In this document: one piece after another, positions 1 through 64,000 of the stretch
How positions within the stretch are numbered: position 1 is the first letter of the stretch
Layout of the letters: the number at the start of each line of letters is the position of its first letter
Assembly: GCA_964455585.1 (NCBI GenBank)
Contig: CAYVXW010000005.1
Coordinates: forward strand, 1,972 to 65,971
DNA length: 64,000 nucleotides
Direction: 5' to 3'
DNA from: an uncultured Christensenella sp.
GTDB lineage: Bacteria > Bacillota > Clostridia > Christensenellales > UBA1242
The notes under the pieces: generated by a model
Databases searched by the model: none
Seen by the model: the letters and a program-made list of their open reading frames with translations, nothing else
Told to the model about the DNA's origin: nothing
Made by a program: the position numbers and the translations under genes

Positions 1-162
1 CATATTCAAAAAATTCGGTCTATTGTCGTTTGTTGCAGTTAGGGCCTCATCTATATAAGTCTTTACAAGATTTATTTTATTTTTTTCGCAATAATCTAAT
101 ATTGCTCGTTTTTGTGCCTCTATACTATAACCATCTCTTTGGTTTTCCGAACTATATCTCAT
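1..162 (-). CDS. Serine recombinase (integrase), N-terminal fragment running off the left edge
   Basis: Minus-strand translation from ATG at 162: MRYSSENQRDGYSIEAQKRAILDYCEKNKINLVKTYIDEALTATNDNRPNFLNM. It carries the resolvase-domain signatures Y-x-R-x-SS-x-x-Q, S-I-E-x-Q and RP-x-F. No ORF-track entry because it is truncated. Confidence 0.55.
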   Translation of the reverse strand, partial: MRYSSENQRDGYSIEAQKRAILDYCEKNKINLVKTYIDEALTATNDNRPNFLNM

Positions 163-217
163 ATATGCACAAGCATTTATTGTATTTTTAGGACTATACC
201 AAACATAATCTTTTGAA

Positions 218-799
218 TTAATCATTTTCACCACCATAATCTCTTATTGATTTAACCAAATACCCCAAAATTTTATACTCTTTTTCGTTAGAAATATCTA
301 TTGGGGGTTGGTCATTTTTTATTGATAGCATTTTTACCCCATTTTTTGCCCATAGGAAGCCCAAAAAGAGTTTACTTGATAAATTACTCACCAAGACCGT
401 TTTATTGCGAAAATCACAACAATTTCGAGCGAAAATAAGCATATCTCCATTATTTATACCAACTTGATTTTCAAAATTTGAGAAAATAGCAAAATATTGA
501 TTGTTTCCATCCAATAAAAATGGGTTGATTTTACTTTTTGTTGAGTTGTCCAAAATGTTAGTGTAAAAATCGATTAGATTATTTCCATTGTCATAATTTA
601 GCAAATAATCGGTGTTAACATGGTAGACCTTTGCTAAATCAAGTAACACTTTACCTCTAGGAATGCAAACATTATTTTCGTATTTACTAATTAAATATCT
701 ACTTATTCCAATATTTTCTGCAACTTCTTCTTGAGACATGCCCCTATTGGTTCTTATCTCTTTTAATCTATCTCCAAGTCTCATACTATTTACCACCAT
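218..799 (-). CDS. CI/LexA-like repressor (N-terminal XRE HTH plus C-terminal S24-like domain)
   Basis: HTH segment LKEIRTNRGMSQEEVAENIGISRYLISKYENN. C-terminal pattern GINNGDMLIF...KTVLVS...KLFLGF...KILGYLV resembles the LexA/CI autocleavage domain. Alternative start ATG at 784. Confidence 0.6.
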   Translation of the reverse strand: MVVNSMRLGDRLKEIRTNRGMSQEEVAENIGISRYLISKYENNVCIPRGKVLLDLAKVYHVNTDYLLNYDNGNNLIDFYTNILDNSTKSKINPFLLDGNNQYFAIFSNFENQVGINNGDMLIFARNCCDFRNKTVLVSNLSSKLFLGFLWAKNGVKMLSIKNDQPPIDISNEKEYKILGYLVKSIRDYGGEND

Positions 800-1175
800 T
801 AAAACTTAAGATTAAGGACTTTGTGTTTTGCAAGACAATATTCAATTCGTTATCGGACAAATTGTCGATGTCACTTTTTGAAACACCCAACATAGACAAA
901 GCAAGAAATAAATGTTCTCTTTCGTTATTACTTTGGTTTTCTTCAGTGGTTTCAACACCATAAATGTCGTTTGGTGAAACTTCAAGAATATCGCAGTATG
1001 CAAAGATAACATCTACACTTGGAACATAATCTCCCTTTTCCCAATGTGAGATGCTCGAATTGGATATTTGCAAGTTTAATTTTTCAGTTAAAAGATTAGC
1101 CATATCTCGTTGACTAATCTTTTTTTCTTTTCTTAATTTTGATAAGTTTTGGGCAAAAACGAATTTCTTTTCCAT
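786..1175 (-). CDS. XRE-family HTH transcriptional regulator (second immunity-region repressor)
   Basis: LSKLRKEKKISQRDMANLL...ISHWEKGDYVPSVDVIFAYCDILEVSPNDI is a classic Cro/C1-type HTH. Divergent from the Cro-like gene. Confidence 0.6.
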   Translation of the reverse strand: MEKKFVFAQNLSKLRKEKKISQRDMANLLTEKLNLQISNSSISHWEKGDYVPSVDVIFAYCDILEVSPNDIYGVETTEENQSNNEREHLFLALSMLGVSKSDIDNLSDNELNIVLQNTKSLILSFNGGK

Positions 1176-1243
1176 ATTTTTTACTCCTTTGTGTATTTAT
1201 AATAATACAATTATAAACAAATTTCAATAGAAATGACAACATT

Positions 1244-1377
1244 TTTTGCGAAAAAAAACAAATATTTTTGCGATTAAAAATAAAAAGTTTGCGAAAAACA
1301 CAAATTTTTTTGAAAAAATGATTGACATTTGCGAATATCTCAAATATAATAGTTGTATAGTTTGAGAAAATCGCAAA
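1244..1377. promoter_or_regulatory. Candidate operator set: TTTGCGA x4 direct (1244, 1267, 1288, 1328) plus 1 inverted (1371-1377)
   Basis: A repeated heptamer in the divergent intergenic region. One copy sits in the spacer of the rightward promoter. Confidence 0.4.
1322..1350 (+). promoter_or_regulatory. Rightward early promoter, consensus TTGACA-17 nt-TATAAT
   Basis: TTGACA at 1322-1327, TATAAT at 1345-1350, exactly 17 nt spacer, upstream of the Cro-like gene. Confidence 0.65.
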
Positions 1378-1403
1378 CTAAATTTATTAAAAGGAGAAAT
1401 GCT

Positions 1404-1643
1404 ATGATAAGAGAAACAAGCAATTTAGGTCAATTAATCAAAGATTTCATTGATGCGAGATATATGAAAATTGAATTATTGGCAACTGGGCTGGGTTTGT
1501 CTACTGATATCGTGTCTAAAATGTTGCGTGGCAAGAGAACTATTTCTGCTATTGAATATTTTGGAATTTGCAAGATATTGGAAGTTAAACCCAGCTATTT
1601 TTATGACCTAATGCAAAAAGAAAATGCCGGAATTAGGAAATAA
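1404..1643 (+). CDS. Cro-like HTH protein
   Basis: Start moved to ATG 1404, behind RBS AAGGAG. LATGLGLSTDIVSKMLRGKRTISAIEYFGICKILEV is an HTH motif. Divergent to the repressors. Confidence 0.6.
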   Translation: MIRETSNLGQLIKDFIDARYMKIELLATGLGLSTDIVSKMLRGKRTISAIEYFGICKILEVKPSYFYDLMQKENAGIRK

Positions 1644-1734
1644 AAACAAGGTTCGTTTGATTGAGCCCACAAAATCACACGAACAATCAATCTTTGCCTA
1701 TCATTTTAAAAAATTTCAAATATGGAGAAACAAT

Positions 1735-1996
1735 AATGAAAACAAAAACAACAATTATAGTAATAAATCAAAAAGTGTTAGTTGATGACGATAAAGAATC
1801 ATCTTATGAGTTTCGTATTGATGATTTGTTTAGATATGCAATGATTGAAAATGATAAATCTCGCAAGGCTACAGTATTTAAACAAGTTGCACAATTTTTA
1901 TTTGATAATGATATACGGGATGGGCAAATAATTACTTTTGTGGAAGAAAAATTAATAGAAGGAGAAAATAATGAAAATCATAGTAAAAAGTATTGA
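1735..1996 (+). CDS. Hypothetical early protein
   Basis: ORF with RBS GGAGAAAC before ATG 1735. No motif recognised. Confidence 0.4.
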
Positions 1997-3851
1997 TTTA
2001 ACAAATTTTAAAGGTTTTGCTAAATTACATAAAGAATTCGATCCTATAAAAGAAACTATAATGGCAGAAAACGGACAAGGAAAGACAACTCTAAAAGATG
2101 GTTTTTTCTGGGCTTTAGGTTTTAATCATATAGGAAATGTTATTCCAAGCAAAGACAACCTTGAAATTCCTAATTTGGAGATTAGGGCAACCATTAAAAT
2201 GGATATTGATGGTATCGAGTATTCTTTGGAGAGAACACAAAAAGAAGTGTGGAAGACTAACAAAGATACTGGTATCGAAGAAAAAATGAACAATGAGAGT
2301 TCGTATTTATTGGATGGAATTGAATATACTCTCAAAAATTACAAAGAAAAAATTGGAGACTTGTTCGGTGTTAACTATGACAAAATGTTAATGTTAATAG
2401 AAAAAGAGTTCTTTAACTCCAACACAAATAAATGGGGTTGGGCAGATAGAAGAAAAGAATTGTTTGAACTTTGCAACATAAACTCGCTATTAACTACATT
2501 GGTAGACAATGAAGAATACGACTTAATTAGAGAAGACATAAAGAAGGGATATTCGACTGCTGATATCAAGAAATCAATCGCAAAAGAAAGTAAAGGTTAT
2601 AAGGAAGAGAAAGAAAGGAATATGATTCTAATTGCCGATAAGCAAAACGAAATCTCAAAATATAACTCTGTTGATTTTGATACTATTGAAAAAGAAAAAT
2701 CGGAGTTGGAAAATAAGTTGACAGACCTATCTTTGCAATCGGCAAAACAAAAAGCAAATTCGATTATTGCAGAATATCAAAAACAAAAAACCGATAAAGA
2801 AATTGAACTACAAAAGTTAAAATTGGAAGATGTCCAAAAATCAAATGCAACCGAAGAGCAGTTAGATTTAATTTCTAGGGAACTTAAAAAGACAACTAGT
2901 CGTGCTAACGACCTAAAAGAAAATATTAAAACCGAAGAACAAAGAAGAGAAATTTATTTAGGGAAAATTGAAGAACTTAAAAAGTCTGAATGGCAAGGTT
3001 CAACTATTTGTCCTACATGCAAACAAACACTTCCAGTCGAAATGATTGAAACTGCAAAACAAAACTTTGAAAACGAGAAAAAACTAACTATTGGCAAATA
3101 CAATAGTTCTATTGAAAGTATTAATGCCTTTATTGACAATTCAAATAATGCAATTAATTCAATGAGAGCAAGTTATTCAACCCTTAAATCACAGTATGAT
3201 GAACTTATTATCAAAAAACAATCTTTTGTTGTTAACCCACTAATTGAACAATTGGAGAATGATATTAAATCTATCAACGATGAGATTACAAAAATTTTAA
3301 CCAATATGGAAGATGATAAAGAAAACAATTCCCTTATCGCAAGTATTAAAGAACAAATTAAAATCAAGAATGAACAACTTGCCTATAAAAATGTTGCCGA
3401 AGCAATTTCAAATAGGGTTGCAGAATTGAAAGAAAGAAACAAAGATTTGACCGATAAAGAAATGCTTTGCAAGACCAAAATTAAACAACTTGATGCTTAT
3501 GTTTCTGCACAAGTAAAAATGGTTACAGACTTGGTTAATAGCAAGTTTGACAATGGTGTTAGTTTTTCATTGTTTAATGTCTTGTATGCAAATAGTGACC
3601 ACGAAATAAGTGAAGAATGTGTTTGTATGCTTAATGGAAAAACTTACGATGAGATGTCATATGGCGAAAAGTTCATTGCAGATTTAGAGGTTGTTAAATC
3701 TCTTCAAAGAGAATATAATGCAAATCTTCCAATATTCTTGGACAATGCAGAGTGTGTGACAAGAGATTATGTTGCTAACCAACAACTTATTGAATTGTTT
3801 GCAAGTCGAAACAAATTTATTGATGCAATCAAAATAGAAAGTATTTTATAA
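1971..3851 (+). CDS. SMC/Rad50/SbcC-like recombination ATPase with central CxxC zinc hook
   Basis: N-terminal Walker A AENGQGKTT. Long coiled-coil with CPTCKQ near its middle. C-terminal Walker B/D-loop LPIFLDNAE. Confidence 0.7.
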   Translation: MKIIVKSIDLTNFKGFAKLHKEFDPIKETIMAENGQGKTTLKDGFFWALGFNHIGNVIPSKDNLEIPNLEIRATIKMDIDGIEYSLERTQKEVWKTNKDTGIEEKMNNESSYLLDGIEYTLKNYKEKIGDLFGVNYDKMLMLIEKEFFNSNTNKWGWADRRKELFELCNINSLLTTLVDNEEYDLIREDIKKGYSTADIKKSIAKESKGYKEEKERNMILIADKQNEISKYNSVDFDTIEKEKSELENKLTDLSLQSAKQKANSIIAEYQKQKTDKEIELQKLKLEDVQKSNATEEQLDLISRELKKTTSRANDLKENIKTEEQRREIYLGKIEELKKSEWQGSTICPTCKQTLPVEMIETAKQNFENEKKLTIGKYNSSIESINAFIDNSNNAINSMRASYSTLKSQYDELIIKKQSFVVNPLIEQLENDIKSINDEITKILTNMEDDKENNSLIASIKEQIKIKNEQLAYKNVAEAISNRVAELKERNKDLTDKEMLCKTKIKQLDAYVSAQVKMVTDLVNSKFDNGVSFSLFNVLYANSDHEISEECVCMLNGKTYDEMSYGEKFIADLEVVKSLQREYNANLPIFLDNAECVTRDYVANQQLIELFASRNKFIDAIKIESIL

Positions 3852-3861
3852 GGAGAAAATT

Positions 3862-4857
3862 ATGCAAAACGATATTATTATTTATGACAACAAAGCAATG
3901 ATAGATATTGCTGACAAATATTTACAAGAAGAAACTAGGGGTTTGGCTCTACCTGCAAACTATGACTATAAAGGGGCTGTTTCGGCATTGTATCTTCAGT
4001 GCTTAACAGTTACAACAAGTGACGGAAAACCAGCACTTGAAGTCTGCACAAGAGAAAGTATCGCAAAAACCATTCAAGACATGCTTGTGAAAGGTTTAAA
4101 CCCAAGCAAAAAACAATGTTATCCTATTGTTTATGCAAAGAGAGACAAGGACACGAAAGAAGTTATATGCTGGGAATTGCAACTACAAGAAAGTTATTTT
4201 GGTAGAAAAAAACAAGCATATACAAACAACAAAGAAATTGCAAACAACGGAATAATTGGACAATGTATTTACAAGGGAGACATTTTTGAAACCAGCATAG
4301 ACCAATACGGAAGAAAACACCTTGTAAAACACGAACAAAAATTTGAAAATATTAAAGATTCCAATATCATTGGAGCATATGCTTGTGTTCGATTTAAAGA
4401 TGGTTCGGATATGATAGATGTTATGGATATTGATTCTATTAAAAGGTCGTGGGCAATGAGTAGAACACAAGGTGACACTCACGGAAAATTTCCACACGAA
4501 ATGGCAATTAAAACTGTTATTTCAAGATTGTCAAAACAACTAAATAACTCAACCGATGATGAAATGGTTCTAAACCCAACCGATACAAATACCGATGAAA
4601 CCGAATTCGTTTTAGATCCTACAACAATAATTAACGAAGACCATTTAGAAGCGGAAGATCAAGACACTATAATAGTTGAAGATGTTCAAGAACCAACAGA
4701 CATTGCAGAAGAATCAATTAAAGAAGACATTCAAGAAACAACCAATAAATTAATATGTTCTAAATGTAATAAAGAAATCACACAAGCAGTTTATGATTTT
4801 TCGGTTAAGAAATTTGAAAAACCATTGTGTATGACTTGCCAAAAGGAAGAAAAATGA
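3862..4857 (+). CDS. RecT-family single-strand annealing protein with C-terminal zinc ribbon
   Basis: RecT-like pattern (GLNPSKKQCYPIVY, ESYFGRKK, GAYACVRFKDG, SWAMS, HEMAIKTVISRL). C-terminal CSKC...CMTC. Confidence 0.6.
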   Translation: MQNDIIIYDNKAMIDIADKYLQEETRGLALPANYDYKGAVSALYLQCLTVTTSDGKPALEVCTRESIAKTIQDMLVKGLNPSKKQCYPIVYAKRDKDTKEVICWELQLQESYFGRKKQAYTNNKEIANNGIIGQCIYKGDIFETSIDQYGRKHLVKHEQKFENIKDSNIIGAYACVRFKDGSDMIDVMDIDSIKRSWAMSRTQGDTHGKFPHEMAIKTVISRLSKQLNNSTDDEMVLNPTDTNTDETEFVLDPTTIINEDHLEAEDQDTIIVEDVQEPTDIAEESIKEDIQETTNKLICSKCNKEITQAVYDFSVKKFEKPLCMTCQKEEK

Positions 4858-5537
4858 AATTAGTTTGTGTCAGTTCTGGCAGTAATGCCAACTGCTATTT
4901 TCTAATTAATTCAAAAGGGGAAATCTTAATTTTGGATGCTGGTGTTAAGGTTGATAAATTAATGAACAATAAATATTTTAGTTCTTTTAAGAGTGTTGTA
5001 GGGTGTTTAATAACTCACCAACACAAAGACCACTCGTTGGCAGTTCAAGATTTTGAAATGGCCGGAATAGAAGTTCTTGGGTATATGAATATGCAATCAC
5101 AAAAAAAATATCAACTAGGAAATTACATAATCATTCCATTTAATGTTGTTCATGATGTAAAAAATTATGGGTATATCATTAAAGAAATAGATTCCAAATC
5201 ATTATTCGTATATGCTACGGACTTCTCCGACCTTCCTTTAATAGCAAATATTAATAATTGGTTGATTGAATGCAATTATTGTGAAGATTTATGGGAAGAA
5301 AAACTAATGGGTGAAAACCCTAATTATGGGTATCTTGGCAGAGTTCAAGAATCGCATATGGGGTTGTCGGCGCTAGAAAACTACTTTTCAAAAATCAAAA
5401 CACGACCAAACAAAATTATTCTTTGCCACCTTTCACAAAATGGAAATGCTGATAAGGTAAAAATGATTGAAGCAATGAGTAAGTATTCGCAATATGTCGA
5501 TATTGCAACTAAAAATAAAACATGGGAGATAGATTAA
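4854..5537 (+). CDS. Metallo-beta-lactamase-fold hydrolase/nuclease
   Basis: HQHKDH (HxHxDH) motif. Start ATG 4854 overlaps the RecT stop (ATGA). Confidence 0.65.
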   Translation: MKLVCVSSGSNANCYFLINSKGEILILDAGVKVDKLMNNKYFSSFKSVVGCLITHQHKDHSLAVQDFEMAGIEVLGYMNMQSQKKYQLGNYIIIPFNVVHDVKNYGYIIKEIDSKSLFVYATDFSDLPLIANINNWLIECNYCEDLWEEKLMGENPNYGYLGRVQESHMGLSALENYFSKIKTRPNKIILCHLSQNGNADKVKMIEAMSKYSQYVDIATKNKTWEID

Positions 5538-5945
5538 ATGTTTTCAGTATCAAATGAAGAAAGACAATTTTATTATAAGGTTCAACAGGTCAATGTTGGA
5601 ACCACAAGCAAGGGCAAACCTTTTACCTTTATTTCTATATCTAATAGGAAAAAGGATAGTAATGAATATGAAAATGCTAAATTAATGTATTGGGATGAAG
5701 CCGAAGTAAAAAAAGACGACTTTGTAGCATTCTTTAATGTTTCAGGTGTTGAACAATATAGTTTTTCACCTAGTGGGAGCATAAAAACTTATACCGGAGT
5801 AAATATTAGCACCACAAAGATTACAGTTAAACCACCAAAAGAAGACAAGGAAGAACCAAAAGAAAGTGCAGAACCACAAGTTCAGAACCAACCAATTTCG
5901 CAAAAAGATTATCAACCAATAGATGACAATAGTCTACCATTTTAG
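5538..5945 (+). CDS. SSB-like OB-fold protein
   Basis: Sits in the recombination module. Low-complexity P/E/K linker and terminal DDNSLPF resemble the SSB acidic tail (DDD-x-PF). Confidence 0.5.
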   Translation: MFSVSNEERQFYYKVQQVNVGTTSKGKPFTFISISNRKKDSNEYENAKLMYWDEAEVKKDDFVAFFNVSGVEQYSFSPSGSIKTYTGVNISTTKITVKPPKEDKEEPKESAEPQVQNQPISQKDYQPIDDNSLPF

Positions 5946-5952
5946 GTGATAA

Positions 5953-6510
5953 ATGAAAATTGATATAAATCTAACAAAAACAACTATAGATAAGTTGCTA
6001 AAACAAATGGTGATTTTAGTTGATACTGCCGAACAAGAAAATTCGCATATTATCAAATACTTTGATGACCACAATATTAAATGGAAGAAAAAGAGTTTGG
6101 AATTTGGAGATTATTCTTGCATGTTGACTAAAAATGAAGAACTAAATTTGCCTTGTGATGTGACTTTGGAAAATATAGTTGTAGTTGAAAGAAAAAACTC
6201 ATTAACCGAAATTAGCAACAATCTCAAAAAGGGAAGAACTGAATTTCATAATGAATTTATAGATACAATTAGGGTTGGTTGTAAAACGATTCATTTGGTT
6301 ATAGAAAAAGGTAGTTGGCAAGATATTCATAATTCTAATTACTATAGACCAGACGGAACTTATGTTGATGAAAAGGCATTTTATAATTCATTACTATCGT
6401 TTAGTAATAGATATAATATTAAAATAGATTTCGTTCCAAAGGACTTAATTGGTTTGCATATCGTAAGAATTATGCAAATGCAGTTGAAAAACATATTGGA
6501 AGTGAATTAA
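5953..6510 (+). CDS. ERCC4-type (Mus81/Hef-like) structure-specific nuclease
   Basis: VLVDTAEQ ... FGDYS ... VVERKNSLTEISNNL..GR matches the ERCC4 signature (D-x-R-E, GDY, ERK-x3-D). Confidence 0.6.
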   Translation: MKIDINLTKTTIDKLLKQMVILVDTAEQENSHIIKYFDDHNIKWKKKSLEFGDYSCMLTKNEELNLPCDVTLENIVVVERKNSLTEISNNLKKGRTEFHNEFIDTIRVGCKTIHLVIEKGSWQDIHNSNYYRPDGTYVDEKAFYNSLLSFSNRYNIKIDFVPKDLIGLHIVRIMQMQLKNILEVN

Positions 6511-6521
6511 AGGGAGACACT

Positions 6522-6977
6522 ATGGAGAACAAAACCATAAAATATTGCCAAACATTAAGAACAATGTGCGACAATATCAAAGACGAAATAAAATACGAAA
6601 TATTCCTTTATGCTTGTAGGAAATTCGTAGATTATAAATTGGGTAAATCACCCAGTAAAAATGTATCAAAACCTGAAATAATTTCTCACTTGATTAACAA
6701 GGGATATATGAAATATTCGGTAAATACCGAAACAGGTGTAAGAGATAAGTTGCCTGACGATAGGGGTGTTCGAAAAGCAATAAGAGAACTACTTACGGAA
6801 GGGTATCCGATAATAACTTCATCAAATGATAAAGGTTGCTTTATTGTGGAAGATCCACTAGAACTTGATAGACCACAAGAAGAGAATCACAATCGAGCAG
6901 TATCAATACTTGCAGTTGATAAAGGATATAACATGGTAAGACAACTATTGTCAGGACAACAAAATTTTTTACGATAA
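6522..6977 (+). CDS. Hypothetical protein
   Basis: ORF with RBS AGGGAG. No motif recognised. Confidence 0.4.
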   Translation: MENKTIKYCQTLRTMCDNIKDEIKYEIFLYACRKFVDYKLGKSPSKNVSKPEIISHLINKGYMKYSVNTETGVRDKLPDDRGVRKAIRELLTEGYPIITSSNDKGCFIVEDPLELDRPQEENHNRAVSILAVDKGYNMVRQLLSGQQNFLR

Positions 6978-7021
6978 ATGTATTATTTACAATACAAACA
7001 AGTTAAAATAAAGGAGAAAAA

Positions 7022-7843
7022 ATGGCAGATAAACGAATGTTCAGTAACAAAGTAATAGGAAGTGATGCTTTCTTGGAAATGCCAGACAGCACACAAAATC
7101 TATACTTTCACTTATCAATGTATGCTGATGATGATGGGTTTGTTGATAAGTATAAAACAATTATGAGAATGACAGGGAAAAAGGAAGACGACCTAAAACT
7201 CTTAATAGCAAAATCTTTTATAATTCCTTTTCAAAGTGGAGTAATAGTAATTCGACATTGGAGAGTTAATAACTATTTAAGAACTGATAGATATAACGAA
7301 ACACAATACATTGAAGAAAAGTCTAAATTGGTTATTAGCAAAAATGGAGAATACTCACTTGGTATACCAGTGGTATCCACAGATAAGATTAGTATAGATC
7401 AGATTAGTATAGATAAGAGTAATAATAATATGTTAGGTTTTTGCGATCAAAATGAACCTGCTTTATCTAAAAATGACACGATTGATGTTATTTCTCAATT
7501 TGAAATCTTTTATAAACTCTACCCCTGTTCAATAAACAAAAACAAAAAAACAAGCTTGAATTTATATTGGAATTGGTTGCAAGGTAAACACATTACTGTT
7601 ATGGGGAGCAAGAAATTAACTAGGTATAACCACTTACAGTTAATGTTCGCATTGAAAGAGTTTATAAGAGTTAATAAAGATAAAGAAGAAACATTTATTC
7701 CAAGATTGCCAACTTTCTTGGGAGAAAAAACATTGTGTGATTATGTGGAAAACTCCAAAGAGCAATACGAAAAGTATATGCTTGAAAAGTATGGAGAAGA
7801 GTGGAAGAAAATCAAATTTGAATATTCCAAAAATGGAGTTTAA
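7022..7843 (+). CDS. Phage replisome organizer / DnaD-like replication initiation protein
   Basis: N-terminus KRMFSNKVIGSDAFLEMPDSTQNLYFHLSMYADDDGFV is typical of the phage replisome-organizer N-terminal domain. It precedes the primase-Zn and helicase genes. Confidence 0.55.
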   Translation: MADKRMFSNKVIGSDAFLEMPDSTQNLYFHLSMYADDDGFVDKYKTIMRMTGKKEDDLKLLIAKSFIIPFQSGVIVIRHWRVNNYLRTDRYNETQYIEEKSKLVISKNGEYSLGIPVVSTDKISIDQISIDKSNNNMLGFCDQNEPALSKNDTIDVISQFEIFYKLYPCSINKNKKTSLNLYWNWLQGKHITVMGSKKLTRYNHLQLMFALKEFIRVNKDKEETFIPRLPTFLGEKTLCDYVENSKEQYEKYMLEKYGEEWKKIKFEYSKNGV

Positions 7844-7845
7844 AA

Positions 7846-8598
7846 ATGGCATGGCTTGATATTGTTAAAAACTCTATAACAAGTCGAGATGTCCTAGATA
7901 GGTATATAGGGCAAAACAATTTACATTTTCACACAAGAGATAAATACATGTGTCCTTTTCACGGAGATAAAAACCCAAGCATTTCAATAAACGAAAAAAC
8001 TGGCAAATGGAAATGTTTTGGTTGTGGGGTTGGTGGTGATGGTCTAGATTTTGTAATGCTATATTTCAAACTAAATCAATATGATGCACTTAAATTACTA
8101 GATTCCGATTTTCGATTAGGTCTTGAAAATTGCAAGAAAGATAGTGATGAAAAAATAAAAAAAATCAAATCGGAAAAAGAAAAACGAGAAAGGCAACAAC
8201 GGATAGACAAATCAATTAAGAAATTTTTATCAATGAAAATTCACAGTGCGATGCAAATTGCGCAAGAAATTTATAATAAAAATTGCCCACGACAAAACGA
8301 AAGTATCGAAGATTTTGCTATGGATGAAAAAAGGGTAGAACAATCAATGTGGGCCTCATATCAAATAGAGTATCTTGTTTGGTTAAAATTGGTTCTTGAT
8401 GAAAGTTATTATATTTGCGATCAAGACTACCCACCATTTCAGTTTGATTTGTTCGTTGTTGGCAAGTTTCCATTTGAATATGAAAAGGGTTTGTATGAAG
8501 AAAACGAGTTGGCAAAACATCTAAAGCAAAGATATATCTTGGTTTCGAATATGTTAAGAGAAAACACAATAGGTATCTTTGCCGATAGATTTTACTAG
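7846..8598 (+). CDS. CHC2 (DnaG-type) zinc-finger protein, no TOPRIM seen
   Basis: CPFHGDKNPSISINEKTGKWKCFGCGVGGDGLDFV is the primase CHC2 zinc finger. The rest has no E..DxD TOPRIM motif. Confidence 0.55.
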   Translation: MAWLDIVKNSITSRDVLDRYIGQNNLHFHTRDKYMCPFHGDKNPSISINEKTGKWKCFGCGVGGDGLDFVMLYFKLNQYDALKLLDSDFRLGLENCKKDSDEKIKKIKSEKEKRERQQRIDKSIKKFLSMKIHSAMQIAQEIYNKNCPRQNESIEDFAMDEKRVEQSMWASYQIEYLVWLKLVLDESYYICDQDYPPFQFDLFVVGKFPFEYEKGLYEENELAKHLKQRYILVSNMLRENTIGIFADRFY

Positions 8599-8606
8599 GA
8601 GATATT

Positions 8607-9650
8607 ATGGAAATAAAAGATGCTGTAATTGATTTTGGGAGTATTCCATATGAAAGGAAGTTGCCGGAAAGGGCATTGTATCCTTTTAGCCAGTTGAACT
8701 ATTTAACTGGTGGAATGGAACTTGGAGAAATAACCGTTATTGCTGGTGAAACTGGTTCTGGTAAAACAACATTTGTTTCACAGGTTGTGGACAATATTAT
8801 AAAAGACGATAAAGTGTTTTGTGTTTATGGCGAAAGCACAATACAAAAACAACAGCAAAATACATATAGGCAAATGGCAGGTTATGGCAAAGAAAAATAT
8901 GAATATGTGTCTTACAAGAAGAATGGCAAAGATACAAATATTGGTGCTTATTTTGTAAACGAAGAAATTGAAAGGCAAATTAGAAATAAGACATCAAAAA
9001 AATTATTTTACTATGATACTCGATACGGAATGACGATAGATAAAATTTTGGAAGTAATTAAATTTTGTCACGAAAACGAAAGGGGAAAGATTAATTACTT
9101 TGTGTTGGATAACTTAATGCAAATAGAAACAACCACTGCAGATGAAATAAGAGAGCAGAAAGATTGTTTTGAAAAATTGCGAAGATATACAACTGAAAAC
9201 AATATTCACATTGTGGTTCTTGCACATTATCGCAAATCTGCTGATATTGGGGTTATTAGAAGAAATCTATCTGAAATCGCAGGAACAAGTGCCATAGGTA
9301 ATAAAAGTGCTACTGCATTAAATATTATGAGACTTGATAATGTCGACAAATCTGGCAAGGCATACAAGTCGTTAAAGGCAGTTGTAAAACTAAACAATTA
9401 TGATTTAGACCAAGCCGATGCAGTTATTGAAGTTCTTAAAAATCGTTTTAATAAATTAGGTTTTATTTGCCTTAAATACGATAGAATTTCAAACACATAT
9501 TATGAATGCCCAAAATTAGATGAAGAAAAGAAAGAAAGTGAAAAGTCAGTAGTCTATGAGACTAAACAAACATCAATCGACCTTATGCCAATGACAGAGT
9601 TGAGTGAAAAAGAGCAACAAGAGATTGATGATATTTTTGGAGATTTTTAA
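8607..9650 (+). CDS. DnaB-like replicative helicase (RecA-fold C-terminal domain)
   Basis: Walker A AGETGSGKTTF, Walker B-like YFVLDNL, and VLAHYRK. Sits in the replication module. Confidence 0.6.
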   Translation: MEIKDAVIDFGSIPYERKLPERALYPFSQLNYLTGGMELGEITVIAGETGSGKTTFVSQVVDNIIKDDKVFCVYGESTIQKQQQNTYRQMAGYGKEKYEYVSYKKNGKDTNIGAYFVNEEIERQIRNKTSKKLFYYDTRYGMTIDKILEVIKFCHENERGKINYFVLDNLMQIETTTADEIREQKDCFEKLRRYTTENNIHIVVLAHYRKSADIGVIRRNLSEIAGTSAIGNKSATALNIMRLDNVDKSGKAYKSLKAVVKLNNYDLDQADAVIEVLKNRFNKLGFICLKYDRISNTYYECPKLDEEKKESEKSVVYETKQTSIDLMPMTELSEKEQQEIDDIFGDF

Positions 9651-9662
9651 AAGGAGAATATT

Positions 9663-9848
9663 ATGGTTAAACAAAATAAAAGAGTTGTTGCAAACACAGT
9701 AATAACAAGAGAAAAAAATATTATAAAAAAGGCAGAATCCGATTTGGTAGATTTGAAAAATGCCGAATTGGACTTGACTCAATTTATTGCCGACCACAAA
9801 AAAATATTAGCAAGTTATGAGGAGACAAACAATGGAAAACAAGGTTAA
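9663..9848 (+). CDS. Hypothetical small protein
   Basis: ORF with RBS AAGGAG upstream. Confidence 0.35.
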   Translation: MVKQNKRVVANTVITREKNIIKKAESDLVDLKNAELDLTQFIADHKKILASYEETNNGKQG

Positions 9849-10116
9849 AAGTGCAAAGGTCTCTGATAAGTTAAAAAAAGAGAACGAAAAACTTAAGTTG
9901 GAAAATCAAAAATTGAGAGCAATAGCATTTTATCTTTTCAAAATTCATAGAGTTGCTCCAACGGGAAGAAAACTCAATAAGAGTGATGTTGAAATTGATA
10001 TTATGACTTTAGAAACTCTTGAGCATGTTATCAAAGAAAAAAACTCAAAACAAATTGAACAAGAATATAAACATGCGCTAACAAAAAGAATATTACAAAA
10101 AATTAAGAAAGGTTAA
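9832..10116 (+). CDS. Hypothetical coiled-coil protein
   Basis: Start placed at ATG 9832 behind GAGGAG. The track start 9817 is an alternative. Confidence 0.35.
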   Translation: MENKVKSAKVSDKLKKENEKLKLENQKLRAIAFYLFKIHRVAPTGRKLNKSDVEIDIMTLETLEHVIKEKNSKQIEQEYKHALTKRILQKIKKG

Positions 10117-10127
10117 TAGGTGAAAAA

Positions 10128-10310
10128 ATGAATGTAAGAGAAGCTATGGAGAAAAAGGGTAAATTAATCACAAGTCTTGACGAACTATTGACACAAGAAA
10201 ATGTTATTTTTGCAGGGAAACCAATTCCGATTTCGTGGTGTTATGGTTGGACACTGAAACAAGCAAAAAAGAACATAGATAGAAAACTTGTGTATGCCAT
10301 AAACGAATAG
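10128..10310 (+). CDS. Hypothetical small protein
   Basis: ORF in the operon; no motif recognised. Confidence 0.35.
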   Translation: MNVREAMEKKGKLITSLDELLTQENVIFAGKPIPISWCYGWTLKQAKKNIDRKLVYAINE

Positions 10311-10318
10311 GTTGCAGT

Positions 10319-12028
10319 ATGGCATACGGACAAATGAGTTTATTTGATGGCAGTAAAGATTTTGTGATAAATAAACCTATTAGATTAATTGAATTGTTTG
10401 CAGGATATGGTAGTCAGCACTTTGCTTTGAAATATCTAGGTTTAAATGTTGAAAGTTATAAAATTTGCGAATGGGCAGTTAAAAGTATTCAAGCTTATAA
10501 AGATGCACACTTTTCAAATGATAACACTGATTATTCTGAAACTTTGTCTTATGATGAAATTGTTCAATGCTTACTTAAATGGGGAATCAGTGCAAATTAT
10601 AACGAACCAATGGCAATAGACCAAATCAAAAGAATGGGTGAAGCAAAATGTAGACAAGTCTATAACAACATTAAAGCAACTCACAACCTAGTTAATATTC
10701 AACAAGTAAATGGTAAAGATCTTGAGATTGTTGATGTAGACAAATATACCTACATAATGACTTATTCGTTTCCTTGTCAAGATTTGAGTATGGCAGGGTT
10801 GAGAGAAGGTATGGCAAAGGGCAGTGGAACAAGAAGTGGGTTACTTTGGGAAGTTGAGAGAATTTTAGATGAAATTTCCTCAGCCGATAAAACTAAACTA
10901 CCACAAATTCTACTAATGGAAAATGTTCCAGAAGTTATAGGGAGTGCTAATATATCACATTTTGCTGATTGGTTAAAGAAATTGGAAGAGTTGGGTTATA
11001 GAAATTATAAACAAATACTTAATTCAAAAGATTATGGTGTCCCTCAAAACCGAGCAAGGTGCTTTATGATTAGTCTATTGGGTGATTACTATTATGGGTT
11101 TCCTCAGCCGATAAAACTAAATGACAAGTTAAAAGATATTCTCGAAGAGAATGTTCCAGAAAAGTATTATTTGTCTGAAAGAGCATTGAAAGGTTCTTTG
11201 AATACAAATTTTGCTTGTTCAAAACTTGAAAACAAACTGCCTAAAGACGGTATTATTCCTACACTTTGTGCAAGAGATTACAAGGATCCAAAATGTGTTA
11301 TGGTTGAAATTCCAAAGGTAAACATAAACGGAAAGGACTACGATGTTACGAAAAATTGCGAAAATTATATTGAGCGGCACCAAAAGGGTTTGTTAGATAT
11401 GGAGACTAGAGCATGGAAAGATAACAAAATCGCACCGACATTACACACAAATTGTGGAAAAACTAAAATTTTGGAAAGTCAAAATTTAAAAACAAAATTG
11501 TGTAACGACTTAATCACTAGTGGGAAAGTTAAGGAAGGTGATGTGATTAGACACTCGTATAGTTCAAGTCGTATGAAAAATTTTTATGTTTCTAATTCCG
11601 AAAACCCAGATTGCAGTCCAACACTTGATACAAGATGTGATTGCTTGGGTGTCGTTGTAAAAGTGAATAGCAATAATAAAAGATTACAAGACCTTGTTTC
11701 AAAGACACAATTTGGGGATGATACATTGGCTTTAGATTGTTATAACCAAACCACACATAAAGACTTTATGCAAACAATTAAAACTAGTATTGATACTAGT
11801 AATATGAATATGATTTATACCGATTATCGTATTCGAAAATTAACTCCTAGAGAGTGCTTTAGACTTATGGGAGTAAACGATATTGACTTTGATAAAATTG
11901 CTCAAAACCAATCAAATGCGAGTTTGTATCATCTTGCAGGAGATAGTATTGTTGTCAATGTCTTAATGGCAATTTTTAAACAAATGCTAAAAGGAGAAAA
12001 CAATGAAAACGACAAAATTACAAATTGA
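10319..12028 (+). CDS. DNA cytosine-5 methyltransferase with oversized target-recognition region
   Basis: Motif I LFAGYGS, IV SFPCQDLS, VI LMENV, VIII QNRARCF, IX RKLTPRECFRLMG, X AGDSIVVNV. About 260 aa lie between motifs VIII and IX. Confidence 0.85.
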   Translation: MAYGQMSLFDGSKDFVINKPIRLIELFAGYGSQHFALKYLGLNVESYKICEWAVKSIQAYKDAHFSNDNTDYSETLSYDEIVQCLLKWGISANYNEPMAIDQIKRMGEAKCRQVYNNIKATHNLVNIQQVNGKDLEIVDVDKYTYIMTYSFPCQDLSMAGLREGMAKGSGTRSGLLWEVERILDEISSADKTKLPQILLMENVPEVIGSANISHFADWLKKLEELGYRNYKQILNSKDYGVPQNRARCFMISLLGDYYYGFPQPIKLNDKLKDILEENVPEKYYLSERALKGSLNTNFACSKLENKLPKDGIIPTLCARDYKDPKCVMVEIPKVNINGKDYDVTKNCENYIERHQKGLLDMETRAWKDNKIAPTLHTNCGKTKILESQNLKTKLCNDLITSGKVKEGDVIRHSYSSSRMKNFYVSNSENPDCSPTLDTRCDCLGVVVKVNSNNKRLQDLVSKTQFGDDTLALDCYNQTTHKDFMQTIKTSIDTSNMNMIYTDYRIRKLTPRECFRLMGVNDIDFDKIAQNQSNASLYHLAGDSIVVNVLMAIFKQMLKGENNENDKITN

Positions 12029-12260
12029 AGCTAGAACTTCAACTATGGAGAAAACAATAAAAGGTCTCGGAATTGAAATAGGGGATATTGTAAGAGTTGG
12101 ACAAGCAATTCTAATATGCACAGAAAAATATGATCTTGTTGATTTTGCAAGTGGCAAATACTCTTCAAGTGTTCCTAATTTAATTTTAGGTATGGTGTCT
12201 GGGAAAAATGAATACACGGTCTTTAAAGTTTCAGAAATGGTGGTTTATACTCTGCAATGA
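12003..12260 (+). CDS. Hypothetical small protein
   Basis: RBS AAAGGAG. Overlaps the flanking methylase genes. Confidence 0.35.
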   Translation: MKTTKLQIEARTSTMEKTIKGLGIEIGDIVRVGQAILICTEKYDLVDFASGKYSSSVPNLILGMVSGKNEYTVFKVSEMVVYTLQ

Positions 12261-12991
12261 CACTTGGAAGATTTGAATTAAACAAAGTGTATAACGAAGA
12301 TTGTTATAAAGCAATCAAAGATATCCCAGACAAAAGCATTGATTGTATTTATGTTGATATTCCTTACTTGTTTATGGGGGGGGGTGGAGGCACCAGCCGA
12401 ATCGCACAGCAAGTAAGTAAAATGAAACAAGAACTCAAGGATAATAACATTTATGATGGTATTGATTACAAAATATTTGAAGATTTTGTTAGAGTTCTCA
12501 AAAAAATAAATTGTTTCATTTGGTGTAGTAAAGAACAAATTTATCCAATTTTAGATTGGTGGATGAAAAATACTGACTGCACCTATCAAATACTTTGTTG
12601 GTGTAAAACAAACCCTGTTCCAATGTGTAATGGTAATTGGTTAAGTGATATTGAATATTGTTTGTATTTTAATCGTGGAACGAAATTGAACGATGGAATA
12701 AAACATAAGAGTAAGTGGTATTTAAGTCCACTAAACCAAAAGGATAAAGATAGTTTTGGACATCCAACCATTAAGCCATTGCCATTGGTTGAAAGACACT
12801 TATTACATACAACACAACCAAATGAGATTATTGCAGATTTCTTTTGTGGTAGTGGAACTACTTGTGTTGCTTGTAAAAATAATGGAAGAAATTACATTGG
12901 TTTTGAAATCAATGAAGAGTGGTGGAAAGTTGCAGAGAATAGATTAAACAACATAGATTCTCGTGGGCAAATTAGTCTTTTCACCAAATAA
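12257..12991 (+). CDS. Beta-class N6-adenine/N4-cytosine DNA methyltransferase
   Basis: Motif IV DIPY near the N-terminus and motif I FFCGSGTT near the C-terminus (circularly permuted beta-class order). Confidence 0.8.
   Translation: MTLGRFELNKVYNEDCYKAIKDIPDKSIDCIYVDIPYLFMGGGGGTSRIAQQVSKMKQELKDNNIYDGIDYKIFEDFVRVLKKINCFIWCSKEQIYPILDWWMKNTDCTYQILCWCKTNPVPMCNGNWLSDIEYCLYFNRGTKLNDGIKHKSKWYLSPLNQKDKDSFGHPTIKPLPLVERHLLHTTQPNEIIADFFCGSGTTCVACKNNGRNYIGFEINEEWWKVAENRLNNIDSRGQISLFTK
12376..12384 (+). repeat. Poly-G tract (9 G) inside the N6/N4 methylase coding sequence
   Basis: Read directly: ATG GGG GGG GGT, encoding MGGG just after DIPY. Confidence 0.9.
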
Positions 12992-13001
12992 AGGAGAAAA
13001 A

Positions 13002-13250
13002 ATGGTAAAAGAAGAACAAAAAATTGTAAAAGAAACTTTGCGACAAGTAAAAAATAAGTCGGTTGTATTTGACTTAAAGAGATGTGTCAGTGATGTCGTG
13101 TGGAGAGTTTGCCCTATGTCTTACTTGCAAGGACTTTGGGAAGATTATCACATCGGAATGGATATGTTTGTAAATTACTTAACTGTAATCGCTGCAAAGA
13201 AACTAGGTAAAAGGGGTGTGAATTATGACATTAACAAATTCATTCAATGA
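13002..13250 (+). CDS. Hypothetical protein
   Basis: Start at ATG 13002 behind AAGGAG. Confidence 0.35.
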   Translation: MVKEEQKIVKETLRQVKNKSVVFDLKRCVSDVVWRVCPMSYLQGLWEDYHIGMDMFVNYLTVIAAKKLGKRGVNYDINKFIQ

Positions 13251-13677
13251 AACACCTAAAATAGTTAATAAAACTTGCAATGGCAAATGTTCTAGTTGTG
13301 GAGAGTGTTGTGCAGACATTCTCCCAATAGATGACTATGAAATAAAAAAAATAAAAGATTATATAAAAACACACCAAATAAAGGAATGCAAACATATTCC
13401 TGTCGTTTGCAATTATTCGGTGTTAGATTTGACTTGTCCGTTTAGAGACAATGAAAATAAAAAATGTGCAATATATCCAGTTAGACCAGCTATTTGCAGA
13501 TGTTTTATTTGCTCACAACCTGGACCGGATATTATGCGAAATAAATTATTGTTTCACAATAAAAAAGATGTCCATAGTATGAGACACGAATTCTTTGGTG
13601 GAGATGATCTCCCAACAATTATGGAAAAACTACAAGTCATGGTAATGAGTGGTTTTAAGGGGGGCAATTATGACTAA
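13225..13677 (+). CDS. YkgJ-type cysteine-cluster (CxxCxxCC) protein
   Basis: CSSCGECC followed by CPF...C..Y..RP..CR.F.C pattern. Confidence 0.5.
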   Translation: MTLTNSFNETPKIVNKTCNGKCSSCGECCADILPIDDYEIKKIKDYIKTHQIKECKHIPVVCNYSVLDLTCPFRDNENKKCAIYPVRPAICRCFICSQPGPDIMRNKLLFHNKKDVHSMRHEFFGGDDLPTIMEKLQVMVMSGFKGGNYD

Positions 13678-13822
13678 AGAAGAAATGGAAAAATATATTG
13701 AAGAAACAATGAACTTTTTCGTAATGAACGATCCCCAATTTTATAGTGTCAAAGAAAACTACGATTGGACAGTTAATTATATTAGAAAGACATTATATAA
13801 AAAATATAACATTAAGGAGTAG
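13670..13822 (+). CDS. Small hypothetical protein (50 aa, below ORF-track cutoff)
   Basis: ATG overlaps the upstream stop (TTATGA). MTKEEMEKYIEETMNFF... fills an otherwise empty gap. Confidence 0.3.
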   Translation: MTKEEMEKYIEETMNFFVMNDPQFYSVKENYDWTVNYIRKTLYKKYNIKE

Positions 13823-13824
13823 TT

Positions 13825-14208
13825 ATGGAGTTTATTAAACATTTGAAAAATATCTATAATGTAAATTCGGAAGAAAAGAGAAAAATATGCCTTATGTGTG
13901 GTGGTTTGTTGTCAGCAGATATCTTGCCACAAAAAAGCAATGGCATAGAGTTTAATAATGGTCTAATGCTATCTATTCAGGCTAGTTTTGGTCATTATTG
14001 TTTTCCTAGAAAGACCTTGCCATACAACCAATACAAATCAATGGAGTTTGCCTTATGTAATGAGCAAGATTTTGTCAATGTTAAAGAATATTTGAACACT
14101 GACGAATATGATACATATTTTGATGGCAGTGTTTATGGGTATGTTCCAATAGAATTGATTGAAAAATTATATCAAGCATTAAAGAGTAAGTATGGGTTAA
14201 AGAGGTAG
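13825..14208 (+). CDS. Hypothetical protein
   Basis: RBS AAGGAG; no motif recognised. Confidence 0.4.
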   Translation: MEFIKHLKNIYNVNSEEKRKICLMCGGLLSADILPQKSNGIEFNNGLMLSIQASFGHYCFPRKTLPYNQYKSMEFALCNEQDFVNVKEYLNTDEYDTYFDGSVYGYVPIELIEKLYQALKSKYGLKR

Positions 14209-14210
14209 TT

Positions 14211-14438
14211 ATGGAAGAAAGAAGATATTTAATAAAGTGTCCGTATTGTGGAAAAGAGCAATACTGCACAAAATCAATATTTCATAAAATGGGAATATAT
14301 GAAATGGGTAGTGGCAATTGCTTGGTATGTAAAAAACATATGCAAATTGTTTACAAACCTGTAAGTGACACAATGGAAACGAGAGAATGGGAAAAATTTG
14401 ATAAGGAGATAAGGGATAATGAGACAAATTCTAATTAG
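14211..14438 (+). CDS. Zinc-ribbon protein
   Basis: CPYCGK ... CLVCKK pair of CxxC motifs. Confidence 0.4.
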   Translation: MEERRYLIKCPYCGKEQYCTKSIFHKMGIYEMGSGNCLVCKKHMQIVYKPVSDTMETREWEKFDKEIRDNETNSN

Positions 14439-15033
14439 TATTCAACCTAAATGGGTTGCAAAAATACTCAATGGTGGCAAAACAATCGAAATTCGCAAAA
14501 CAATACCAAAATGCGAATTGCCTTGCAAGGTTTATATTTATTGCACAAAAAGTAAACCATATCTATATAGAGTAGATGATGACAACGAATTTGAAACAAG
14601 CAATGAACTAAAATTTGAGGAAGATTGTTTTGTTAAAAATTATAATGCTCTAAATGGTAAAGTTGTGGCAGAGTTTACATTGAATAAGGTTACAGAGCAT
14701 AAAAAGAACTTTATAGATTTTGCAGATAATAAGTGCTACAACTTTAAGGTTTGCGATGTTAAAAATGCAGGGTTTGATACCGATGTGTTATCACTTTGTG
14801 ATTTTGATAATTTTGTTGAATGGTATGGCAAAGGCAAACCTTTATATGCTTGGCATATTGACGACTTAAAAATCTATGACGAGCCAAAGGAATTGAGTGA
14901 GTTTGTGTTGCCAAATAAAAAGAATTGCAAAACTTGTTTTCTTTATCCAAATATGTGCAATAAAGTTTGTGAAGAAATCGAACAACACTTATTTAGACCA
15001 CCACAAAGTTGGTGTTATGTGGAGGTAGAATAA
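14419..15033 (+). CDS. ASCH-domain-like protein with C-terminal Cys cluster
   Basis: N-terminus ILISIQPKWVAKILNGGKTIEIRK resembles the ASCH fold start. C-terminal CKTC...C...C. Confidence 0.45.
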   Translation: MRQILISIQPKWVAKILNGGKTIEIRKTIPKCELPCKVYIYCTKSKPYLYRVDDDNEFETSNELKFEEDCFVKNYNALNGKVVAEFTLNKVTEHKKNFIDFADNKCYNFKVCDVKNAGFDTDVLSLCDFDNFVEWYGKGKPLYAWHIDDLKIYDEPKELSEFVLPNKKNCKTCFLYPNMCNKVCEEIEQHLFRPPQSWCYVEVE

Positions 15034-15632
15034 TGATTTGTTATGCGATTAAATACAAAAATAATGGCAGATACATAATATTCAAACAAGAGAATGTGTT
15101 TACACCATATGATGTAAATCCATCATATTCAGCGAGAGATATTTGCGATGCAAGTTTCTTTGATGATTACGAAACTGCACTATGCTACTGCCCTAGCGAT
15201 TGCAAAGTCGTCAAGGTCGAGATTAGAGAAAAACTAGAATGCGAACATTTATTGTCGGAAGTTGAATGGCAAGATTATTGTTCATATAAAAGAATTGAGT
15301 CACAAATTAAAGGTTGTTTAGATAGAGAAAAACAACTCACTGAAAGAATAAACGAGTATGAAAGTCTTATGAATAAATATAATGTTGAGGATTTAGAGCA
15401 TTTGGATTTGATGTTGTTTTGTTTAAGTAGTGAAACTAAATATAGGTTGGCAGAGATTAAAGAAAAACACAAGAAAGAACTCCAACAATCCCAAAACCAA
15501 ACGGCAATAGAGTGCTTGGAGAAATTAAGAAAAAAGTTTGAACCTCTTCGTCTTGATTTTTATTTGGCTGGCGAAGTTATGAATGAAATAGACAAGCAAA
15601 TCGCAGAGTTAAGGGGGAAAGAGAATGATTAA
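15033..15632 (+). CDS. Hypothetical protein
   Basis: Start at ATG 15033 behind GGAGG. Confidence 0.35.
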   Translation: MICYAIKYKNNGRYIIFKQENVFTPYDVNPSYSARDICDASFFDDYETALCYCPSDCKVVKVEIREKLECEHLLSEVEWQDYCSYKRIESQIKGCLDREKQLTERINEYESLMNKYNVEDLEHLDLMLFCLSSETKYRLAEIKEKHKKELQQSQNQTAIECLEKLRKKFEPLRLDFYLAGEVMNEIDKQIAELRGKEND

Positions 15633-15915
15633 AGAAACAAATCTTAAAATAGAATGCTGTGATATATATAACAAATTAAAAGACAAGTCTGAAATGATTG
15701 ATTATCTTTATATATCAAAAGTTCATATCAAAGAACTTACGGCACAACTCGCAGTAATGAAGAAAGCACTAGAATTGGCTTGCGACTATCTTGTTTCTAA
15801 TGGGGATGATGAACTATATTATTCAATTATAAACATATATGATGATGACGAATATTTGACAGCAAAAATAAATTATTTCATAACCAAAGCAAAGGAGATA
15901 TTGAAAGATGAGTAA
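15625..15915 (+). CDS. Hypothetical protein
   Basis: Translationally coupled ORF. Confidence 0.35.
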   Translation: MIKETNLKIECCDIYNKLKDKSEMIDYLYISKVHIKELTAQLAVMKKALELACDYLVSNGDDELYYSIINIYDDDEYLTAKINYFITKAKEILKDE

Positions 15916-16654
15916 AGTTTTAAAACCCTGTCATATATTAGATAGACTTCACGATTGGTTTGATTTATATAAAAATCAAAATTATGAAAGGGCTGAAAGA
16001 GAACTGAAACCAGCAATAGACGAATTATATGACTATCAGCAGAAAGACAAACAAATCGCAGATTTAAAACAACAGTTAGAGCATTACAAGGGAACTAAAC
16101 TTGAAGATTATTCAAATGAAATTCGAGAACTTAAACAAAAACTAGAAGCAAAAGACCGAAATGCTTTGGCTTTGTTTAGTGCTTTGTATGAAGTCCTTGA
16201 AAAGCAAGACCCCGAAAATGTGTCAAGTCGAATTGATTTCTTGACAAAACAGGACAATGGCAAAATTAATGATATTTACAAAGAATGTCGAGTGTTGAAG
16301 CAACAACTAGCCGAGTCGCAAGAAAAACTAGCAGATGCAGAAGAGCATATTGATAGCCTAGAATTGCAACTAAGAGAGCAATATCAAGTGGTTGATAAGA
16401 CAGATAGAGAAATTGCTAAATTAAAATCTATTAATATAGAGAAAATTTTAATAGAGAACGAAGAATTGAAATTCAAACTTAAAATTCAGCCACGAGAGAT
16501 TGTGGAGAAGATTAAACAACGACTTAGAGAGCAAGTTACTGAAATGAGCAATAACGAACATTGCTACTTGCAAAAGGCAGTTCGTTGGAATGACATAGTT
16601 CCAATTTTGGGGCAAATTCTAAAATCTTACGAGGAGAAAAGAGATGAAAAATAG
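15908..16654 (+). CDS. Hypothetical coiled-coil protein
   Basis: Heptad-rich, E/K/Q/L-rich sequence. Confidence 0.35.
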   Translation: MSKVLKPCHILDRLHDWFDLYKNQNYERAERELKPAIDELYDYQQKDKQIADLKQQLEHYKGTKLEDYSNEIRELKQKLEAKDRNALALFSALYEVLEKQDPENVSSRIDFLTKQDNGKINDIYKECRVLKQQLAESQEKLADAEEHIDSLELQLREQYQVVDKTDREIAKLKSINIEKILIENEELKFKLKIQPREIVEKIKQRLREQVTEMSNNEHCYLQKAVRWNDIVPILGQILKSYEEKRDEK

Positions 16655-17117
16655 ATATATATTAAAATTAATAATTAAAGATAGTGTAATGCCGGAAGGG
16701 CTATACGAACTAAAAGACACCAAAAGTGATTTTTATGCTATGATTGAGGGCAAAAGAGATGCGAAAAAGATTGTAAATCTACTTAACTCAAAAGAGCAAA
16801 TGATTAGGGATATGGAGAAAGATAATGATGAAACTATTATTGCTGGGTTGCAAGTGGTTAAAGATACCCTTATGTTACAAAATAAATGTTATGACCTATT
16901 AATAGATGATGTTGTATTAAGAATAGCACTAAAAATGGCATGTAGATATTTTCTTTATCCTAGTCACGAAGATAATAAGATATTGCAAAAAAGATTGAGC
17001 ATTTTGGATAAGTCTCCACGTTTAAAGGTTGACGAGGCCGCTAAATATTTTGAGGAGAAAGCAAGAAAAGAATGTAAAATAGGAGAAAAAGATTATGGCA
17101 AGAAAGAAAACGGATAA
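16644..17117 (+). CDS. Hypothetical protein
   Basis: Translationally coupled ORF behind GAGGAG. Confidence 0.35.
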   Translation: MKNRYILKLIIKDSVMPEGLYELKDTKSDFYAMIEGKRDAKKIVNLLNSKEQMIRDMEKDNDETIIAGLQVVKDTLMLQNKCYDLLIDDVVLRIALKMACRYFLYPSHEDNKILQKRLSILDKSPRLKVDEAAKYFEEKARKECKIGEKDYGKKENG

Positions 17118-18144
17118 TACTATAAATAATAGTAATAATAATAGTATTGATAATGTTGAGAAAAAGACTGAAAAGAAAAGAAATGGAATAAATAATCATC
17201 ATGGTGGAGCTGCAAACGATGGGCAACCACTTGTAAAGGTTGATGAAAACGGAAAACCACACAAATACGATAAATATGGAAATCTGGTTACCGAAAACAC
17301 TGGAAAGGGCAAGGGAATCACACTTAAAAATTATTATGCTTGTGCAAATAAAAACATTTCGGCGCCAATGCCAGAAGAGTTAATTCGCAACCTAACTCGA
17401 CCATATCACTCAATAAACGATATGCCAATAGAATATATATATAATAGTATTATAAATTATTTTATTAGTCTAACCGAGCCAGTGTATGAACGAGTTCCCA
17501 AACTAGATGAAAACGACAACCCAATATATGATAATTATGGTAAACCAATTCTTGAAACAAAACTCGTAAAATGCAACTACAAAAATGTTCCAACAATGTA
17601 TGGACTTGCTCAATCACTAGGTGTCGAAGTGAAAACTCTCTATGACTACCTTAATACTAAACAATTTAGTGATAACTCATTATATAATACTAATATTATT
17701 AATAATAAAAATAATGGTTATTCTAATCATCGTCAGACAACTTTGCCTAATAGTAGAAATAAAATAGTAGATTTGAGTGATTTTAATAATAATACTACTA
17801 AATTATTATATAATATTTATGGAGAAAGTATTTTTGAAGAGTGTAATAGGGTAAGGACTGAAAAAGATTACAAAATCGATCTACTCAAAAGGGCTAGAAC
17901 GGAAATTCTTAAGTATCACGAACAAAGATTAGGCACCAACGAAAATGTTTCAGGTTCTATGTTTGCCTTGCTCAACTCGAAAGATGGTTGGACAAACGAA
18001 CACAAGGTTACTGTGGAAGTTCCAAATTTATTGGGTGGCATTAAAACTCCGGAAGAGTTGGACAACCTTGCCGATGATGATGATAATATAATTGTTGTAG
18101 ACAACGGAGAAGGGGTTTTTGAAGTTCCAGATAGTCTTGACTAG
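17095..18144 (+). CDS. Terminase small subunit (P27/Terminase_2-like) with N-rich N-terminal extension
   Basis: HTH NVPTMYGLAQSLGVEVKTLYDYL. Later LKRARTEILKYHEQRL..NENVSGSMFALLNSKDGWTNEHKV matches the TerS pattern (agaiFaLKN..GW.D). Confidence 0.6.
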   Translation: MARKKTDNTINNSNNNSIDNVEKKTEKKRNGINNHHGGAANDGQPLVKVDENGKPHKYDKYGNLVTENTGKGKGITLKNYYACANKNISAPMPEELIRNLTRPYHSINDMPIEYIYNSIINYFISLTEPVYERVPKLDENDNPIYDNYGKPILETKLVKCNYKNVPTMYGLAQSLGVEVKTLYDYLNTKQFSDNSLYNTNIINNKNNGYSNHRQTTLPNSRNKIVDLSDFNNNTTKLLYNIYGESIFEECNRVRTEKDYKIDLLKRARTEILKYHEQRLGTNENVSGSMFALLNSKDGWTNEHKVTVEVPNLLGGIKTPEELDNLADDDDNIIVVDNGEGVFEVPDSLD

Positions 18145-18615
18145 AAAAAGTTTTGAGATATTCGCAAGAAAAAGATTTGTGATTTGTGAAAATATCAATT
18201 TTTTGGCACCTAGAAAGCACGAAAAAGATTTTTGCGATAAATTACCCTAGTCGGTGGTTAAAATGCCTAGAATGGCACAAAAACTAACGATTTAGGCATA
18301 TCTGAATACAAAAATAAAAGTAGGAGAAAAAGATTTCCTACTTTTTTACTAGAAAAAGATATGTTTGAGTGCGATAATTTTGATAAAAATGTTAACTTGC
18401 TGGTAATTTGTCGGCAAGTTGCTAATATCACTATTTATATATAGTATTAATAATAAATACTATTATTGCGAGAAAAAGATAGACATTTTAACTTGCTAAT
18501 AAGCATTTTTGAGAAAAAGATTGCCAAAACAATTGGAAAAAGATAAGAAAAAGATTTTCCGCCACCTTGCAAAAGATTTGTGGAAATGTGGAAAAAGATT
18601 TTCCAGGAAAAAGAT
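18143..18615 (+). repeat. Iteron array: 10 exact, same-strand copies of GAAAAAGAT plus 2 variants
   Basis: Exact copies start at 18168, 18221, 18326, 18352, 18472, 18513, 18536, 18547, 18591 and 18607. Non-coding region immediately after TerS. Confidence 0.85.
18320..18348 (+). terminator. Hairpin plus T-run after TerS
   Basis: GTAGGAGAAAAAGATTTCCTAC followed by TTTTTT. Confidence 0.45.
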
Positions 18616-18872
18616 TTATTAATGTATGGGGTGGAAATTTGCCCCAAAACAAAACCCGAAATTTTTAGGGGTGGATGTGTTCGGGGTAGTGGGTTATTTT
18701 TAGCACTAAAAAAAGAGAGCTTTACAAACTCCCTTTTGATTGTTTTATTATTTCATATTTTAGGTCTTTTATTTGTTTCATTTCTTGCATTTGTTTTTTG
18801 TTCTCCTTTATTACTTAAATTTTTTGTTTATGCCCTTTATAAAATTTGCTAATACTCCAATTATTATATATA

Positions 18873-19103
18873 TTAATTGCATAGTCTAAACGATCCACAA
18901 CTTAATTTTTTTAGTTGCTCTTGTGCTTTTTGTTCGGTTTCGTATATACTACAAAAATATAATTGATTATGATCATATGTTGCATAGCATTTTAAAATGT
19001 GGGCTTGTTCTTTTGTTCTTGATCCTTTATATGGTAAAATTTGCTTTTGTTCGATTGTTGCCATGTTGCCGAAATTGTCAAAATACTTTTTTATTGGTTG
19101 CAT
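18873..19103 (-). CDS. Hypothetical protein (accessory island)
   Basis: Strong RBS AGGAGG upstream on the minus strand. Confidence 0.45.
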   Translation of the reverse strand: MQPIKKYFDNFGNMATIEQKQILPYKGSRTKEQAHILKCYATYDHNQLYFCSIYETEQKAQEQLKKLSCGSFRLCN

Positions 19104-19114
19104 GTGTCCGCCTC

Positions 19115-19363
19115 CTATAACTCCACGTCTACAAATTTATATTTGTATGTGTATGTTATATTTTGTATTTGGGTTTTGTATTGGTCAAACCTTTGTATTA
19201 TGTTTATTTCGTTGTTTAGTCTTGTTATTTGTGTTTTGGTTGCTCGTTTTGTTTCTTTTGTATATAGAGTTTGTGCGATATTTTTATATATTGTTGTTGT
19301 GTCCGTGCTTGTAATTTCGTTTACTTGTTCGTTATTTCTATAAATTTTTAAAATCATTTGCAT
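19115..19363 (-). CDS. Hypothetical protein (accessory island)
   Basis: RBS GAGGTG. Overlaps the stop of the upstream gene. Confidence 0.4.
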   Translation of the reverse strand: MQMILKIYRNNEQVNEITSTDTTTIYKNIAQTLYTKETKRATKTQITRLNNEINIIQRFDQYKTQIQNITYTYKYKFVDVEL

Positions 19364-20304
19364 GGCTTCACCTCGTAAAGTGTTTTGCCATTATATGAAA
19401 TTGATAAAATATTTTTTACATATAGATCATCGTTTTTTTGTTTGCGTCTTATGGTTTCCCTTGTTTTGCTATCCCATCCAAAACAAGTATAATTAACTTG
19501 ATCCCCTTTTTTGTTGTATGGTTGGCGCTGTATGTCTTCGGCTTTATATTTGCCCGTTATGGTCTCGCCGTCTTCTAGTAGATATGTTATAACAATTTGA
19601 TTTGCTTTTTCTGGTATTGTGTCCTTTATTTCTTTTGACAATCTGTATTGTTTATATTCGTTGTTTGTTTCAATTTCTTTTAAATATTCTTGTTTTAGTC
19701 TGTTTATTAATTTTTTATATTTTATGTGCTTTGTAATGTCTTCAATTTTTGCATTAATGTCGTTTGTTATTGTTTTGTTGGGGTTTTCAATAAATTTCAA
19801 TAATGTTTTTGTAAAACGTGTGCTTTGTGTTCGGTTTTCTTGTTTCTCCCCATAATAATATAAATGTTCGGCATCTTCTCTTGCTGTGTGTTCGTTGCAC
19901 TCGTCCGGCTCGTTGTCGTCTGGTGTATTTTGCGCTATTTTTTCAATTTCTCTTGCTAGTAGTTCGTTATATTGTTTGTCAATTTCGTTTTGGTCTATGT
20001 TTCCGAAATCTTCTTTTATTGTTGTTTTTGTGTATGGATCCCATTTTTCAAAATAACTTTTTAGCTTAAAGCTTGCAAAATATAGTTTGTTTGTTCTTGT
20101 GTCTATTACTCCGTAATAGTCCGGTTTATTGTCCGTGTCCGGTGTGTCTTTTACATATTCAAACCCGTAAATATAATCAAATATATTTATTTTAGTTTTA
20201 AATAGTATTGTTTTATATCCTTGTCGGTCTTCTTGTGTTGTCAAATTTCTTTGTTTTTGATCATAAATAAAATCAAATATTTGTTTTTGTTTTTCGTTTA
20301 GCAT
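19354..20304 (-). CDS. Hypothetical 316-aa protein (accessory island)
   Basis: RBS AAGGAG. K/N/T/Q/E-rich, no motif recognised. The coding strand is strongly A/C-rich. Confidence 0.5.
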   Translation of the reverse strand: MLNEKQKQIFDFIYDQKQRNLTTQEDRQGYKTILFKTKINIFDYIYGFEYVKDTPDTDNKPDYYGVIDTRTNKLYFASFKLKSYFEKWDPYTKTTIKEDFGNIDQNEIDKQYNELLAREIEKIAQNTPDDNEPDECNEHTAREDAEHLYYYGEKQENRTQSTRFTKTLLKFIENPNKTITNDINAKIEDITKHIKYKKLINRLKQEYLKEIETNNEYKQYRLSKEIKDTIPEKANQIVITYLLEDGETITGKYKAEDIQRQPYNKKGDQVNYTCFGWDSKTRETIRRKQKNDDLYVKNILSISYNGKTLYEVKPCK

Positions 20305-20423
20305 TTTGCGATCTCCTTTTGTTTGTTGTATTCTTGTAGACTTTTAAAGTCTTGCGGCCTCTTGCCGTGTTGTTTGCACCAATCAATATATTTTTTGATG
20401 CTGTTTGTTGTGTCTTTTGTCAT
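20298..20423 (-). CDS. Small hypothetical protein (41 aa)
   Basis: RBS AAGGAGATTG, then ATG at 20423. Its stop overlaps the next start (ATGCTAA). MTKDTTNSIKKYIDWCKQHGKRPQDF... Confidence 0.3.
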   Translation of the reverse strand: MTKDTTNSIKKYIDWCKQHGKRPQDFKSLQEYNKQKEIAKC

Positions 20424-20746
20424 ACTTTTTCAATCTCCTTTTATATTATATTTTGTTAGTTATGACATACTAACATTATTAATATAATATATTTTGTTTG
20501 AAAAGTCAATAAAAAATCACAAAATTACAAAATAAAATCACACACAATATATATATATTACTTTTTTTGTTATATATGTGACTTGCACCCCATCCCCTAT
20601 ATGAACAGAGGCACCCCACATAAGGTGAGCCTCTACACTACGCCAAATTTCAAAAAGTCGGCAAAACCAAAAAGGGCATATTATACACTATGGGGAGCAA
20701 ACCCATCTCTCAATTTCTCTAAAAAATAAAAAGGGGCAGTAAAGTA

Positions 20747-20775
20747 TTGACAATTGGTTCAAGTTGTGATAAACT
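20747..20775 (+). promoter_or_regulatory. Promoter TTGACA-17-TAAACT with TGn extension
   Basis: TTGACA 20747-20752; TGATAAACT ends at 20775. No protein ORF follows. Confidence 0.4.
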
Positions 20776-20781
20776 GCAAGT

Positions 20782-20872
20782 GTTAGCATTTTGAAAGGGT
20801 GAGTTGTGTCTCCCTGTCATACTTGTGCTATATGAAAGAGAACGGGTTTAATGCCCGTTCTCTTTTGCTATT
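20782..20872 (+). ncRNA. Candidate ~90-nt small RNA, antisense to the 3' end of the HNH-like gene
   Basis: Bounded by the promoter above and the hairpin 20836-20864 plus T-rich tail. Internal stem GGGTGA/TCTCCC. No coding potential. Confidence 0.25.
20836..20864 (+). terminator. Hairpin AAGAGAACGGG / CCCGTTCTCTT with T-rich tail on the plus strand
   Basis: 11-bp stem. The stop codon of the minus-strand gene lies in the loop. The T-run is present only on the plus strand. Confidence 0.5.
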
Positions 20873-21513
20873 TTATTGAGTTCTCGTTTTAGTTTCTTAA
20901 TCGTTTCGTTTTCGGTATTTATTTTTTTGTTTAGTTCTTCAATGTTGCTTTGATAATTTTTTATATGGGTTTGGCACATGGTGATTTCTGCCCGGATCTT
21001 GTCGATTGAATTTTTATTACAATTAACTCTTTGATTTTTTAGAGCTGCAAGTTCTCGCTCAAGGCTTTCACGATATTCGGTAGAAAGGTTTTGTTGAGTA
21101 GAGAGAATATCATTTATTAGAGAGATTCTAAAGTCTATTTTCCGTTTAGATGAGTTTCTTGATTTGCTCATCCATTGGCAGTTTTCTGGCGAATAGCCTT
21201 TGGTATTGTCAATTCGGTCTATTGATAGTCCCTCATAGTATCCATTTGCATTTGACCAATCATAGAATTTTTTAAAACCATTTTCGTTATTCAGCCATTC
21301 ATTGCAAATTGTAATACCTTTTGCTCCGTAAGATTTATAATTGGGATTGTTTTTGTTATAACATCGATGTTTCATTCCGTTGTAAATTGAAAGTAGGTGT
21401 GAATATTGTTCAAATGGAACCTTGAAATTAAATTGTTTAGAAATTGCAAAATGTTTATTCTTATATTCTGAATCGTATCTACTGAAAAACCATTCGGTAT
21501 TAATTGTTTCCAT
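20848..21513 (-). CDS. HNH/homing-endonuclease-like DNA-binding protein with C-terminal coiled coil
   Basis: MKHRCYNKNNPNYKSYGAKGITICNEW ... GLSIDRIDNTKGYSPENCQWMSKSRN is a motif common in phage HNH-like proteins near terminases. Confidence 0.5.
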   Translation of the reverse strand: METINTEWFFSRYDSEYKNKHFAISKQFNFKVPFEQYSHLLSIYNGMKHRCYNKNNPNYKSYGAKGITICNEWLNNENGFKKFYDWSNANGYYEGLSIDRIDNTKGYSPENCQWMSKSRNSSKRKIDFRISLINDILSTQQNLSTEYRESLERELAALKNQRVNCNKNSIDKIRAEITMCQTHIKNYQSNIEELNKKINTENETIKKLKRELNKIAKENGH

Positions 21514-21515
21514 AT

Positions 21516-21722
21516 TTATTCTCCATAGTCAAGCATTTGATTAAAGGTGAAACGCTTTTCAAAGAAAGCGTAGAATAATTGGGAAATCTCTTCACCATTA
21601 AAAGATTTAATTCCATAAATCTTGTCTAAAAGTTTGTCTGTTGATATTTTTAATAAATGAGCGGCTTCTTTAAGTTGGCAACTTGTTGCAAGATAAAAAT
21701 ACATTGTTTTAAATTTTGGCAT
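21516..21722 (-). CDS. Hypothetical small protein
   Basis: RBS AAGGAG. Coupled to the downstream HNH-like gene. Confidence 0.4.
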   Translation of the reverse strand: MPKFKTMYFYLATSCQLKEAAHLLKISTDKLLDKIYGIKSFNGEEISQLFYAFFEKRFTFNQMLDYGE

Positions 21723-21885
21723 TATAATTTCTCCTTTAGTTTAAATTGATTGATATTTTCTTCTTGCTATGCTACAATAAATTTAGCAAAATGAGAATAT
21801 CGTTTTGTTGTAAATAGTGTTTGTCTAGGTTTCAAGTTCGGCAGACACTATTTTTTTGTAGCTTTTATTCTCCTTTTATAAAATA

Positions 21886-21914
21886 TAATATAACACAAAT
21901 AATAACTAGTGTCA
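21886..21914 (-). promoter_or_regulatory. Leftward promoter TTGACA-16-TATATT
   Basis: Read on the minus strand upstream of 21516..21722. Confidence 0.35.
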
Positions 21915-22006
21915 ACAAAATAAAATCACAAAATTACAAATATTTTGATAATGTGTGATTTTGTATTGTTTATAATACAAAAATTTTGTAAAAATGCGAA
22001 AAAATA

Positions 22007-22035
22007 TTGACATTCTAAAAAGTTTAGTGTAAACT
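22007..22035 (+). promoter_or_regulatory. Promoter TTGACA-17-TAAACT
   Basis: TTGACA 22007-22012, TAAACT 22030-22035. Preceded by the palindrome at 21962-21979. Confidence 0.5.
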
Positions 22036-22060
22036 ATGCAATATAAAGGAGCGAATAAGC

Positions 22061-22327
22061 ATGGAAAACGAACAAAAAAAAGAAAGAAAACCATATAGAA
22101 AGAATCGTGCAAGTCAAGAATTGAGAAATCAAATAAGTGCAGAGATAGAGTTTTGGAAAGAAAAAAGAAGAATGACAAACACTTCTATTGCAAGTGCATT
22201 AGGAACCGATAGAAGAACTTTTCAAACAATGCTTACTGGCAAAGATGTCCTTCTTGGCAATCTTGAGGCAACTGCCAAAGTTTTAGGTTGCGAATTGGAA
22301 ATCAAGTTTGTTAAAAAGGGAGAATAG
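22061..22327 (+). CDS. HTH DNA-binding protein
   Basis: MTNTSIASALGTDRRTFQTMLTGK is HTH-like. First gene of a two-gene moron. Confidence 0.45.
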   Translation: MENEQKKERKPYRKNRASQELRNQISAEIEFWKEKRRMTNTSIASALGTDRRTFQTMLTGKDVLLGNLEATAKVLGCELEIKFVKKGE

Positions 22328-22328
22328 C

Positions 22329-23078
22329 ATGAATAAGCAATTTAATCCAAACAACCCAAAAGATGTTAAAAAATTGGAAAAAATGAAAAGAGTGTCCGAG
22401 AAAAGAGCAACCAATAATGGTTTAACCAAGCAACAAAAGGAATATGCTTTCTATTCTTTGATTTGTTTGCTTTTAGGTGTTGTGTGTATTATTTTTATCA
22501 AGTCCACACTTTGGAGATTGCTGTTAGGCATACTTTTAATTGGACTTTCTCTATCAAGTTTAATGGTTGTGTTTGAAAAATACTTTAGAACGAATACAAC
22601 CAAAATGTTTGTCTCGGATAAATTTCCTAATATTATGGCATGTGGAATAAATCGCAATGTCAACTATAATTGGGAGAGCGAACAATTTATAGTAACAAAT
22701 ATCGATACTGAAATTTCTCCGATTTTAAATTTTTCTGACATTCTAAAAATTGAAGTTGTTGAAGACAATGAAACAAAAGTTAAATATTCGTTGACTGGTG
22801 CTTTTGTGGGAGATTGGGCTTTTGGAACAATCGGAGCGGTTTTGGGTGCAAAACATTGGTCAAAAACTAAAAACTATTGCAACAAGTTAGAGTTGGTTGT
22901 TTATTTTAAAAACCAAAATTATTCTAGTGAAACTTTTGCATTTATAAACAAGAAGACCGACAAAAATTCTGCAAATTATAGGAATGCAGTAAGTTTAATT
23001 AAAGATTGCTATGGGAAATTCCAAGCAATGATGCAAGATTCAGTTGCAAAAACAAAACAAGAGCCCATAGAGGCCTAA
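22329..23078 (+). CDS. Membrane protein (2 TM plus C-terminal domain), possible exclusion/abortive-infection factor
   Basis: Start at ATG 22329 behind GGGAGAA. Hydrophobic FYSLICLLLGVVCIIFI and LLLGILLIGLSLSSLMVVF. Glycine-zipper-like GAFVGDWAFGTIGAVLGA. Confidence 0.45.
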   Translation: MNKQFNPNNPKDVKKLEKMKRVSEKRATNNGLTKQQKEYAFYSLICLLLGVVCIIFIKSTLWRLLLGILLIGLSLSSLMVVFEKYFRTNTTKMFVSDKFPNIMACGINRNVNYNWESEQFIVTNIDTEISPILNFSDILKIEVVEDNETKVKYSLTGAFVGDWAFGTIGAVLGAKHWSKTKNYCNKLELVVYFKNQNYSSETFAFINKKTDKNSANYRNAVSLIKDCYGKFQAMMQDSVAKTKQEPIEA

Positions 23079-23158
23079 AACTAGTGCATAGACACATACA
23101 AAATTTTAATTAAGTCGAATTCGACCAAATTAGATTTGTAATTGTCTGTGCATTTTTT
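23061..23158 (+). repeat. Structured element copy 1 (conserved 5' block, long hairpin, T-run)
   Basis: GAGCCCATAGAGGCC...AGTGCATAGACACAT, then inner hairpin GTCGAATTCGAC. Closing arm TGTCTGTGCA pairs with TGCATAGACA, followed by TTTTTT. Confidence 0.7.
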
Positions 23159-23170
23159 ATAGGAGATAAT

Positions 23171-24874
23171 ATGATTAATTGCGAAGAAATAACACTTGAA
23201 GAAAATTTAAAACTAAATAATTATATAAACGAGTTGAATGGAAGACCAAAACTTGTTGACTGCGAGAGATTGTTTGAGTATTTGAGAATTATAAGAGATA
23301 AATATGGTGATAGTGTTAGAAAGATTACCAATAAGATAAATTTGAAAATTGTCAAACCTGCAATTGCATATATTATGAGAAATAGCAAGTTTACGACTGA
23401 ATATAGAAATAAGGCATTTGAATTAAGTAAAAAAGTATTATATTTCTCTGCTCGTGATGATTTTGATAGTTTTTTGTTGTATACCGAAATTGATCGACCA
23501 TACACGGAAAAGTTTTGGCAACCACGAAAAAAATCACAAATGAAAAAAATATGTGAAGCATTGCAAGAATTGGCAGATGATGAACTCGATGTCTTGTTTG
23601 TTGCTTGTCCACCCAGAGTGGGAAAGTCTACATTGGGAATTTGGTTCGATAATTGGTTAGCAGCCAAAAATGCAAGTGGGCAAAGACATTCAATCTTATC
23701 GGTTGGACATAGTGCAAGTCTTGTTAATACTTTCTATGAAGAATCTAATAATTTTTGCACTGGAGATAAATACAAGTTTTTTGATGTGTTTCCAGAACTT
23801 ATGGATAAAATGCAAGTTAGCGCCAAAAATCAAACAATAAATTTTGGAGAAGAGAGAAGATATAAAAGTATTTCTTTTCGTTCGGCAGAAAGTGGTTTGT
23901 CTGGTGGTGTTGAAGCCGATTTGCTTTTGCATATTGACGACTTGATTAGTGGAATGGAAGAAGCTCTAAACCCTGACCGACTTGAAAAAAAATGGCAAGT
24001 TTTATATGGGGATATAAGACAAAGAAGAAAAGAAGGTGCCAAAATTCTTTACATTGGAACCATTTGGAGTATGAAAGATCCACAAGTTAGGTTTCGAGAA
24101 CTTTTAGAAGAAGATCCAAATTTCAGAATAAAGATTATTGAATTACCAGCATTAGATGAAAACGATGAAAGTAATTTTGATTATACCGGTGGTTTCTCGA
24201 CTGAACACTATCGTTCTGAAAGAAATGGTATGGATAATGTCACTTGGAATTGTATATATCAACAACAACCAATGGAACGAGATGGGTTATTGTTTTCCGA
24301 AGATCGTTTCAAGACTTTCAAAAAAGAAATACTTAATGTTTTCCCAATTGCAAAAAAATCGTTTTGCGATGTTGCATGGGGTGGAAACGACTTTGTATCT
24401 ATGCCAATTTTGTATAAGTATGAAGATGGTTTATATTTGGCAGATGTTGTTTATAACAACTCGAATAAGAAAATTACGGAACCGATAATTGCTCAAAAAA
24501 TCATAAAACACAAACTCTACGAATGTCCTTTTGAAAAGAATAATGGTGGTGGAGAATATGCTGACGATATAAAAAACCTATTAAAAGAGCAGAGATATAT
24601 TTGTAGGGTTGTTGCAAGGCAATCTCCCAATACAGCAAATGCAAAACTGCAAAGAATTATTCAATATTCTCCTGAAATTCAAGATATTCACATACTCGAA
24701 AAGAAAGATAGAACTCCAGAATATCAAAAATTTATCAATTCATTATTAACATTTAATCAAAATGGGAAAAACAAAAACGATGATGGTCCGGATAGTCTCG
24801 CATTATTATTTATGTATGATGCAAATAAGCCCAAAGAAGTCAAGATTTTGCCTAAAAATTATAAAATTTGCTAA
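23171..24874 (+). CDS. Terminase large subunit
   Basis: Walker A ACPPRVGKST, Walker B LLLHIDDLISG, C-terminal nuclease-like DVAWGGNDF and NDDGPDSL. 567 aa. Confidence 0.85.
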   Translation: MINCEEITLEENLKLNNYINELNGRPKLVDCERLFEYLRIIRDKYGDSVRKITNKINLKIVKPAIAYIMRNSKFTTEYRNKAFELSKKVLYFSARDDFDSFLLYTEIDRPYTEKFWQPRKKSQMKKICEALQELADDELDVLFVACPPRVGKSTLGIWFDNWLAAKNASGQRHSILSVGHSASLVNTFYEESNNFCTGDKYKFFDVFPELMDKMQVSAKNQTINFGEERRYKSISFRSAESGLSGGVEADLLLHIDDLISGMEEALNPDRLEKKWQVLYGDIRQRRKEGAKILYIGTIWSMKDPQVRFRELLEEDPNFRIKIIELPALDENDESNFDYTGGFSTEHYRSERNGMDNVTWNCIYQQQPMERDGLLFSEDRFKTFKKEILNVFPIAKKSFCDVAWGGNDFVSMPILYKYEDGLYLADVVYNNSNKKITEPIIAQKIIKHKLYECPFEKNNGGGEYADDIKNLLKEQRYICRVVARQSPNTANAKLQRIIQYSPEIQDIHILEKKDRTPEYQKFINSLLTFNQNGKNKNDDGPDSLALLFMYDANKPKEVKILPKNYKIC

Positions 24875-24923
24875 AAATGTATTATTTGTAATACAAAAAT
24901 TACGACAAAACTGTGAAAAATTG

Positions 24924-24952
24924 TTGCATTTTTCAAAAAAAGTTTGTATAAT
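24924..24952 (+). promoter_or_regulatory. Promoter TTGCAT-17-TATAAT
   Basis: Upstream of the portal gene, preceded by the palindrome at 24878-24895. Confidence 0.5.
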
Positions 24953-24995
24953 GAGTAAAAATGAGTCTGTGGAATTTGTGTAAAAGGGGGTTAAA

Positions 24996-26603
24996 ATGGC
25001 TGAAACTAGTGAAAATGTAAAAAAAATAATTGAGCCACCTTGCTTTGGAAGACAAAAATATTACACTGCTTATAAATCTGAAAGCATAACAAAGAGTAAT
25101 GTCGTTGATATAGTAAAATCTTACTTTAATGAATTTATTCTCGAAATAGACATTCTTTTGTTTTTGGATAGATACTTTAGAGGCCAGCAACCAATTCTTC
25201 AGAAAGAAAGAGATGATGAAGATGCTGGAAATAATAAAGTTGTTGTAAACCTAGCTAGAACTGCAACCAATAAAATTAAACAAGCATTTGTTGGAGAAGA
25301 GACACAATATTTACCAATTGATCCAACAGATACACTTCAAAAGAAAGCATTGAAAGATTTGCTTGTATATTATAGGTCTATTGAAGAACCTGCACACAAT
25401 GCTCGAATTGAGGGCGATAGGGGAAAATATGGATATGCCTATGAGTTTATTGGGAGAAAAAATGGAAAAATCAAATTAAAAAGATTAAAACCATTTTTCA
25501 CTTGTGCAGTATTTAATGAAGACGATGAAGATGAAATGGTCTTTGTATTTAATTTTCATAAAAAATACGATGTAGAGAATAAACATTCTGGCTACCATTT
25601 CTCGGTATATACCAAAACCAATATTTTTGAGTATGACACAAATACTTCCATAGGACTGGATAGTGCAATTGTAGAAACCCCAAACACAATTGGAATTATT
25701 CCAATCGTTAGATATGAGAATAATGATGAACTTATGGGAGATTTCGAACCAGCAATTCCGGTTTTAAACGGAATAAATGAAGTCTATAGTAAAAGACTTG
25801 ATAACATATCCGATATTGTTGAAGCATTGCTAGTTTTTGTCAATTCTTCAATTTATGAGGAAAAAGAAGACGAAAACGGAAATATTACCTACGACAACAA
25901 GAAGATTAAGGCAATGCGAAAAAATCGTGTTGTAGAACTACATGGAGAACAAGGACTACCTGCAGACATAAAACACATTGTCAATACCCTAGACCAATCT
26001 AATACTCAAATTGTGTGCGACAATCTTGCAAGACTGGCTTATGTTATAATGGGTGTTCCAGATGGAGTAAATGCAAAAACCAATGGTGGTGGAGATACTG
26101 GTGAGGCTGCAAATACACGAGAGGGTTACAAAGACTTTCAACAACTACTTAACGATAAGGAAAGGTTGTTCAAGCAAGGTCTTAAAGAAAGAATTGAGAT
26201 TATTAGGCGCTTAAGTTTATTTGACAATGATACTCAATTGAGATTTATTCAAAAGGAACAGGTCGATATTCGTTTCATTAGACAAAAGTCTCTAAATGAC
26301 CAATCTGAAGCCCAAGCATTGGCAACTCTTAATGAAACTGGGTTGTTTAGCAAAGACACAATCTTGACACAATCAAACCTTTGCGAAAGTCCACAGGAAG
26401 AAATAGAAAAGATAATGAATACTTACAAAAAACTGCTTGAAGATAAAGTCCTAACCCAAGAACAATATAACAAAGCAGTTGCTAGTTATTATTTGCCAAA
26501 AGATGTAGTGTCTGCCATTTTTACAAACACTACCGATAAAGAAAAAGATGAAGGAGAAGATAATGGAGAAGACAACGAAAAACTACAATCTAAAGAAAAT
26601 TAA
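24996..26603 (+). CDS. Portal protein
   Basis: 535 aa, immediately after TerL, with an acidic C-terminus. Call is by position and size. Confidence 0.7.
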   Translation: MAETSENVKKIIEPPCFGRQKYYTAYKSESITKSNVVDIVKSYFNEFILEIDILLFLDRYFRGQQPILQKERDDEDAGNNKVVVNLARTATNKIKQAFVGEETQYLPIDPTDTLQKKALKDLLVYYRSIEEPAHNARIEGDRGKYGYAYEFIGRKNGKIKLKRLKPFFTCAVFNEDDEDEMVFVFNFHKKYDVENKHSGYHFSVYTKTNIFEYDTNTSIGLDSAIVETPNTIGIIPIVRYENNDELMGDFEPAIPVLNGINEVYSKRLDNISDIVEALLVFVNSSIYEEKEDENGNITYDNKKIKAMRKNRVVELHGEQGLPADIKHIVNTLDQSNTQIVCDNLARLAYVIMGVPDGVNAKTNGGGDTGEAANTREGYKDFQQLLNDKERLFKQGLKERIEIIRRLSLFDNDTQLRFIQKEQVDIRFIRQKSLNDQSEAQALATLNETGLFSKDTILTQSNLCESPQEEIEKIMNTYKKLLEDKVLTQEQYNKAVASYYLPKDVVSAIFTNTTDKEKDEGEDNGEDNEKLQSKEN

Positions 26604-26760
26604 ATGTCCTTTTTGCAATAAGGTATTTGCAGAAAGTAGTTTGGAATATGACTTCAATATAAAGGGTGCAATTCCCACCAATAGACATATATGTCATGGT
26701 TGTCATAGGTCGGTTCTTTATATTATCAAACCCAACATTCCAATAACGAACGAAAAATAA
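26563..26760 (+). CDS. Zinc-ribbon protein
   Basis: Start ATG 26563 behind AAGGAG. CPFC ... CHGC. Confidence 0.4.
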   Translation: MEKTTKNYNLKKIKCPFCNKVFAESSLEYDFNIKGAIPTNRHICHGCHRSVLYIIKPNIPITNEK

Positions 26761-26907
26761 AAACTATAAAATAATCGTTGTGTTTTAAACACCGAGAACC
26801 TTTGCGAAAGTAAGGATGAAAAAAAGCAGTTCTTCGAGAACTATGAGATTTTGATTATTTTACTCACAATTACAATTGAAAGTGATTTCACCATTCGCTT
26901 TCTCCGA

Positions 26908-27012
26908 GAGCCCATAGAGGCCGAATAAATTAAGTGCATAGACACATTGGTGCCGACATAAATGTCGGTAGCATACGGATAAATCGACTATCCGAGAATC
27001 TATGCACTTTTT
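26908..27012 (+). repeat. Structured element copy 2
   Basis: Same GAGCCCATAGAGGCC...AGTGCATAGACACAT block. Inner hairpin CCGACATAAATGTCGG. Closing arm TCTATGCAC, then TTTTT. Confidence 0.7.
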
Positions 27013-27096
27013 ATTTTGATATAACCACAAGTGATTGTGTTTATATAAATAAAATATTGGACTTGAAGGAGTGAAGGACTTCAAGGACTAAAAGGA

Positions 27097-27714
27097 GTGA
27101 ATATGGACAACGAAATTAAAAAAAGTTCTATCAATCTTCAATTATTTGCAGATGGTGGTGATGACAATGGTTCAAAAGACCAAATGTCAGAAGAAGACAA
27201 ACGTGTGCAAAGTATAGTGGACAAGGCTGTAACTAAAGCACTTGCCACTCAAAAAGCAAAATTAGAGGCTGCTCACAATGAGGAGATTTCTAGTTTGCAA
27301 AACAAGTTAAATTCTTTTGAAGAGAAAGGTTTAACGGATGCTGAAAAGGTAGCAAAACAACTAAAAGAAGCTGCCGATGCGAAGAAAAGTTATGAGGTCG
27401 AAAAACAAAAATTGCAACTTGAGAAAAGTTTTGCAAAAATGGGTATCGCCGAAGAAGACTATCTTCCTGTGATTAGCGATTATTTGTCTAGCAACTTTAT
27501 TTCAGCAAATGAAAAATTGGGAGAAATTATTGAAAAAAGGGCAAATGAATTGGCTGCTCAAAAATACAACGAAGCAGTAAGCAAAATTCCAGATCCTAAT
27601 GGTGGTAATTCTTCCAAAGATGGAGAAATGACAAAAGCAAAATTTGACAAGTTGACTTATACCGAACAAATTGAACTTTTGGAAAAACATCCAGAATATG
27701 CAAAATTTTTATAA
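27097..27714 (+). CDS. Scaffolding protein
   Basis: N-terminal NLQLFA motif. Alpha-helical, K/E/A-rich, just upstream of the capsid gene. Confidence 0.55.
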   Translation: MNMDNEIKKSSINLQLFADGGDDNGSKDQMSEEDKRVQSIVDKAVTKALATQKAKLEAAHNEEISSLQNKLNSFEEKGLTDAEKVAKQLKEAADAKKSYEVEKQKLQLEKSFAKMGIAEEDYLPVISDYLSSNFISANEKLGEIIEKRANELAAQKYNEAVSKIPDPNGGNSSKDGEMTKAKFDKLTYTEQIELLEKHPEYAKFL

Positions 27715-27733
27715 TAAGGAGAAATAAAAGACT

Positions 27734-28900
27734 ATGCCACAATTTGATAGTAAAACCTTTAATGGTGAAGTGTTTGGTAGATATGTTGAAAGAATACCTA
27801 GCACTAAAAGAAACGAATTGATTAAGTCTGGTGCTTTGGAACTAGACGACAAACTTAAAGCCCTTTTTGCTCCACAAACTGGTGCATTTAAGGGAACTTT
27901 GCCTTTCTTTGGGAAAATTGGCAAAAGCACACAAAATTACGATGGTCAAACTGACATCGAAGCAAACACAAGTGAAACTTATTCACAAACTTACATTGTT
28001 GTAGGTCGTGCAGATGCATGGACAGAAAAAGACTTCTCTACCGATATTACTGGTGGTGTTAAGTTTATGGACAATGTTGCAGCTCAATTGAGTGAATATT
28101 GGGATGATGTTGATACTGAAACACTTGTAAGCACATTGAAAGGTGTATTTGGAATTAAAGGTTCTGACTTTGTTTCTAAACACACACATGATATCACTGG
28201 CAAAACTGGTGCAGATGCTTTGTTTGGCGCAACAACTCTTAATACTGCACTTCAAAAAGCAGTTGGGGATAATAAGGCAACATTTAGACTTGCAATCATG
28301 CATTCTTTGGTTTCTACAAACCTTGAAAATATGAACTTGCTTGAAAGATTGAAATATACCGACAAAGATGGTATTCAAAGAGATCTTACACTTGCAACCC
28401 TTAATGGAAGACTTGTTCTTGTTGATGATGGTGTTCCAACAAAAGATGTAATAACCTATGGGAAAACAGCAGACACAGATGTTGTTTCCGGAAAAACATA
28501 TTACACATATTCAAGTGGAACATATACAGCAGTATCAAACCCATCTAAAGAGAGTATTGCAAATTATTATGAAATCACTGATGAATATACTGCATACACA
28601 ACTTATGTATTCGGTAATGGTGCTATTAAATATTGTAATGTTGGTGTTACACACCCTTACGAAATGGCAAGAAGTGCTTTGAAAAATGGTGGTGAAGACA
28701 CTCTTGTTGGTAGACAAAGAAAAATCTTTGCACCTAAAGGAATTTCGTTCATTGGTAATATTGCATCGCAATCTCCAACAAATGAAGAACTTGAAAAGGC
28801 TGAAAACTGGGATGTCGTAAACAACGGGAAAACTGGCAGTGCCAAAAAATATATCGACCACAAGGCAATTGCTATCGCAAGAATTATTACTAGAGGTTAA
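27734..28900 (+). CDS. Major capsid protein
   Basis: 388 aa following the scaffold gene. Call is by position, size and composition. Confidence 0.65.
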   Translation: MPQFDSKTFNGEVFGRYVERIPSTKRNELIKSGALELDDKLKALFAPQTGAFKGTLPFFGKIGKSTQNYDGQTDIEANTSETYSQTYIVVGRADAWTEKDFSTDITGGVKFMDNVAAQLSEYWDDVDTETLVSTLKGVFGIKGSDFVSKHTHDITGKTGADALFGATTLNTALQKAVGDNKATFRLAIMHSLVSTNLENMNLLERLKYTDKDGIQRDLTLATLNGRLVLVDDGVPTKDVITYGKTADTDVVSGKTYYTYSSGTYTAVSNPSKESIANYYEITDEYTAYTTYVFGNGAIKYCNVGVTHPYEMARSALKNGGEDTLVGRQRKIFAPKGISFIGNIASQSPTNEELEKAENWDVVNNGKTGSAKKYIDHKAIAIARIITRG

Positions 28901-28902
28901 TT

Positions 28903-29220
28903 ATGGATAATAAAGAATTAACACTTACTGACAGATTGAAAATTGAGTTGGGTATTAATTCTGAAGATGCAGAAAAACTATCAATTCTTGATAATTGTGT
29001 GTGGCAAGCAGGCGAATTAATAAAAAACAAACGAAGAACGACCGAAGTTGAACAAAAATATGAAATTATACAATTTCAGATTGCTCTTCGTTTGTGGAAT
29101 ATTCGTGGCATTGAGGGTGAAACAAATCATATGGAGAATGGGATAACCAGACAATACTCCGATGATGTTATTTCCGATTTAATGAAAAGAGTTATTCCGA
29201 AAGTAATTGTGGGAGATTAA
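28903..29220 (+). CDS. Head-tail connector protein
   Basis: Small ORF directly after the capsid gene; positional call. Confidence 0.45.
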   Translation: MDNKELTLTDRLKIELGINSEDAEKLSILDNCVWQAGELIKNKRRTTEVEQKYEIIQFQIALRLWNIRGIEGETNHMENGITRQYSDDVISDLMKRVIPKVIVGD

Positions 29221-29221
29221 A

Positions 29222-29593
29222 ATGGCAAGGTTAATTACAGCAAGGACATCTGAAAACAATAAAAATGCAACATTGCGATATTCCAACCGATTATCCAACA
29301 CTCCAAAATCTACTCCCTATGGAGATCAGTATGAGTATGGAGATATTGAAGAATTGGATGTGTGTTTGGTTCCAATATCCACATCGTATGAAGCCGATGC
29401 TTATGGAGTAAATCTTGTTGGTAGTTTTAAAGTTTCATTAACAATGGAACAAGCAAAACTATTTAACGAATTTACACATATTTGGGTTAAAGGGTTGCCA
29501 AACGACAAGTGTGAAACTGAATTTGTTGTTAAAAGTGTTCCTACAGTCATTAACTATGGTCTAATGGTTATCTCGAAGAAAGTCGGAGAATAA
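29222..29593 (+). CDS. Head-closure/head-tail adaptor protein
   Basis: Positional call. Start moved to ATG 29222. Confidence 0.35.
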   Translation: MARLITARTSENNKNATLRYSNRLSNTPKSTPYGDQYEYGDIEELDVCLVPISTSYEADAYGVNLVGSFKVSLTMEQAKLFNEFTHIWVKGLPNDKCETEFVVKSVPTVINYGLMVISKKVGE

Positions 29594-29596
29594 AAA

Positions 29597-30118
29597 GTGG
29601 CAAAAAAAGTCAGTAATAAAGTTGCCCAAAACCGAATGAAAAAAAGTATTTCGGAACTTGAAAAACTTTCTACAATATTCAAAAACCCAAGTGATCTTAT
29701 GTTGGCTATTGCCGAAGAAGGCAAAGAGTTAGCAAAGGAACAACTTGAGATTTATGGTATTAATAAAAACGGAGAGTTGGGTTCAAGCATTGAAGCAACT
29801 ATTATTGATAAAAATACTGCTCAATTATCTGCCGATGGTGGACATGCTGTGTTTGTTGAATATGGTGCTGGAATTGTTGGCAAAAAACATCCACACGAAT
29901 TAGCAAAAAAGCATGGAGTTGTCTATAATGAGGGACCTCAAATTCAACATTTCAAAAATAAGAACCAAGACTTTTGGACTTATTTTGATGAAGATAAAGG
30001 AACTTTCTTTAGAACACACGGACAACAAAGCAAACCCTTTATGTTAAAGGGAGTAAAGAGACTAACCAATAAGACTTCAAGCATTATAAAATCTAAAATC
30101 AAGGAGCTTTCGAAATGA
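29597..30118 (+). CDS. HK97 gp10-like head-tail joining protein
   Basis: GTG start. GGHAVFVEYGAGI resembles the gp10-family EFGT region. Positional support. Confidence 0.45.
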   Translation: MAKKVSNKVAQNRMKKSISELEKLSTIFKNPSDLMLAIAEEGKELAKEQLEIYGINKNGELGSSIEATIIDKNTAQLSADGGHAVFVEYGAGIVGKKHPHELAKKHGVVYNEGPQIQHFKNKNQDFWTYFDEDKGTFFRTHGQQSKPFMLKGVKRLTNKTSSIIKSKIKELSK

Positions 30119-30555
30119 TTGATGTTTATCCACAAATCTTTGAAGAATTAAATAATCATATTCAAGCATATTTAGGGAGTTCGAATAGGGCAACTTGTTT
30201 AAATAAAAAACAAGTTAAGTTAAGACCTGAATTTGAAGATTCCACATCAACTTTTCCGTATATAACCATTGCAGAAAAGGGAAATGAATATGCCGACAGA
30301 GAACTCGATAATCAAGAAAAACATAGTAGTCTTGTATATGATATAAACATTTACGATAATTCCAAAAATAAAATGGAAATTTGCTCTAAATTGGCAATGG
30401 TGGTCAATGACTATATGAGTGAAAAAATGGGTTTTATGAGAACCTTTCACGAACCATTGCCCAATGCTAGAGATAATACTATCTATAGAATTACTCAACG
30501 ATATGAGGGTTATATAGACAATGAAACTGGTGTAATCACCAAAAATATTTTATAA
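30115..30555 (+). CDS. Tail completion/terminator protein
   Basis: Positional call. Confidence 0.35.
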   Translation: MIDVYPQIFEELNNHIQAYLGSSNRATCLNKKQVKLRPEFEDSTSTFPYITIAEKGNEYADRELDNQEKHSSLVYDINIYDNSKNKMEICSKLAMVVNDYMSEKMGFMRTFHEPLPNARDNTIYRITQRYEGYIDNETGVITKNIL

Positions 30556-30565
30556 GGAGAAAATT

Positions 30566-31276
30566 ATGGATAATAAAGTCGTTGCACATAGTGATTTGGG
30601 TTGTATGTTGTTTAGTTTCAATAAAGAAACCCAAAAATTCGAATATTTAGTTCCAGTTAGGAGTATTCCTGCAACTGGTGGTTCTCCATCACAAATTGAA
30701 GTGACTGAAATGGATAGTCCTATCAAGCAATTTATTCTTGATAGGCAAGACACTCCAGCATACGAATTTGACTATAACTACACCAAAAATAATTATGCTA
30801 AATGTAAAGAAGTGTTTGATGGTAAAACTGAAAACGAGTTCTTGATTACATATAGTGATAAGTCCGGTGTTAGATTTAGTGGCACAGGAGCAACTTGGAG
30901 AGATTCGGTTAGTGTTGGTGGTGAAATCAAAGGAAAAATTTCGGTTGCTGTAAGTTCAGTTGATGATATTGAAGATTGTTCTTCAATCATTAATGTTAAC
31001 TCTATTCCAACTGGTAAATCACATCCATTTGCAACTTCCACTTATGAGATTGCATTTGATTTGAATGGTGGAACAGGAACATCTGTTGAGAATATGTCTT
31101 GTGTAAAGGGTGCATATATCATAATTCCTAATTGCGATGCTGTTGCAGATAGCGATGAAGACTTTAACTGCTGGAACACACAAGCAGATGGAAAGGGTGA
31201 TAATTTGGCTGTCGGGCAAAAATTCTTTGCTTTGGAAAACACAACCCTATATGCAAAATATGTTGAAAATAAATAA
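30566..31276 (+). CDS. Major tail protein with C-terminal Listeria-Bacteroides repeat domain
   Basis: Sits before the chaperone pair. C-terminus IAFDLNGGTGTS...NCWNTQADGKG...TTLYAKY matches the Flg_new-type repeat. Confidence 0.6.
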   Translation: MDNKVVAHSDLGCMLFSFNKETQKFEYLVPVRSIPATGGSPSQIEVTEMDSPIKQFILDRQDTPAYEFDYNYTKNNYAKCKEVFDGKTENEFLITYSDKSGVRFSGTGATWRDSVSVGGEIKGKISVAVSSVDDIEDCSSIINVNSIPTGKSHPFATSTYEIAFDLNGGTGTSVENMSCVKGAYIIIPNCDAVADSDEDFNCWNTQADGKGDNLAVGQKFFALENTTLYAKYVENK

Positions 31277-31294
31277 TAAAGGAGAATTTTCGTT

Positions 31295-31648
31295 ATGAAA
31301 ATCAAAGTTAAATACGAAGAACAAGATTATTTTTTAGGTTTTACTCGTGCTACTGCCATTGAAATGGGCAAACATGTAAAAAAATCAAAGAATAACGATG
31401 GTTCTATAGATAACACTGAAATTTTAATCAAGTGTTCATTGAAAGCACATCAACCAAAATTGTCTGCAAATGAAGCAGATACTATTACCAAGTTTATAAT
31501 GGATAATTATAATTTGGTTGGAAAACTAGATGATGATGGTAATGTTGTTGAGAAAGGTCTAATTCAACACCTTAATGACAACTTAATGGGTTGTATGCCA
31601 AAGGGTTTTACAGGACAGGCAACGATGCAATTCGAGATAGTAGAGTAA
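31295..31648 (+). CDS. Tail assembly chaperone (G-like)
   Basis: Lies between the major tail and tape measure genes. Overlapped by a -1 frame ORF. Confidence 0.6.
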   Translation: MKIKVKYEEQDYFLGFTRATAIEMGKHVKKSKNNDGSIDNTEILIKCSLKAHQPKLSANEADTITKFIMDNYNLVGKLDDDGNVVEKGLIQHLNDNLMGCMPKGFTGQATMQFEIVE

Positions 31649-32016
31649 AATCTACTGTCTCTAATTCGTTGTCTTTTTGTGATTTTTGCAACAATTTAAT
31701 AAAACAAATTGAAGATTTGTTTCCATATGCCTTGTCTCTCGGTATGACTTATGAACAATATTGGAACGAAGATGTTGAACTGATAAATGTTTATATGAAA
31801 AAAAGAGAATATGATTTTATTCGTAAAAATCAAGAATTTTATTTACAAGGACAATACATATGTTTGGCAGTAATGGAAGCATTAAAATCGAACAAAAATG
31901 ACAAAGTGTATCCAGATAAACCTTTTGAATTATCTTTCAATAAGAAAGAACCACAAAATGAGCAAGAGAGAATTGAGGCAGATATGAAAGCAATGTTCTC
32001 TTCATTTAAAAAATAA
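31295..32016 (+). CDS. Tail assembly chaperone frameshift fusion (GT-like), -1 slip at 31603-31609
   Basis: Slippery heptamer G GGT TTT at 31603-31609. The -1 frame continues as GFYRTGNDAIRD... to 32016. Confidence 0.55.
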
Positions 32017-32034
32017 CGAAGGGGGTTTACAAAA

Positions 32035-34251
32035 TTGGCACTTAATACACAAACACAAGTTACATATCAATTTGTTGCAATAGATAATGCATCTGCAACA
32101 CTAGAAAAAATAGCAAACTCACTTCAAAAAATTGACGACTTGCAAAAATCTACTGAGGCACTACAAATTGGTGTTCAAAAAACAAAACAACTTGCACAAA
32201 ACACCGAAAAGGCAAATAAATCAATTTCTAAATCAATCATAAATATGAAATCTATGAAAAAGGCAATAGATTTTGTGACTGATGCTTTGGCAGAAAGTTC
32301 ATCTTGGACTGAAAATTTACATATGTTTGAAGTTTCGTTTGGTTCGGCAAGTGACGAAGCCTATGATTTTGCAAAAACAATCGTAAATGCTTTTGGAACA
32401 AGTCAAAACGAAATTATCAAATATGCTGGTTACTTTAATCAAATAGCATCTGCTATTGGTCTTGCCGAAGAAACAACCAATAAATTCTCAATGGCTTTAA
32501 CTGCTTTGGGTTATGATATTGCTTCCTTGTATAATTTATCAATCGAACAAGCAATGGAAAAATTACAAGCAGGTGTCGTAGGACAAACAAAACCATTAAG
32601 AACTTTGGGTATGGATATTACTGCTACAACATTAGATACTTACCTAAAAGAAACAATGGGGATATCGAATGTTACTAGTAAAATGTTAACTCAAGCAGAT
32701 AAAATGCTTTTACGAACAGTTGTTATCATGCAACAAGCACAAAGCACATATGGAGATATGGCACAAACCATAAATACTTTTGCAAACCAAGTAAAAGTTA
32801 TGCAAGGAGCAATCTCTAACTTAAAATTGGCAGTGGGAGATCTTGCTAAAACATATTTGGCGCCTTTGGTGACAACAATTGCAGGGTTTATGGTTGCTCT
32901 AACATCTATCATTAGGGCATTTATACCGGAAGAAACCGAAACGGGTATTGAAGGTATTGCTAATGCAATTTCGGATGTTAATGATGAGTTGGAAGATACT
33001 TTAAATAAGACAGGACTATTAGACTTTGATAAATTTAACTCTTTAACAAAAAATGGAACCGATACGACAAGTATTACATCTTTATTGGAAGAAGAATTTT
33101 ATCAAAAATATGAAGAATATATGGCTTCATTCAATGATAGCATGAAAAGTATAGAAAACAATGCAAACAAGGTCGCATTAGCAATCGTTCAGTGGGTATT
33201 TCCTTTATCCGAGTTTAACGAAGAAACTGGTGGTATTGATGTGAATTTGAGTAAAGTAAATTCATTACTAAAAATATTATATGAATCTTTAAAACTTATA
33301 ATTGCTATAGGTATAGCAAAAAAACTCGGTTCCCTAGTGGTCGCAATGCAAACTTGGGCTGTTCAAGCAAAATTAATGTCTATGGAAGCAAAAACTTTAG
33401 GGGCAACTGTCGGTTCATTAAAAATGTCTTTACAGGCATTGTCAAATGTTTTTGCAGTAGTCTTGGTTATGGGTATTATGAAAGTTATTGAAAAGTGGAG
33501 TAGTATGAGTTCCGCGATGAAAGTTGTTTCGGTTACCCTGTTATCTGTTGTTGCCGCCTTATCTCTTTATTCTAGTGGTATGGGTGTTGCAATTCTTCAA
33601 ACCATAAAGTTTACAACAGTTGCAATAGCCAATATGATAAAAACTCTAGGGTCCTCATTGCTTGATGCGATTAAAAAAGTTATTGCATGGATGGGTTCTT
33701 TGAGTGCCGCTACAATCACACTAACCGTTGGGGTAAGTGCATTAGTAGCAGGTTTCGCTGTCTTGGCATTAAATTGGGATAAAATGGGTGCTTGGCAAAA
33801 AGTTATAACAATCTTTGCAGCCATAACAGCAGCCGCAATAGCAGCGGCAGTGGCAATAGGCGTATTTCATACTGCATGGACATTAGGAGTTGGTGCAGCC
33901 GCAATAGCAGCCGGAGTTGTTTTAGTTACTGGTTCCATTCTTGCAGCCAATAGTGCTACAAAATTTGCCGATGGGGGTTATCCAGAAAACGGAACACTTT
34001 ATTGGGCGGGAGAAGATGGTCCGGAAGTCGTTGCTAATGTTGGTGGTGGACAATCTGGAGTAATGAACTTGATTCAATTTGAAGAAGCTTGTTATCGTGG
34101 AACCCTTAAAGCGATCTCTATAAGTGGTCTCGACAAGATTTCTACTCGTAAAGGCAACACCATACTAAATGTTAATGGAAGAGAATTGGCAAGGGCAACA
34201 ATTGAAGATTTTAGATCGGAAGCAAATAGACAAAATATTAAATTTAATTAA
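32035..34251 (+). CDS. Tape measure protein
   Basis: 738 aa, TTG start, helical N-terminus, long hydrophobic A/V/G-rich segment. Follows the chaperones. Confidence 0.8.
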   Translation: MALNTQTQVTYQFVAIDNASATLEKIANSLQKIDDLQKSTEALQIGVQKTKQLAQNTEKANKSISKSIINMKSMKKAIDFVTDALAESSSWTENLHMFEVSFGSASDEAYDFAKTIVNAFGTSQNEIIKYAGYFNQIASAIGLAEETTNKFSMALTALGYDIASLYNLSIEQAMEKLQAGVVGQTKPLRTLGMDITATTLDTYLKETMGISNVTSKMLTQADKMLLRTVVIMQQAQSTYGDMAQTINTFANQVKVMQGAISNLKLAVGDLAKTYLAPLVTTIAGFMVALTSIIRAFIPEETETGIEGIANAISDVNDELEDTLNKTGLLDFDKFNSLTKNGTDTTSITSLLEEEFYQKYEEYMASFNDSMKSIENNANKVALAIVQWVFPLSEFNEETGGIDVNLSKVNSLLKILYESLKLIIAIGIAKKLGSLVVAMQTWAVQAKLMSMEAKTLGATVGSLKMSLQALSNVFAVVLVMGIMKVIEKWSSMSSAMKVVSVTLLSVVAALSLYSSGMGVAILQTIKFTTVAIANMIKTLGSSLLDAIKKVIAWMGSLSAATITLTVGVSALVAGFAVLALNWDKMGAWQKVITIFAAITAAAIAAAVAIGVFHTAWTLGVGAAAIAAGVVLVTGSILAANSATKFADGGYPENGTLYWAGEDGPEVVANVGGGQSGVMNLIQFEEACYRGTLKAISISGLDKISTRKGNTILNVNGRELARATIEDFRSEANRQNIKFN

Positions 34252-34261
34252 GGAGAGTGAC

Positions 34262-35146
34262 ATGGGAGAAAATCAATTAATTGATATATCTATCAATGGC
34301 TATATGTTTAAGGGTTATTCAGACTTTACTTGTATTAACTCGAAAACTTATGTAGTCGAACCAGAGAGAGCAGACAATGGTTCAATGCCGGATATTAACA
34401 ACCATGTCACTTTCTTTGTTCCTAGAGTTCAAATATCTTTCAAGTATATGAAAATAAAAGATTATCAAAGATTTTTGGTTGCAATAGAACCAAATGAATT
34501 TGTGGTAAGTTATTTCGATTATACAAAAGGTGAAGTGGTTTATCACAAAATGTATTGCGAACCACAAGAGCTTGAAAAAATACACACATATCGACTAGAA
34601 GTTTTAGGCATTCTAAACAAAACAATTTCGTTAATCGGAACTCTTAACCCAATAGATACATTTGCTTTGACTTATAATGCAAATGGTGGTCTAGGTGGGG
34701 AAAGTGGTAGAACTTTCACAATGGGAGAATGGTTACATATTAGCACCGGTTCAAATATATCGAAAAATGGATATACACTAAAAGAGTGGAATACCAAACC
34801 CGATGGTAGTGGGTTGTCGATTATTCCTAATAGTTATAAGGTTGCAGAAGAAAGTAATTTGACTTTATATGCTATTTGGCAATCGACATCTGCCTATTCA
34901 ATTTCTTTCGATTACAATGGTATGACAAAAACCGAAACCGAGAAAGATGAAGATTGGATAACATCTAAAAGTGTTGTTTATAATCAATCGGTTGGAACTT
35001 TGCCACACCCAAACGTGGAAGGATACGACTTTTTAGGTTGGTATGTCTATACTGATTACGAACCAAGTAAATATGAAGACAATCAAACATATTCCGTAAA
35101 GGGTTCAATAACACTAAAAGCAAAATGGCAAGAGGTGGCTGAATGA
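34262..35146 (+). CDS. Distal tail protein with two Listeria-Bacteroides repeat domains
   Basis: Start ATG 34262 behind AAGGAG. LTYNANGGLGGES...GYTLKEWNTKPDGSG...LTLYAIW and ISFDYNG...GYDFLGWY...ITLKAKW. Confidence 0.5.
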   Translation: MGENQLIDISINGYMFKGYSDFTCINSKTYVVEPERADNGSMPDINNHVTFFVPRVQISFKYMKIKDYQRFLVAIEPNEFVVSYFDYTKGEVVYHKMYCEPQELEKIHTYRLEVLGILNKTISLIGTLNPIDTFALTYNANGGLGGESGRTFTMGEWLHISTGSNISKNGYTLKEWNTKPDGSGLSIIPNSYKVAEESNLTLYAIWQSTSAYSISFDYNGMTKTETEKDEDWITSKSVVYNQSVGTLPHPNVEGYDFLGWYVYTDYEPSKYEDNQTYSVKGSITLKAKWQEVAE

Positions 35147-36327
35147 GTAAAATGGGGAATATGCCTAGAATAGAAATTAAATATTTGGTTGACATAGAAC
35201 TAGTTGTCAATTTGGCGAATAGCACACTAAATAACTCTATTGGACATTTATCCGACATTACCAATGATTCATATGCCCACAACAATTCTTCTTTCGATAA
35301 AGAAGGCAAAAAGGGGTTTTATTTAAGTGGTGGTTCGGTAGACAACAATGGCGAAGTTAGTGGTTGTATAATGGATGGCACTTATACTCTTTTTGATAGC
35401 AAGGGGTATGCTGGGGCAGTTGGAAATAGTTTTAGCAAAGATGATTACACTTTTGATACTGAACAATCTATAACTTTACAAGTTAAAAATTCAGATACAA
35501 CAATTAAGCATTTAGTTATATATTTCGATCCAGTTGCGAATGAATATGCCACACAATTATCTTTTAGCAGTGATAGTGCTACAACCATTAACAAAAATTC
35601 AAGACTTGTGTATTTTAAAAATTTTGGCGAAGAATCTAATCTAACATCGGTAAAATGCTCTTTCATAAAATGGAGTAAGAAAAATTCATTGGCAAAGGTT
35701 TTGAAAATAAAAACTGGCTTTACTGGAATTTACGATTATAAGACAATTAAAAAATTTGAATTGTCGGATGAAAAAGTGTCAAACGAGAACGAAATATCGT
35801 TTGGTGTAAGTAGTCAATATTGCGACTTAACTATATTGGATGACACGGGAGATGTCACATCGTTGTTCGGTGCAGATTTGCTATTGGAAAATATTACAGC
35901 ATTTTTCTATATAGTAAACACCAAAACTGCAACTGCCGAAGATGGAACAATTCACGAATTTGAGCAAAGAGAAAAAATTGGTGAACTTGTTATTGACAAA
36001 AAGAAGAATGTTGAGGGTTCAATTAGGTGGACTTATAACTTAATAGATAGACTTGAGCAGTTAAGATCGGTTATTTGTCCGGCATTAGATGTTCAAAACC
36101 GAACACTATATCAAATTATCAATCAAATCACAAGTGAGACAGGTATTGCAAACATTGTTTCGTGGTCTACCGAAGCAGAAGAACATTGCAAAAGTATTAA
36201 GATCGAAAGTTCCTTTATAAAACCAAATCAATATATGTTTGATGTTTTGGGCAAATGCTGTGAAGTCGGTTTGCTAAAAATGTTTATTAACCCAGATGGA
36301 CAATTAAGAATTGAAAGGGGGTTGTAG
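35143..36327 (+). CDS. Tail-associated/baseplate protein
   Basis: Positional call, after the Dit-like gene. Confidence 0.4.
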   Translation: MSKMGNMPRIEIKYLVDIELVVNLANSTLNNSIGHLSDITNDSYAHNNSSFDKEGKKGFYLSGGSVDNNGEVSGCIMDGTYTLFDSKGYAGAVGNSFSKDDYTFDTEQSITLQVKNSDTTIKHLVIYFDPVANEYATQLSFSSDSATTINKNSRLVYFKNFGEESNLTSVKCSFIKWSKKNSLAKVLKIKTGFTGIYDYKTIKKFELSDEKVSNENEISFGVSSQYCDLTILDDTGDVTSLFGADLLLENITAFFYIVNTKTATAEDGTIHEFEQREKIGELVIDKKKNVEGSIRWTYNLIDRLEQLRSVICPALDVQNRTLYQIINQITSETGIANIVSWSTEAEEHCKSIKIESSFIKPNQYMFDVLGKCCEVGLLKMFINPDGQLRIERGL

Positions 36328-36330
36328 GAT

Positions 36331-37494
36331 ATGTCGGATATTATTTTAATGCCAAATCAATACAAAAACCTTGAAAGTTTTCTGGGTGAAAGAAACAAGG
36401 TGTCTATGGTTGTTGGAAAAGAATACAAGATTGACACAAGCAATGTTTTTGAAATTTCTGCTGGAGCAAAAAATTTGAGCATTGGCACAAAAACTTATGT
36501 TTATTCTTGGGCGGCTCTTGATGCATCAAACCTATTTGGAACACATTGGAGAGTTAGGGAAGAGTTTTGTGTTGTATCTGGAAGTTATTCATTTGCATAT
36601 ACACCAACAAATGAAAGTTTTGATATAAATAGTGTTGTTGCTAGTTATGAACTAAAATACAATAAATATCATAAAGGTTCTAACCCTGTAAATGGTAATA
36701 ACTGGACAAGTTATAAGTGTGTGTTTAGTTCAATTAAGTCTAGTAGCAACTTGGAGAAGGGTGACTACTCAAATGAAGATTGGGATAGTGATAATGAATG
36801 TTGGAAAACAAGTGGAATGATTGAGCATTCAAGGGGCAAGGTGTCGAATTGGCTTGGACAAGAAAGTTATACAGATTCGTTGTATTATCCATCTCAATAT
36901 GTAAATATAAGATTTTCGCATAGGGTTTACAACTCTTCGACACAATTAACTACTTATTATTTTAATGTAAATTATCGTTTTGTATCTGCTACTGGTTGGA
37001 GTAAACACTATCAAGGTTTCTTTAGTGGCAATGATAATTCATATTATAGGGAAGTTCAAGAAGCAATAATAACAATCAAGGCTTGCAGTGTCACATCGGA
37101 AGAAATAAACAAAAGTGTTGGTATTGGAACACAAAAAATTACTCTTCAAACAAATGAATTAATGCAATCTTCAATGAGCAGTTCGACATCTTTGTTTGAT
37201 ACCACTGCAAATCAAATAATTGATGCATATTCAAACAATAGGTTAATTGTCACATTAAAACTGCTTGAAATTAAGCAATACACAATCAATGGCGAAACTC
37301 GGATGTTGAGAGCTGGAGATAAAGTCAAAATTAAAAACAATAAAGATAAATTTATTAGTGAATATACGAAATTGCAAAACAACGAAACTATCATTGATGG
37401 AAACGAATTTGAAATAATCAAAATTGCAAATTGTTATGAAGGGAAATTTTATAAACAATTGACCTTGAGAGAAGTCTTGAGAGAAGATCAATAA
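36331..37494 (+). CDS. Tail/baseplate protein
   Basis: Positional call. Confidence 0.35.
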   Translation: MSDIILMPNQYKNLESFLGERNKVSMVVGKEYKIDTSNVFEISAGAKNLSIGTKTYVYSWAALDASNLFGTHWRVREEFCVVSGSYSFAYTPTNESFDINSVVASYELKYNKYHKGSNPVNGNNWTSYKCVFSSIKSSSNLEKGDYSNEDWDSDNECWKTSGMIEHSRGKVSNWLGQESYTDSLYYPSQYVNIRFSHRVYNSSTQLTTYYFNVNYRFVSATGWSKHYQGFFSGNDNSYYREVQEAIITIKACSVTSEEINKSVGIGTQKITLQTNELMQSSMSSSTSLFDTTANQIIDAYSNNRLIVTLKLLEIKQYTINGETRMLRAGDKVKIKNNKDKFISEYTKLQNNETIIDGNEFEIIKIANCYEGKFYKQLTLREVLREDQ

Positions 37495-37508
37495 AAGGAG
37501 AAAGTTAT

Positions 37509-38393
37509 ATGAGTGCATGGGAACAAAAACCGGAATATACCGAACTTGAAGAAATATTTTCAGAACAAACAACCAATAAAATCGGTTTAACTGCCGAGCA
37601 ACTTAATATAGTATTACATAATATTAGATACTTAAAGAACCATTTAGGTCTTGCAGATGTCGAAATGGGTGTTATGGAAACTGTGTATACGGAACCGGGC
37701 TCACCATTTGATGTTGTGATAACACACAGGGAAGAAAGTCAAGGTGAAGGTGTAAATAAAGTTGATTATTTCGATTTCAAATTTTACATTGCAGTTGCAA
37801 AGATAGAAACCGAAGCCAATGCGATTATTTCTGAAAACACAAATGAAGTTAAAGCAACTATTGAAAATACAAAGTTGTCAGATATGACAGGTTATAAGTT
37901 TAAGTTTAACTTTACAATTCCGAGAGGTTTGCAAGGAACAAAAGGTGCAGGTTTTAGGAATAAAGGAACTTATAACTCCGAGACAACCTATGTAAATAAC
38001 GATATTTATATAGACTATGTTAATTATAATGGTAGTTTGTATTGCCCAAAAGTCGAAGAAACAATAGGACACGAACCAACTGAAACTGATTACTGGACAT
38101 TAATGGTTGCCAAAGGTGAACACGGAGTGAGTATTGTTGGTATAGAAAAAACCAAAACGGAAGGACTGGTTGACACCTATACCATATCATTTAGTGAAGG
38201 TGAACCATTTGTATTCGCAGTCACTAATGGAGACACTCCAGATGTTTCCGACAAAGAAGACAAGTCAAATAAGGTATCCGAAATATCAACATCCAATAAA
38301 ACAAGTGATGAAAAATATCCGTCTTGTTCGGCAGTTGCTAATTATGTCGATACAAAATTTGGAGAAATGGCAACATTGCTAGGTGAGGTGTAA
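37509..38393 (+). CDS. Tail fibre protein
   Basis: Short collagen-like GLQGTKGAG. Sits in the fibre module. Confidence 0.45.
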   Translation: MSAWEQKPEYTELEEIFSEQTTNKIGLTAEQLNIVLHNIRYLKNHLGLADVEMGVMETVYTEPGSPFDVVITHREESQGEGVNKVDYFDFKFYIAVAKIETEANAIISENTNEVKATIENTKLSDMTGYKFKFNFTIPRGLQGTKGAGFRNKGTYNSETTYVNNDIYIDYVNYNGSLYCPKVEETIGHEPTETDYWTLMVAKGEHGVSIVGIEKTKTEGLVDTYTISFSEGEPFVFAVTNGDTPDVSDKEDKSNKVSEISTSNKTSDEKYPSCSAVANYVDTKFGEMATLLGEV

Positions 38394-38394
38394 T

Positions 38395-38709
38395 ATGAAT
38401 GGAGAACAAGCTTTTACAACTCAAATAGATAGAATTAAGGAAAATATTAGCAATGCTTATATTAGAGCAGAACAAAAAGGTGCAACAATGCCTACCATAA
38501 AAAATAGCGACAATCTACCAAGCACAATTGAAAGCATAACTGCTGGTGGTAGTGGTGGTGGAAACTTTGAAAAAATGTATGTCACTCAAACTATAAGTGG
38601 AGATGGTTGCACACTTGCAATTTCTTCGAGTGGTAGTGAAGATGATGCCAAAATTGTTGGACAAATCGTTTCTGGTGAAAACGGAAAAATATACATAGTG
38701 GAGGTCTAA
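38395..38709 (+). CDS. Tail fibre-associated small protein
   Basis: Start ATG 38395. Contains a G-rich linker AGGSGGGN. Confidence 0.35.
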   Translation: MNGEQAFTTQIDRIKENISNAYIRAEQKGATMPTIKNSDNLPSTIESITAGGSGGGNFEKMYVTQTISGDGCTLAISSSGSEDDAKIVGQIVSGENGKIYIVEV

Positions 38710-38710
38710 A

Positions 38711-40015
38711 GTGAGTATAGATACAACCAAAAAGGTAAATGGAATATCTGTAAATGGAACAAATATGCAATTCGGTTCCGGTATAGATTCCAATATATTA
38801 CCAAGTAATATTAAAGAAGGTGTTAGCATTTTGGGTGTTGATGGAACATTCAAAGGTGGCACCTTACAAAACAAAACAATAAACATAACAAGGAATAAAA
38901 CGACCATTGTTACACCCGATGATGGATATTATGGTCTTGGACAAGTTGAAATCATAACAAAGGTTCAAGGCGGCAGTGGTGGAACATCGTCTGCAATCTA
39001 TGGGGTGTCTTGGGATAACGATGGCACAACAACAATGACAAGAACCGATGATGCTGTAGAAATGACTTATGCGATTTCAAACGGAAAAGTTGCAAGTGAT
39101 TTTGACAATGTGTTCCCATACAACGAAATGAAAAGAACAACAATAGACGGAAATGTATTTGTACATGTTCCTGCCATGTTCTTTAGGGTAACAGTTGATG
39201 AGGACAAAAAAATCACAGGTGTTGCAGTAAGTCAAACACAAGGTGAGGGTGATGACTGGTATGAAACAAGACCTTTCTATTACGGAGCCTATGGTGCATC
39301 TAGTGATGGTTCGGTATTAAAATCGGTTAGTGGTGCAAGTAGAAAATATTCTATTACAAGAGCAAATGCAAGAACCCAGGCAATGGCAGTTGGAACTGAT
39401 TATCACCAAAGAGACCTATATGCTGGAACAATACTTATGTTCTTGTGGTGGATAGAATTTGCAACCAAAAACTCGGCAAGTATTATGACAGGCACACAAT
39501 ATGACAAAACCACTGGCAATACCGATAGCATTTACAACGAAGAAGAAGGTGAAAATTTCTGTGTTAGTGGTTATAATACATCCACATCTCAAATGGTATG
39601 GCACGGAATTGAAGATTATATCGGAAATGGTCTTGAGTGGGAAGATGGAATTACCGGTAATGGTTCTTCTGGTGGAACTCAATATGTGAGTGATGACTAC
39701 ACTCTATATGACGATTATTCTGGTGGGAGCAAGATGTCAGAATTGTCGTTCAATTCTCCGACAACAAGTGGGAACTGTCTAGAGGCTCTTGGCTGGGATG
39801 AAGATCATCCATTCTTGGTTCAACCTATTGCAACACGAAGTGATGGTAGTTATGTGAGTGGGTTCTGCGACTATGGTTCGACTAGCAACAATATAGTCTC
39901 CTCCCGTGGGTGTAGCTACCCGTCGAGTGCCTACAGCGGGGTCTCTTACTTCGCTCGTCGCAATGTGTCGCCTTCGTATTCGGACATCGGTTGTCGCCTT
40001 CTATTAAATGCCTAG
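38711..40015 (+). CDS. DGR target protein: receptor-binding tail fibre with C-terminal FGE/C-type-lectin-like variable domain
   Basis: GTG start. IGNGLEWEDG (FGE-sulfatase-like motif). The C-terminal 36 codons form the VR, ending ...IGCRLLLNA. Confidence 0.85.
   Translation: MSIDTTKKVNGISVNGTNMQFGSGIDSNILPSNIKEGVSILGVDGTFKGGTLQNKTINITRNKTTIVTPDDGYYGLGQVEIITKVQGGSGGTSSAIYGVSWDNDGTTTMTRTDDAVEMTYAISNGKVASDFDNVFPYNEMKRTTIDGNVFVHVPAMFFRVTVDEDKKITGVAVSQTQGEGDDWYETRPFYYGAYGASSDGSVLKSVSGASRKYSITRANARTQAMAVGTDYHQRDLYAGTILMFLWWIEFATKNSASIMTGTQYDKTTGNTDSIYNEEEGENFCVSGYNTSTSQMVWHGIEDYIGNGLEWEDGITGNGSSGGTQYVSDDYTLYDDYSGGSKMSELSFNSPTTSGNCLEALGWDEDHPFLVQPIATRSDGSYVSGFCDYGSTSNNIVSSRGCSYPSSAYSGVSYFARRNVSPSYSDIGCRLLLNA
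39896..40005 (+). repeat. DGR variable region (VR)
   Basis: 110-bp alignment to 40089-40198 at a constant offset of 193. 16 mismatches fall at TR adenines and 2 do not. Confidence 0.85.
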
Positions 40016-40027
40016 ACAGGGGGCAGT

Positions 40028-40042
40028 GGGGGATATTCCCCC
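40028..40042 (+). promoter_or_regulatory. GC hairpin downstream of VR (GGGGGA-TAT-TCCCCC)
   Basis: 6-bp stem and 3-nt loop, about 22 nt after the end of VR homology. Confidence 0.6.
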
Positions 40043-40088
40043 AAATACAACCAATTACAATTAAATAAAATAAAGGGTATTTGTTGCT

Positions 40089-40198
40089 GTCTCCTACCGT
40101 GGTTGTAACAACCCGTCGAATGCCAACAACGGGGTCTCTTACTTCAATCGTAACAATGTGTCGAATTCGAATTCGAACATCGGTTGTCGCAATGTATT
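40089..40198 (+). repeat. DGR template repeat (TR), non-coding
   Basis: In the VR frame it reads V S Y R G C N N P S N A N N G V S Y F N R N N V S N S N S N I G C R N, with 12 AAY codons. Confidence 0.85.
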
Positions 40199-40326
40199 TC
40201 CAAAAGCATCAAAAAGAAAATTCGTTTTCAAGGCAACACTTATCCTATACCACTTGGTAGAAAACACTCCGAACTAGGAGTAGGTTAGTAAATAATTGAA
40301 AGCTTACTAGGGGAAATAGATGGTTT

Positions 40327-41406
40327 ATGAAAAGAGTAGGATATATTTATGAAAAGATTATTGATTTGCAAAATTTAGAGTTGGCAATTGTAAAAGCATG
40401 TGAACACAAAAAGAAAAATAAGTTTATTGTTCATTTGTTGGAGAATAAAAGTTCATATGCTCAAGAAATAAGAACTCTAATTTTACAGGAAGATTTCCAT
40501 CCTTTAATCATTAAACATAAGAAAATAAAAGAAAAGACCAAAGTAAGAGATATTGCAGTTCCAAAGTTTTATCCAGACCAAATTATTCATTGGGCAGTTT
40601 GTTTACAATTGAATCAGATATTTATGAAAGGTATGTATCATTACAATTGTGGCAGTGTTCCAAATCGTGGTGGAGTTTATGCTAAAAAATATATCGAAAA
40701 ATGTTATTCAATATTAAAAGAGAAAAAATCTTACACGTTGAAACTTGACATTAAAAAATATTTTTACAACATTTCACACGAAAAAATGGAAGAATTGTTT
40801 CGAGAAAAAATTAAAGATGAAAGAGTTCTTGAAATGCTACACAAAATTATTGATTGTGGGGAAGATGGTTTACCAATAGGGTTTTATACATCCCAATGGT
40901 TCGCAAATTTTTATCTTCATAGACTTGATAATTATATAAAACAAGTATTACAAATTAAATACTATATTAGATATGTAGATGATATGGTTTTAATTGATAC
41001 AAATAAACGAAAATTACACAAGGCAGTTGAAGAAATACAAAAATATCTCGATAACAATAGTTATTGTGTAACACTAAAAGATAATTGGCAGTTGTGGAAA
41101 ACCTTTTCTCGACCACTTGATTTTCTAGGATATAGGTTCTACAAAAATTATACATTGTTGAGAAAAGGAATTCTCAAGAAAATGAAAAGACAAATCTTGA
41201 GAGTTGGAAAAGAAAAGACTTTGAGAATATGTAGGGCAAGGGCATTGACTTCGTATATGGGTTGGTTAAAACAAACAAGCATATCAAGGAGTTTCTATGT
41301 CAAACATATTAGACCTACTTGCAGTAAAAAATGGGTTGGCAGAATAATATCACATGATAGTAAAAGGAGAAATAAAAATGATAATAAAAGACGGAACAAA
41401 CCCTAA
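40327..41406 (+). CDS. DGR reverse transcriptase
   Basis: RT motif 5 IRYVDDMVLI (YxDD). DGR-type motif 4 LPIGFYTSQWFANFYL. 359 aa, directly downstream of TR. Confidence 0.9.
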   Translation: MKRVGYIYEKIIDLQNLELAIVKACEHKKKNKFIVHLLENKSSYAQEIRTLILQEDFHPLIIKHKKIKEKTKVRDIAVPKFYPDQIIHWAVCLQLNQIFMKGMYHYNCGSVPNRGGVYAKKYIEKCYSILKEKKSYTLKLDIKKYFYNISHEKMEELFREKIKDERVLEMLHKIIDCGEDGLPIGFYTSQWFANFYLHRLDNYIKQVLQIKYYIRYVDDMVLIDTNKRKLHKAVEEIQKYLDNNSYCVTLKDNWQLWKTFSRPLDFLGYRFYKNYTLLRKGILKKMKRQILRVGKEKTLRICRARALTSYMGWLKQTSISRSFYVKHIRPTCSKKWVGRIISHDSKRRNKNDNKRRNKP

Positions 41407-41638
41407 AATTGAAAAATTAAAAACTAGGCTTGGACTGACTGGAGATGTCTATCTTTATAACAACCATTTTGTCGAGAATTTGGAAAGTCACAAAAGACTA
41501 ATTCCAAATAGCACTGCCACCACTATAAGTGAAGCATTTGTTGAGAGGGTTGAGTATGAAATTGAACAAGAGAAAATTCGAGAAGAAATGCAAAAAGAAC
41601 AAATTGCAGAAGGGGAAGAAAAACCAGTCGAGATATAA
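41378..41638 (+). CDS. Hypothetical acidic protein overlapping the RT 3' end
   Basis: ATG 41378 (track start 41354 is an alternative). No motif recognised. Confidence 0.35.
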   Translation: MIIKDGTNPKIEKLKTRLGLTGDVYLYNNHFVENLESHKRLIPNSTATTISEAFVERVEYEIEQEKIREEMQKEQIAEGEEKPVEI

Positions 41639-41760
41639 TATATCATTGTTTTATGAAAGTGTGAAAAATGGTATTTATAATTCTGGATATGTTCAACTCA
41701 CCCAAGAAGAATACGAAAAATTATTAAACAAGGACTAATTGTTCTTAAAAGGAGAAAATT

Positions 41761-42501
41761 ATGGAACCTTACGAAGATGAAGAGTTGGATAAAATTATTG
41801 AAGATAGGTTAAAGCAAAAAGAAGAGAAAGCACAAGAAGAGCAATCTCGTGATTTGCAACCTGTAGAAAGCAATAATATGAGTGTTTCTGAAACACAAAT
41901 TGAAATGCCTAATTTTATCCCACAAATTGATAAGTCAAAGGAATTAAGTGAACAAGCAAGTGATGTTGTTCAGATAATGGGAGCCCAAAAAGCATCAACC
42001 GACCAAAGTTTTATGGAAGATGTCTCAAAGAATTTCCAAAAAGGTGTTCTTACCGAGCAAGAAACAAAAAATATGAAAAAACAAAGATTGCTTGAACAAG
42101 AATACTTTCTAAAATGGAAAGATGTCTTGAACTTTGTTTTCATTAAGTCACCACATGGTTTACTTTTTATGAAGATAATGACTTTTATTGGTATGATTGT
42201 CTATATTCCAACTAGACTTGTGGGTATGATAATCAAAGCAGTTGGAATGGTTGGTGAATTTATAAACGAAATCTTTAACTCTGTCTTTGGTGGCAAGGGG
42301 AAATATTTGAGAGATTCCAATGGGAACCCAGTTTTAGATCCCGTGACAAAAAAACCATACATAGAAAAACAAGGATACAACTTGTTCGCAAAAATGCTAT
42401 TTGGCATTGTGATTGCAGGTTTGGCACTAGCATTAATATTCTTATTTGTCGAATTGTTCACTGGTTTCAGTGTATTCGGTTGGTTTAGAGAAATATTATA
42501 A
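41761..42501 (+). CDS. Membrane protein (acidic N-terminus, C-terminal TM segments)
   Basis: RBS AAGGAG. TM stretches LLFMKIMTFIGMIVYI and LFGIVIAGLALALIFLFVELF. Confidence 0.45.
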   Translation: MEPYEDEELDKIIEDRLKQKEEKAQEEQSRDLQPVESNNMSVSETQIEMPNFIPQIDKSKELSEQASDVVQIMGAQKASTDQSFMEDVSKNFQKGVLTEQETKNMKKQRLLEQEYFLKWKDVLNFVFIKSPHGLLFMKIMTFIGMIVYIPTRLVGMIIKAVGMVGEFINEIFNSVFGGKGKYLRDSNGNPVLDPVTKKPYIEKQGYNLFAKMLFGIVIAGLALALIFLFVELFTGFSVFGWFREIL

Positions 42502-42935
42502 TGTTTCCTACCGAGTTAAGAATATTTTATGAGCGACCAAAACCCAAAACATTTATTGAGTATATTATCGACCAAATAATAAATGGTCGTAATATAAATT
42601 TAGAAAAAAAGGAGGCCTTTGTAATGTTAGAACGTTTGCAAGAAAAGAAAGTTCAACTTAATGCAAGACTTGAGACTATTGGTGGTTCTCACGAAGAAGA
42701 AATCAAAGTTAAAGTTGCAGAATTTGAAGCAAAAATTCGTGAAGAGTTTGAAATTGCCGACAAAGTTGAACGAGAAAAAGTGATTAACCAACTTGAAATC
42801 GTTGAAGAATTAATCACTGAAGAAACTAACCGAGCAAATGAAGCTTTGGCAGATCAGTCAACTGACACAGAAACAACTGAACCAGTCACTGAAAATTACG
42901 ATCCAACAAACGAAATAAGTGTAGAAGGAGAATAG
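42501..42935 (+). CDS. Hypothetical acidic coiled-coil protein
   Basis: Alternative start ATG 42624 has a strong RBS AAGGAGG. Confidence 0.35.
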   Translation: MFPTELRIFYERPKPKTFIEYIIDQIINGRNINLEKKEAFVMLERLQEKKVQLNARLETIGGSHEEEIKVKVAEFEAKIREEFEIADKVEREKVINQLEIVEELITEETNRANEALADQSTDTETTEPVTENYDPTNEISVEGE

Positions 42936-42939
42936 TTTT

Positions 42940-43455
42940 ATGTGGAGAGAGATTTTTATGAGTGCATCAATATTGGCCTCAATAATTTTGGCAGTAGTTG
43001 GAATTTGTAAAACTCCATTCAAAACCTTTAAAGCAAAACATCCTAAAACTTATAGAGCAGTATTCTTTATACTATCATTGCTATTAGTAGTTGGTGGTAG
43101 CATAATCTCTGAACTATACATAATTGAGGGGCCATTGCTTTCGGTTGAGTTTGCAATTTTAATTATTTCCACAGGGTTTGTAGTATTCGGTGGATATGCT
43201 GGATATGAAAATCTTGGAATAAAGACACTAGTGCATAAGATTACTGGGGGCTTGAAAACTTTATTTTCAACATATAGCGATAGTAAAATCGCAAAGATGA
43301 TTGGACAAGTTGGTATGGATCGCATTAATGAAATATATAATGCAACCAATACAACAATAGTGGAAGAAAAAACAATTGAAACTAATGTTGTTGTGGAAGA
43401 ACCAAAACTTGAACCGGAAATCATCATTGATGAAAATAAACCAAATGAAAATTAA
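42940..43455 (+). CDS. Holin-like multi-TM protein
   Basis: Three to four hydrophobic segments (ILASIILAVVGIC, AVFFILSLLLVVGGSII, FAILIISTGFVVFGGYAGY). Last gene before the terminator. Confidence 0.4.
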   Translation: MWREIFMSASILASIILAVVGICKTPFKTFKAKHPKTYRAVFFILSLLLVVGGSIISELYIIEGPLLSVEFAILIISTGFVVFGGYAGYENLGIKTLVHKITGGLKTLFSTYSDSKIAKMIGQVGMDRINEIYNATNTTIVEEKTIETNVVVEEPKLEPEIIIDENKPNEN

Positions 43456-43470
43456 TAGTTAAAATAAAAG

Positions 43471-43500
43471 AATAGACATCGTAATGGTGTCTATTTTTTT
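43471..43500 (+). terminator. Rho-independent terminator
   Basis: ATAGACA-CGTAATGG-TGTCTAT followed by TTTTTTT. Confidence 0.65.
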
Positions 43501-43594
43501 ATCTATATTAAACGTGCTTCCTTTTTGCCTTTTTCTAATATTAATCTTAATACTAAACATTTAGAAATATTTACTAGTGATAATGGAATGTCAA

Positions 43595-43603
43595 GGGGGG
43601 GGG
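43595..43603 (+). repeat. Poly-G tract (9 G) upstream of the lipoprotein gene
   Basis: Read directly. Immediately followed by TATGAT, 65 nt before ATG 43668. Confidence 0.9.
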
Positions 43604-43667
43604 TATGATAGGGTTAGAGAATGTACTTTTTGCATTCAAAAATTTAAAAATTAAAAAAGGAGAAAAT

Positions 43668-45263
43668 ATGAAAGAAAAATTTAAAAAACTTTTAAAAATG
43701 TTCGCGATTTGCTGTATGGCGCTCATTTCGTGCTTCTCGATTTTTGCTTGTGGCGAAACACCTGACGACCCAGAAACTCCCGGCAGTGGAACTGAACAAG
43801 AATTGCCAGAAGGCGTTACAGGTACTCCTGTTACCGAGACTACTGCGGTTGATAAATTCAATCAATTGAAGACTGCAAGGGATGCAATGACTCCAAACAA
43901 CGGCTACACTTACACCGACGAAGGTACAACCAAAATGGAAGTAACACCAAACTGGGATGCTTTTGAGAGAAATAAAGTAGCAAAAATGGAAGGTGAAGAT
44001 GTTTCACTTGCCGATGATACTACTTTCACTGCATTCAAAGGTACCATTGATGCAGGTCTTTCTCGAATGAATGATGACTATTCTAGCAAAGAAATTATAT
44101 CTTACAATAGCACTACTAAAAATGGATATAATTTGTATGAATCTTCTAGTGGAGATAAGACATATGAAATTTCGGATATCGAAAATAATATGTTGTATGA
44201 TTATTCTAGCAATACATACACAGATAGTGGTAATAATACTCTAGAATACAAACGTAAATACAACATTGACCAAAACTACTATAACCAATTCACTTATGAC
44301 TTCTATGAAAATATGGAATATAGCGTTGGTGAGGTTCTAAAAGACACTTTGGAAGACACCGAAAGTTATCTAAGAAATGGCTTTGAATCAATGGGTCTTA
44401 CTTTTAGTGAAGATGACCTTGGATTTACTTTTGAAGAAGAAAACGGGCTTTATACTTTGGTTATCTATGCAAATGTAACAGATAAAACAATGAATTTCTA
44501 TGGTGAAAGCCTTACAGGTGCGGACTTTACAATGTCGCTAGTATTCAAATTTAATTCTACTATGCTAACAGAACTTAGTGCGGTTATGAACCTTGATGCA
44601 ACTATGGCTATGCCTGTAGGTCAAGATGCAAACGGAAATGACGTAAATCTTTCGATTGCTTTTGATATGGACAACACCCAAAAATTCACTTTCTCAAACA
44701 CCTATGACGCCGAGCACGCTCCAACGTACGTTGCTAGTGAGTTTGTAGGCGATGGCTATGATGATGGCGAACAAGTTGTAACAAATAATTCTTCAAATGT
44801 ATGTCTACATATTGGCGATTATGAGTTTGGAAATGTAGATTTTAAAATGGGAGATGCTTTAAATTATAGCGATCCTTGGATTTTTAGTGGTTTTGTTACA
44901 GGTGGACTAAACGGTATTACTTGGTATACCGACAAGGCTTGTACTCAAGCATTTATAGGAAATATGCCATCTTATGACATTAACCTTTATGCAAAATATA
45001 GTGATGCTTTGGCAAAATTGGATACCAATCACGTATTTGTTCTTGAAATGTATACAAGCAACTATGTTTCTAGTGTAGACTATGAGGCTTACAGTGAGCC
45101 TAGAATTGATGTAACTGAAAAAACAGGAACAGTTAACGCCGAATATTACACTTGTGCATATGTAAATGGCACAAAAGTAGAAGCAGGTCAAAGTTATACT
45201 CTAAATACAGGCCTAAACAAAATTATATTTGTTTACAATCCAGAATATTATTATTATTATTAA
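43668..45263 (+). CDS. Surface lipoprotein with C-terminal Listeria-Bacteroides repeat
   Basis: Start ATG 43668 behind AAAGGAG. Signal peptide with lipobox SIFAC|G. ITWYTDKACTQAF...INLYAKY. Ends in YYYYY. Confidence 0.7.
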   Translation: MKEKFKKLLKMFAICCMALISCFSIFACGETPDDPETPGSGTEQELPEGVTGTPVTETTAVDKFNQLKTARDAMTPNNGYTYTDEGTTKMEVTPNWDAFERNKVAKMEGEDVSLADDTTFTAFKGTIDAGLSRMNDDYSSKEIISYNSTTKNGYNLYESSSGDKTYEISDIENNMLYDYSSNTYTDSGNNTLEYKRKYNIDQNYYNQFTYDFYENMEYSVGEVLKDTLEDTESYLRNGFESMGLTFSEDDLGFTFEEENGLYTLVIYANVTDKTMNFYGESLTGADFTMSLVFKFNSTMLTELSAVMNLDATMAMPVGQDANGNDVNLSIAFDMDNTQKFTFSNTYDAEHAPTYVASEFVGDGYDDGEQVVTNNSSNVCLHIGDYEFGNVDFKMGDALNYSDPWIFSGFVTGGLNGITWYTDKACTQAFIGNMPSYDINLYAKYSDALAKLDTNHVFVLEMYTSNYVSSVDYEAYSEPRIDVTEKTGTVNAEYYTCAYVNGTKVEAGQSYTLNTGLNKIIFVYNPEYYYYY

Positions 45264-45286
45264 GATATATAACTTAATAGAGAAAA

Positions 45287-45316
45287 GGCAAGATTTTATA
45301 GTCTTGTCTTTTTTGT
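45287..45316 (+). terminator. Terminator after the lipoprotein gene
   Basis: GGCAAGA-TTTTATAG-TCTTGTC followed by TTTTTT. Confidence 0.5.
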
Positions 45317-45412
45317 TTTGATAATATTTTCTTTTGTGCTAAACTAGTGGGGTATAATAGGGGTGGTGTGGAGTTTTGGAGCACCGAACCCAAAAGAACT
45401 AATGGAGAAATT

Positions 45413-47755
45413 ATGGACTTACTAGATAAACTAAATAGCCAACAAAGACTAATTGCAATGGACACCGAGGGGGCAAAACTTGTAACTGCCGGTGCGGGTT
45501 CGGGAAAAACTAGACTATTAACGCATAGGATTTGTTATTTAATACAAGAAAAAGGGGTAAGCCCAAGCAACATTTTGGCAATTACTTTTACAAACAAAGC
45601 CACAAATGAAATGAGGGAAAGAATTGAGCAAATGATACCTAATAGTTTTGGTATTACTATCAAGACTTTCCACGCCCTTTGTGCAAACATTCTTAGGGAC
45701 AATATTTCCAAGTTGGAGGGTTTTGATAGATACTTTTCGGTGTACGACAGTAGCGACCAAGACAAACTACTAAAGAAGGTTATAAAGTCCTTGGAAGTAA
45801 AAGACGATTTGGCAAAATATTGCGATTATCATATATCAAAAGCCAAAAATGCGGGACTTACTCCTGCCGAGTATCTAAGGGATAATAAGTACGAAAGAAA
45901 CATAGATACTTATGTAAAAGTGTATTCCGAGTATCAAAAGGAACTTAAAGCCAACAATGCTCTTGACTTTGATGACTTGTTACTTAAAACTCTTGAGTTA
46001 TTCCACCAAAGTCCCGAAACGCTAGAATATTACCAAAATAAATATAGATACATCCACGTAGACGAATTTCAAGACACAAACCTTGTACAATACAAAATTG
46101 TAAGGCTACTCTCGGCTAAGTGGAAAAATATATTTGTCGTGGGTGATGAGGACCAATGTATTTATTGTTGGAGAGGGGCGAATATTGAAAATATTAAGAA
46201 CTTTACAAAAGATTATGATTGCAAAATATACAAGTTGGAGCAAAACTATCGTAGCACAAAAAACATTATAAAGACGGCAAATACGCTAATAAAAAACAAC
46301 TTTGCTCGTATTGACAAAACACTCTTTACCGAAAACGAAGAGGGCGAAGAAGTTACATACAACGAGGCGTACGACGAAAACGAAGAAGCCGAGTATGTTG
46401 CAAGGCAAATATACAATCTAAAGGCTAAAGGCGTAAATTTGAGCGAAATTGGCGTGCTTATGAGGGTCTCGGCTCTAAGTAGGCTTGTGGAAGAAAAAAT
46501 GCTTAATTACAATATTCCATACAAAGTTAGTGGGATATTTAAGTTCTTTGAGCGTTTGGAAATAAAAAATACCATTGCATATCTTAGTATGGTGGTCAAT
46601 CCAAAGGACGCCGTCAATGTTACAAGGGTCATAAATTGGCCAAAAAGGGGCATAGGACAGGCGACAGTTGACAAACTAATAGAGGAAGCAAGGCTTAGAA
46701 ATATGCCTCTTGTCGACCTTATTGAGAACTTTAGAGAAAGTAGTCTTCCTAGTGCCATAAAAGCCAAGATTGCCGACTTTGGCGACCTGATTACCGACCT
46801 TAAAAAGGCTTATCAAGAAAAATCACTATTTGACTTTGTGGACTATGTTATAACAACCGTTGGCATAAAGGATATGTACAACACCAACGCCGAGGAAGAT
46901 ATTGACAGGTGTCTAAACATTGACCAATTGTTGCAATCGGTAAAAAGTTATGAGCATCTAAATCCAGATGCCAATTTGGTGGACTATTTGGAGGGTATTA
47001 CTCTTCAAAACAATATGGAAGAAGATAGCGCCGAAGACACCGTATCCATATCCACCGTTCACGCAAGCAAGGGGCTAGAGTTTGATTATGTATTTGTAAT
47101 AGGTGCCGAAGAGGGCAAGTTCCCTTTGAATAGAGCAATGGAAAGTGAGGACGAACTTGAGGAAGAAAGAAGACTTATGTACGTTGCTATCACTAGGGCT
47201 AGAAAAAAACTATATGTAACAAAAGCAAAATCAAGGTTTTTGTACGGCAAGCGAGAAACGCAACTACCTAGTAGGTTCCTAAAGGAAATGGGGCTAAAAG
47301 TAGCCGAAAAACCAAGATATAGTGGCTATGACGAAGATAGTGGATATGCAAGCAAAAACTACGGCTATAGTGGATACAAGTCAGGATATTTAGGCGGATA
47401 TGGTCAAGGTGGCTACTCTTCTGGTGGCTCAAATTACGGAAAGTCCGCTAGTCCAAGTTATGGAACATATGATAGTTACGCAAAGACCCAATCAAGTTTT
47501 GGTGGAACGCAAAAATCGGGTTTAAACGGCTTGCAAAACTTGCAAAATATAAATACAAGCAAAATTAGTGAGCAAAAGAAGAAACTTGACGACTACAAGG
47601 TGGGTGTTCAAGTGCTTCATACCAAGTTTGGTGTGGGAACTATTGTAAAAGTGGAAGATGCGGGTGGCAACAACTATGTGTCGGTTGACTTTGGTGCAAT
47701 TGGCGTAAAAACCTTGTCTCTAAACTTTGCACCACTTCAAATTTTGAAAAAATAA
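45413..47755 (+). CDS. pcrA: ATP-dependent DNA helicase PcrA/UvrD
   Basis: AGAGSGKT, DEFQDTN, QNYRST, VHASKGLEF, RRLMYVAITRA, and a C-terminal Tudor-like VLHTKFGVGTIV. Start moved to ATG 45413. Confidence 0.9.
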   Translation: MDLLDKLNSQQRLIAMDTEGAKLVTAGAGSGKTRLLTHRICYLIQEKGVSPSNILAITFTNKATNEMRERIEQMIPNSFGITIKTFHALCANILRDNISKLEGFDRYFSVYDSSDQDKLLKKVIKSLEVKDDLAKYCDYHISKAKNAGLTPAEYLRDNKYERNIDTYVKVYSEYQKELKANNALDFDDLLLKTLELFHQSPETLEYYQNKYRYIHVDEFQDTNLVQYKIVRLLSAKWKNIFVVGDEDQCIYCWRGANIENIKNFTKDYDCKIYKLEQNYRSTKNIIKTANTLIKNNFARIDKTLFTENEEGEEVTYNEAYDENEEAEYVARQIYNLKAKGVNLSEIGVLMRVSALSRLVEEKMLNYNIPYKVSGIFKFFERLEIKNTIAYLSMVVNPKDAVNVTRVINWPKRGIGQATVDKLIEEARLRNMPLVDLIENFRESSLPSAIKAKIADFGDLITDLKKAYQEKSLFDFVDYVITTVGIKDMYNTNAEEDIDRCLNIDQLLQSVKSYEHLNPDANLVDYLEGITLQNNMEEDSAEDTVSISTVHASKGLEFDYVFVIGAEEGKFPLNRAMESEDELEEERRLMYVAITRARKKLYVTKAKSRFLYGKRETQLPSRFLKEMGLKVAEKPRYSGYDEDSGYASKNYGYSGYKSGYLGGYGQGGYSSGGSNYGKSASPSYGTYDSYAKTQSSFGGTQKSGLNGLQNLQNINTSKISEQKKKLDDYKVGVQVLHTKFGVGTIVKVEDAGGNNYVSVDFGAIGVKTLSLNFAPLQILKK

Positions 47756-47760
47756 TATAA

Positions 47761-49740
<1,980 letters not shown>

Positions 49741-49782
49741 CATCAAAAAAATAAATTTAAGCATTAAAATCGCAAAAAAGTG

Positions 49783-49811
49783 TTGAAAAAATTTCATTTA
49801 TATATTAGAAT
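49783..49811 (+). promoter_or_regulatory. Promoter TTGAAA-17-TAGAAT upstream of rpoZ
   Basis: Read directly in the ligA-rpoZ spacer. Confidence 0.4.
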
Positions 49812-49842
49812 ATATAAGTATTAAATATTTAGGAGCAAAATT

Positions 49843-50040
49843 ATGTTATTAGAACCACCTATTGATGAATTAGTAGAAAAAATGGGTAATCCATATAAGT
49901 TGGCAGTAGTAGTTGGAAAGAGAGCAAAATTCTTAAACGAAACTCTTACTGACGAAGAAAAAGAGGCTATACCTGAGGTTACTAGAGCAGTTGACGAAGC
50001 CTATGATGGCTCAATCGTACTTGATGACGAAAACTTGTAA
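49843..50040 (+). CDS. rpoZ: RNA polymerase omega subunit
   Basis: PPIDELVEKMGNPYKLAVVVGKRAKFL is a typical omega sequence. 65 aa, upstream of priA. Confidence 0.8.
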   Translation: MLLEPPIDELVEKMGNPYKLAVVVGKRAKFLNETLTDEEKEAIPEVTRAVDEAYDGSIVLDDENL

Positions 50041-50146
50041 TAGTTTCTTTAGTGAATTTATGGGCTAAAATATTTTTCTATTGCAAACTATTACCTAAGT
50101 GTTTAGGGGCTTGCAATAGATTTTTTTTGGAAAGGACGGGATTAGA

Positions 50147-52342
50147 GTGTTTGCCGAAGTAATAGTGGATGTTTTGTCTAGCGAGGTTGACAGGGTATTT
50201 GATTATAACATACCCACTCTTTTTTCGGACATAAGTGTGGGGGAAAGGGTGCTTGTGCCGTTTGGCAACAGAAAAATTGAAGGCTATGTCATTGCCATAA
50301 AGGATTCTACCGATTGCCCACCACAAAAAATTAAGGATATTGTAGAGAGGCTTGACGGCTATCCGCTAATCAAACCCGACCTTGTAAATCTAATTTGGTA
50401 TATGAAAAAAGCCCTGTATCTTAGGCTTCTTGACGGCATAAGGCTAGTTGTGCCTAGCCAAATTAGGTCGGGGGTTAAGGACAAGATTGAGCGTACTATT
50501 ATGCTAAATGACGATAGGGTCGAGGAGTATTTGGGCAGGCTTAGCAAGCGAAACAAAAACGCACCGCTAGTTATTGAGTATCTAAGGGCAAAGGGGAAGT
50601 CGGACTACACCACTCTAGCCAAAAGGTTTACTAATCCGACCATAAACAAAATGCTAACCGAAGGCGTTTTGACCGAGGTAAAAACCAAGGTAAGAAGGCT
50701 AAAAACCGAAAGTGTAGAGCGTTCCACGTGTGTGCTTACTCCTCTTCAAGAAAAAGCGGTTAGTGCAATAGAAAAGTCAGTGGACAAGCCAATTGTGCTA
50801 TTTGGGGTTACGGGTAGCGGAAAGACGGAAGTATATATGCACGTAATTGACGACGCTTTAAGCAAAGGCAAAACGGCACTTATGCTTGTTCCCGAAATAT
50901 CTTTGACACCACAAATGGTAAGGGTATTCAACAAGCGTTTTGGTGACGATGTGGCAGTGCTTCATAGTGCCCTCTCGGTTGGCGAAAAACACGACGAATG
51001 GTTTAGGATATACAGTGGAGAAGCCAAAATAGTGGTTGGGGCTAGGTCGGCGGTGTTTGCACCTCTTGATAACATTGGCGTTATCATTATTGACGAGGAG
51101 CACGACGGGTCGTATCTTAGCGATAGCAACCCTAGATACCTAACCCACGATATCGCCGAGTTTAGGGCAAAAACGGCGGGTTGTCCGCTAGTGCTTGGCA
51201 GTGCAACGCCGTCAATAGAAACTTTTTATAAGACCACCACGGGGGAATATAATAGGGTAGAAATGCCCGTTAGGGTAAATAGCAAGCCTATGCCAAAAAT
51301 TGAAATAGTGGATATGTGTAGCGAGTTTAAACTTGGCAACAACACAATGCTATCGGGCACACTTTTAGAAAAATTGGACGAAACAATAAAGGCAAAAAAC
51401 CAAGCAATTTTGTTTATAAATCGAAGAGGCTTTAGTTCCTATCTTATGTGCAAAGCGTGTTCGTATATCCCAAAGTGCACTGAGTGTGACGCAAACCTTG
51501 TTTATCACAAGCAAGAAGGTATGCTAAAGTGCCACTATTGCGGAAAGCGATTTAAGGTGCTCAGTAGGTGTCCCGAATGTGGAAGCGATAGCATAAAAAT
51601 GGGGGCAACGGGTACGCAACAAGTGGTTGAACTTGTAAAGAACAAGTTTCCAAATGTTCCCGTTTTTAGGCTAGATAACGATAGCGTTACATCCAAGGAT
51701 GCATATTCAAGGATACTTGGCGAGTTTGGAGCAACCAAACCTAGCATACTAGTGGGCACCCAAATGGTTACAAAGGGTCACGACTTTCCGTCGGTGGCAC
51801 TGGTTGGAATTATTGATGCCGATATATCGCTATTTAATTATAGTTACAAGGCAAACGAAACCACCTTTTCGCTTATGACCCAAGTATCGGGGAGAGCCGG
51901 TAGGAGCGAGACTACGGGGCAAGTTGTGCTTCAGACCTATGTCCCACACAACCCCGTATATCTTACTTGTGCAAACTATGATTACCTAAAGTTTTATGAC
52001 AAGGAAATAAACCTAAGAGAAACAACCAAGTTTCCGCCGTTTGCAAAACTTGTAAGGATTTTGCTTACTAGTGCCGACGAGGAACTTGCAAAAAACGCCA
52101 CCCATACGCTAATTATGCGACTAAAAGAGTTTAGGGTAAAGTACGGCAAAGACTTCTTTTTCTTGGAAGCAATGAGGTCGCCTGTGGGGTGGATTAGCAA
52201 CAAATATAGATTTCAAGTAGTAATGCGTTTTGAGAAAAAAATCACGGACGAAGTGCTAGGCGAAACATACAAAATATTAGATGAATTAAGGAATAGTAAA
52301 CTAAGCATTTTTGTGGAAAACAACCCACAATCGCTTAGTTAG
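50147..52342 (+). CDS. priA: Primosomal protein N' (PriA helicase)
   Basis: GTG start. GVTGSGKTEVY, DEEHD, Cys-rich CKAC..C..C..CHYCG..C..CG insertion. Confidence 0.9.
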   Translation: MFAEVIVDVLSSEVDRVFDYNIPTLFSDISVGERVLVPFGNRKIEGYVIAIKDSTDCPPQKIKDIVERLDGYPLIKPDLVNLIWYMKKALYLRLLDGIRLVVPSQIRSGVKDKIERTIMLNDDRVEEYLGRLSKRNKNAPLVIEYLRAKGKSDYTTLAKRFTNPTINKMLTEGVLTEVKTKVRRLKTESVERSTCVLTPLQEKAVSAIEKSVDKPIVLFGVTGSGKTEVYMHVIDDALSKGKTALMLVPEISLTPQMVRVFNKRFGDDVAVLHSALSVGEKHDEWFRIYSGEAKIVVGARSAVFAPLDNIGVIIIDEEHDGSYLSDSNPRYLTHDIAEFRAKTAGCPLVLGSATPSIETFYKTTTGEYNRVEMPVRVNSKPMPKIEIVDMCSEFKLGNNTMLSGTLLEKLDETIKAKNQAILFINRRGFSSYLMCKACSYIPKCTECDANLVYHKQEGMLKCHYCGKRFKVLSRCPECGSDSIKMGATGTQQVVELVKNKFPNVPVFRLDNDSVTSKDAYSRILGEFGATKPSILVGTQMVTKGHDFPSVALVGIIDADISLFNYSYKANETTFSLMTQVSGRAGRSETTGQVVLQTYVPHNPVYLTCANYDYLKFYDKEINLRETTKFPPFAKLVRILLTSADEELAKNATHTLIMRLKEFRVKYGKDFFFLEAMRSPVGWISNKYRFQVVMRFEKKITDEVLGETYKILDELRNSKLSIFVENNPQSLS

Positions 52343-52350
52343 GAGGAAAT

Positions 52351-52827
52351 ATGGCAATTAGAAATGTAGTACAAATTGGTGACGAAATACTTAGAAAAAA
52401 GAGCAAGCCCGTAAGAGAATTTGACGAAAAACTATGGGAACTACTTGACGATATGCGAGAAACAATGAACAAAAACAACGGTTGTGGGCTTGCGGGCGTT
52501 CAAGTGGGCGTGCTTAGGCGTGTTGTGGTCATTGATGTAAACAATATGAAACTAGAACTTATTAATCCCGAAATAGTAGATAGTTTTGGTGAGCAAGTCG
52601 AAAAAGAAGGTTGCTTGTCGGTAAAGAACGAGTATGGGTATGTAAAAAGACCCGAAGAGGTGACCGTAAAGGCTTTTGATAGATATGGAAACGAGTTTAT
52701 GATAAGCGGTGTTGACCTACTAGCCCGTGCATTTTGTCACGAAATTGACCACCTAGATGGCATACTATTTACCGACAAAATTATCAAGGACTACAAAGAG
52801 CCCAAGACAAAGAAATCTACAAAATAG
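52351..52827 (+). CDS. def: Peptide deformylase
   Basis: GCGLAGVQVG, EGCLS, HEIDHLDG. Confidence 0.9.
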   Translation: MAIRNVVQIGDEILRKKSKPVREFDEKLWELLDDMRETMNKNNGCGLAGVQVGVLRRVVVIDVNNMKLELINPEIVDSFGEQVEKEGCLSVKNEYGYVKRPEEVTVKAFDRYGNEFMISGVDLLARAFCHEIDHLDGILFTDKIIKDYKEPKTKKSTK

Positions 52828-52835
52828 GAGGACAT

Positions 52836-53915
52836 ATGAAAGTAGTTTTTATGGGCACTCCCGATGTGGCAGTTCCTATTCTAAAAGCAATTTATAATAG
52901 TAATCATAAGGTTGTTGCCGTTGTGTCGCAACCCGACAAGCCAAAGGGTAGAAGCAACAAAGTTGTTCCAACTCCAATAAAGAATTTGGCACTAGAGCAC
53001 GGCACCCCGGTGTTTCAATTTGAAAATATTAGAAAGGATGATATATCTTCCCTTTTGTTGCTAGATGCCGACATTATTGTTACTTGTGCATATGGTCAAA
53101 TTTTGGGCGAGGATGTTTTGAATGCTTTTAGGTTTGGGGTTATTAATGTGCACTTTAGCGAACTTCCAAAGTATAGGGGGGCTAGTCCCGTTCAATCGGC
53201 ACTTATAAATAGAGAAAATATGACGGGCGTAACCATTCTAAAGTCGGGCAAGGGTATGGACGACGGCGATATAGTCCTAATTGACAGAGGCTTTATTGAA
53301 GAGGACGAAAATGCTTTTGATACATTTGAGTGGCTATCGGCTATGGGTGCAAGGGACATTGTGTTTGCACTTGACGACATCGAGAGCGGAAAGGCTACTT
53401 ATAGCAAACAATCGGGCGAGGGCGTAGAGCCAACATATTGCACAAAGTTGACACCCGAAATGGGCAACATTGATTTTAATAAAGGAGTTCTTGAAATTGT
53501 GGGGCTTATAAAGGGCATTGCAATGTGGCCTACCGCACATATCACAATTGATGACACCTACTTTAAAATTTATAACGCTAGAGTATATCCGTTTGAAGTG
53601 ACCGTTGGCGGGAACAAGTCATACACTTTGGTTTATGACGAGGATGAAGTAAACCCCGAGGCATTTACTTTTGATGGTGGCGAAAAGTATACAAACCACT
53701 TTAATCACGGGCACTTTGTTTTGCCCGACGAACTAAACTTAGATAGTTACAAAAATGGCGAGGTCGTAATTGCAAACAACAAACAAGGTTTAGTTCTAAA
53801 GTGCAACAACGGATTTGTTGAAATTACCGAGTTATTGCCAATAAATGGCAAGAAAATGTCGGCAAAAAGTTATCTTAATGGCAAAAAAATAAACATAGGG
53901 AGCATCGCTAAATAG
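52836..53915 (+). CDS. fmt: Methionyl-tRNA formyltransferase
   Basis: MGTPD..., HFSELPKYRGASPVQ. 359 aa, with an insertion in the C-terminal domain. Confidence 0.9.
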   Translation: MKVVFMGTPDVAVPILKAIYNSNHKVVAVVSQPDKPKGRSNKVVPTPIKNLALEHGTPVFQFENIRKDDISSLLLLDADIIVTCAYGQILGEDVLNAFRFGVINVHFSELPKYRGASPVQSALINRENMTGVTILKSGKGMDDGDIVLIDRGFIEEDENAFDTFEWLSAMGARDIVFALDDIESGKATYSKQSGEGVEPTYCTKLTPEMGNIDFNKGVLEIVGLIKGIAMWPTAHITIDDTYFKIYNARVYPFEVTVGGNKSYTLVYDEDEVNPEAFTFDGGEKYTNHFNHGHFVLPDELNLDSYKNGEVVIANNKQGLVLKCNNGFVEITELLPINGKKMSAKSYLNGKKINIGSIAK

Positions 53916-55195
53916 TGAACAAAGAATTGCGAGTAAGTTACGAAGTCCTAAAAAAAGTCTATCTAGACGGGGCTTATGTAAGCATTGAACTTAATAAAGC
54001 ACTTGAAAAGTCGAAAGGAATTAATACCGCGCTTGTTACAAAAATAATATATGGAGTGCTTGAAAAAGACATAACGCTTGAGTATTTTGTCTCTTCTTTC
54101 GTGTCAAAAATGCCCAAACCCGAACTTCTTATTTTGCTAAAAATGGTGGCGTATATATCCAAAAGTGTGGCAAGTATTCCGTCGTTTGCACTAGTAAATG
54201 AAGTGGTCGAAATGGCAAAGGTGGTGGATAGGCACCAAGCGGGTTTTGTAAACGCCGTATCAAAAAAGTTGATTGCAAACAAAATTGTATTGCCGTCAAA
54301 AACTAATTATACAAAGTACTTGTCAATCAAATATAGTTATCCCGAGTGGGTTATAAAGGAGTTATTAAAAACTCACGACAAGGATTTTGTGGAGGCACTT
54401 GTTTCGGAGAACCTATCAACCGACACGCATATTAGAATAAGGCTAGACAAGACTAATTCCGATGAGTTTAGGAAAAAACTAGCCGAGGCGGGCGTAAGAT
54501 ACTCAGACGGGCTATTTGACGAGGTTATGTATGTTGACTATGGGGCACTACTAAAAACTGAACTAAAAGACCTTTGTGTGGTTCAAGGCTTGCCTAGCAT
54601 AATTACTTGCAAGGCACTTGATGCCAAGTCGGGACTTGTCCTAGATACTTGCTCGGCGCCGGGTGGCAAGGCGTGTTATGTTGCAAGCAGTGGGGATGTG
54701 AGTGTTTATGCTTGCGACATCCACAAACATAGAGTGGAACTAATTGACAAGTACGCAAAGTCCTTGGGGCTAAGTAATATAAAAACTTTTGCACAAGACG
54801 CCACAAAAGAAAGAGCGGAGTGGCTAGGCAAATTTGATTATGTTATGTGCGATGTGCCTTGTAGCAACCTAGGCGTTTCAAGAAAGAAACCCGATGTGTT
54901 CCTAAATAAAACATTAAGTGACACAAAAACTTTGGCGGGGCTTCAATATCAAATATTATCTACTAGTGCCAAGTATGTAAAGCGAGGCGGGGTTTTGCAA
55001 TACTCCACTTGCACCATTTTGGACACTGAGAACGGCGGGGTTATTGACAAGTTTTTATCTACTCACCCCGACTTTGAGACTACCCCAATTGACACAATGG
55101 GACTAAACATTTCAAATGACAACAACAAATATACATTTTATCCAAACTTAACCCATACAGAGGGATTTTTCATAGGGAGATTAAGAAGAAAATGA
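53915..55195 (+). CDS. rsmB: 16S rRNA m5C967 methyltransferase
   Basis: GTG start. N-terminal NusB-like domain, DTCSAPGGK, DVPCSNLG, YSTCT. Confidence 0.85.
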   Translation: MNKELRVSYEVLKKVYLDGAYVSIELNKALEKSKGINTALVTKIIYGVLEKDITLEYFVSSFVSKMPKPELLILLKMVAYISKSVASIPSFALVNEVVEMAKVVDRHQAGFVNAVSKKLIANKIVLPSKTNYTKYLSIKYSYPEWVIKELLKTHDKDFVEALVSENLSTDTHIRIRLDKTNSDEFRKKLAEAGVRYSDGLFDEVMYVDYGALLKTELKDLCVVQGLPSIITCKALDAKSGLVLDTCSAPGGKACYVASSGDVSVYACDIHKHRVELIDKYAKSLGLSNIKTFAQDATKERAEWLGKFDYVMCDVPCSNLGVSRKKPDVFLNKTLSDTKTLAGLQYQILSTSAKYVKRGGVLQYSTCTILDTENGGVIDKFLSTHPDFETTPIDTMGLNISNDNNKYTFYPNLTHTEGFFIGRLRRK

Positions 55196-56490
55196 ATATA
55201 CTTTTAGATTACACACGAGAAGAACTATATAATATGCTTGGTGCTTTTGGCGAGCCTAAATATAGGGTTGACCAAATTTATAATGCAATCTACAACGGAA
55301 AAGACTACGACGACAACATAAATGTTCCAAAGTCGCTACTTGACAAACTAAAAGAGCACGACTATATTTTGCAACCAATCAAAATTAGAAAGGCAATTGA
55401 GAGCAAGGGAAAAGACAAAACAATCAAGTTTTTGTACGACCTAAGCGACGGAAACATTATCGAAGGCGTGCTTATGAAATACGCCTTTGGCAACACCCTT
55501 TGCGTTAGTACCCAAGTGGGTTGCAAGATGAACTGTGCTTTTTGTGCAAGCGGGCTAAATGGCTTTGTGCAAAACTTGAGTTCGGGCGAAATTTTGGGTC
55601 AAATTGTAGCCGTAAATAGATACTTGGGTGGAAGCATAAAGGATAGAGAAATTACGAACATTGTCCTTATGGGCAGTGGTGAGCCTCTAGACAACTTTGA
55701 CAACCTAAAGAAGTTTTTGAGTGCGGTTACTAACGACGAAATGTTTAATATTAGTGTTAGAAATATTTCTGTGTCTACTTGTGGCATTCCTAGTAAGATT
55801 GAAGAACTAGCCGACCTTGGCTATGCCGTGACCCTATGTCTATCGCTTCACGCCTCAAACGACCAAGCAAGAAAGGAAATTATGCCTATTGCAAAAAGGT
55901 ACTCAATAGCCGAGGTTTTGGAAGCACTAAAGTACTATCACACAATGACCAATAGGCGAATAATCATTGAATATACGCTAATTGAAGGCAAAAACAATAG
56001 TTTCAAAAACGCAAAGGAACTAGCCGAATTGCTATCCGACTTGCCTTGTCACATAAACCTAATAAAACTAAACGAGGTGGACGGAAGAAATCTTACTAGT
56101 CCAACAGTCGACAATTGTAAACAGTTCTTGGGTTACCTAAATAGACTTGGGCTTTCGGCTACAATGCGTAGAAGTTTGGGTGACGACATCGAGGGGGCTT
56201 GTGGTCAACTAAGAAACAAAGAACTAAAGGGCGAAGAGGTGGTAATAAAGGAAAGAAAATTGCCAGTTGGGGTTAGACCAATGCCATCCCAAAAGACCTT
56301 AAATAAAGTAAAGGATGTTTCAAAACTAAACGCCGAAAAGGAAAAACAAAAAAAGAAATCTTTTGAAAAAGATGTAAAAAATAAAGAAAGGAAACCTTTT
56401 GATAAGAAAAAATCAAGGGATACTATTACAAAAAAGTCAAATTATTCAAAGAAATCTAATGGTTCAAGCGTAAAAAAGTATGGAAGATAA
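55192..56490 (+). CDS. rlmN: 23S rRNA/tRNA A2503 radical-SAM methyltransferase with Lys-rich C-terminal tail
   Basis: CKMNCAFCAS (CxxxCxxC), GSGEPL, and the conserved C-terminal GACGQL. Confidence 0.9.
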   Translation: MNILLDYTREELYNMLGAFGEPKYRVDQIYNAIYNGKDYDDNINVPKSLLDKLKEHDYILQPIKIRKAIESKGKDKTIKFLYDLSDGNIIEGVLMKYAFGNTLCVSTQVGCKMNCAFCASGLNGFVQNLSSGEILGQIVAVNRYLGGSIKDREITNIVLMGSGEPLDNFDNLKKFLSAVTNDEMFNISVRNISVSTCGIPSKIEELADLGYAVTLCLSLHASNDQARKEIMPIAKRYSIAEVLEALKYYHTMTNRRIIIEYTLIEGKNNSFKNAKELAELLSDLPCHINLIKLNEVDGRNLTSPTVDNCKQFLGYLNRLGLSATMRRSLGDDIEGACGQLRNKELKGEEVVIKERKLPVGVRPMPSQKTLNKVKDVSKLNAEKEKQKKKSFEKDVKNKERKPFDKKKSRDTITKKSNYSKKSNGSSVKKYGR

Positions 56491-57361
56491 TATAAAATTT
56501 GGCACAATTGTAAAAGCGGTTGGTGGAATATACTATGTCCAAGTATGTGGCGAAGTGGTTGAATGCGACATTAGAACTACTGCCAAAAAGACAAGACTTG
56601 TTGTGGGCGATAGGGTCGAAATTGTACCCAACAACTTTAGCCAAGGAAAGTATATAATAAAGAAAGTGTTGGAGCGAAAAAACTCCATTCCTAGGCCACC
56701 TATTGCAAATTTGGATAAATTACTTATCCTTATTTCTCCACGTCCCGAACCCGACCTAATGCTTGTTGACAAACTTATTATTTACTCCTATCTAAACGGC
56801 ATTGAGCCTATTATAGTAATAGGCAAAATAGACATTGCGAGTAGTGAGTTTGTAGAGAGTATAAAGAGGCAATATGCTTTTTTGAAAGTGTTTGAAATTA
56901 GTGCACTAAGCGGTCAAGGCGTAAGCGAGGTTGAAGGGCAACTTTCGGGCTCGTTTGTGGCACTTGCGGGGCAATCGGCGGTTGGAAAGAGTTCGTTTAT
57001 AAACGCACTCATCCCAAACAAAAATTTGGAGATAGGCGGACTTAGTAGGAAGATAGATAGAGGCAAACACACCACAAGAGTAAACGAAATTTATCTTAAC
57101 AAAGACTATATGATAGCCGACACAACGGGCTTTAGTAGTCTAGATTTAGATTTGGATTACACCGAACTAGCGGGATTTTATCCCGAGTTTGAGGAGTGTT
57201 TGGGAAAGTGCAAGTACTTAGATTGCTCACACATAAAAGAGGGCAAAGATTGTGCCATCACAAAAGCCGTAAATGAGGGGAAAATATCTAAGGAAAGATA
57301 CAATAGATATGTGGCTTTGTATGGGGTGTTAAAGAAAAAATGGGAGGAAAAATATGATTAA
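56480..57361 (+). CDS. rsgA: Ribosome small-subunit biogenesis GTPase
   Basis: Circularly permuted GTPase: GKID then AGQSAVGKSSFINAL. C-terminal zinc motif CKYLDCSH...C. Confidence 0.85.
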   Translation: MEDNIKFGTIVKAVGGIYYVQVCGEVVECDIRTTAKKTRLVVGDRVEIVPNNFSQGKYIIKKVLERKNSIPRPPIANLDKLLILISPRPEPDLMLVDKLIIYSYLNGIEPIIVIGKIDIASSEFVESIKRQYAFLKVFEISALSGQGVSEVEGQLSGSFVALAGQSAVGKSSFINALIPNKNLEIGGLSRKIDRGKHTTRVNEIYLNKDYMIADTTGFSSLDLDLDYTELAGFYPEFEECLGKCKYLDCSHIKEGKDCAITKAVNEGKISKERYNRYVALYGVLKKKWEEKYD

Positions 57362-58013
57362 GGTTTTGCCTAGTAGCAACCCTTGTTCCGAGGATGACTT
57401 GGTGGAGTACTGTAGGTCGCTTGAGGACTTGGGAGTAGAATATGTTCATTTGGACGTAATGGACGGGGCTTTTGTTGAAAACAAATGCCTAAGTTTAGAT
57501 AAAATTGCAGAAGTTAGAAACAATAGCAATATTTTGCTTGATGTGCATCTAATGGTGTCCAATCCACTTGAATGGGTTCAAAAATTGGTGGATTTAAAGC
57601 CAAATATTGTAACTGTTCACTTGGAGAGCGTGGACACTATTTCCGAGATGGAAAAGATAATTAGATTGCTAAAGCAAAACGACATTTTGTTTGGCTTGGC
57701 ACTCAAACCCGAAACCGAAGTGGAAGCCATTACGCCATATCTAGATAGGCTTGATTTGGTGTTGGTTATGTCGGTTAAGCCGGGGAAAAGTGGTCAAACG
57801 TTTATTTCTACCTCTCTTCAAAAAATAAGTGATGCAAAAAAACTAATTGGCGATAGATTTGTTTTGCTTGAGGTTGACGGCGGAATAAACGAAGACAACT
57901 ATGAAAGTGTAGTGGACGCTGGGGCGGAGTTCTTGGTTATGGGCAACGCTTTTTATGGGGCAAAGTCTAGGGAAAAATTGCTTCAAAAGGTGGATACGCA
58001 CTATTTGTTCTAA
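57354..58013 (+). CDS. rpe: Ribulose-phosphate 3-epimerase
   Basis: HLDVMDGAFVEN, DVHLMV, VMSVKPGKSGQTF, EVDGGIN. Confidence 0.85.
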   Translation: MIKVLPSSNPCSEDDLVEYCRSLEDLGVEYVHLDVMDGAFVENKCLSLDKIAEVRNNSNILLDVHLMVSNPLEWVQKLVDLKPNIVTVHLESVDTISEMEKIIRLLKQNDILFGLALKPETEVEAITPYLDRLDLVLVMSVKPGKSGQTFISTSLQKISDAKKLIGDRFVLLEVDGGINEDNYESVVDAGAEFLVMGNAFYGAKSREKLLQKVDTHYLF

Positions 58014-58022
58014 TGCTTATTT

Positions 58023-58757
58023 GTGTTATACCGAGAGGGTGCAAAAGCACGAACCGAGTGTATCTATTTCGATGCGACAACTTTTATAGATATACTCCGT
58101 TCGCTCATTACATTCGCTCAGTCGATATGACACGGGTTGAATATTATATGTGTCATACCGAGAGAGCGTAAGCGAACCGAGTGTATCTATTTCCAATTAA
58201 CCACTTTTCGTTCTAGATTCTTCCGCTTTCGCGTTCAGAATGACATAAACCGAGTGATTGCACCACTCGTGTCATTCTGAGGAAGGCAACGCCGACCGAA
58301 GAATCTAAAATGTGCAGTTTGATTTTGGTAAGGATTATCCTTATAGATATACTCCGTTCGGAAACTAATGTTTCCTCAGTCGATATGACACCAAATAATA
58401 TTCTCCCCGTGTCATACCGACCGAGGGGGTTGAAACGACCGAGCGGAGTAAATCTATAAAAATCATCCTCTTGTACTTTTTCACTTTTCACTCTTACTTC
58501 TTCACTTGCAAGGCCATGCCTTGCGTGTGTCATACCGTATTCGACCGCAAGGGAGAATCGCCGTCACCCACTAGAGCACATTATGTAGCGTACACTTGTG
58601 ACGGCACAAAGACTTGGTAGGTTGCTATTACATAAAGCAAACAAGTGAGCGGAGTGTATCTATTGGGTTATCCTCTTGTACACTTCTTCACTTTTCACTT
58701 TTACTTATTACTTGTGGCGACCCTGTTGTCACTTGTCATTCTGAGTGGGTGTAGCCG
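58023..58757. repeat. Mosaic repeat cluster 1 (families A, B, C and long variant D)
   Basis: A units at 58023, 58086(rev), 58150, 58343(rev), 58409. B at 58211(rev), 58271, 58735(partial). C at 58467, 58672. D at 58527-58663. Confidence 0.85.
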
Positions 58758-58830
58758 TATTTTTGTAATTAACACCTAATTTTATGTTTTTTCATATAAT
58801 TAAGTAGTTTATGCGTGCAAAGGGGGAAAT

Positions 58831-58911
58831 ATGAAAATTTATTGCTTTAAGTCGCCAAAGTTTTTAAAACCGCTACTAATATTAATTTTTAAGAAGAACT
58901 ATAGCAAATGA
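58831..58911 (+). CDS. Possible 26-aa leader ORF
   Basis: Strong RBS AGGGGGAAAT. MKIYCFKSPKFLKPLLILIFKKNYSK. Its stop overlaps the next ATG (ATGA). Confidence 0.25.
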   Translation: MKIYCFKSPKFLKPLLILIFKKNYSK

Positions 58912-59156
58912 AAATAATAATTTATGTGGATTTTAGCCACAAAGATTTTAATAAAGACTTTATGTTGTCACAAAGTTTGCTACCCGACCACACCGTTTTG
59001 CTTGTGACAAACAAAGAACAACTTAGTAGTAGCATTGGGACTTATGACCTAGTACTACTAGGTTTTTCGTGTGCGGAAGGGGTTAGTGTGACGGGGAAGC
59101 CCGTGTTTGATGCCAAAACCGCCAGTATTAGCGAACTTAATAAGATTTTAAAATAG
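58908..59156 (+). CDS. Hypothetical 82-aa protein
   Basis: ORF followed by terminator hairpins at 59169-59200 and 59223-59268. Confidence 0.4.
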   Translation: MKIIIYVDFSHKDFNKDFMLSQSLLPDHTVLLVTNKEQLSSSIGTYDLVLLGFSCAEGVSVTGKPVFDAKTASISELNKILK

Positions 59157-59306
59157 CCTTAGTTTCCGCCATCTTTTAGGAAAGGTGGCTATTTTTTTGG
59201 ATAATAAGGGCGTAGAGAATAAAGTATCTAAAAAAACTTTTATTCGGATACTTTGGTTTTTTGTTTGCTTATAATTTTAAGTTAATGTAAAATAATAAAG
59301 TAAATA

Positions 59307-61562
59307 ATGAAATTTGGAAAGGTTGCAAGCGTGACAAAAAAAGACAATAGGTATTATGGTGCAAAAAAACGCCAAATGCCATTTAGTTTAATATTGTTAA
59401 TATGCTTGGCAGTGTGTATTGTTAGCACTACTGTGGCATATTTTTTTGCATCCGATTGGGCAGGTAAATACACCACAATGTCCGGTAAAGTAGATATCGA
59501 GGCGGTCAGTAGCACGGGCTCAAGCATTGAGGATAGAGTAGACGGCGATGTAACCATATCCAATTTGAAAGTGTCGCTAGAGGATAACTACAAGTTTTTA
59601 ATTTCAGGTATGGATATAAAAATGCCCGCTTATGTAAAGGTATATCAGTCCACCACAAAGCCTCTCCTTAGGGCAAAGTTCTCCCTTAAACTATATAAGA
59701 CCACAACTGGTGGTGATGTGCTACTAGAGGGGACAAGTGACCCCAAAAACATTTCTACCCAAATGACCTCAAGTATACACTCGGTTATAGAGACAAATGG
59801 TTGGGTTCTAAACGATGATGGATATTATTATTACATAAAAGGTAGCACCATTCAAGACCCTGTTTCTAATACAATAATGTACGAAGTCGATGCAACGGCG
59901 GGTAATGTTATTGAGCCGTTTGTAAAGGATACCGACCTTATCAAATTTCCCGAGGATATTGATGCCTCCTATTCGGGTTTGAAAATTAAGTTTTCAGTCA
60001 CCTTTGAGGCTATACAAAATTATATTCCAAACCCCGATGACGATGGAAAAACCAACCTTCCAAACACAATTGCCAATTCAAAGCGTATCTTTGATGATGG
60101 CGACGAAATTGGTGGGGGGGGGGCTAGCCTAACGGAGGAAGAAATCTTCCAAATATATCTAGACGCCCTAAACAATATGTCCACAACCCCAACGGGCGGA
60201 TATGTGGCAAATAGCATAGGTTTTGGTTTCCAAAACGGATATAGTGAAGGTGAAAAAATAACAAGCGCCTATAATGGTAATAGTTATGATTCTTTGTACT
60301 TTATTCTTGAAGATAGCCCTACAACCTCGTATGTTGAATATGACCCTTATTCGGATGCTGTAATCTACTGGTATCCTAAAAAAGTTGACAACAAGTATGT
60401 GGTGAAGTATGTAAATGGTGGCGAATTGTACCAAGATGACGAAGTTACGGTCAATGACCTTGCAACCGCAGTTTCGGATCAATATTCGTCCGTTGTGGAA
60501 GCGATAAAAAAGGACTCTTTTGGTTTAAGTGGTTCCACATCTTTTTCTGGATTTTATGAAGAAATAAAATTAGTGTTCCTTGAAGACTATGGCTTTAGCG
60601 AGCAAGTCGTGGACGCAAATGTAAATTACACCTTGGATAAAAGTGGTGGGGTATATAATTTTGTTGTTAGTGGTGATTGTGCGGAGTATATTGATGGCAC
60701 TTGGACTAGACTAAAAATGAGTGCTACAGTCAAATTCAATGGTACTATGGTTTACAAATCTTCCTTTGAACAATTGGAACAAGTGGGCACTTTGCCTAGC
60801 GATATTACTGAGGAATATAGGGTTGTCGAGGACTATGCAATAGAAGGTTATTCAACCAAATATAAGCCAGACATATCGGACATAGAAATACCGGAGGAAT
60901 ACAACGAAATTCTTAAATCGGCATATGCCAAAATGAACGCCAATAACGGCTTTGTGCTTAAGGATTATACCTGGATAAGTTGGACTGGTGAAGGTGACGT
61001 AGATAGTGGTGCGTTTGGTAGAATATCCGCATACGATGGCACTAATAAGGAATCGGCATATAGTGTGGAAAAATATTTGGATGTGGTGGATTATACCGAT
61101 TGGTCAAAGGGTGTGTTGGACTTTTATTATGCGTTCGGCTATGAAGATGGTTCATTGTACTATTACAATAGCGACAATAAATCTATAGCAACAGATAGTA
61201 ATAAAGAAAAAGTTGCAAGTGACCAAATTGAAAAATTTAATTCGGCTTTATCTACAATTGGTGACTATATTGGCGAAACGGGTGGTGATACGGTTACTAA
61301 TTTACGTGATGCGTTAGTCAGTTTTGGTGTTTCGGAATCTGAAATAGTGGCATCGTACACAAAAAATGGTGACACCTATAAGATATCTGTTACTGGAACA
61401 GTTGAAGGGGTAAGGTGGGAATGTGCTATTGAGTTTACTGAAGACGCCATAACTAAGTACTATTTTAAGATAGAACAAAACTATCCTGACAAGGAAAATG
61501 GTGCTTGGCATTATAGTGGATACGATTTTGAAGCCTATAGCACTACTTATAAGCCTATATAG
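59307..61562 (+). CDS. Large secreted/surface protein with SipW-type (TasA-class) signal peptide
   Basis: N-terminal PFSLILLICLAVCIVSTTVAYFFASD resembles the SipW-cognate signal class (..gTyAyFtD). 751 aa, T/S/Y/G/D-rich. Confidence 0.6.
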   Translation: MKFGKVASVTKKDNRYYGAKKRQMPFSLILLICLAVCIVSTTVAYFFASDWAGKYTTMSGKVDIEAVSSTGSSIEDRVDGDVTISNLKVSLEDNYKFLISGMDIKMPAYVKVYQSTTKPLLRAKFSLKLYKTTTGGDVLLEGTSDPKNISTQMTSSIHSVIETNGWVLNDDGYYYYIKGSTIQDPVSNTIMYEVDATAGNVIEPFVKDTDLIKFPEDIDASYSGLKIKFSVTFEAIQNYIPNPDDDGKTNLPNTIANSKRIFDDGDEIGGGGASLTEEEIFQIYLDALNNMSTTPTGGYVANSIGFGFQNGYSEGEKITSAYNGNSYDSLYFILEDSPTTSYVEYDPYSDAVIYWYPKKVDNKYVVKYVNGGELYQDDEVTVNDLATAVSDQYSSVVEAIKKDSFGLSGSTSFSGFYEEIKLVFLEDYGFSEQVVDANVNYTLDKSGGVYNFVVSGDCAEYIDGTWTRLKMSATVKFNGTMVYKSSFEQLEQVGTLPSDITEEYRVVEDYAIEGYSTKYKPDISDIEIPEEYNEILKSAYAKMNANNGFVLKDYTWISWTGEGDVDSGAFGRISAYDGTNKESAYSVEKYLDVVDYTDWSKGVLDFYYAFGYEDGSLYYYNSDNKSIATDSNKEKVASDQIEKFNSALSTIGDYIGETGGDTVTNLRDALVSFGVSESEIVASYTKNGDTYKISVTGTVEGVRWECAIEFTEDAITKYYFKIEQNYPDKENGAWHYSGYDFEAYSTTYKPI
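60114..60123 (+). repeat. Poly-G tract (10 G) inside the surface-protein coding sequence
   Basis: Read directly: GGT GGG GGG GGG GCT, encoding GGGGA. Confidence 0.9.
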
Positions 61563-61650
61563 ACAAAAGGTGGGCTTCCACAAAGAAATTGGCAAAGGTG
61601 TGGTGCTTAAGGACACATGCTTTGAAAAATACTATTGAAACTATTGTTTT

Positions 61651-61700
61651 GATTTGAAAAAATACTATTGCGACAGTTGTTTTGTTGCAATAGTATTTTT
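61651..61700. terminator. Bidirectional terminator
   Basis: AAAAAATACTATTGC...GCAATAGTATTTTTT, a 10-bp stem flanked by A-run and T-run. Confidence 0.6.
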
Positions 61701-61745
61701 TATAAATATTTATAAGGGCAATCCTTATAAAAATCAAATTGTACG

Positions 61746-62872
61746 TTCTAGATTCTTCCGCTGTCGCGTTCAGAATGACATAAACCGAGGATTGTTCCGC
61801 CCGTGTCATACCGAGAGAGGCACATCGTGCCGAACCGAGTGTATCTATTTTCAATTATCCTCTTGTAAACTTTTTCACTATTCACTATTACCTGTGGCAA
61901 TTCTATTGCCACCTGTCATTCTGAAGCGAAGCGAAGAATCTCTATTTTCAATCATCCTCTCGTGTCACACCGAGAGAGTGCAAAAGCACGAACCGAGTGT
62001 ATCTATTTTAATAGGACAACTTTTATAGATATACTCCGTTCGGCTACTATCATAGCCTCAGTCGATATGACACACGTAATAAACCATTCTTGTCATTACA
62101 TAAGCGAAGCGAAGAATCTCTACTTTAGGTCGACCTCTTGTACCTCTTCACTTTTCACTATTACTTATTACCTATGGCAATTTTATTGCCACTCGTGTCA
62201 TACCGACCGAGGGAGTTAAAAACGACCGAGCGGAGCGTATCTACTTTCAATCCAAGCCAACGGCTTCCGTAACTCTTATTTTTTATTTTCAAGTCGCTAG
62301 ACTGGTCTGTCATTCTGAGCGGGCTTTAGCCCCGAAGAATCTCCGCCGTTCGTTTTGCTTGGTTGTAATATGCACTGCACGTTCTAGATTCTTCCGCTTT
62401 CGCGTTCAGAATGACAAATAAGGATGATTGAAAGTAGATACACTCCGCTCGTGCTATCGCACTCGGTCGGTATGACACACGCAAGACATAGCCTTGCAAG
62501 TGAAGAGGTGAAGAGTAAATAGTGAAGAGGTGCAAGTGGATGAATTTTAGTCTATGTCATTCTGAGCGGGCTTTAGCCCCGAAGAATCTAAAACGTGGAG
62601 CGAGGCAATTCGTGTCATATCGACCGAACTGGTGCCAACCAGTGAGCGGAGCATATCTATATAAATCTAACCGCTTGTACACTTATTCACTTTTCATTCT
62701 TCACTATTACCTGTGGCAACAGGGTTGCCACCTCGTGTCATACCGTATTCGACCGTAAGGGAGAATCGCCGTCACCCACTAGGGTACATTATATAGTGTA
62801 CACTTGTGACGGCACAAAGACTTGGTGGTTTGCTATTCCTTAAATCAAACAACGGGAGCGGAGTGTATCTAT
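61746..62872. repeat. Mosaic repeat cluster 2 (families A, B, C and long variant D)
   Basis: A at 61803, 61962, 62025(rev), 62195, 62435(rev), 62612. B at 61746(rev), 61915, 62092, 62309, 62382(rev), 62556. C at 61859, 62134, 62479(rev), 62671. D at 62735-62872. Confidence 0.85.
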
Positions 62873-62895
62873 AAAAATTTAACCTCTTAGCCAAT

Positions 62896-62925
62896 AAAAA
62901 AGCCAAGCGGTTTGCTTGGCTCTTT
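62896..62925 (-). terminator. rpmB terminator
   Basis: AGCCAAGC-GGTT-TGCTTGGCT with a T-run on the minus strand. Confidence 0.65.
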
Positions 62926-62927
62926 TA

Positions 62928-63122
62928 TTAACAACAATGGTCGTTATTCTTAAGTGTTTTAAGACATTTTGTACAAATGTACTCGTTTTGGATTTTGCCG
63001 TCTACTTCGATAGATTTCTTTTGTAGATTGGCACCCCAAGTTCTTCTTGTAGCGATGTGAGAGTGACTTACTTGGTTTCCAGCCACCTTTTTCTTACTAC
63101 ATATAAAACATTCTTTTGCCAT
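62928..63122 (-). CDS. rpmB: 50S ribosomal protein L28
   Basis: MAKECFICSKKKVAGNQVSHSHIATRRTWGANLQKK matches the L28 N-terminus. Start moved to ATG 63122. Confidence 0.85.
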   Translation of the reverse strand: MAKECFICSKKKVAGNQVSHSHIATRRTWGANLQKKSIEVDGKIQNEYICTKCLKTLKNNDHCC

Positions 63123-63378
63123 AGTGTAATTCACCCCCGAGGTATTTTATCTGTATTTTGTTTCAAACAAATAGAGTATAGCAAATTAAAATGGAGTTGG
63201 CAAGACTTTTTTGAAAGTTTTGTTAACTTTAGTCAATTATTTTTCTAAAATCCCTTGCCAAATGTGCTTTCTTATTGTAAAATTAGTATGTAGTATCATT
63301 GTGGGCTTTGTCACATTACTATTTTTGTGTAAAGTTCTATGATGTTACAATAACAATTACTTAGTAAGGAGAGATATA

Positions 63379-63711
63379 ATGGCAGTTAAAACAAGTAATG
63401 CCTATGGTAGTATTACTATAGACGACGAAGCAATTGCGTGCGCTACTGGGCATATTGCCAGAGAGTGTTATGGTGTTGTTGACCTTGTGGGTCAAGGTTC
63501 TGTTAAGTCAAAGAATGTCCTTACTAGGGGCATCAAGATTATAACGGTTGGCAACAGAATTTATATTGATTTGTTTGCTATCCTTAAATACGGGGTGTCT
63601 ATCGGGACTGTTACCGACAACCTAAAAAGTGCGGTTAAGTACGGGGTTGAACAGTTTACGGGTATGATTGTTGATAGTGTAAATATAAATGTAGTCGGAG
63701 TTAGAGTATAA
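63379..63711 (+). CDS. Asp23/Gls24-family (alkaline shock) protein
   Basis: GSITIDDEAIACATGHIARECYGVVDL... Conserved position between rpmB and the DAK2 gene (yloU-like). Confidence 0.75.
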   Translation: MAVKTSNAYGSITIDDEAIACATGHIARECYGVVDLVGQGSVKSKNVLTRGIKIITVGNRIYIDLFAILKYGVSIGTVTDNLKSAVKYGVEQFTGMIVDSVNINVVGVRV

Positions 63712-63742
63712 TACTCCGTTTAAGGATAAGGATAAAGTAGAT

Positions 63743-64000
63743 ATGTTGAAAACAATTAATAGCACTATGTTTAGGAAAATGATTATTGCTAGTGCAAAGA
63801 TTTTAGATGATAACAAGGGCTTTGTAGATTCCCTTAATGTATTCCCAGTGCCAGACGGCGATACGGGTACAAATATGAGTATGACCTACAACAATGTGGT
63901 CAAGGAACTAAACAACTGTTTGGATAGCGATTTTGCGGGTATTACAAGAGCGATTATAACCGGCGCACTTAGAGGTGCAAGGGGAAACTCGGGTGTTATT
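63743..64000 (+). CDS. DAK2-domain protein (YloV-like), N-terminal fragment
   Basis: NVFPVPDGDTGTNM and RGNSGVI are DAK2-domain signatures. Runs off the right edge. Confidence 0.8.
   Translation, partial: MLKTINSTMFRKMIIASAKILDDNKGFVDSLNVFPVPDGDTGTNMSMTYNNVVKELNNCLDSDFAGITRAIITGALRGARGNSGVI

Follow-up and report, generated by a model that had tools for sequence, protein, structure and literature searches.

A variable poly-G tract as a probable ON/OFF switch of a DNA methyltransferase gene in a Christensenella prophage

A run of nine G's inside a beta-class DNA methyltransferase gene of a prophage is, in our judgement quite probably, a hypermutable contingency locus that turns the phage methylase ON and OFF. 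The gene lies in a 64,000-nucleotide stretch of DNA from an uncultured Christensenella sp., referred to here as the window. Relatives with 93% nucleotide identity carry G7, G8, G9 or G10 at the tract site, and about half of them are out of frame. Such a mixture of intact and broken alleles with G7-G10 in close relatives speaks for the original prediction, made from the sequence of the window, that slippage in this tract acts as an ON/OFF switch. The features needed for the argument are the following:

10319..12028 (+), C5 cytosine methyltransferase gene (PF00145, E 8.5e-54), with no G tract in the window
12003..12260 (+), 85-aa open reading frame (ORF) whose stop overlaps the methylase start (ATGA)
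12257..12991 (+), beta-class N6/N4 DNA methyltransferase gene (ORF, PF01555), 244 aa, in frame (ON) as assembled
12356..12367 (+), motif IV, DIPY (D34-Y37), catalytic loop; D34, P36 and Y37 do not vary across 59 homologues
12376..12384 (+), G9 homopolymer, the proposed slipped-strand switch, coding for G41-G43 of MGGGGG; relatives have G7 to G10 here
12414-12416 and 12418-12420 (+), two TAA stops, one per alternative frame, so placed that the -1 product has 52 aa and the +1 product 54 aa
12422..12424 (+), internal in-frame ATG (M56), where a 189-aa product without motif IV is called in the OFF alleles of relatives
12839..12862 (+), motif I, FFCGSGTT (aa 195-202), AdoMet binding; F196, G198 and T202 are invariant in 59 homologues

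The protein matches the PF01555 profile (N6_N4_Mtase) with an E-value of 1.7e-27 and 97.3 bits, compared with a cut-off of 26.7, and the match pairs residues 28-227 with profile positions 1-220 of 221, which places it in this family. Motif IV is N-terminal to motif I, the permutation that characterizes the beta class, and the G9 run starts three codons 3' of DIPY. The profile match and the motif positions thus agree with what had been proposed, namely a beta-class N6/N4 methylase with its tract after DIPY. Motif I sits 3' of the tract and is lost in OFF alleles.

The nearest solved structures are those of M1.HpyAVI (PDB 5hek, E 7e-30; also 5hfj) and CcrM (6pbd), beta-class enzymes with the same motif order as the window enzyme. 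Because these best solved relatives are N6-adenine enzymes, N6-adenine activity is likely for the methylase; both are cellular enzymes without a repeat tract, informative on fold and probable chemistry only. In the AlphaFold (AF2) model of the window protein (pLDDT 85.6), residues 38-47 form a coil that joins the DIPY strand to a helix at 48-62. The protein motif found at the tract site across the family, DIPY-L-x-x-x-GGxGxS, is conserved, and because of the conserved GGxG some glycine codons are expected there. The closest genome matches to the methylase come from Christensenellaceae and Christensenellales MAGs; the homologues in GenBank phages are all distant, with at most 42% identity.

The position given for the tract proved exact: 12376-12384 consists of nine G's within the methylase ORF, in the context TTG TTT ATG GGG GGG GGT GGA GGC ACC. 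The window has 34.5% GC, and the DNA near the methylase gene 31-32%. G-runs of at least 7 occur only three times in the whole window, at 12376 (length 9), 43595 (9, intergenic) and 60114 (10); the window scan found zero G-runs of length 7-8 and zero C-runs of at least 6. Under an i.i.d. model, 0.025 runs of at least 9 are expected in the window. Matches to GGGGGGGGG number 4, compared with a mean of 0.10 and a maximum of 2 in 100 dinucleotide-preserving shuffles. The G9 run exceeds chance, and long G-runs are indeed unexpected in such AT-rich DNA, as had been remarked at the outset; the shuffles never reach the observed count. In the prophage ORFs, GGG accounts for 12.5% of glycine codons. A G-quadruplex role seems unlikely for one isolated run. 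Scans for promoters and terminators, made around the methylase and around the intergenic G9 at 43595, produced no signal that exceeded shuffled sequence.

The consequences of a change in tract length can be read from genes rebuilt in silico with other lengths and then translated. G9 and G12 give the full-length protein; G7, G8, G10 and G11 give products of 52-54 aa, both alternative frames stopping within 12 codons. The expectation that slippage of +/-1 truncates the protein before FFCGSGTT is borne out by these rebuilt genes, and the tract has one hallmark of a contingency locus, a homopolymer inside an ORF at which a gain or loss of one base abolishes the product. The cluster of 189-aa products has P0241, P0245 and P0249 as members.

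A frameshift would have no such consequence if the tract were a site of programmed recoding, by ribosomal -1 slippage on G_GGG_GGU or by transcriptional slippage, in which case there would be no true OFF state. The sequence G GGG GGT does appear to have the shape of an X_XXY_YYZ heptamer, but the window allele is in frame without any recoding, both alternative frames close within the 12 codons mentioned above, and tracts of 7 to 13 at many sites (described below) fit no single signal. We therefore consider recoding extremely improbable.

A comparison of tract lengths across related genomes had been suggested together with the original prediction, and its result is clear for the nearest relatives: with the same flank as the window, L233 has G9 whereas L239 and L240 have G8. 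The alleles can be arranged by flanking sequence as follows, where the lengths are the majority lengths reported by assemblies and those from low-coverage contigs may include homopolymer miscalls:

Flank ttacttgtttat-Gn-tggaggcacc (as in the window), 93% identity: ON, window G9 and L233 G9; OFF, L239 and L240 G8
Flank tacttgtatata-Gn-tggaggcacc (the 'TATATA-Gn' allele), 93% identity: ON, L234-L238 G8; OFF, L229, L230 and L232 G7, L231 G10
Flank ctctatat-Gn-tggaggcacc, 79% identity, same gene order: ON, L057 G9; OFF, L219-L228 G8

Both ON and OFF alleles are found within each of these three sub-lineages. In L239 and L240, the broken gene is called as two products, of 52 aa and 189 aa. The tract is the only difference between some pairs of alleles: L234 (G8) and L230 (G7) are free of mismatches over 3,735 nt, their one gap being the tract itself, and L115 (G13, intact) and L170 (G11, out of frame) align over 6,816 nt with 0 mismatches and 1 gap. 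Length thus varies among near-identical genomes with both states represented, the other hallmark of a contingency locus, and judging from these alignments, tract length changes before any base substitution accumulates. Further pairs within single lineages are L017 (G10, intact) and L022 (G11, split), and L029 (G9) and L040 (G7), both of which are out of frame where G8 would be in frame.

Not every relative has a tract. Glycines coded by mixed GGN codons in orthologues had been named as evidence against a switch, and such codons are present in the P0003 lineage (79% identity, 10 contigs), where MGGGGG is coded ATG GGT GGA GGT GGA GGC; the objection holds for this lineage only. The mixed-codon pattern fits gain and loss of a switch, as read from these sequences, and not the absence of one. 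A cluster representative that is 91% identical, P0001, has QDGGNG at the tract site. Because of the mixed codons in the P0003 lineage and QDGGNG in P0001, the switch appears to be dispensable and evolutionarily young, having been gained and lost. The OFF alleles L219-L228 come from ten independent samples, with assemblies from Logan, JGI and ENA, and their uniform G8 could mark a stably inactivated gene and not frequent switching.

Homopolymers of at least 8 are error-prone, and many contigs, from Logan or ENA, are short and assembled at low coverage, which could mean that the length differences arose in sequencing or assembly and that the real gene is always in frame. Yet the identical OFF length was obtained in ten samples and three pipelines, lengths differ by up to 3 (G7 vs G10), and in cultured Bordetella phages with finished genomes the homologous gene has G8, G9 or G10; moreover, the enrichment of tracts described in the next paragraph is independent of the length calls. 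An artefact of this kind is very unlikely. The poly-G artefact of two-colour Illumina sequencing is rejected, with tracts that are internal, have conserved coding flanks on both sides and recur across pipelines; the sole tract that resembles it is a G8 at the extreme end of contig L057. One split homologue was found in the GenBank phages, in Enterococcus phage 156, and there the break falls in a run of A (A8) and not of G.

The wider family was surveyed at 217 loci with homologues gathered from GTDB genomes, IMG/VR and metagenomes. G/C runs of at least 7 number 32 in 163 kb of methylase genes (0.196/kb) and 30 in 937 kb of flanks (0.032/kb), so that at these loci G-runs of this length are six times denser in the gene than in its flanks. 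All runs in the genes are of G on the sense strand, with lengths up to 13. Synonymous-codon shuffling (200 shuffles) preserves each protein and its codon usage. In 159 unique in-frame genes, 12 runs of at least 9 were observed where 0.48 were expected, 25 times the expectation and well above the shuffle maximum of 3; for runs of at least 8, the values are 18 observed and 1.8 expected. Run lengths are bimodal, with 4 of G6, 2 of G7, 6 of G8 and 12 of G9 or longer.

Mapped on the window protein, the tract sites are aa 40-43, about 84, 101-105, 140-144, 186-188 and 198 (in motif I), at least 6 positions in all. The site at aa 40-43 is used by 9 loci with 30-84% identity. At aa 101-105, 140-144 and 186-188, neither the window protein nor the family consensus has glycine. 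The AlphaFold model has coil at 40-43, 140-144, 186-188 and 198 and a helix end at 101-105; near aa 84, where there is a single tract, a strand starts. The gene is out of frame at the tract in 8 of the 29 tract-bearing loci. A glycine run alone is rejected as the full cause of the G-run on the strength of the codon-shuffle test together with the non-glycine sites.

These data bear on whether the tract is adaptive at all. A glycine loop coded by GGG could simply have grown by slippage, in which case the locus would be hypermutable without being useful and the variants would represent decay of the methylase where it is not needed. The conserved GGxG makes a short G-run easy to arise, many relatives are OFF, with the G8 OFF allele fixed in ten samples, and the P0003 lineage manages without a tract. 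We nevertheless consider this reading unlikely. Tracts occur at at least 6 positions, several of them non-glycine in the family; the runs of at least 9 exceed the codon-shuffle expectation by the factor given above, and their lengths are bimodal; tracts cluster in methylase genes, with no such concentration in the phages' other genes; OFF alleles have no other lesions, with 0 mismatches to their ON partners over 3.7-6.8 kb; and each of the three sub-lineages has both ON and OFF. Because of the independent origins at loop sites, the excess over codon expectation and OFF alleles without other damage, the tract pattern reads as the signature of selected contingency loci, not as a chance by-product of glycine coding.

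The gene's surroundings indicate when the methylase might act. The prophage extends from position 1 to about 43.5 kb, with 32% GC; from about 43.6 kb the GC content is 39-43% and the genes are housekeeping ones (pcrA, ligA, priA, def, fmt, rsmB, rlmN, rsgA, rpe). The nearest named relatives of the LigA protein, with 67-68% identity, belong to Clostridia MAGs. The prophage starts with two repressor-like genes on the minus strand (218-1175). Rightward genes follow: SbcC-like, RecT, primase-like and DnaB-like; then the C5 methylase, the 85-aa ORF, the N6/N4 methylase and a CxxCxxCC protein; and further 3', the large terminase, portal, major head protein and tape measure. The prophage also carries a diversity-generating retroelement. 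The overlap of the 85-aa ORF with the methylase start suggests that the two are translationally coupled in one operon, and in relatives an ORF of 82-84 aa likewise precedes the methylase gene. Because the methylase sits in the early/replication operon, it is most likely expressed in lytic growth.

A scan of the genes around the methylase, adjoining small ORFs included, revealed no endonuclease family, and the ORFs that it covered from 7.0 to 23.1 kb include neither res nor hsd genes. The sole HNH-type ORF (20848-21513, minus strand) is 8 kb from the methylase. The gene thus has no adjacent cognate endonuclease of the kind that defines a Type II restriction-modification system, and as a prophage-borne gene of 244 aa it is not part of a cellular Type III or Type I locus, as a phasevarion methylase would be. 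It is best called an orphan. Were an active restriction partner present, the OFF state would be lethal because of it.

Expression from the prophage would lead to a different outcome, in which the methylase switches host gene expression and so creates distinct subpopulations of lysogens, that is, a lysogen phasevarion. Switchable methylases do this in Haemophilus, Neisseria, Helicobacter and Moraxella (PMC6902483), PamA of S. aureus is a prophage methylase that alters host phenotype (PMC13076061), and the host genome here has poly-G loci of its own. In this prophage, however, the methylase belongs to the rightward early operon, with the DnaB-like helicase/primase genes on one side and the packaging genes on the other; the repressors at 218-1175 (-) are divergent from it, and it is coupled to the upstream ORF. 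This is the position of a lytic gene and not of a moron, and no independent promoter stood out in a promoter scan. We consider a lysogen phasevarion improbable. The gene's place in a lytic early operon makes heterogeneity among virions more likely than among lysogens.

The contingency locus that we favor would then work as follows. The tract would gain or lose G's by slipped-strand mispairing during DNA replication; this mechanism, along with its rate and reversibility, we infer. With G9 or G12, the gene would be in frame and yield an active beta-class, probably N6-adenine, methyltransferase. With G8 or G10, the frame would shift three codons after DIPY and meet a stop within 12 codons; each of the OFF remnants would lack either motif IV or the AdoMet site, and there would be no methylation. 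The glycines coded by the tract would lie in a flexible loop and so be tolerated without harm to the enzyme. Lytic expression combined with switching would produce progeny genomes of both kinds, methylated and unmethylated. Such a mix would hedge against two types of host, those whose restriction-modification systems attack DNA that lacks methylation and those whose Type IV enzymes attack DNA that has it. That bet-hedging of virion methylation is the likeliest benefit is conjecture on our part.

Switching may involve a second methylase as well. In sister phages, the C5 methylase genes that adjoin the homologue carry variable G tracts: L219 and relatives have G8 (552 aa, intact), whereas L222 and L224 have G10 (split into 205 + 360 aa). 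In L229-L238, the PF00145 gene has its motif-I sequence FSCFACGGGSTMG coded with G7, G8, G9 or G10; G9 alone keeps the frame, and this C5 tract assorts independently of the N6/N4 tract. Per kb, G-runs of at least 8 number 0.36 in C5 genes, 0.21 in N6/N4 genes and 0.015 in the remaining DNA of the loci, counts that take in related contigs and thus overstate the number of independent events.

From the loci compared here, we tentatively put forward a broader picture, which seems plausible to us and somewhat short of probable: poly-G switches may be general and repeatedly evolved in the N6/N4 and C5 methyltransferases of phages from anaerobic communities. They would have originated independently at different loop positions; two methylases in one phage would switch independently, and the resulting combinatorial methylation of virions would be a bet-hedge against opposed host defences, namely methylation-sensitive and methylation-dependent (Type IV) restriction.

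Poly-G phase-variable DNA methylases are known, and the same family includes one phage precedent that has hardly been studied. That precedent is Bordetella phage BPP-1, whose methylase poly-G was noted by Liu et al. 2004 and, according to a passage in bioRxiv 10.1101/2025.10.21.683753, 'not studied further'. With 251 aa, the BPP-1 adenine methylase Bpm (bbp30) belongs to the beta class like the window protein, to which it is homologous (pairwise E 4e-14, 22% identity), and it has DPPY followed by FAGSGTT. The G8 in bpm is the sole G/C run of at least 7 in the 42.5-kb BPP-1 genome. Its length is G8 in BPP-1 and vB_BbrP_003, G9 in BIP-1 and G10 in BMP-1, in genes that are otherwise at least 99.6% identical; the +1 and +2 G of BIP-1 and BMP-1 relative to BPP-1 are at most an indirect hint of frequent, reversible switching. 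Like bpm, the window locus has a tract within a phage gene and length variants among isolates, which is what marks a phage poly-G contingency locus.

Other similarities can be listed: both are early phage genes, bpm adjoining the repressor/primase region, and both phages have a diversity-generating retroelement. The tract site differs. In the window it is at aa 41-43, just after motif IV, whereas the bpm tract (..VMPGGVVLDPF..) aligns with window aa 186-188, a site where five metagenomic homologues have tracts too. The virion modules of the two phages are unlike, and so are the hosts, an uncultured low-GC member of the Clostridia for the window and a 65%-GC Betaproteobacterium for BPP-1.

Among bacterial systems, repeat-driven ON/OFF methylases, or phasevarions, are well established (PMC6902483). 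Those of Haemophilus, Neisseria, Helicobacter and Moraxella (Type III mod, Type I hsd) share with the window gene a repeat inside the ORF and ON/OFF switching by frameshift. Phasevarion genes, however, are chromosomal parts of restriction-modification systems, paired with res or hsdR, and through their expression in the cell they govern host regulons, whereas the window gene lies in a phage lytic operon and encodes a small orphan enzyme, Type II-like and of the beta class. In the Type IIG enzyme Cj0031 of Campylobacter jejuni, poly-G length sets site-specific methylation (PMC4889913); the tract is again inside a DNA methylase ORF, but Cj0031 is a large fused restriction-and-modification enzyme on a bacterial chromosome.

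Hypermutable homopolymers used or proposed as bet-hedging devices are also carried by other phages. Poly-G tracts have been described in the receptor-binding genes of Campylobacter Fletchervirus phages (Sorensen 2021, as reported by a citing paper), and contingency loci in T2/T4 (bioRxiv 10.1101/2025.10.21.683753). The genes in question are tail/receptor-binding genes and various T-even genes, not DNA modification genes, and these are virulent phages of Gram-negative hosts. The literature searched, whose coverage was incomplete, contained no account of widespread poly-G in phage orphan methylases or in phages of gut Clostridia. What these sequences newly provide is evidence that switches of this kind arise recurrently and convergently among the methylases of phages.

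Phage orphan methylases are usually seen as constant anti-restriction armour. If switching is stochastic, a single phage clone would instead give both methylated and unmethylated genomes and could survive in a wider range of hosts; if true, this would be a testable answer to the question of how phages cope when methylation-sensitive nucleases occur in a host alongside methylation-dependent ones. Practical matters are touched as well: an OFF allele appears in gene calls as a 189-aa 'methylase' or a split gene, and methods that link phages to hosts, or bin genomes, by methylation motif would be misled by mixtures of ON and OFF.

The tract at 60114 is a separate case. The organism itself had been suggested to use poly-G loci, and for this G10 tract the suggestion is supported: the orthologue in a sister genome has G7 and is frameshifted. 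Judging from the comparisons, poly-G contingency loci occur in uncultured gut Clostridia and their phages, beyond the few pathogens in which they are usually studied.

Besides the tract in the prophage N6/N4 methylase gene, two long G runs occur in the host part of the window or at its edge:

43595-43603, run of nine G's (G9), intergenic
60114-60123, run of ten G's (G10), within ORF 59307-61562, in frame at residue 270 of a 751-aa protein

The G10 run lies in a surface-protein gene whose product has a membrane anchor at the N-terminus and no match in Pfam. A change of ±1 in the run cuts the protein to 272-275 aa. In the 73%-identical orthologue from GCA_964512365.1, the corresponding site (2941-2947 of homologous locus L241) reads G7, and the gene is frameshifted, being called as two products of 219 aa and 461 aa. 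The host chromosome, therefore, also carries a variable poly-G locus. Between rpe and this surface-protein gene is a cluster of REP-like intergenic repeats (58017-58710), each about 45 nt long (GTGTCATACCGAG...CGAGTGTATCTAT) and present in both direct and inverted orientation.

The final prophage ORF lies 140 nt before the G9 run, and 64 nt after the run comes the ATG at 43668 that begins a putative lipoprotein (MKEKFKKLLKMFAICCMALISCFSIFAC...). TATGAT directly follows the tract, and a search around it for a -35/-10 pair found none that was convincing.

Among relatives of the phage, G tracts are not confined to the N6/N4 methylase. The adjoining C5 cytosine methylase genes of sister phages have tracts of their own, of both in-frame and out-of-frame lengths, which assort independently of the N6/N4 tract:

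L219-L226 (sister-phage loci), about position 1494, G8 or G10 in the C5 methylase gene
L229-L238 (sister-phage loci), for example L229 3715, G7 to G10 in the C5 methylase gene

At another homologous locus (L171), a methylase adjoins an ORF in which a PP-loop-like motif (YVLSLSYGKDSLA) occurs; this ORF has no Pfam match and contains two G tracts (G9 and G8), at 4659 and 4838, being out of frame at both.

The methylases P0246-P0258, from the cluster represented by P0001, are at least 90% identical overall, yet directly after motif IV they have one of two very different cassettes, either LFQDGGNGTSDVAKRIIKL or LFMGGGGGTSRIAQQVSKM. This pattern in the sequences suggests recombination in the tract-bearing loop-helix segment. 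In the cultured Enterococcus phage 156 (LR031359; L218 1501-2224), the annotation gives the homologous methylase as a pair of CDSs; the break falls at an A8 run (ATGAAAAAAAATTAA) inside the conserved VMKKIN motif and could reflect either an error in the sequencing or a switch based on poly-A.

The prophage with the poly-G methylase also contains a diversity-generating retroelement (window 38711-41406), in which the differences between template and variable repeats are nearly all at template adenines:

39896-40005, variable repeat, at the 3' end of ORF 38711-40015
40089-40198, template repeat, 84% identical to the variable repeat
40248-40321, RT-18 RNA (Rfam match, 52.8 bits)
40327-41406, reverse transcriptase (PF00078)

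Bordetella phage BPP-1 likewise pairs a retroelement with a poly-G methylase.

Elsewhere in the prophage, the rightward genes are interrupted between the early and packaging modules:

19354-21513, minus strand, two leftward ORFs

One of these (20848-21513, minus strand) matches HNH or ‘restriction endonuclease’ PHROGs and the other has no match; a moron is one possible reading of the pair, a defence island another.

Follow-up and report, generated by a model that had tools for sequence, protein, structure and literature searches.

The diversity-generating retroelement (DGR) of Bordetella phage BPP-1 (mtd-avd-TR-brt) is the described system with which the locus considered here is most readily compared. 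Its target, a tail-fibre protein that binds the receptor, ends in an FGE-type C-type lectin, the VR lies at the extreme 3' end of the target gene, and transfer from TR to VR is adenine-specific. The reverse transcriptase (RT) carries IGxxxSQ, R74 and YxDD. Downstream of the VR is a G/C hairpin, TR and RT are separated by a structured spacer RNA, and there are two duplexes, one between the TR 3' flank and the spacer and the other between sequences upstream and downstream of the TR. The present locus appears to be like it in each of these respects, to judge from comparative sequence analysis and structure prediction. It is unlike BPP-1 in having no avd, in a TR that directly follows the target gene, in a spacer that belongs to Rfam family RT-18 rather than being BPP-1-type RNA, in a small acidic ORF after the RT and in the low identity of the RT itself (local E = 3e-21); the target and Mtd are alike in fold only, at 10–14% identity. 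In the Avd-dependent Bordetella element, two long-range RNA pairings have reportedly been seen by cryo-EM. The lack of Avd has a precedent in Architecture A1, Wu, Zimmerly et al. 2018 (PMC5758913) stating that ‘Lineage 3 lacks avd’; Architecture A1 DGRs have the same target-TR-RT core without avd, HRDC or MSL, and are found in Bacillota-associated phages and prophages.

Other comparisons concern single components. TaqVP (PDB 5VF4) and Treponema TvpA (2Y3C) resemble the target in their FGE-subtype C-type-lectin fold and C-terminal VR, but they are cellular proteins rather than phage fibres, with identity of about 13% and a TM of about 0.4 over the whole chain. The DGR tail-collar fibres of gut phages, including crAss-like ones (crAssphage LMMB, PMC7290462), give the best predicted-structure matches and come from the same ecological setting (human or animal gut samples and MAGs), although they belong to other phage groups, have other N-terminal attachment domains and were compared by protein only. 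With regard to the RNA, members of the Rfam RT-18 family directly precede an RT gene, which is also the case here, although the Rfam model is without the two long-range TR-flank pairings described below. The discoverers of RT-18 linked only RT-10 explicitly to DGRs, and speculated on the rest (Weinberg et al. 2017, PMC5737381).

The locus lies within a 64,000-nt stretch of DNA (the window), and all the features discussed are on its forward strand. It is very probably a functional-looking, accessory-free target-TR-RT DGR (Architecture A1, Wu et al. 2018) on a temperate prophage, and the TR-to-VR pattern, RT signature, target fold and location on which the initial annotation based the DGR reading have all held up. 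TR and VR differ almost only at TR adenines, the VR is in a coding gene for a predicted C-type-lectin protein, an RT with the clade signature is adjacent, and the VR varies across five prophages whilst the TR is stable. The class is well known and the element an ordinary example of it; as a gut-type prophage fibre DGR it is one of tens of thousands and brings no conceptual change. The new details are RT-18 as the spacer RNA, the two TR-bracketing duplexes and a conserved acidic ORF. The carrier is a temperate siphovirus-like prophage of about 45 kb. Upstream of the DGR are terminase, portal, head, major tail, tape measure and fibre genes, and downstream are the host genes pcrA, ligA, priA, fmt, rsmB, rlmN, rsgA and rpe; no tRNA genes were found. 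The target is the last gene of the tail module in this integrated prophage, in agreement with the earlier placement of the DGR at the end of a tail-fibre module. The host has a Bacillota-like gene order, approximately 40% GC and the standard code, and nothing specifically supports the description ‘Mollicute-like’.

The VR/TR pair is the largest direct repeat within 38000–42500. Realignment reproduced the ungapped match over 110 nt between VR (39896–40005) and TR (40089–40198), with the same 18 mismatches at the same positions; the distance of 193 previously given for the two copies is their start-to-start spacing, and the gap between them is 83 nt. Sixteen of the mismatches fall at TR adenines, the count being as reported (28 of the 110 TR bases are A; Fisher one-sided p = 5e-10 over the full 110 nt), and every one of these 16 adenines occupies codon position 1 or 2 of AAY, TAC or ATC in the target frame. 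Two of them, 40191 and 40192, had been counted with the adenine signature and are boundary differences, not mutagenesis. Together with G40194->C, a genuine mismatch that had been put down to decaying homology, they form a block (AATG in the TR, CTTC in the VR) with an identical difference in the relatives L002, L004 and L005; in L006 the VR also reads CTTC, but the TR sequence opposite differs. Because these three positions are fixed in relatives, they mark the 3' boundary of transfer (IMH versus IMH*-like) and not mutagenesis. On comparison with the relatives, the VR divides into a mutagenised core (39896–39997; 102 nt, codons 396–429) and a 3' flank (39998–40015) that contains the boundary element, CTTC opposite TR AATG, and the stop codon, and the TR into a core (40089–40190; 102 nt, with 25 adenines, most of which belong to 11 AAY codons) and an IMH*-like 3' flank (40191–40201). 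Within the cores, 14 of 25 adenines differ, compared with one of the 77 other bases (p = 1e-9); mismatches spread evenly over the four TR bases would have spoken against a DGR, and they are instead adenine-specific (14 of 15 core differences). The remaining one, T40103->G, converts GGT to GGG and is silent at Gly400, as was noted originally; it points either to a rare error of the RT or to one or more ordinary mutations after the most recent homing. There is no second VR in the window.

The VR 3' flank behaves, on sequence comparison, like an IMH: it has 0 of 18 differences among the window, L002, L004 and L005, and Leu430 is invariant in 101 homologues. Just before it, GGTTGTCGC (39989–39997) forms the G/C-rich end of homology. 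Beyond it is a G/C hairpin or cruciform (TGGGGGA-TAT-TCCCCCA; 40027–40043), which starts 21 nt past the homology end and 29 nt past the transfer boundary, has a DNA fold of -9.8 kcal/mol (z = -2.25) and is not terminator-like because it has no T-run. Such hairpins occur 4–34 bp after the VR (Guo 2011, PMC3240598). The BPP-1-type hairpins have a GRNA loop consensus, whereas here the stem is shorter (5–7 bp) and the loops are off consensus; the G5/C5 stem is kept, with varying loops, in L002, L004, L005, L006, L008 and L009. The locus therefore has what characterizes a DGR target site, namely a G/C-rich homology end, diverged VR and TR 3' flanks and a downstream inverted repeat.

A comparison of five related prophages served as a proxy for population heterogeneity in the VR. 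All 25 TR-A columns vary amongst them and, in the closest pairs, 60–64% of TR-A sites differ, compared with 1–4% of non-A VR sites and 14–21% of the gene just upstream. The TRs of close relatives are only 1–2 of 102 nt apart, and the non-A bases of each VR track the TR of its own element (0–2 mismatches). This concerted evolution, added to the bias within the window, bears out the proposal that transfer is adenine-specific and runs from TR to VR. When mismatches are pooled over 14 representative loci (the 12 lineages of the duplex analysis below, together with L005 and L006, which are close relatives), 215 are at adenines and eight at other bases (p approximately 1e-148). Megablast of 35000–45000 against GenBank phages gave no match, nothing in IMG/VR had the exact TR-boundary pattern, and a scan of genome contigs returned only relatives of about 41% identity, in assemblies of Ruminococcus, Phascolarctobacterium and Firmicutes CAG:238.

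The RT (40327–41406; 359 aa) does begin 128 nt after position 40198, and YVDD is present at residues 216–219, along with R74, I76 and D141. The DGR-type motif previously pointed out, LPIGFYTSQWFANFYL, is also there, I184-GFYTSQ190 fitting the signature [I/V/L]GxxxSQ that replaces QGxxxSP in DGR RTs (PMC7826257). The protein matches RVT_1 in Pfam (1.8e-14) and phrog_1423 (3.5e-87). Its best PDB match is 8ub7_A (E = 3.4e-21; group II and retron RTs reach 1e-11), a chain that is BPP-1 bRT by its residue numbering (YMDD 213–216, I181 and Q187, which match PMC3240598 and PMC7826257); R74 and I184 of the window RT correspond to R74 and I181 of bRT. The NCBIfam cut-offs for group II (90 versus 300), retron (64.6 versus 235) and Drt3a (67 versus 200) proteins are not reached.

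The target gene (38711–40015) encodes a phage tail-fibre or receptor-binding protein of 434 aa, which has 401 homologues in its family and no Pfam, PHROG or NCBIfam match. It had been suggested that its structure be predicted and compared with the Mtd, TvpA and FGE folds, and this was done using AF2 and Foldseek. The N-terminal 95 or so residues are modelled with low confidence and residues 95–434 with pLDDT >90; the latter are predicted to form an FGE-type C-type-lectin domain. In the PDB, the model is closest to TaqVP (5vf4, E = 2e-6, probability 1.0) and Mtd (1yu4, 4e-3), followed by FGE, PvdO and TvpA, and there is a weak sequence link to 5vf4 (E = 0.1). Matches in BFVD are to ‘tail collar fiber’ proteins (TM 0.65–0.68, 24–26% identity). 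We infer a role in receptor binding. The randomised codons number 14 in the last 39 residues (11 AAY, two TAC and one ATC) and have a theoretical diversity of up to about 5e14 peptide variants, with which the prophage could re-target its receptor-binding tip.

The spacer between TR and RT contains RT-18 RNA (Rfam RF03021; 40248–40321), found by cmscan with 52.8 bits against a gathering score of 41.3. The match covers model positions 1–84 of 84, and its end is 5 nt short of the start codon of the RT gene. Among the related loci retrieved, a further 27 have RT-18 in the same place between TR and RT, and of 26 RT-18 loci searched for repeats, 22 contain a clean TR/VR pair with adenine bias. RT-18, at present an orphan ‘sRNA’ in Rfam, would thus gain a role, being the spacer RNA next to the TR in a DGR clade without Avd. 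Folding of the single spacer sequence is unremarkable (z = -0.6), and structure emerged only from comparative analysis, which places two covarying long-range duplexes around the TR, in the manner of the priming and stop duplexes of BPP-1. In the TR-enclosing duplex, 40074–40088 (AGGGUA..UGUUGCU), directly upstream of the TR, is predicted to pair with 40232–40246 (GGCAACA..UAUCCU); over 12 lineages the cognate mean is -17.8 kcal/mol, versus -11.5 ± 0.7 for permuted partners, and 0 of 20000 permutations reach it. In the other, the 3' tail of RT-18 (40312–40318, GGAAAUA) would pair with 40195–40201 of the TR flank (UAUUUCC), which would provide the template strand in a duplex of the priming type, and again 0 of 20000 permutations reach the cognate value. 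The helix has only 7 bp in the window and overlaps an RT-18 stem by 2 nt, and a role in priming may be suggested by geometric analogy only. The covariation shows that both long-range RNA pairings of the Bordetella element also exist in elements without Avd.

These features can be assembled into a putative mechanism. There is no sigma-70-like promoter between VR and TR, so the TR RNA probably comes from read-through of the late tail operon. An RNA spanning roughly 40074–40321 would be transcribed, in which the long-range duplex of 40074–40088 with 40232–40246 would enclose the TR and the RT-18 domain (40248–40321) would come next. Pairing of the RT-18 3' tail (40312–40318) with the TR 3' flank (40195–40201) would, by analogy with the TR:Sp duplex of the Bordetella phage, place the TR 3' end in the RT active site, and cDNA synthesis would be primed in cis. 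The RT would copy the TR faithfully, but insert any base at adenines, and the cDNA would replace VR 39896–39997 in the fibre gene, the target being defined by the G/C-rich homology end GGTTGTCGC, the divergent 3' flank and the G/C hairpin at 40027–40043. The outcome would be a C-type-lectin domain randomised at 14 codons, letting the phage re-tune its recognition of receptors.

No Avd was found, there being no ORF between target and TR and no match to it in Pfam, PHROG or NCBIfam amongst the ORFs of the cassette. The initial annotation called the DGR complete, which, because Avd is absent, holds only in the sense of the published Architecture A. The locus falls outside the BPP-1 type (Architecture B, Avd-dependent), for which an avd product of about 128 aa, basic and forming a helical-bundle pentamer, is diagnostic, and within Architecture A1, having a TR-RT core without an avd, HRDC, MSL or CH1 class gene. 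A caveat on this assignment is that a conserved ORF of 86 aa may be an unrecognised accessory gene. In PMC5758913, the CH1 accessory class is given as 160–169 aa and acidic, and PAG1-4 are ‘potential accessory genes’. The small ORF (41378–41638; the mechanical ORF runs from 41354), which overlaps the 3' end of the RT gene and is a candidate accessory gene of this sub-lineage, encodes an acidic protein (pI 4.9) of a family with at least 360 members and no annotation, and has itself no Pfam, PHROG or NCBIfam match. AF2 predicts an alpha/beta fold (pLDDT 86.5) without a fold match in the PDB, Avd included. An Avd-like protein was considered and rejected, since the product is acidic, with an alpha/beta fold and no PDB match.

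It is conceivable, though we regard it as rather doubtful, that a distinct Avd-less RNP exists, in which RT-18 and the two TR-bracketing duplexes do the cis-priming and termination of the BPP-1 spacer and, in addition, the conserved acidic protein of 86–98 aa, whose translation is coupled to that of the RT, stands in for Avd as a new accessory factor. In that event functions could be assigned to RT-18 and to an unannotated family with at least 360 members, and engineers would have a compact Avd-free DGR at their disposal. Alternatively, at somewhat short of an even chance, the small protein is a fibre-associated phage protein (an assembly chaperone or adaptor) that co-travels with the DGR but is outside its machinery. 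Evidence for this includes its restriction to the sub-lineage with targets clearly homologous to that of the window (at least 38% identity), its absence from further RT-18 DGRs whose targets are distant (L016–L032), and an acidic character and fold that are unlike those of Avd. Against it, TR and RT stand between the small ORF and the fibre gene, and wherever it is present the ORF either adjoins the stop codon of the RT or overlaps it; in L006, with its broken RT, the ORF is lacking. A small, strongly conserved unannotated protein is thereby flagged at the 3' end of the RT gene, and the proposed role of RT-18, the duplexes and the small protein make DGR function without Avd directly testable, which could yield a smaller cassette for directed evolution.

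The alternative to a DGR is that the 3' end of the fibre gene underwent ordinary duplication or conversion and sits by chance beside an unrelated RT, the bias being due to composition or selection. We consider this scarcely credible. The RT does give sub-threshold group II, retron and Drt matches, as any RT would, but it has IGxxxSQ and not QGxxxSP and its best match is bRT; Rfam scans show no group II intron RNA domains and no retron msr/msd, RT-18 being the only match, and TRs remain constant while VRs vary. A chance duplication next to a group II, retron or defence RT is effectively refuted by the directional, adenine-specific bias in the 14 pooled loci. An improbable reading is that the locus is a relic, once active and now inert, with a frozen VR on which only ordinary mutation acts. 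The single non-adenine core mismatch and the lack of a detectable promoter before the TR are compatible with this, as is the state of some relatives: L006 has a split, truncated RT and no small ORF, and the RT of L008 has NMDN for YVDD, from which it follows that such cassettes can be inactive. In the window, by contrast, the RT has an unbroken ORF and retains every catalytic and DGR-signature residue, and the TR, hairpin, RT-18 and both predicted long-range pairings are intact as well. On this evidence the DGR is probably currently active. Only one of 77 non-A positions has drifted, against 14–21% in the adjacent gene between close relatives, which argues for recent overwriting of the VR.

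The tail-fibre gene at 38711-40015 (the target gene, 434 aa) carries a variable repeat (VR, 39896-40005) that aligns without gaps over 110 nt to a non-coding template repeat (TR, 40089-40198), and a repeat search returned this pair as the largest direct repeat of the region. The VR comprises the final 110 nt of the ORF ahead of its last three sense codons and stop; its first base is a codon boundary, and it codes for the last 39 residues of the protein. There are 18 mismatches, 16 at TR adenines together with T40103 to G (silent, Gly400) and G40194 to C; with adenines making up 28 of the 110 TR bases, the bias has a Fisher p of 5e-10. The initial annotation had described this repeat pair and its mismatches, and every coordinate that it listed was reproduced. 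Its reading of the adenine mismatches as mutagenesis holds for a core, TR 40089-40190 and VR 39896-39997, where 14 of 25 adenines differ against one of 77 other bases (p=1e-9), and has to be given up for 40191 and 40192. All substituted adenines are first or second codon bases, for the most part of AAY codons, and the 14 adenine-containing VR codons allow approximately 5e14 peptide variants. The VR (within 38001-40000) is locally 60% G+C, compared with 32% for the prophage, and this spike is a convenient VR marker; the TR is lower, at 48%, because adenines stand in for the randomised bases.

The correction at 40191 and 40192 comes from L002-L007, database relatives with 71-93% protein identity to the target, the DNA of which was retrieved; each has its own TR/VR pair. 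L002, L004 and L005 have ...GGTTGTCGC|CTTCTATTAAATGCC at the end of the VR and ...GGTTGTCGC|AATGTATTTCCAAA at that of the TR; in L006 the TR flank is TAAATA and the VR flank is still CTTCTA. Since the same difference is fixed in these relatives and Leu430 (CTT) is invariant across 101 homologues, the mismatches at TR 40191, 40192 and 40194 are a boundary difference, of the kind that distinguishes IMH (3' of the VR) from IMH* (3' of the TR), and not as mutagenesis.

Polymorphism at TR-adenine positions, which had been proposed as a check, was sought by comparing five elements (the window, L002, L004, L005 and L006) as a stand-in for a read pile-up. All 25 VR columns at TR adenines vary, and non-adenine sites track the element's own TR, with 0-2 mismatches even where the TRs are 12-24 nt apart. 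In the closest pairs, 60-64% of TR-adenine sites differ versus 1-4% of non-adenine VR sites; the 474 nt of target gene just upstream of the VR differ at 14-21%, and the TRs at only 1-2 of 102 nt. Counts pooled from 12 duplex-sequence lineages together with L005 and L006, 14 representative loci in all, come to 215 mismatches at adenines and eight elsewhere. Such variation is predicted if the TR repeatedly overwrites the VR and adenines are randomised in the process, and drift or selection alone does not yield it. A separate observation concerns L007, which encodes a protein identical to that of L006 and has a TR (L007 5035-5150) differing from the L006 TR at two adenines, both equal to the VR bases; this is either an assembly chimera or VR-to-TR conversion.

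The reverse transcriptase (RT) described in the initial annotation was recovered with its ORF (40327-41406), its spacing (128 nt past 40198) and its motifs, YVDD (residues 216-219) and LPIGFYTSQWFANFYL. It matches Pfam RVT_1 (1.8e-14) and the phage RT family phrog_1423 (3.5e-87), and scores far under the cut-offs of the NCBIfam group II, retron and Drt families. The closest solved structure is 8ub7_A (328 aa, E 3.4e-21), followed by group II intron and retron-type RTs at approximately 1e-11. We take 8ub7_A to be the RT of Bordetella phage BPP-1 (bRT, or Brt), because its numbering in the alignment (I181, Q187, YMDD 213-216) agrees with that published for Brt. The motif I184-GFYTSQ190 is the DGR (diversity-generating retroelement) signature [I/V/L]GxxxSQ, as opposed to QGxxxSP (PMC7826257). 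D141 and Y216-VDD219 are also present, and R74 and I76 correspond in position to R74 and I76 of bRT (the locally aligned segment begins at residue 76). In L008, from a Ruminococcus sp. MAG, the RT (4384-5577) has NMDN in place of the catalytic YVDD, still beside a clean adenine-biased TR/VR pair, the spacer RNA and the small ORF discussed below; recent inactivation and a sequencing error are both possible explanations.

The window cassette lacks avd, the gene for the usual DGR helper protein, and its layout is that published as Architecture A1, to which 29% of catalogued DGRs belong; one DGR RT lineage is missing avd entirely (PMC5758913). A G/C hairpin at 40027-40043 begins 21 nt past the end of homology and 29 nt past the transfer boundary, and is kept, with differing loops, in all relatives examined, including the approximately 41%-identical L008 and L009. 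Hairpins reported 4-34 bp after the VR have stems of 7-10 bp and GRNA loops (Guo et al. 2011, PMC3240598), whereas the stems in this lineage are mostly shorter, at 5-7 bp with 8 bp in L008, and their loops are other than GRNA. The window element is a real DGR on a prophage tail-fibre gene, of the type without accessory genes, and looks intact. It belongs to a very well-known kind and is of modest interest in itself; worth following at the level of the lineage are its spacer RNA, two covarying duplexes that bracket the TR in an Avd-less clade, and a conserved small protein coupled to the RT.

The spacer RNA is RT-18 (Rfam RF03021), whose discoverers tied only RT-10 to a DGR and speculated on others (PMC5737381). 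It lies between TR and RT at 40248-40321 in the window and in the same position in 27 further loci (e.g. L016 2409-2493, L008 4294-4374): in 7/7 relatives from protein and genome searches, in 19 of 36 loci that the RT retrieved from IMG/VR (essentially all loci whose RT identity is at least 33%) and in two of four new loci retrieved with the small ORF, one of which, L055, is on the same contig as the target gene of L001. Repeats were searched for in 26 RT-18 loci (the window plus 25 from the seven search relatives and the IMG/VR RT loci), and 22 contain a clean TR/VR pair with the adenine bias, whose end lies 32-53 nt before RT-18. In this Avd-less DGR clade the TR-RT spacer is consistently this 'orphan' family. 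RT-17 (RF03020) overlaps RT-18 in L009 and L011-L013, and a single RNA may underlie both Rfam families; the distant RT relatives L045 and L046 have RF03022 'Phage_DGR' RNA instead. Three RT-18 loci (L019, L020 and L029, at approximately 1930-2370 in each) have an extra repeat copy, spaced 147-150 nt from the TR and showing numerous differences outside adenines, which may be a tandem TR-like copy or a second, degenerate VR. The 19 non-adenine mismatches in L025 suggest a decayed TR/VR pair.

Comparative analysis gave two long-range pairings. Pairing 1 joins the TR 3' flank to the RT-18 tail (40195-40201 UAUUUCC with 40312-40318 GGAAAUA), and pairing 2 joins a segment upstream of the TR to one before RT-18 (40074-40088 with 40232-40246). 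Cognate partners reach -12.2 kcal/mol and an 8.5-bp helix for pairing 1 (permuted, non-cognate: -8.4+-0.7 kcal/mol, 6.6+-0.4 bp) and -17.8 kcal/mol and 9.2 bp for pairing 2 (permuted: -11.5+-0.7 kcal/mol, 6.8+-0.3 bp); in both cases 0 of 20,000 permutations attain the cognate value. Other lineages have changed the pairing 1 sequences and kept their complementarity, for example CCUUUUAAG/CUUAAAAGG, UUUGUUUGC/GCAAACAAG and UUCUUAUCC/GGAUAAGAA. Like the TR:Sp priming duplex of BPP-1, pairing 1 sets the tail strand's 3' end against the final bases of the TR, and pairing 2 resembles the upstream/downstream 'stop' duplex, surveyed only in Avd-containing DGRs (preprint 10.1101/2023.10.23.563531). By this analogy, we infer that pairing 1 would be a priming duplex and pairing 2 a stop duplex.

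The small ORF (41378-41638; mechanical ORF from 41354) overlaps the RT 3' end and encodes an acidic protein of 86 aa (pI 4.9). Homologues occupy the same position across divergent cassettes (L002, L004, L005, L008, L009, L011-L015), and identity over the first 58 residues is 53-68% in L005, L008, L009 and L011-L015. In L008, L009 and L011-L015, RT identity to the window is just 28-43%, and conservation is not detectable in any other flanking phage gene. A search from the small protein alone found a DGR-type RT ending approximately 35 nt upstream in 9/9 IMG/VR loci, and in 7/7 places listed for three further members of the family, the small ORF adjoins or overlaps an RVT_1 gene, with different downstream genes. 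Members of this family, which comprises at least 360 proteins, none annotated, always come straight after a DGR-type RT, and do so in several unrelated phage backbones. A confident model (pLDDT 86.5), an alpha/beta unit with a long helix, matched nothing in the PDB, and an Avd-like protein was ruled out on this ground. The ORF is absent from RT-18 DGRs with distant targets and from L006, a 71%-identical relative whose RT (9590-10577) is split into two ORFs (146 and 172 aa) and C-terminally truncated; the L006 cassette looks to be decaying. The small ORF is taken to be one of two things, an accessory factor that is as yet undescribed or a partner of this particular fibre family. Other phages of the small-ORF family (L057-L060) encode very large proteins of 2460-2819 aa with an ART-PolyVal domain, a few kb past the DGR cassette on its downstream side (approximately 7150-7297 in L057-L059, 4625-4760 in L060).

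The target protein matched no family in Pfam, PHROG or NCBIfam, none of its 401 homologues is annotated, and its family profile matched TaqVP (5vf4) marginally (E 0.1), through a GNxxEW-type motif. An AlphaFold2 model from 101 sequences has pLDDT >90 over residues 95-434. The initial annotation had suggested a check against Mtd, TvpA and formylglycine-generating enzyme (FGE) folds; Foldseek placed this model against TaqVP (E 2e-6, probability 1.0), Mtd variants (4e-3 upward), and subsequently PvdO, FGE, EgtB and TvpA, and all these listed PDB matches share the FGE-subtype C-type-lectin fold. Among predicted viral structures it matched 'tail collar fiber' proteins of uncultured gut phages, crAss-like phages among them (TM 0.65-0.68).

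The cassette closes the fibre module of a prophage of approximately 45 kb and 32.4% GC, as first proposed. Its genes include a repressor, an SbcC-like protein, a methyltransferase, terminase, portal, major head, major tail, tape measure and baseplate-like proteins, and a tail-fibre gene (37509-38393) ahead of the target; three small ORFs follow the cassette. Position 1 falls inside a large serine recombinase gene, by comparison with the circular-form relative L004 (1-217, minus strand, N-terminal part; 92% DNA identity to L004 14255-15753), so the integrase and attL lie just beyond the left edge and the prophage starts approximately 1.4 kb to the left. Similarity to phage relatives stops at approximately 43601, the right junction, and housekeeping genes follow from 45347 (pcrA, ligA, priA, fmt, rsmB, rlmN, rsgA, rpe). 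The host flank has 39.6% GC and reads well in the standard code. The suggested low-GC Firmicute host is plausible because the relatives lie in Bacillota assemblies; 'Mollicute-like' found no specific support. Just past the junction, a 552-aa ORF (43605-45263) with no family match and no homologue among the phage relatives has a lipoprotein-like signal (…FSIFACGETPDD) and is probably a host surface lipoprotein beside the att site.

Follow-up and report, generated by a model that had tools for sequence, protein, structure and literature searches.

The locus analysed here, in an uncultured Christensenella sp. (contig CAYVXW010000005.1 of assembly GCA_964455585.1), contains a direct repeat of 110 nt, with one copy inside a tail-fibre-like gene and the other beyond its stop codon. 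The question that it raises is whether the two copies are the variable and the template repeat of a DGR, and if so, which residues are diversified and by what apparatus. The window, that is, the whole stretch of 64,000 nucleotides to which all positions below refer, was searched for repeats, and the copies were placed at 39896-40005 and 40089-40198 with 84% identity. As detailed below, we are confident that this is an intact, accessory-gene-free "TR-RT" DGR of a temperate tailed phage, which diversifies the tip of a tail-fibre-like gene.

Results

The two repeats differ at template adenines

The repeat pair and the gene that contains VR are made up of the following features.

38711 to 40015, + strand: target gene, an ORF for a tail-fibre-like protein of 434 aa; residues ~95-434 are the predicted C-type-lectin/FGE-fold domain, with VR at the C-terminus
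39896 to 39997, + strand: VR (variable repeat), 34 codons, residues 396-429 of the target gene; delimited by repeat search, alignment and A-to-N pattern scan
39998 to 40015, + strand: fixed VR-side 3' flank, CTTCTATTAAATGCCTAG, encoding Leu-Leu-Leu-Asn-Ala-stop; putatively IMH-analogous; holds the CTT that the preliminary description counted as a twelfth rewritten codon
40089 to 40190, + strand: TR (template repeat), with 25 adenines, none of them at a third codon position; 11 AAY codons plus TAC, TAC and ATC

VR occupies the 3' end of the coding target (codons 396-429 of 434), and TR, which is non-coding, follows after a gap of 91 nt and adjoins the RT gene, whose start codon lies 136 nt further downstream. 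A TR pattern with each A replaced by N matched nothing in the window besides VR and TR (0 matches expected by chance); the window thus holds one VR and a single target. Over the 102-nt core, VR differs from TR at 14/25 adenines and at 1/77 non-adenines (Fisher p=1e-9), which bears out the TR/VR pair proposed from the sequence in the preliminary description. The peptides given there were also reproduced in the frame of ORF 38711..40015, TR reading VSYRGCNNPSNANNGVSYFNRNNVSNSNSNIGCR(N) and VR reading VSSRGCSYPSSAYSGVSYFARRNVSPSYSDIGCR(L). The sole non-adenine difference, a silent GGT to GGG change at 39910, had been missed.

The earlier count of 12 Asn codons, 11 of them rewritten, is literally right for the 35 codons quoted (12 AAY, of which 11 differ, plus TAC to TCC), but its twelfth codon is not a diversified site. 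Because unbroken VR/TR homology ends at 39997/40190, the final codon pair CTT/AAT falls outside it. At this position (40191-40193 on the TR side), VR had CTT in all nine related loci compared and TR had AAT in 8/9; the VR-side flank opened with an identical CTTCTA in 9/9 loci, and Leu430 was invariant in 110/110 homologs. By analogy with IMH/IMH*, the CTT/AAT pair is probably part of the fixed VR/TR difference just past the homing boundary. The twelfth AAY codon lies outside the diversified region, which leaves the cassette with 11 AAY codons, of which VR has changed 10.

The TR adenines are distributed 12/13/0 over the three codon positions. Besides the AAY codons, TAC (codon 3), TAC (codon 18) and ATC (codon 31) carry further mutable adenines, of which the preliminary description gave only the one TAC to TCC change, and the scaffold codons are A-free in 20/20 cases (P about 1e-6.6 under the local codon usage). 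As adenines occur only at positions 1-2 of 11 AAY, two TAC and one ATC codons, 14 residues can be redrawn per event and never yield a stop; that no stop codon is reachable had been predicted correctly. The repertoire amounts to about 15^11 x 4^3 = 5.5e14 peptides, so that the earlier estimate of ~15^12 was right in its order of magnitude but not in its formula.

A DGR-type reverse transcriptase without Avd

Downstream of TR lies the gene of a reverse transcriptase.

40327 to 41406, + strand: DGR-type reverse transcriptase, 359 aa; full-length ORF; PF00078 (E=1.8e-14) and phrog_1423 (E=3.5e-87)

The protein carries R74, IGFYTSQ at 184-190 and YVDD at 216-219, and thus both the catalytic YxDD and the [I/V/L]GxxxSQ signature of DGR RTs, where other RTs have QGxxxSP (PMC7826257). 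It fell below the cut-offs of the group II intron, retron and Drt families, and its C-terminal tail is very basic. The best PDB sequence match was 8ub7 ("Reverse transcriptase", E=3.4e-21), which we take to be the BPP-1 bRT.

The target gene is located at the end of the tail module, and the cassette belongs to a temperate tailed phage integrated next to the host pcrA-ligA. Megablast against GenBank phages gave no match, and tblastn gave only distant ones (27-31% identity), including Lactobacillus phage LBR48. A scan of genome contigs gave nothing but relatives at 41% identity, in a Ruminococcus MAG, Phascolarctobacterium and Firmicutes CAG:238. Neither the VR-TR gap nor the TR-RT gap contains an ORF, and Avd was absent by family searches of the flanking ORFs and among 10 basic small candidate ORFs of the prophage. 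Avd is present in about 74% of DGRs and is not universal; to our knowledge, it is essential in the only DGR studied biochemically. Its absence here is consistent with Architecture A.

Alternatively, RT and RNA may not be the whole apparatus, and the DGR, though functional, could require an accessory factor that has escaped recognition: a protein of the host, or one of the phage that takes the place of Avd without being homologous to it. We consider this unlikely, though a serious contender, given that Avd is essential in BPP-1 (PMC5758913) and that close relatives have small conserved ORFs next to the cassette. These ORFs, at 38383-38709 and 41354-41638 in the window, were examined as accessory factors and rejected: they are acidic, with pI 4.7-5.1 against an average of about 9.5 for Avd (PMC5758913), have no family match, and are missing from 80/80 distant RT-sharing loci, of which 42/80 keep the target domain. 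No Avd-type family was detected among the basic small prophage ORFs either, and 29% of catalogued DGRs lack accessory genes, with no distant avd found for them (PMC5758913).

RNA and DNA elements surround TR and VR

Between the target gene and the RT gene, the following elements were recognised.

40027 to 40043, unstranded: inverted repeat rich in GC, TGGGGGA-TAT-TCCCCCA, 29 nt beyond VR on its 3' side; may act in target recognition as a hairpin or cruciform
40074 to 40088, + strand: 5' arm of a predicted long-range RNA helix, AGGGTATTTGTTGCT, ending exactly at the TR start; identified by covariation
40191 to 40231, + strand: spacer from TR to the 3' arm, starting with fixed AAT(G/T)TATTTCC, which is IMH*-like and includes the AAT counted as the twelfth Asn codon
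40232 to 40246, + strand: 3' arm of the predicted helix, GGCAACACTTATCCT; 13/15 pairs with 40074-40088, bracketing TR and making a closed loop of it
40248 to 40321, + strand: RT-18 RNA (Rfam RF03021); 4-bp stem-loop at 40248-40259, an A-run and a larger stem, reaching as far as the ribosome-binding site of the RT gene

In BPP-1, the inverted repeat that follows VR has a known function (PMC3240598). In the present family the G5/C5 stem is kept in 9/9 loci with differing loops, and its folding gave z of about -1.9 to -2.3; the stem has 5-7 bp, and the loops deviate from the published pattern of a 7-10 bp stem with a GRNA loop (PMC3240598).

The putative helix that brackets TR was evaluated over 54 distinct constructs, the 5' arm of each locus being the best-pairing of 1-14 [ATG]GGG candidates, and 90.5% of cells were paired, as against 68% for shuffled sequences and 27-52% when the partner was slid. 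Compensatory changes were found at 12/15 pairs. Single-sequence MFE folding of the 263-nt TR RNA did not recover the long-range helix, and the stability was no better than that of shuffles (z=0.05); it is the covariation that points to the helix. The RT-18 match scored 52.8 bits, above the gathering score of 41.3, and covered the full-length model (1-84), and RT-18 lies between TR and RT in 19/19 loci (the window and 18/18 related loci tested).

Taken in order, these elements have the layout of the BPP-1 "cPRT Stop", in which a duplex of pre-TR sequence with the spacer is followed by a short stem-loop and then by adenosines: here, the 15-bp duplex (40074-40088/40232-40246), the stem-loop 40248-40259 and then GAAAA. 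The published "cPRT Stop" survey covered only Avd-bearing DGRs. The AAT(G/T)TATTTCC segment after TR is conserved in 8/9 loci, and by analogy with BPP-1 the spacer 40191-40231 presumably contains the site of cDNA priming. A UUCG-capped hairpin at 40216-40229 was considered as a template:primer duplex and found unsupported; it occurs in close relatives, but a hairpin at this place was present in only 26/48 distinct clade sequences versus 34% of shuffles. A promoter/terminator scan around the cassette gave nothing over the shuffled background.

Variation in relatives follows the TR adenines

When the nine loci were pooled, 117/230 TR adenines were changed in VR compared with 5/688 other bases (p=2e-75). 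The preliminary description had named equally frequent changes outside the AAY-derived codons as an observation that would speak against it; the rates of 51% and 0.7% leave its reading standing. The 51% equals the misincorporation of bRT at adenines in vitro, 52% (PMC7826257). TR was invariant between loci and VR was not, and all 18 close homologs had distinct VR peptides. At the AAY columns of these close homologs, none of 198 residues was E, K, Q, M or W (P=1e-15), only NNY-encoded residues were present, and all 15 residue types were accepted, in line with the claim that diversification is limited to adenine-bearing, mostly AAY, codons. The same test over all 110 homologs gave 5.6% E/K/Q/M/W and was confounded because distant homologs carry other TRs; redone with close homologs, it was clean. 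The mean column entropy was 3.27 bits at variable positions and 1.82 bits in the scaffold. Two near-identical phages, L081 and L084, differ at 17/102 VR bases and at 1/6,997 bases elsewhere, and this VR turnover shows that the DGR was recently active in the lineage. As variation in the relatives is restricted to adenine-templated positions, we infer from them that the DGR of the present genome may also be active today.

An intact DGR accounts for these data better than a relic in which VR was diversified formerly and is now a frozen allele of an inactive cassette, which we regard as improbable. The non-adenine difference at 39910 could represent drift since the last homing, and decay does occur in the clade, where the RT of one relative (L090) is split in the ORF calls into two parts, of 146 and 172 aa. 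However, the RT ORF here is full length with its catalytic and DGR motifs intact; TR, RT-18, the predicted bracketing helix and the hairpin show no damage and resemble those of the relatives; one non-adenine change per 77 bases fits the bRT non-A error rate of 0.4-1.7% (PMC7826257); and VR turnover in the near-identical relatives is very recent. Finally, an ordinary tandem duplication with point-mutation divergence, or a silent gene-conversion cassette working without reverse transcription, would explain two direct copies 193 nt apart with only one in frame, but is effectively refuted by differences that are directional and base-specific (TR-A to VR-N, as pooled above), by an invariant TR beside a varying VR, by variable columns limited to NNY-encoded residues and by the DGR-type RT and RNA motif that adjoin the repeat pair in all 19 loci scanned.

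The target model resembles DGR variable proteins

The target had no Pfam, PHROG or NCBIfam match, also when 18 family members were searched with a cut-off as loose as E<=5, and Pfam FGE/CLec models, including FGE-sulfatase, gave no match. A sequence-profile search of the PDB produced one marginal match (5vf4, E=0.079). The target domain family has more than 400 homologs and no Pfam model.

The AF2 model of the target had a pLDDT of 87.5 overall, ~96 for residues 95-434 and 93-97 across VR. Foldseek against the PDB gave as top matches TaqVP (5vf4, E=2e-6), Mtd (1yu0-1yu4), PvdO, FGE and TvpA (2y3c), and each of ranks 1-26 was a DGR variable protein or of the FGE/PvdO/EgtB type; in these best structural matches, as in the target model, VR forms the C-terminal strands and loops. 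TM-scores were modest, 0.37-0.46 to the solved variable proteins and 0.26-0.46 overall, with 8-14% identity. The C-type-lectin/FGE fold that had been suggested for the C-terminal domain is thus supported by TaqVP, Mtd, TvpA and FGE at these TM-scores. Much closer in structure were phage "tail collar fiber" models that lack annotation (TMq 0.65-0.69), such proteins also being found in a BFVD structure search down to E=1.6e-25. The variable positions fall on loop 402-409 of the model and show i/i+2 spacing at 415/417 and 421/423/425. Together with the 15 residue types accepted and the higher column entropy, this hints indirectly that the variable residues may cluster on one solvent-exposed face, as the preliminary description had suggested. 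Presumably, the variable residues sit on the C-type-lectin-fold tip of the fibre, where their exchange would retune receptor binding.

Discussion

The cassette shares with BPP-1 (mtd-avd-TR-brt) adenine-specific TR-to-VR mutagenic retrohoming with an AAY-rich TR, a VR in the 3'-terminal part of a tail-fibre gene whose product has the C-type-lectin fold, a fixed IMH/IMH*-like VR/TR difference where the homology ends on the 3' side, an inverted repeat rich in GC downstream of VR, a TR-to-RT spacer of about 136-140 nt, the "cPRT Stop" duplex, stem-loop and adenosines, and an RT with [I/V/L]GxxxSQ and equivalents of R74 and I181. It differs from BPP-1, where avd lies between VR and TR, in having no avd and only 91 nt in that place. 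The RT has 359 aa with its very basic tail instead of 328 aa, the bracketing duplex has 15 bp with a 2x2 internal mismatch instead of 11 bp, the VR hairpin has the shorter stem and non-GRNA loops described above, and no similarity between the target and Mtd was detected at the sequence level.

On the BPP-1 paradigm, an RNA consisting of the 5' arm, TR, spacer and RT-18 would be bound by the RT. cDNA synthesis would be cis-primed in the spacer and would proceed 3' to 5' along TR, a wrong base being inserted opposite about 50% of the adenines, until the bracketing duplex halts it; we propose that VR/TR homology starts exactly at 40089/39896 because synthesis stops at this duplex. The cDNA would then replace VR up to the GGTTGTCGC boundary, with the downstream hairpin as a guide.

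The accessory-free DGRs (Architecture A1, TR-RT core; avd-less "Lineage 3"; Wu et al. 2018, PMC5758913) have the same order of target/VR, TR and RT, no accessory gene and an AAC/AAT-rich TR, and the repertoire here is inside their catalogued 1e5-1e30 range. The present clade is distinguished by the RT-18 RNA and by a target domain invisible to Pfam. The paper on RT motifs tied only RT-10 to a DGR and speculated on the other RT motifs (Weinberg et al. 2017, PMC5737381). The RNA here agrees with RT-18 (RF03021) in matching above the gathering score at the 5' side of an RT, and differs in being preceded by the predicted 15-bp long-range helix, which lies outside the 84-nt model. A widespread Avd-less phage DGR clade may have retained in full a BPP-1-like cis-priming RNA, the "cPRT Stop" duplex, stem-loop and A-run forming a 5'-extended RT-18; should the RT with its very basic tail need nothing beyond this RNA to make adenine-mutagenised cDNA, the clade would amount to a natural minimal two-component DGR. 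We offer this tentatively, as a possibility somewhat short of even chances.

Because the literature already covers the AAY logic, the scaffold of C-type-lectin fold and DGRs without accessory genes (PMC5758913, PMC7826257, PMC8144416), the finding as first written is a further example of a known system. For the phage, it marks the 434-aa protein as a receptor-binding protein and predicts that the last 34 codons, those of VR, are heterogeneous in any population, which bears on assembly, strain typing and host-range prediction. Three points are modestly useful beyond this locus: annotation can treat RT-18 as a spacer RNA of DGRs; a covarying helix, the counterpart of the BPP-1 "cPRT Stop", appears to enclose the TR of this clade despite the absence of Avd; and the target domain family is probably a C-type-lectin-fold variant that sequence-based annotation of DGR targets would miss.

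Adenine-specific differences between two repeats at the end of the tail module

The largest repeat found in the region by a repeat search was a 110-nt direct repeat with 84% identity (39896-40005 and 40089-40198). The first copy, the variable repeat (VR), forms the 3' end of a target gene that closes the tail module of a prophage, and the second, the template repeat (TR), lies in an intergenic region.

Genes of the prophage and its surroundings (window positions)
23171: terminase
24996: portal
27734: major head protein
32035: tape measure
up to 38393: tail proteins
37509-38393: tail-fibre PHROG
38711..40015: target ORF (434 aa), 3' end = first repeat copy (VR)
40089-40198: second repeat copy (TR), intergenic, upstream of ORF 40327..41406
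40327..41406: reverse transcriptase (RT)
45347-47755: pcrA
47773-49740: ligA

The GC content of the prophage is 0.29-0.35 and rises to 0.39-0.43 from about 45.3 kb, where pcrA and ligA are found. The step from ~0.33 to ~0.40 at ~45300-46000 coincides with the start of pcrA/ligA and probably marks the junction between prophage and host. On this side of the prophage no integrase was detected; in a related locus, L083, the corresponding site holds a serine recombinase. The prophage genes also include an SbcC-like nuclease subunit and a large DNA methyltransferase (1971-3851 and 10319-12028).

Compared base by base, the unbroken VR/TR homology was 102 nt long (VR 39896-39997, TR 40089-40190) and contained 15 differences, 14 at TR adenines and one a silent TR-T to VR-G change at 39910. 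Accordingly, 14/25 TR adenines but only 1/77 other bases were altered (Fisher p=1e-9). A TR pattern with every A replaced by N matched only VR and TR in 64 kb, with 0 matches expected by chance. In the VR frame TR encodes VSYRGCNNPSNANNGVSYFNRNNVSNSNSNIGCR and VR reads VSSRGCSYPSSAYSGVSYFARRNVSPSYSDIGCR, identical to the peptides given in the preliminary description.

ORF 40327..41406 encodes a reverse transcriptase (PF00078, E=1.8e-14; phrog_1423, E=3.5e-87) that scored far under the cut-offs of the NCBIfam group II intron, retron and Drt RT families. Its nearest solved relative by sequence was 8ub7 (E=3.4e-21), with group II intron and retron RTs ranking behind; 8ub7 is labelled only "Reverse transcriptase" in the database, and we take it to be bRT, the RT of the diversity-generating retroelement (DGR) of phage BPP-1. 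The 8ub7 sequence has I181 within IGSLTSQ, as published for bRT. The window RT carries the DGR signature IGFYTSQ at residues 184-190, YVDD at 216-219 and Arg74, and thus has equivalents of R74 and I181, the bRT residues that promote adenine mutagenesis (PMC7826257). The C-terminal 45 residues of this enzyme (315-359; 41272-41406; ...SKRRNKNDNKRRNKP) are extremely basic (pI 11.7).

Natural variation and the size of the cassette

We aligned the VR/TR pairs of the window and of eight related loci from public assemblies, reached via close homologs of the target protein. Pooled over the nine loci, VR differed from TR at 117/230 adenines (51%) and at 5/688 other bases (0.7%; Fisher p=2e-75), two of these five lying at the repeat boundary of L090. 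The confinement of variation to adenine-bearing codons, as previously proposed, is therefore borne out, and changes elsewhere are clearly not equally frequent. The value of 51% matches the rate at which bRT with the accessory protein Avd misincorporates at template adenines in vitro (52%; PMC7826257). In L090 (4590-5577) the RT is called as two ORFs of 146 and 172 aa and VR differs from TR at 14 adenines; recent decay of the DGR or a frameshift in the assembly could account for the split.

The preliminary description counted 12 AAY codons, 11 of them rewritten. The AAY cassette itself stands, and the twelfth codon does not: the true count is 11, with 10 rewritten. The disputed Asn codon, AAT at 40191-40193 in TR, faces CTT (Leu430) at 39998-40000 in VR. 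VR continues as ...TGTCGC followed by CTTCTA in 9/9 loci, and TR as ...TGTCGC followed by AAT(G/T)TATTTCC in eight of them and by TAAATATTTCC in L090. Leu430 is unchanged in 110/110 homologs, and non-adenine VR/TR differences start right after its codon. The VR codon at this site is constant across loci whereas every other AAY-derived codon is variable, so this is a fixed VR/TR difference and not a mutagenised site. It lies beyond the 3' homing boundary and is the counterpart of IMH/IMH* in BPP-1 (PMC5758913, PMC3240598).

The cassette also holds three single-adenine codons: TAC at codon 3 (TCC in this VR), TAC at codon 18 (mutated to S or C in L085 and L089) and ATC at codon 31 (mutated to V, L or F in L083, L088 and L090). 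By enumeration the repertoire is 15^11 x 4^3 = 5.5e14 peptides from 4^25 = 1.1e15 DNA variants, and no stop codon is reachable, as had been stated.

At the 11 AAY-derived columns of 18 close homologs (198 residues), all 15 NNY-encoded amino acids were present and E, K, Q, M and W were found 0/198 times; elsewhere in the domain these five account for 16% of residues (P=1e-15). The VR peptides were distinct in 18/18 homologs. Two contigs from adjacent sequencing runs, L081 (SRR10277268) and L084 (SRR10277267), differed at 17/102 VR positions and at 1/6,997 positions outside VR, direct evidence that the DGR has been active very recently in this phage lineage. The substitutions at TR adenines in the nine loci were A>T 48, A>G 43 and A>C 26. 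Tyr, Ser, Asn and Asp prevail at the variable positions of these loci and the 18 homologs, while Ile and Thr, likewise single-step products, are rare; the skewed spectra hint at selection or RT bias.

The codon composition of TR is built for diversification. All 20/20 scaffold positions use A-free codons (TCG/TCC/TCT, CGT/CGC, GGT/GGG, GTC/GTG, CCG, GCC), although the A-free share of codons in the prophage genes is just 11% for Arg, 42% for Pro, 39% for Ala and 45% for Ser; given this usage, the joint probability is ~1e-6.6. Asn accounts for 32% of residues in the TR reading frame vs 6% in the remaining protein, and TR adenines fall at codon positions 1/2/3 in the ratio 12/13/0.

Predicted fold of the target protein

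The target family, with >400 homologs, had no match in Pfam, PHROGs or NCBIfam, even at E<=5 over the family. The AlphaFold2 model (110-sequence alignment) had a mean pLDDT of 87.5, with ~96 for residues 95-434 and 93-97 for VR. A Foldseek search of the PDB placed Thermus TaqVP on top (5vf4, E=2e-6, probability 1.0), followed by Mtd variants, PvdO, formylglycine-generating enzymes, TvpA and EgtB, with TM-scores of only 0.26-0.46. Among predicted viral structures the best matches were "tail collar fiber" proteins (E down to 1.6e-25, TMq 0.65-0.69). Since these matches come without a sequence-family match, the C-type-lectin/FGE fold proposed for the C-terminal domain is supported, as a prediction, at the structural level only. 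To our knowledge, this is the fold of all solved DGR variable proteins.

Three indirect signs fit the idea that the variable residues may share a single exposed face. In the model they lie within the 402-409 loop and then at i/i+2 spacing on the following strands. These positions take every residue class in the 18 close homologs. Their mean column entropy is 3.27 bits vs 1.82 bits for the VR scaffold. The C-terminal module of ~340 residues, itself without a Pfam model, occurs behind many N-termini, including PF13620 (CarboxypepD_reg-like), PF13306 (LRR), PF17789 and PF01391 (collagen), suggesting modular exchange of tail-attachment domains. Other N-termini are short adaptors of ~95 aa with low pLDDT (target residues 1-95, window 38711-38995; homologs P0018-P0120).

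A compact layout without Avd

There is no ORF in the VR-TR gap (91 nt) or the TR-RT gap (136 nt). Conserved small ORFs on both sides of the cassette are acidic (pI 4.7-5.1), whereas Avd has an average pI of ~9.5 (PMC5758913); they have no family match and are missing from 80/80 distant loci sharing the RT. A search of the prophage's small basic ORFs found no Avd-type family. It is pure speculation that the basic RT tail binds nucleic acid and might compensate for the absent Avd. The layout corresponds to the accessory-free Architecture A1, to which 29% of DGRs belong (PMC5758913), and the compact order of VR, ~60-170 nt, TR, ~100-155 nt and RT gene was seen in 40/66 distant loci. Three distant loci (L022, L023, L033) are spaced differently: ~310-320 nt separate TR from the RT gene, and VR precedes TR by 300-900 nt.

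A DNA hairpin and a TR-bracketing RNA helix

Elements around TR (window positions)
40027-40043: GC-rich inverted repeat TGGGGGA-TAT-TCCCCCA, 29 nt 3' of VR
40074-40088: helix 5' arm, 15 nt immediately 5' of TR, AGGGTATTTGTTGCT
40232-40246: helix 3' arm, ending one base ahead of the first RT-18 hairpin, GGCAACACTTATCCT
40248-40321: RT-18 RNA (Rfam RF03021), 52.8 bits vs gathering score 41.3

In BPP-1 a hairpin/cruciform 4-34 bp after VR is needed for homing (PMC3240598). A G5/C5 stem with differing loops was found at the equivalent place in 9/9 loci, but compared with the BPP-1 type the stem here, at 5-7 bp, is shorter and the loops deviate from GRNA. Within 40018-40048 two G5 runs (40019-40023, 40028-40032) precede one C5 run and thus allow two alternative hairpins; both G5 runs are kept in 9/9 loci.

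RT-18 was directly upstream of the RT gene in 18/18 other loci scanned, including IMG/VR phages with RTs only 34-48% identical. Its discoverers linked only RT-10 to a DGR, speculating on other motifs (PMC5737381). Because this orphan RT-associated motif occupies the TR-RT gap at 19/19 loci, counting the window, it can be annotated as a DGR spacer RNA.

The two arms bracketing TR form 13/15 pairs, interrupted by a 2x2 internal mismatch, and their duplex energy is -17.3 kcal/mol (best cross-locus control, -15.0). Such a helix, enclosing 112-183 nt, was present in 69/73 scorable clade loci with very different arm sequences (e.g., 4354-4368 with 4505-4519 in the relative L086). We aligned 54 distinct constructs, anchored on a conserved AGGG and the RT-18 hairpin, with the 5' arm picked per locus as the best-pairing of 1-14 [ATG]GGG candidates; 90.5% of cells paired, vs 68% for shuffles (0/500 reached the observed value) and 27-52% for slid partners. 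Compensatory changes occurred at 12/15 pairs, and the covariation score was 0.605 vs 0.19. Unconstrained folding of the window RNA alone did not recover this long-range helix.

In the cryo-EM structure of the BPP-1 RNP, the cPRT Stop element ends cDNA synthesis just ahead of a duplex, and its order of duplex, 4-bp stem-loop and A-run is matched by the helix and the start of RT-18. The bracketing duplex may likewise stop cDNA synthesis, which would explain why VR/TR homology begins exactly where the 5' arm ends. A UUCG-capped 5-bp hairpin at 40216-40229, 2 nt before the 3' arm, sits where BPP-1 has its template:primer duplex; it was not supported as such a duplex, since its clade-wide frequency is no higher than in shuffled sequence. 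Close relatives have it in other sequence (GCAA loop in L086).

We conclude that the cassette is a genuine DGR and apparently intact. The reasoning of the preliminary description is essentially textbook DGR logic: AAY-rich templates, their 15-amino-acid repertoire without stops and the C-type-lectin scaffold have been published (PMC5758913, PMC7826257), and such cassettes are prevalent in phage tail fibres (PMC8144416). The published cPRT Stop survey was limited to Avd-containing DGRs. The newest element is an Avd-less clade that appears to keep a cPRT-Stop-like RNA as an extension of RT-18, in which the helix, the first RT-18 stem-loop and the A-run mirror the cPRT Stop of BPP-1.

Follow-up and report, generated by a model that had tools for sequence, protein, structure and literature searches.

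In a DGR, the reverse transcriptase (RT) copies TR RNA into cDNA, misincorporating opposite adenines, and the cDNA replaces VR. How the cDNA locates and replaces VR was described as unresolved in the 2026 report of a reconstituted system (PMC12875486). The locus analysed here, located within a 64-kb stretch of phage-derived DNA that was analysed as a whole (hereafter, the window), raises this question in a concrete form, as a GC-rich hairpin is found shortly after VR and preceded by a short G tract. It was asked whether these elements belong to the target site of the DGR, to a transcript, or to neither. Comparison with related loci indicated that the hairpin and the preceding G5 tract probably constitute a cis-acting target-site element of the phage's DGR.

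DGR cassette and the VR/TR boundary

A complete DGR was found to enclose the hairpin, with the target gene, VR, TR, RT-18 RNA, and RT all on the forward strand (Table 1). A direct repeat of 110 nt connects positions 39896-40005 with 40089-40198 (offset 193). Over 39896-39997, the two copies contain 15 mismatches, and the downstream copy was assigned as TR because it has adenine at 14 of the 15 (codon positions 1 and 2). The RT showed matches to RVT_1 in Pfam (E = 1.8e-14) and to PHROG 1423, reverse transcriptase (E = 3.5e-87), and its translation carries IGFYTSQ and YVDD; the motif [I/L/V]GxxxSQ is typical of DGR RTs. In addition, homologues of this RT also adjoin TR/VR pairs in other loci.

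The target protein matched nothing in Pfam or PHROG and had no credible counterpart among PDB sequences. An ORF upstream of the target gene (37509-38393) matches PHROG tail-fibre families, and the label "fibre" for the target is therefore based on the neighbouring gene only. In this arrangement, the cDNA would replace VR at the 3' end of a tail-fibre-region gene. The RT-18 RNA was present at the equivalent position between TR and RT in 8 of 10 relatives, and is probably a structured spacer of the DGR RNA. The small neighbouring ORFs (38383-38709 and 41354-41638), in which Avd was sought, had no significant Pfam or PHROG match, and no second VR was found within the 64-kb window.

Table 1. Coordinates of the DGR features in the window.
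Feature	Position	Strand	Description
DGR target gene, 434 aa	38711-40015	+	ORF; C-terminus encoded by VR
VR, mutagenised part	39896-39983	+	Direct repeat with TR; whole VR = 39896-39997
IMH-like block ACATCGGTTGTCGC	39984-39997	+	14 nt identical in VR and TR; IMH assignment by position only
VR-specific 3' segment CTTCTATTAAATGCC (TR, AATGTATTTCCAAAA)	39998-40012	+	Candidate discriminating part, IMH versus IMH*
Target gene stop codon TAG	40013-40015	+	ORF end
G5 tract (run 1)	40019-40023	+	3 nt (CAG) before hairpin, 4 nt before G core
Hairpin TGGGGGA-tat-TCCCCCA	40027-40043	+	7 bp, 5 G-C pairs, 3-nt loop (or 6 bp with 5-nt loop ATATT)
TR	40089-40190	+	IMH*-like block 40177-40190; no hairpin after TR
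RT-18 RNA motif (Rfam RF03021)	40248-40321	+	TR-RT spacer; match of 52.8 bits (gathering score, 41.3)
DGR reverse transcriptase, 359 aa	40327-41406	+	RVT_1, PHROG 1423, motifs IGFYTSQ and YVDD

The original prediction, made from the sequence of the window, held that VR and TR share an invariant GC-rich block and diverge beyond it. The shared block CATCGGTTGTCGC, at 39985-39997 in VR, was indeed identical in TR (40178-40190). Its description as GC-rich was appropriate in relative terms (62% G+C, compared with 34.5% for the window), but the block is not composed of G and C only, unlike the (GC)14 of BPP-1. Two adenines inside the IMH-like block (39984-39997) were unmutated. Beyond the block, VR and TR part ways as had been proposed, into the two segments given in Table 1. 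The exact boundary between the IMH and the mutagenised part is ambiguous, because the first two differences after the block (AA in TR, CT in VR) sit on TR adenines and are followed by TATT, which is again common to both copies. The divergence was mirrored in the closest relative, L162, in which VR reads CGC-CTTCTAT and TR reads CGC-AAACTAT (CTT versus AAx). The locus accordingly contains a shared, relatively GC-rich segment at the 3' end of VR that bounds mutagenesis, followed by VR/TR divergence. This layout, as read from the two repeats and from L162, fits an assignment of the divergent segments to IMH and IMH*.

The hairpin had been described as a perfect 6-bp stem, GGGGGATATTCCCCC, at 40028-40042. 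Sequence and coordinates were correct, but an additional T-A pair extends the stem to 7 bp. Its start lies 29 nt past the point where VR/TR identity ends and 11 nt past the stop codon of the target gene, and its predicted energy on either strand was -6.6 kcal/mol with DNA parameters and -11.3 kcal/mol with RNA parameters. The proposed absence of an equivalent element at TR was borne out, since no hairpin was predicted in the 70 nt after TR. Hairpins of this kind (stems of 6 bp or more with five or more G-C pairs, closing loops of 3-8 nt) were rare: six distinct ones were counted in the 64-kb window, compared with a mean of 0.77 in dinucleotide shuffles. From the window counts, the chance of finding one within 50 nt after VR was estimated at about 0.005 or less.

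Conservation and covariation of the VR flank

The cassette DNA gave no match to GenBank phages, and IMG/VR contained only one locus with a relative of the target protein, which is why the RT served as the anchor of all comparisons. Relatives were gathered by RT protein, with IMG/VR, JGI/ENA metagenomes, and GTDB genomes contributing 80 loci apiece. The RT identity of these relatives was about 50% at most, and the best match was L162, an Acholeplasmatales MAG (50%). The genome matches were chiefly MAGs of Bacilli, Clostridia, and Mollicutes from gut or rumen. TR/VR pairs were detected as adenine-biased imperfect direct repeats in 135 loci, which provided 102 distinct post-VR sequences.

Hairpins in the flanks were called at -6 kcal/mol or better (DNA parameters) within 70 nt. 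By this measure, a hairpin was present in 88% of the 102 post-VR flanks, compared with 6% of post-TR flanks and 11% of random sites in the same loci. The original prediction had allowed for the case that homologous DGR cassettes lack a conserved stem at this position; the opposite was observed, with a stem in about 88% of the VR flanks and covariation within it (see below). One recognisable form was shared by 84 flanks, consisting of G5, N3, a 5' arm N-GGGGG-N, a loop, a 3' arm N-CCCCC-N, and an A-rich tail. A few relatives carried unrelated stems after VR, among them L026 and L045 (both long and AT-rich), L210 (GCCGACC/GGTCGGC), and L236 (ACCTCTCCC/GGGAGAGGT), a sequence pattern that fits selection for structure over sequence.

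In the relatives, the spacing between the last position of VR identity and the hairpin had a median of 26 nt and an interquartile range of 24-28 nt, and the spacing between the hairpin and TR ran from 18 to 1038 nt. As the former is near-constant and the latter variable, the hairpin was attributed to VR and not to TR. The same distances bear on a different explanation, in which the hairpin is a structure at the 5' flank of the TR transcript, like the avd 3' segment of BPP-1, and serves RT binding or cDNA termination. Such a role would suit the window, where the hairpin lies 45 nt upstream of TR, no Avd-like gene is located between VR and TR, and the other flank of TR holds a conserved structured RNA (RT-18). 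Apart from its variable distance to TR, however, the motif accompanies VR in L022, L092, L119, and L189, where VR precedes TR by about 1 kb, and loci with several TR-like copies hold the motif once, after the upstream-most copy. A function of the hairpin within the DGR RNA thus appears very improbable.

Covariation was evaluated by core-anchored counting, in which the G-run and the C-run were the only anchors and no folding program influenced the choice of pairs. Shuffle-based figures overstate independence, as the sequences share ancestry, and the following values are to be read with this reservation: the inner flanking pair was Watson-Crick in 33 of 34 distinct hairpins (A-T 12, C-G 12, T-A 9; shuffles, mean 0.34 and maximum 0.68), the outer flanking pair in 33 of 37 (T-A 22, A-T 8, C-G 3; shuffles, mean 0.49 and maximum 0.76), and in an unselected MAFFT alignment (A2) both the proportion of paired cells (88.4%, compared with 79.7% when shuffled) and the covariation score (0.278, compared with 0.119) were reached by none of 500 shuffles. 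Slid registers of this alignment all gave lower values, with 70% or less paired. Between L162 (AGGGGGA-tttc-TCCCCCT) and the window, the outermost pair shows a compensatory swap.

Core-anchored counting was preferred to a covariance model, as the model, derived from 24 relatives with the same geometry, was too specific to the GGYCA loop. The window element scored only 8.9 bits with this model (E = 1.8), below unrelated sites, and was therefore regarded as a divergent member of the family.

The motif was largely confined to DGRs. A motif expression gave 158 matches in 1.36 Mb of related loci, 157 of which were on the RT-sense strand. Within 70 nt after a detected VR, 105 matches were located; the remainder mostly came from loci in which VR was cut off or missed by the detector, and for most of those rechecked, a VR-like repeat ended just 5' of the motif. 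Further, scanning the whole of IMG/VR with GGGGGNNNGGGGGYGRYCARCC returned 94 stretches. Among the 59 IMG/VR loci with enough flank, an RT homologue was found downstream on the same strand in 54 (median distance, 384 nt), and a TR-like copy of the sequence preceding the motif in 55.

These data also concern the simplest explanation, that of a chance inverted repeat without function. The short stem (6-7 bp) and the non-significant covariance-model score of the window element are what this explanation would predict. The rarity of such hairpins in the window, the family-wide conservation, the covariation, and the specificity for DGRs all contradict it, and the comparative data effectively refute it, leaving it a negligible probability.

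G5 tract upstream of the hairpin

The G5 tract at 40019 lies inside the interval delimited by the original prediction, in which it was not remarked upon, and is the most conserved companion of the hairpin.

The arrangement G5-N2-5-G5 occurs once in the 64-kb window, formed by this tract and the stem, compared with 0.04 expected. An upstream G tract was present in 79 of the 84 related flanks, and in 66 a gap of 3 nt separated it from the G core. The tract follows the 5' arm in length and sequence, with G4/G4 in 6 flanks, G5/G5 in 57, G6/G6 in 3, and GGAGG/GGAGG in L107. Loci L235, L240, and L241, from MAGs of Kiritimatiellia and Hydrogenedentota and with RTs only 26-29% identical, also contain a related motif that includes the tract.

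The functional unit may thus be a composite module, G5-N3-[N-G5-N / loop / N-C5-N], and not a plain hairpin, although we put this forward tentatively and consider it possible and no more. Three roles are conceivable for the tract: it may take the place of the regular 5' arm in pairing with the C tract, it may fold back onto the stem as the third strand of a purine-motif G*G:C triplex, or it may duplicate a protein-binding site. The tract variants disagree in this respect: those of L079 and L028 fit a mirrored arrangement, and those of L065, L158, and L162 fit a direct one. A text search of the literature for DGRs together with G-tracts, triplexes, or G-quadruplexes retrieved no DGR paper. Within the literature covered by this search, the conserved upstream tract is a modest lead not found described for DGRs, and any of the above readings, if true, would represent a target-recognition determinant likewise not found described.

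Two other roles for the tract were considered and rejected. In the first, the G tract would pair with the final, C-rich codons and enclose the stop codon in a loop. By eye such a hairpin seems possible in some relatives (CGCCCttaaGGGGCG), but RNAalifold did not recover it, and both the window and the ACCAG class would form it only weakly. As a Shine-Dalgarno sequence of a micro-ORF, the tract would have as its sole start-like codon one that is 2-3 nt off, with no ORF after it. As a separate observation, G runs precede start codons elsewhere in the phage carrying this DGR.

Possible function and comparison with known systems

The comparative sequence data support the reading of the hairpin as a DGR target-site element. 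In BPP-1, a hairpin/cruciform after the IMH was reported to be required for efficient homing, with the structure of the stem being important and its sequence not (Guo et al., 2011, PMC3240598). By analogy, we infer that the window hairpin raises homing efficiency and that its active form is DNA rather than RNA. The IMH-like block is common to VR and TR, and since the inverted repeat follows VR alone, it may identify VR as the copy to be replaced and TR as the donor to be protected. In its likeliest physical form, a stem-loop would be extruded from the sense strand while this strand is single-stranded, either within a supercoiling-driven cruciform or on the template of the lagging strand. By this means the stem-loop would hold the adjacent IMH and VR open, allowing the antisense cDNA to anneal. 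A similar sequence of events was proposed for the reconstituted system, in which deletion of the stem-loop impairs editing; in that model, cDNA anneals to the single-stranded sense strand on the lagging-strand template and the stem-loop prolongs the open state (PMC12875486).

The C arm contains a T in about 26 relatives (GCCTCCCA or GCCTCCA). Its effect would be a bulge or a G-T pair if the sense strand folds, and an A bulge or an A-C mismatch if the antisense strand does. These sequence variants are mild evidence that the sense strand is the folding strand, in line with the lagging-strand model.

The variants with sense-strand G-T (G-U) pairs or a bulged T would equally suit a structure in RNA, as either RNA or sense single-stranded DNA accommodates them better than a symmetric cruciform does. 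This raises the explanation that the hairpin acts at the RNA level only, as a terminator or 3'-end stabiliser of the target mRNA that insulates transcription of TR and RT. Its location 11 nt after the stop codon and its stability as RNA (-11.3 kcal/mol) agree with such a role, and the same possibility was weighed by Wu et al. (PMC5758913). A terminator, named by the original prediction as the alternative that might account for the hairpin entirely, nevertheless proved a weak candidate. No T-run follows the stem in the window (tail, AAATACAACC), and a terminator scan made no call. In the relatives, the 10 nt past the stem contain on average 5.3 A and 2.8 T, and a T-rich tail was found in only 6 of 84. 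Moreover, the motif has no second occurrence in the 64-kb window, marks no further gene ends in the flanking DNA of the relatives, and, where its matches in the 1.36 Mb of related loci could be placed, follows VR or VR-like repeats. Terminator features after the IMH were reported in only a minority of DGRs (Wu et al., PMC5758913). An exclusively RNA-level function is therefore regarded as unlikely.

As a target-site element, the hairpin introduces no new principle. Its significance lies in showing that a near-invariant and easily recognised VR flank is present in one large DGR clade. The DGRs of this clade have the RT-18 RNA beside the RT, and are represented in gut phages and in MAGs of Bacilli, Clostridia, and Mollicutes. 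Three constraints apply to the family: a G5:C5 core with covarying flanks, a sense-strand G-T pair or bulged T in many members, and the upstream G5 tract. Together they suggest that it is the sense strand that folds, and they offer testable mutants for reconstituted homing assays and for the engineering of DGR targets.

Among known systems, the element most closely resembles the target hairpin of BPP-1 and other phage DGRs. As in BPP-1, a GC-rich repeat is present after VR and not after TR, beside a shared IMH-like block, and the stem is kept as a structure while its sequence varies. Inverted repeats of phage DGRs were reported to have GC-rich stems of 7-10 bp located 4-34 bp after VR (PMC3240598). 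The original prediction that the hairpin has the position and composition of this class was upheld, as it lies 29 nt after VR, inside the reported range, and contains 5 G-C pairs. In contrast, its 7-bp stem is at the lower bound of the class and shorter than the 8-bp stem of BPP-1. The loops also differ: BPP-1 has a 4-nt GRNA loop whose sequence is critical (PMC3240598), whereas the window has TAT (or ATATT), which does not correspond to the GRNA tetraloop. Most relatives have 5-nt loops, GGYCA or GRCCA, that is, G-R-N-N-A, which is GRNA-like plus one base; in relatives with the GGGGGA/TCCCCC arms of the window, the loop sequence varies. Further differences from BPP-1 are the G5 tract just 5' of the stem and the order of the cassette (target-VR-TR-RT), with no Avd-like ORF seen adjacent.

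A curated survey of 372 DGRs detected GC-rich inverted repeats in only 34%, which shows that they are not universal (Wu et al., 2018, PMC5758913). The present element agrees with those repeats in position, in composition, and in mostly lacking terminator features, and the survey also judged DGR inverted repeats in general not to be terminators (PMC5758913). Unlike in the survey, about 88% of the distinct VR flanks in the RT clade studied here carry the hairpin, with a near-fixed G5:C5 core. An intrinsic terminator would likewise be a GC-rich stem-loop just past a stop codon, but the window hairpin has no U/T tract, is followed by an A-rich tail, and is restricted to VR flanks.

A more distant parallel is provided by the target sites of group IIC introns, in which the landmark for a retroelement is also a GC-rich DNA stem-loop read by its structure, an analogy drawn in PMC3240598. 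The DGR differs in having no intron or ribozyme, and in replacing sequence rather than inserting it. On the available sequence comparisons, the window hairpin agrees with the known DGR target hairpin/cruciform class in position, composition, absence after TR, and conservation of structure over sequence, and departs from it in the loop; it is accordingly best described as a new, somewhat divergent member of that class.

Hairpin forms and the adjoining G tract

The GC-rich hairpin that follows VR (the G hairpin, window 40027-40043) was preceded by a G5 tract, and this upstream G tract was kept in 79 of the 84 related VR flanks with a recognisable G5-N3-hairpin form, being located 3 nt ahead of the G core in 66. 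Both the length and the sequence of the tract varied in step with the 5' arm of the hairpin. A T within the C arm was a recurring form of the hairpin (TGGGGGC-GGCCA-GCCTCCCA), conserved in approximately 26 distinct sequences; on the sense strand this T is either bulged out or paired with a G. Many relatives also contained a second small conserved hairpin 3' of the A-rich tail, exemplified by AATCGAC-TTTA-GTCGATT; a hairpin of this type was absent from the window.

Some related loci harbored two or three diverged TR-like copies between VR and RT, with a spacing of approximately 160-600 nt, which may be multiple TRs or decayed copies. In these loci, the G-hairpin motif was found once per locus, 3' of the upstream-most copy.

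Features in the window and in related DGR loci (L-numbers, gathered through the RT protein)
Feature	Position or loci	Strand	Remark
G5 tract	40019-40023	+	3 nt 5' of G hairpin
RT-18 RNA motif (Rfam RF03021)	40248-40321	+	between TR and RT start codon
Homopolymer G tracts	12376-12384; 43595-43603; 60114-60123	+	9-10 nt
Shorter G runs	36317; 13659		directly 5' of ATG start codons
Strongest hairpin of window	20835-20865		12-bp stem, AAAGAGAACGGG-tttaatg-CCCGTTCTCTTT
Small flanking ORFs	38383-38709; 41354-41638		
VR/TR mismatch	VR G 39910; TR T 40103		codon position 3
C-arm T variant	L012, L025, L033, L036, L053, L055, L108, L174, L222, L238, among others		
Second small hairpin	L003, L012, L022, L085, L092, L169		~10-20 nt past G hairpin
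Several TR-like copies	L006 2559-3392; L094; L113 1211-1888; L116; L118; L170; L173		
RT-18 in relatives	L162 (closest relative) 2416-2493; L003 3878-3969; L028 3927-3999; among others		

Other G tracts and hairpins in the window

The + strand of the window contained 22 G runs of at least 5 nt, compared with only 2 C runs. The homopolymer tracts of 9-10 nt could be slippage-prone, and the two shorter runs next to start codons look like ribosome-binding sites. The strongest hairpin was flanked by A and T runs, resembling a bidirectional terminator.

Cassette surroundings and the TR-RT spacer

No Avd-like accessory gene was evident beside the cassette, and neither of the small flanking ORFs had a significant match to Pfam or PHROG. 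VR and TR were separated by only 91 nt, and a single mismatch between them fell outside TR adenines. The C-terminal tail of RT was rich in lysine and arginine.

In the window, the spacer between TR and RT matched the RT-18 RNA motif with 52.8 bits (gathering score, 41.3). Of 10 relatives tested, 8 had the motif at the equivalent location. This motif probably represents the structured spacer of the DGR RNA that recruits or primes RT.
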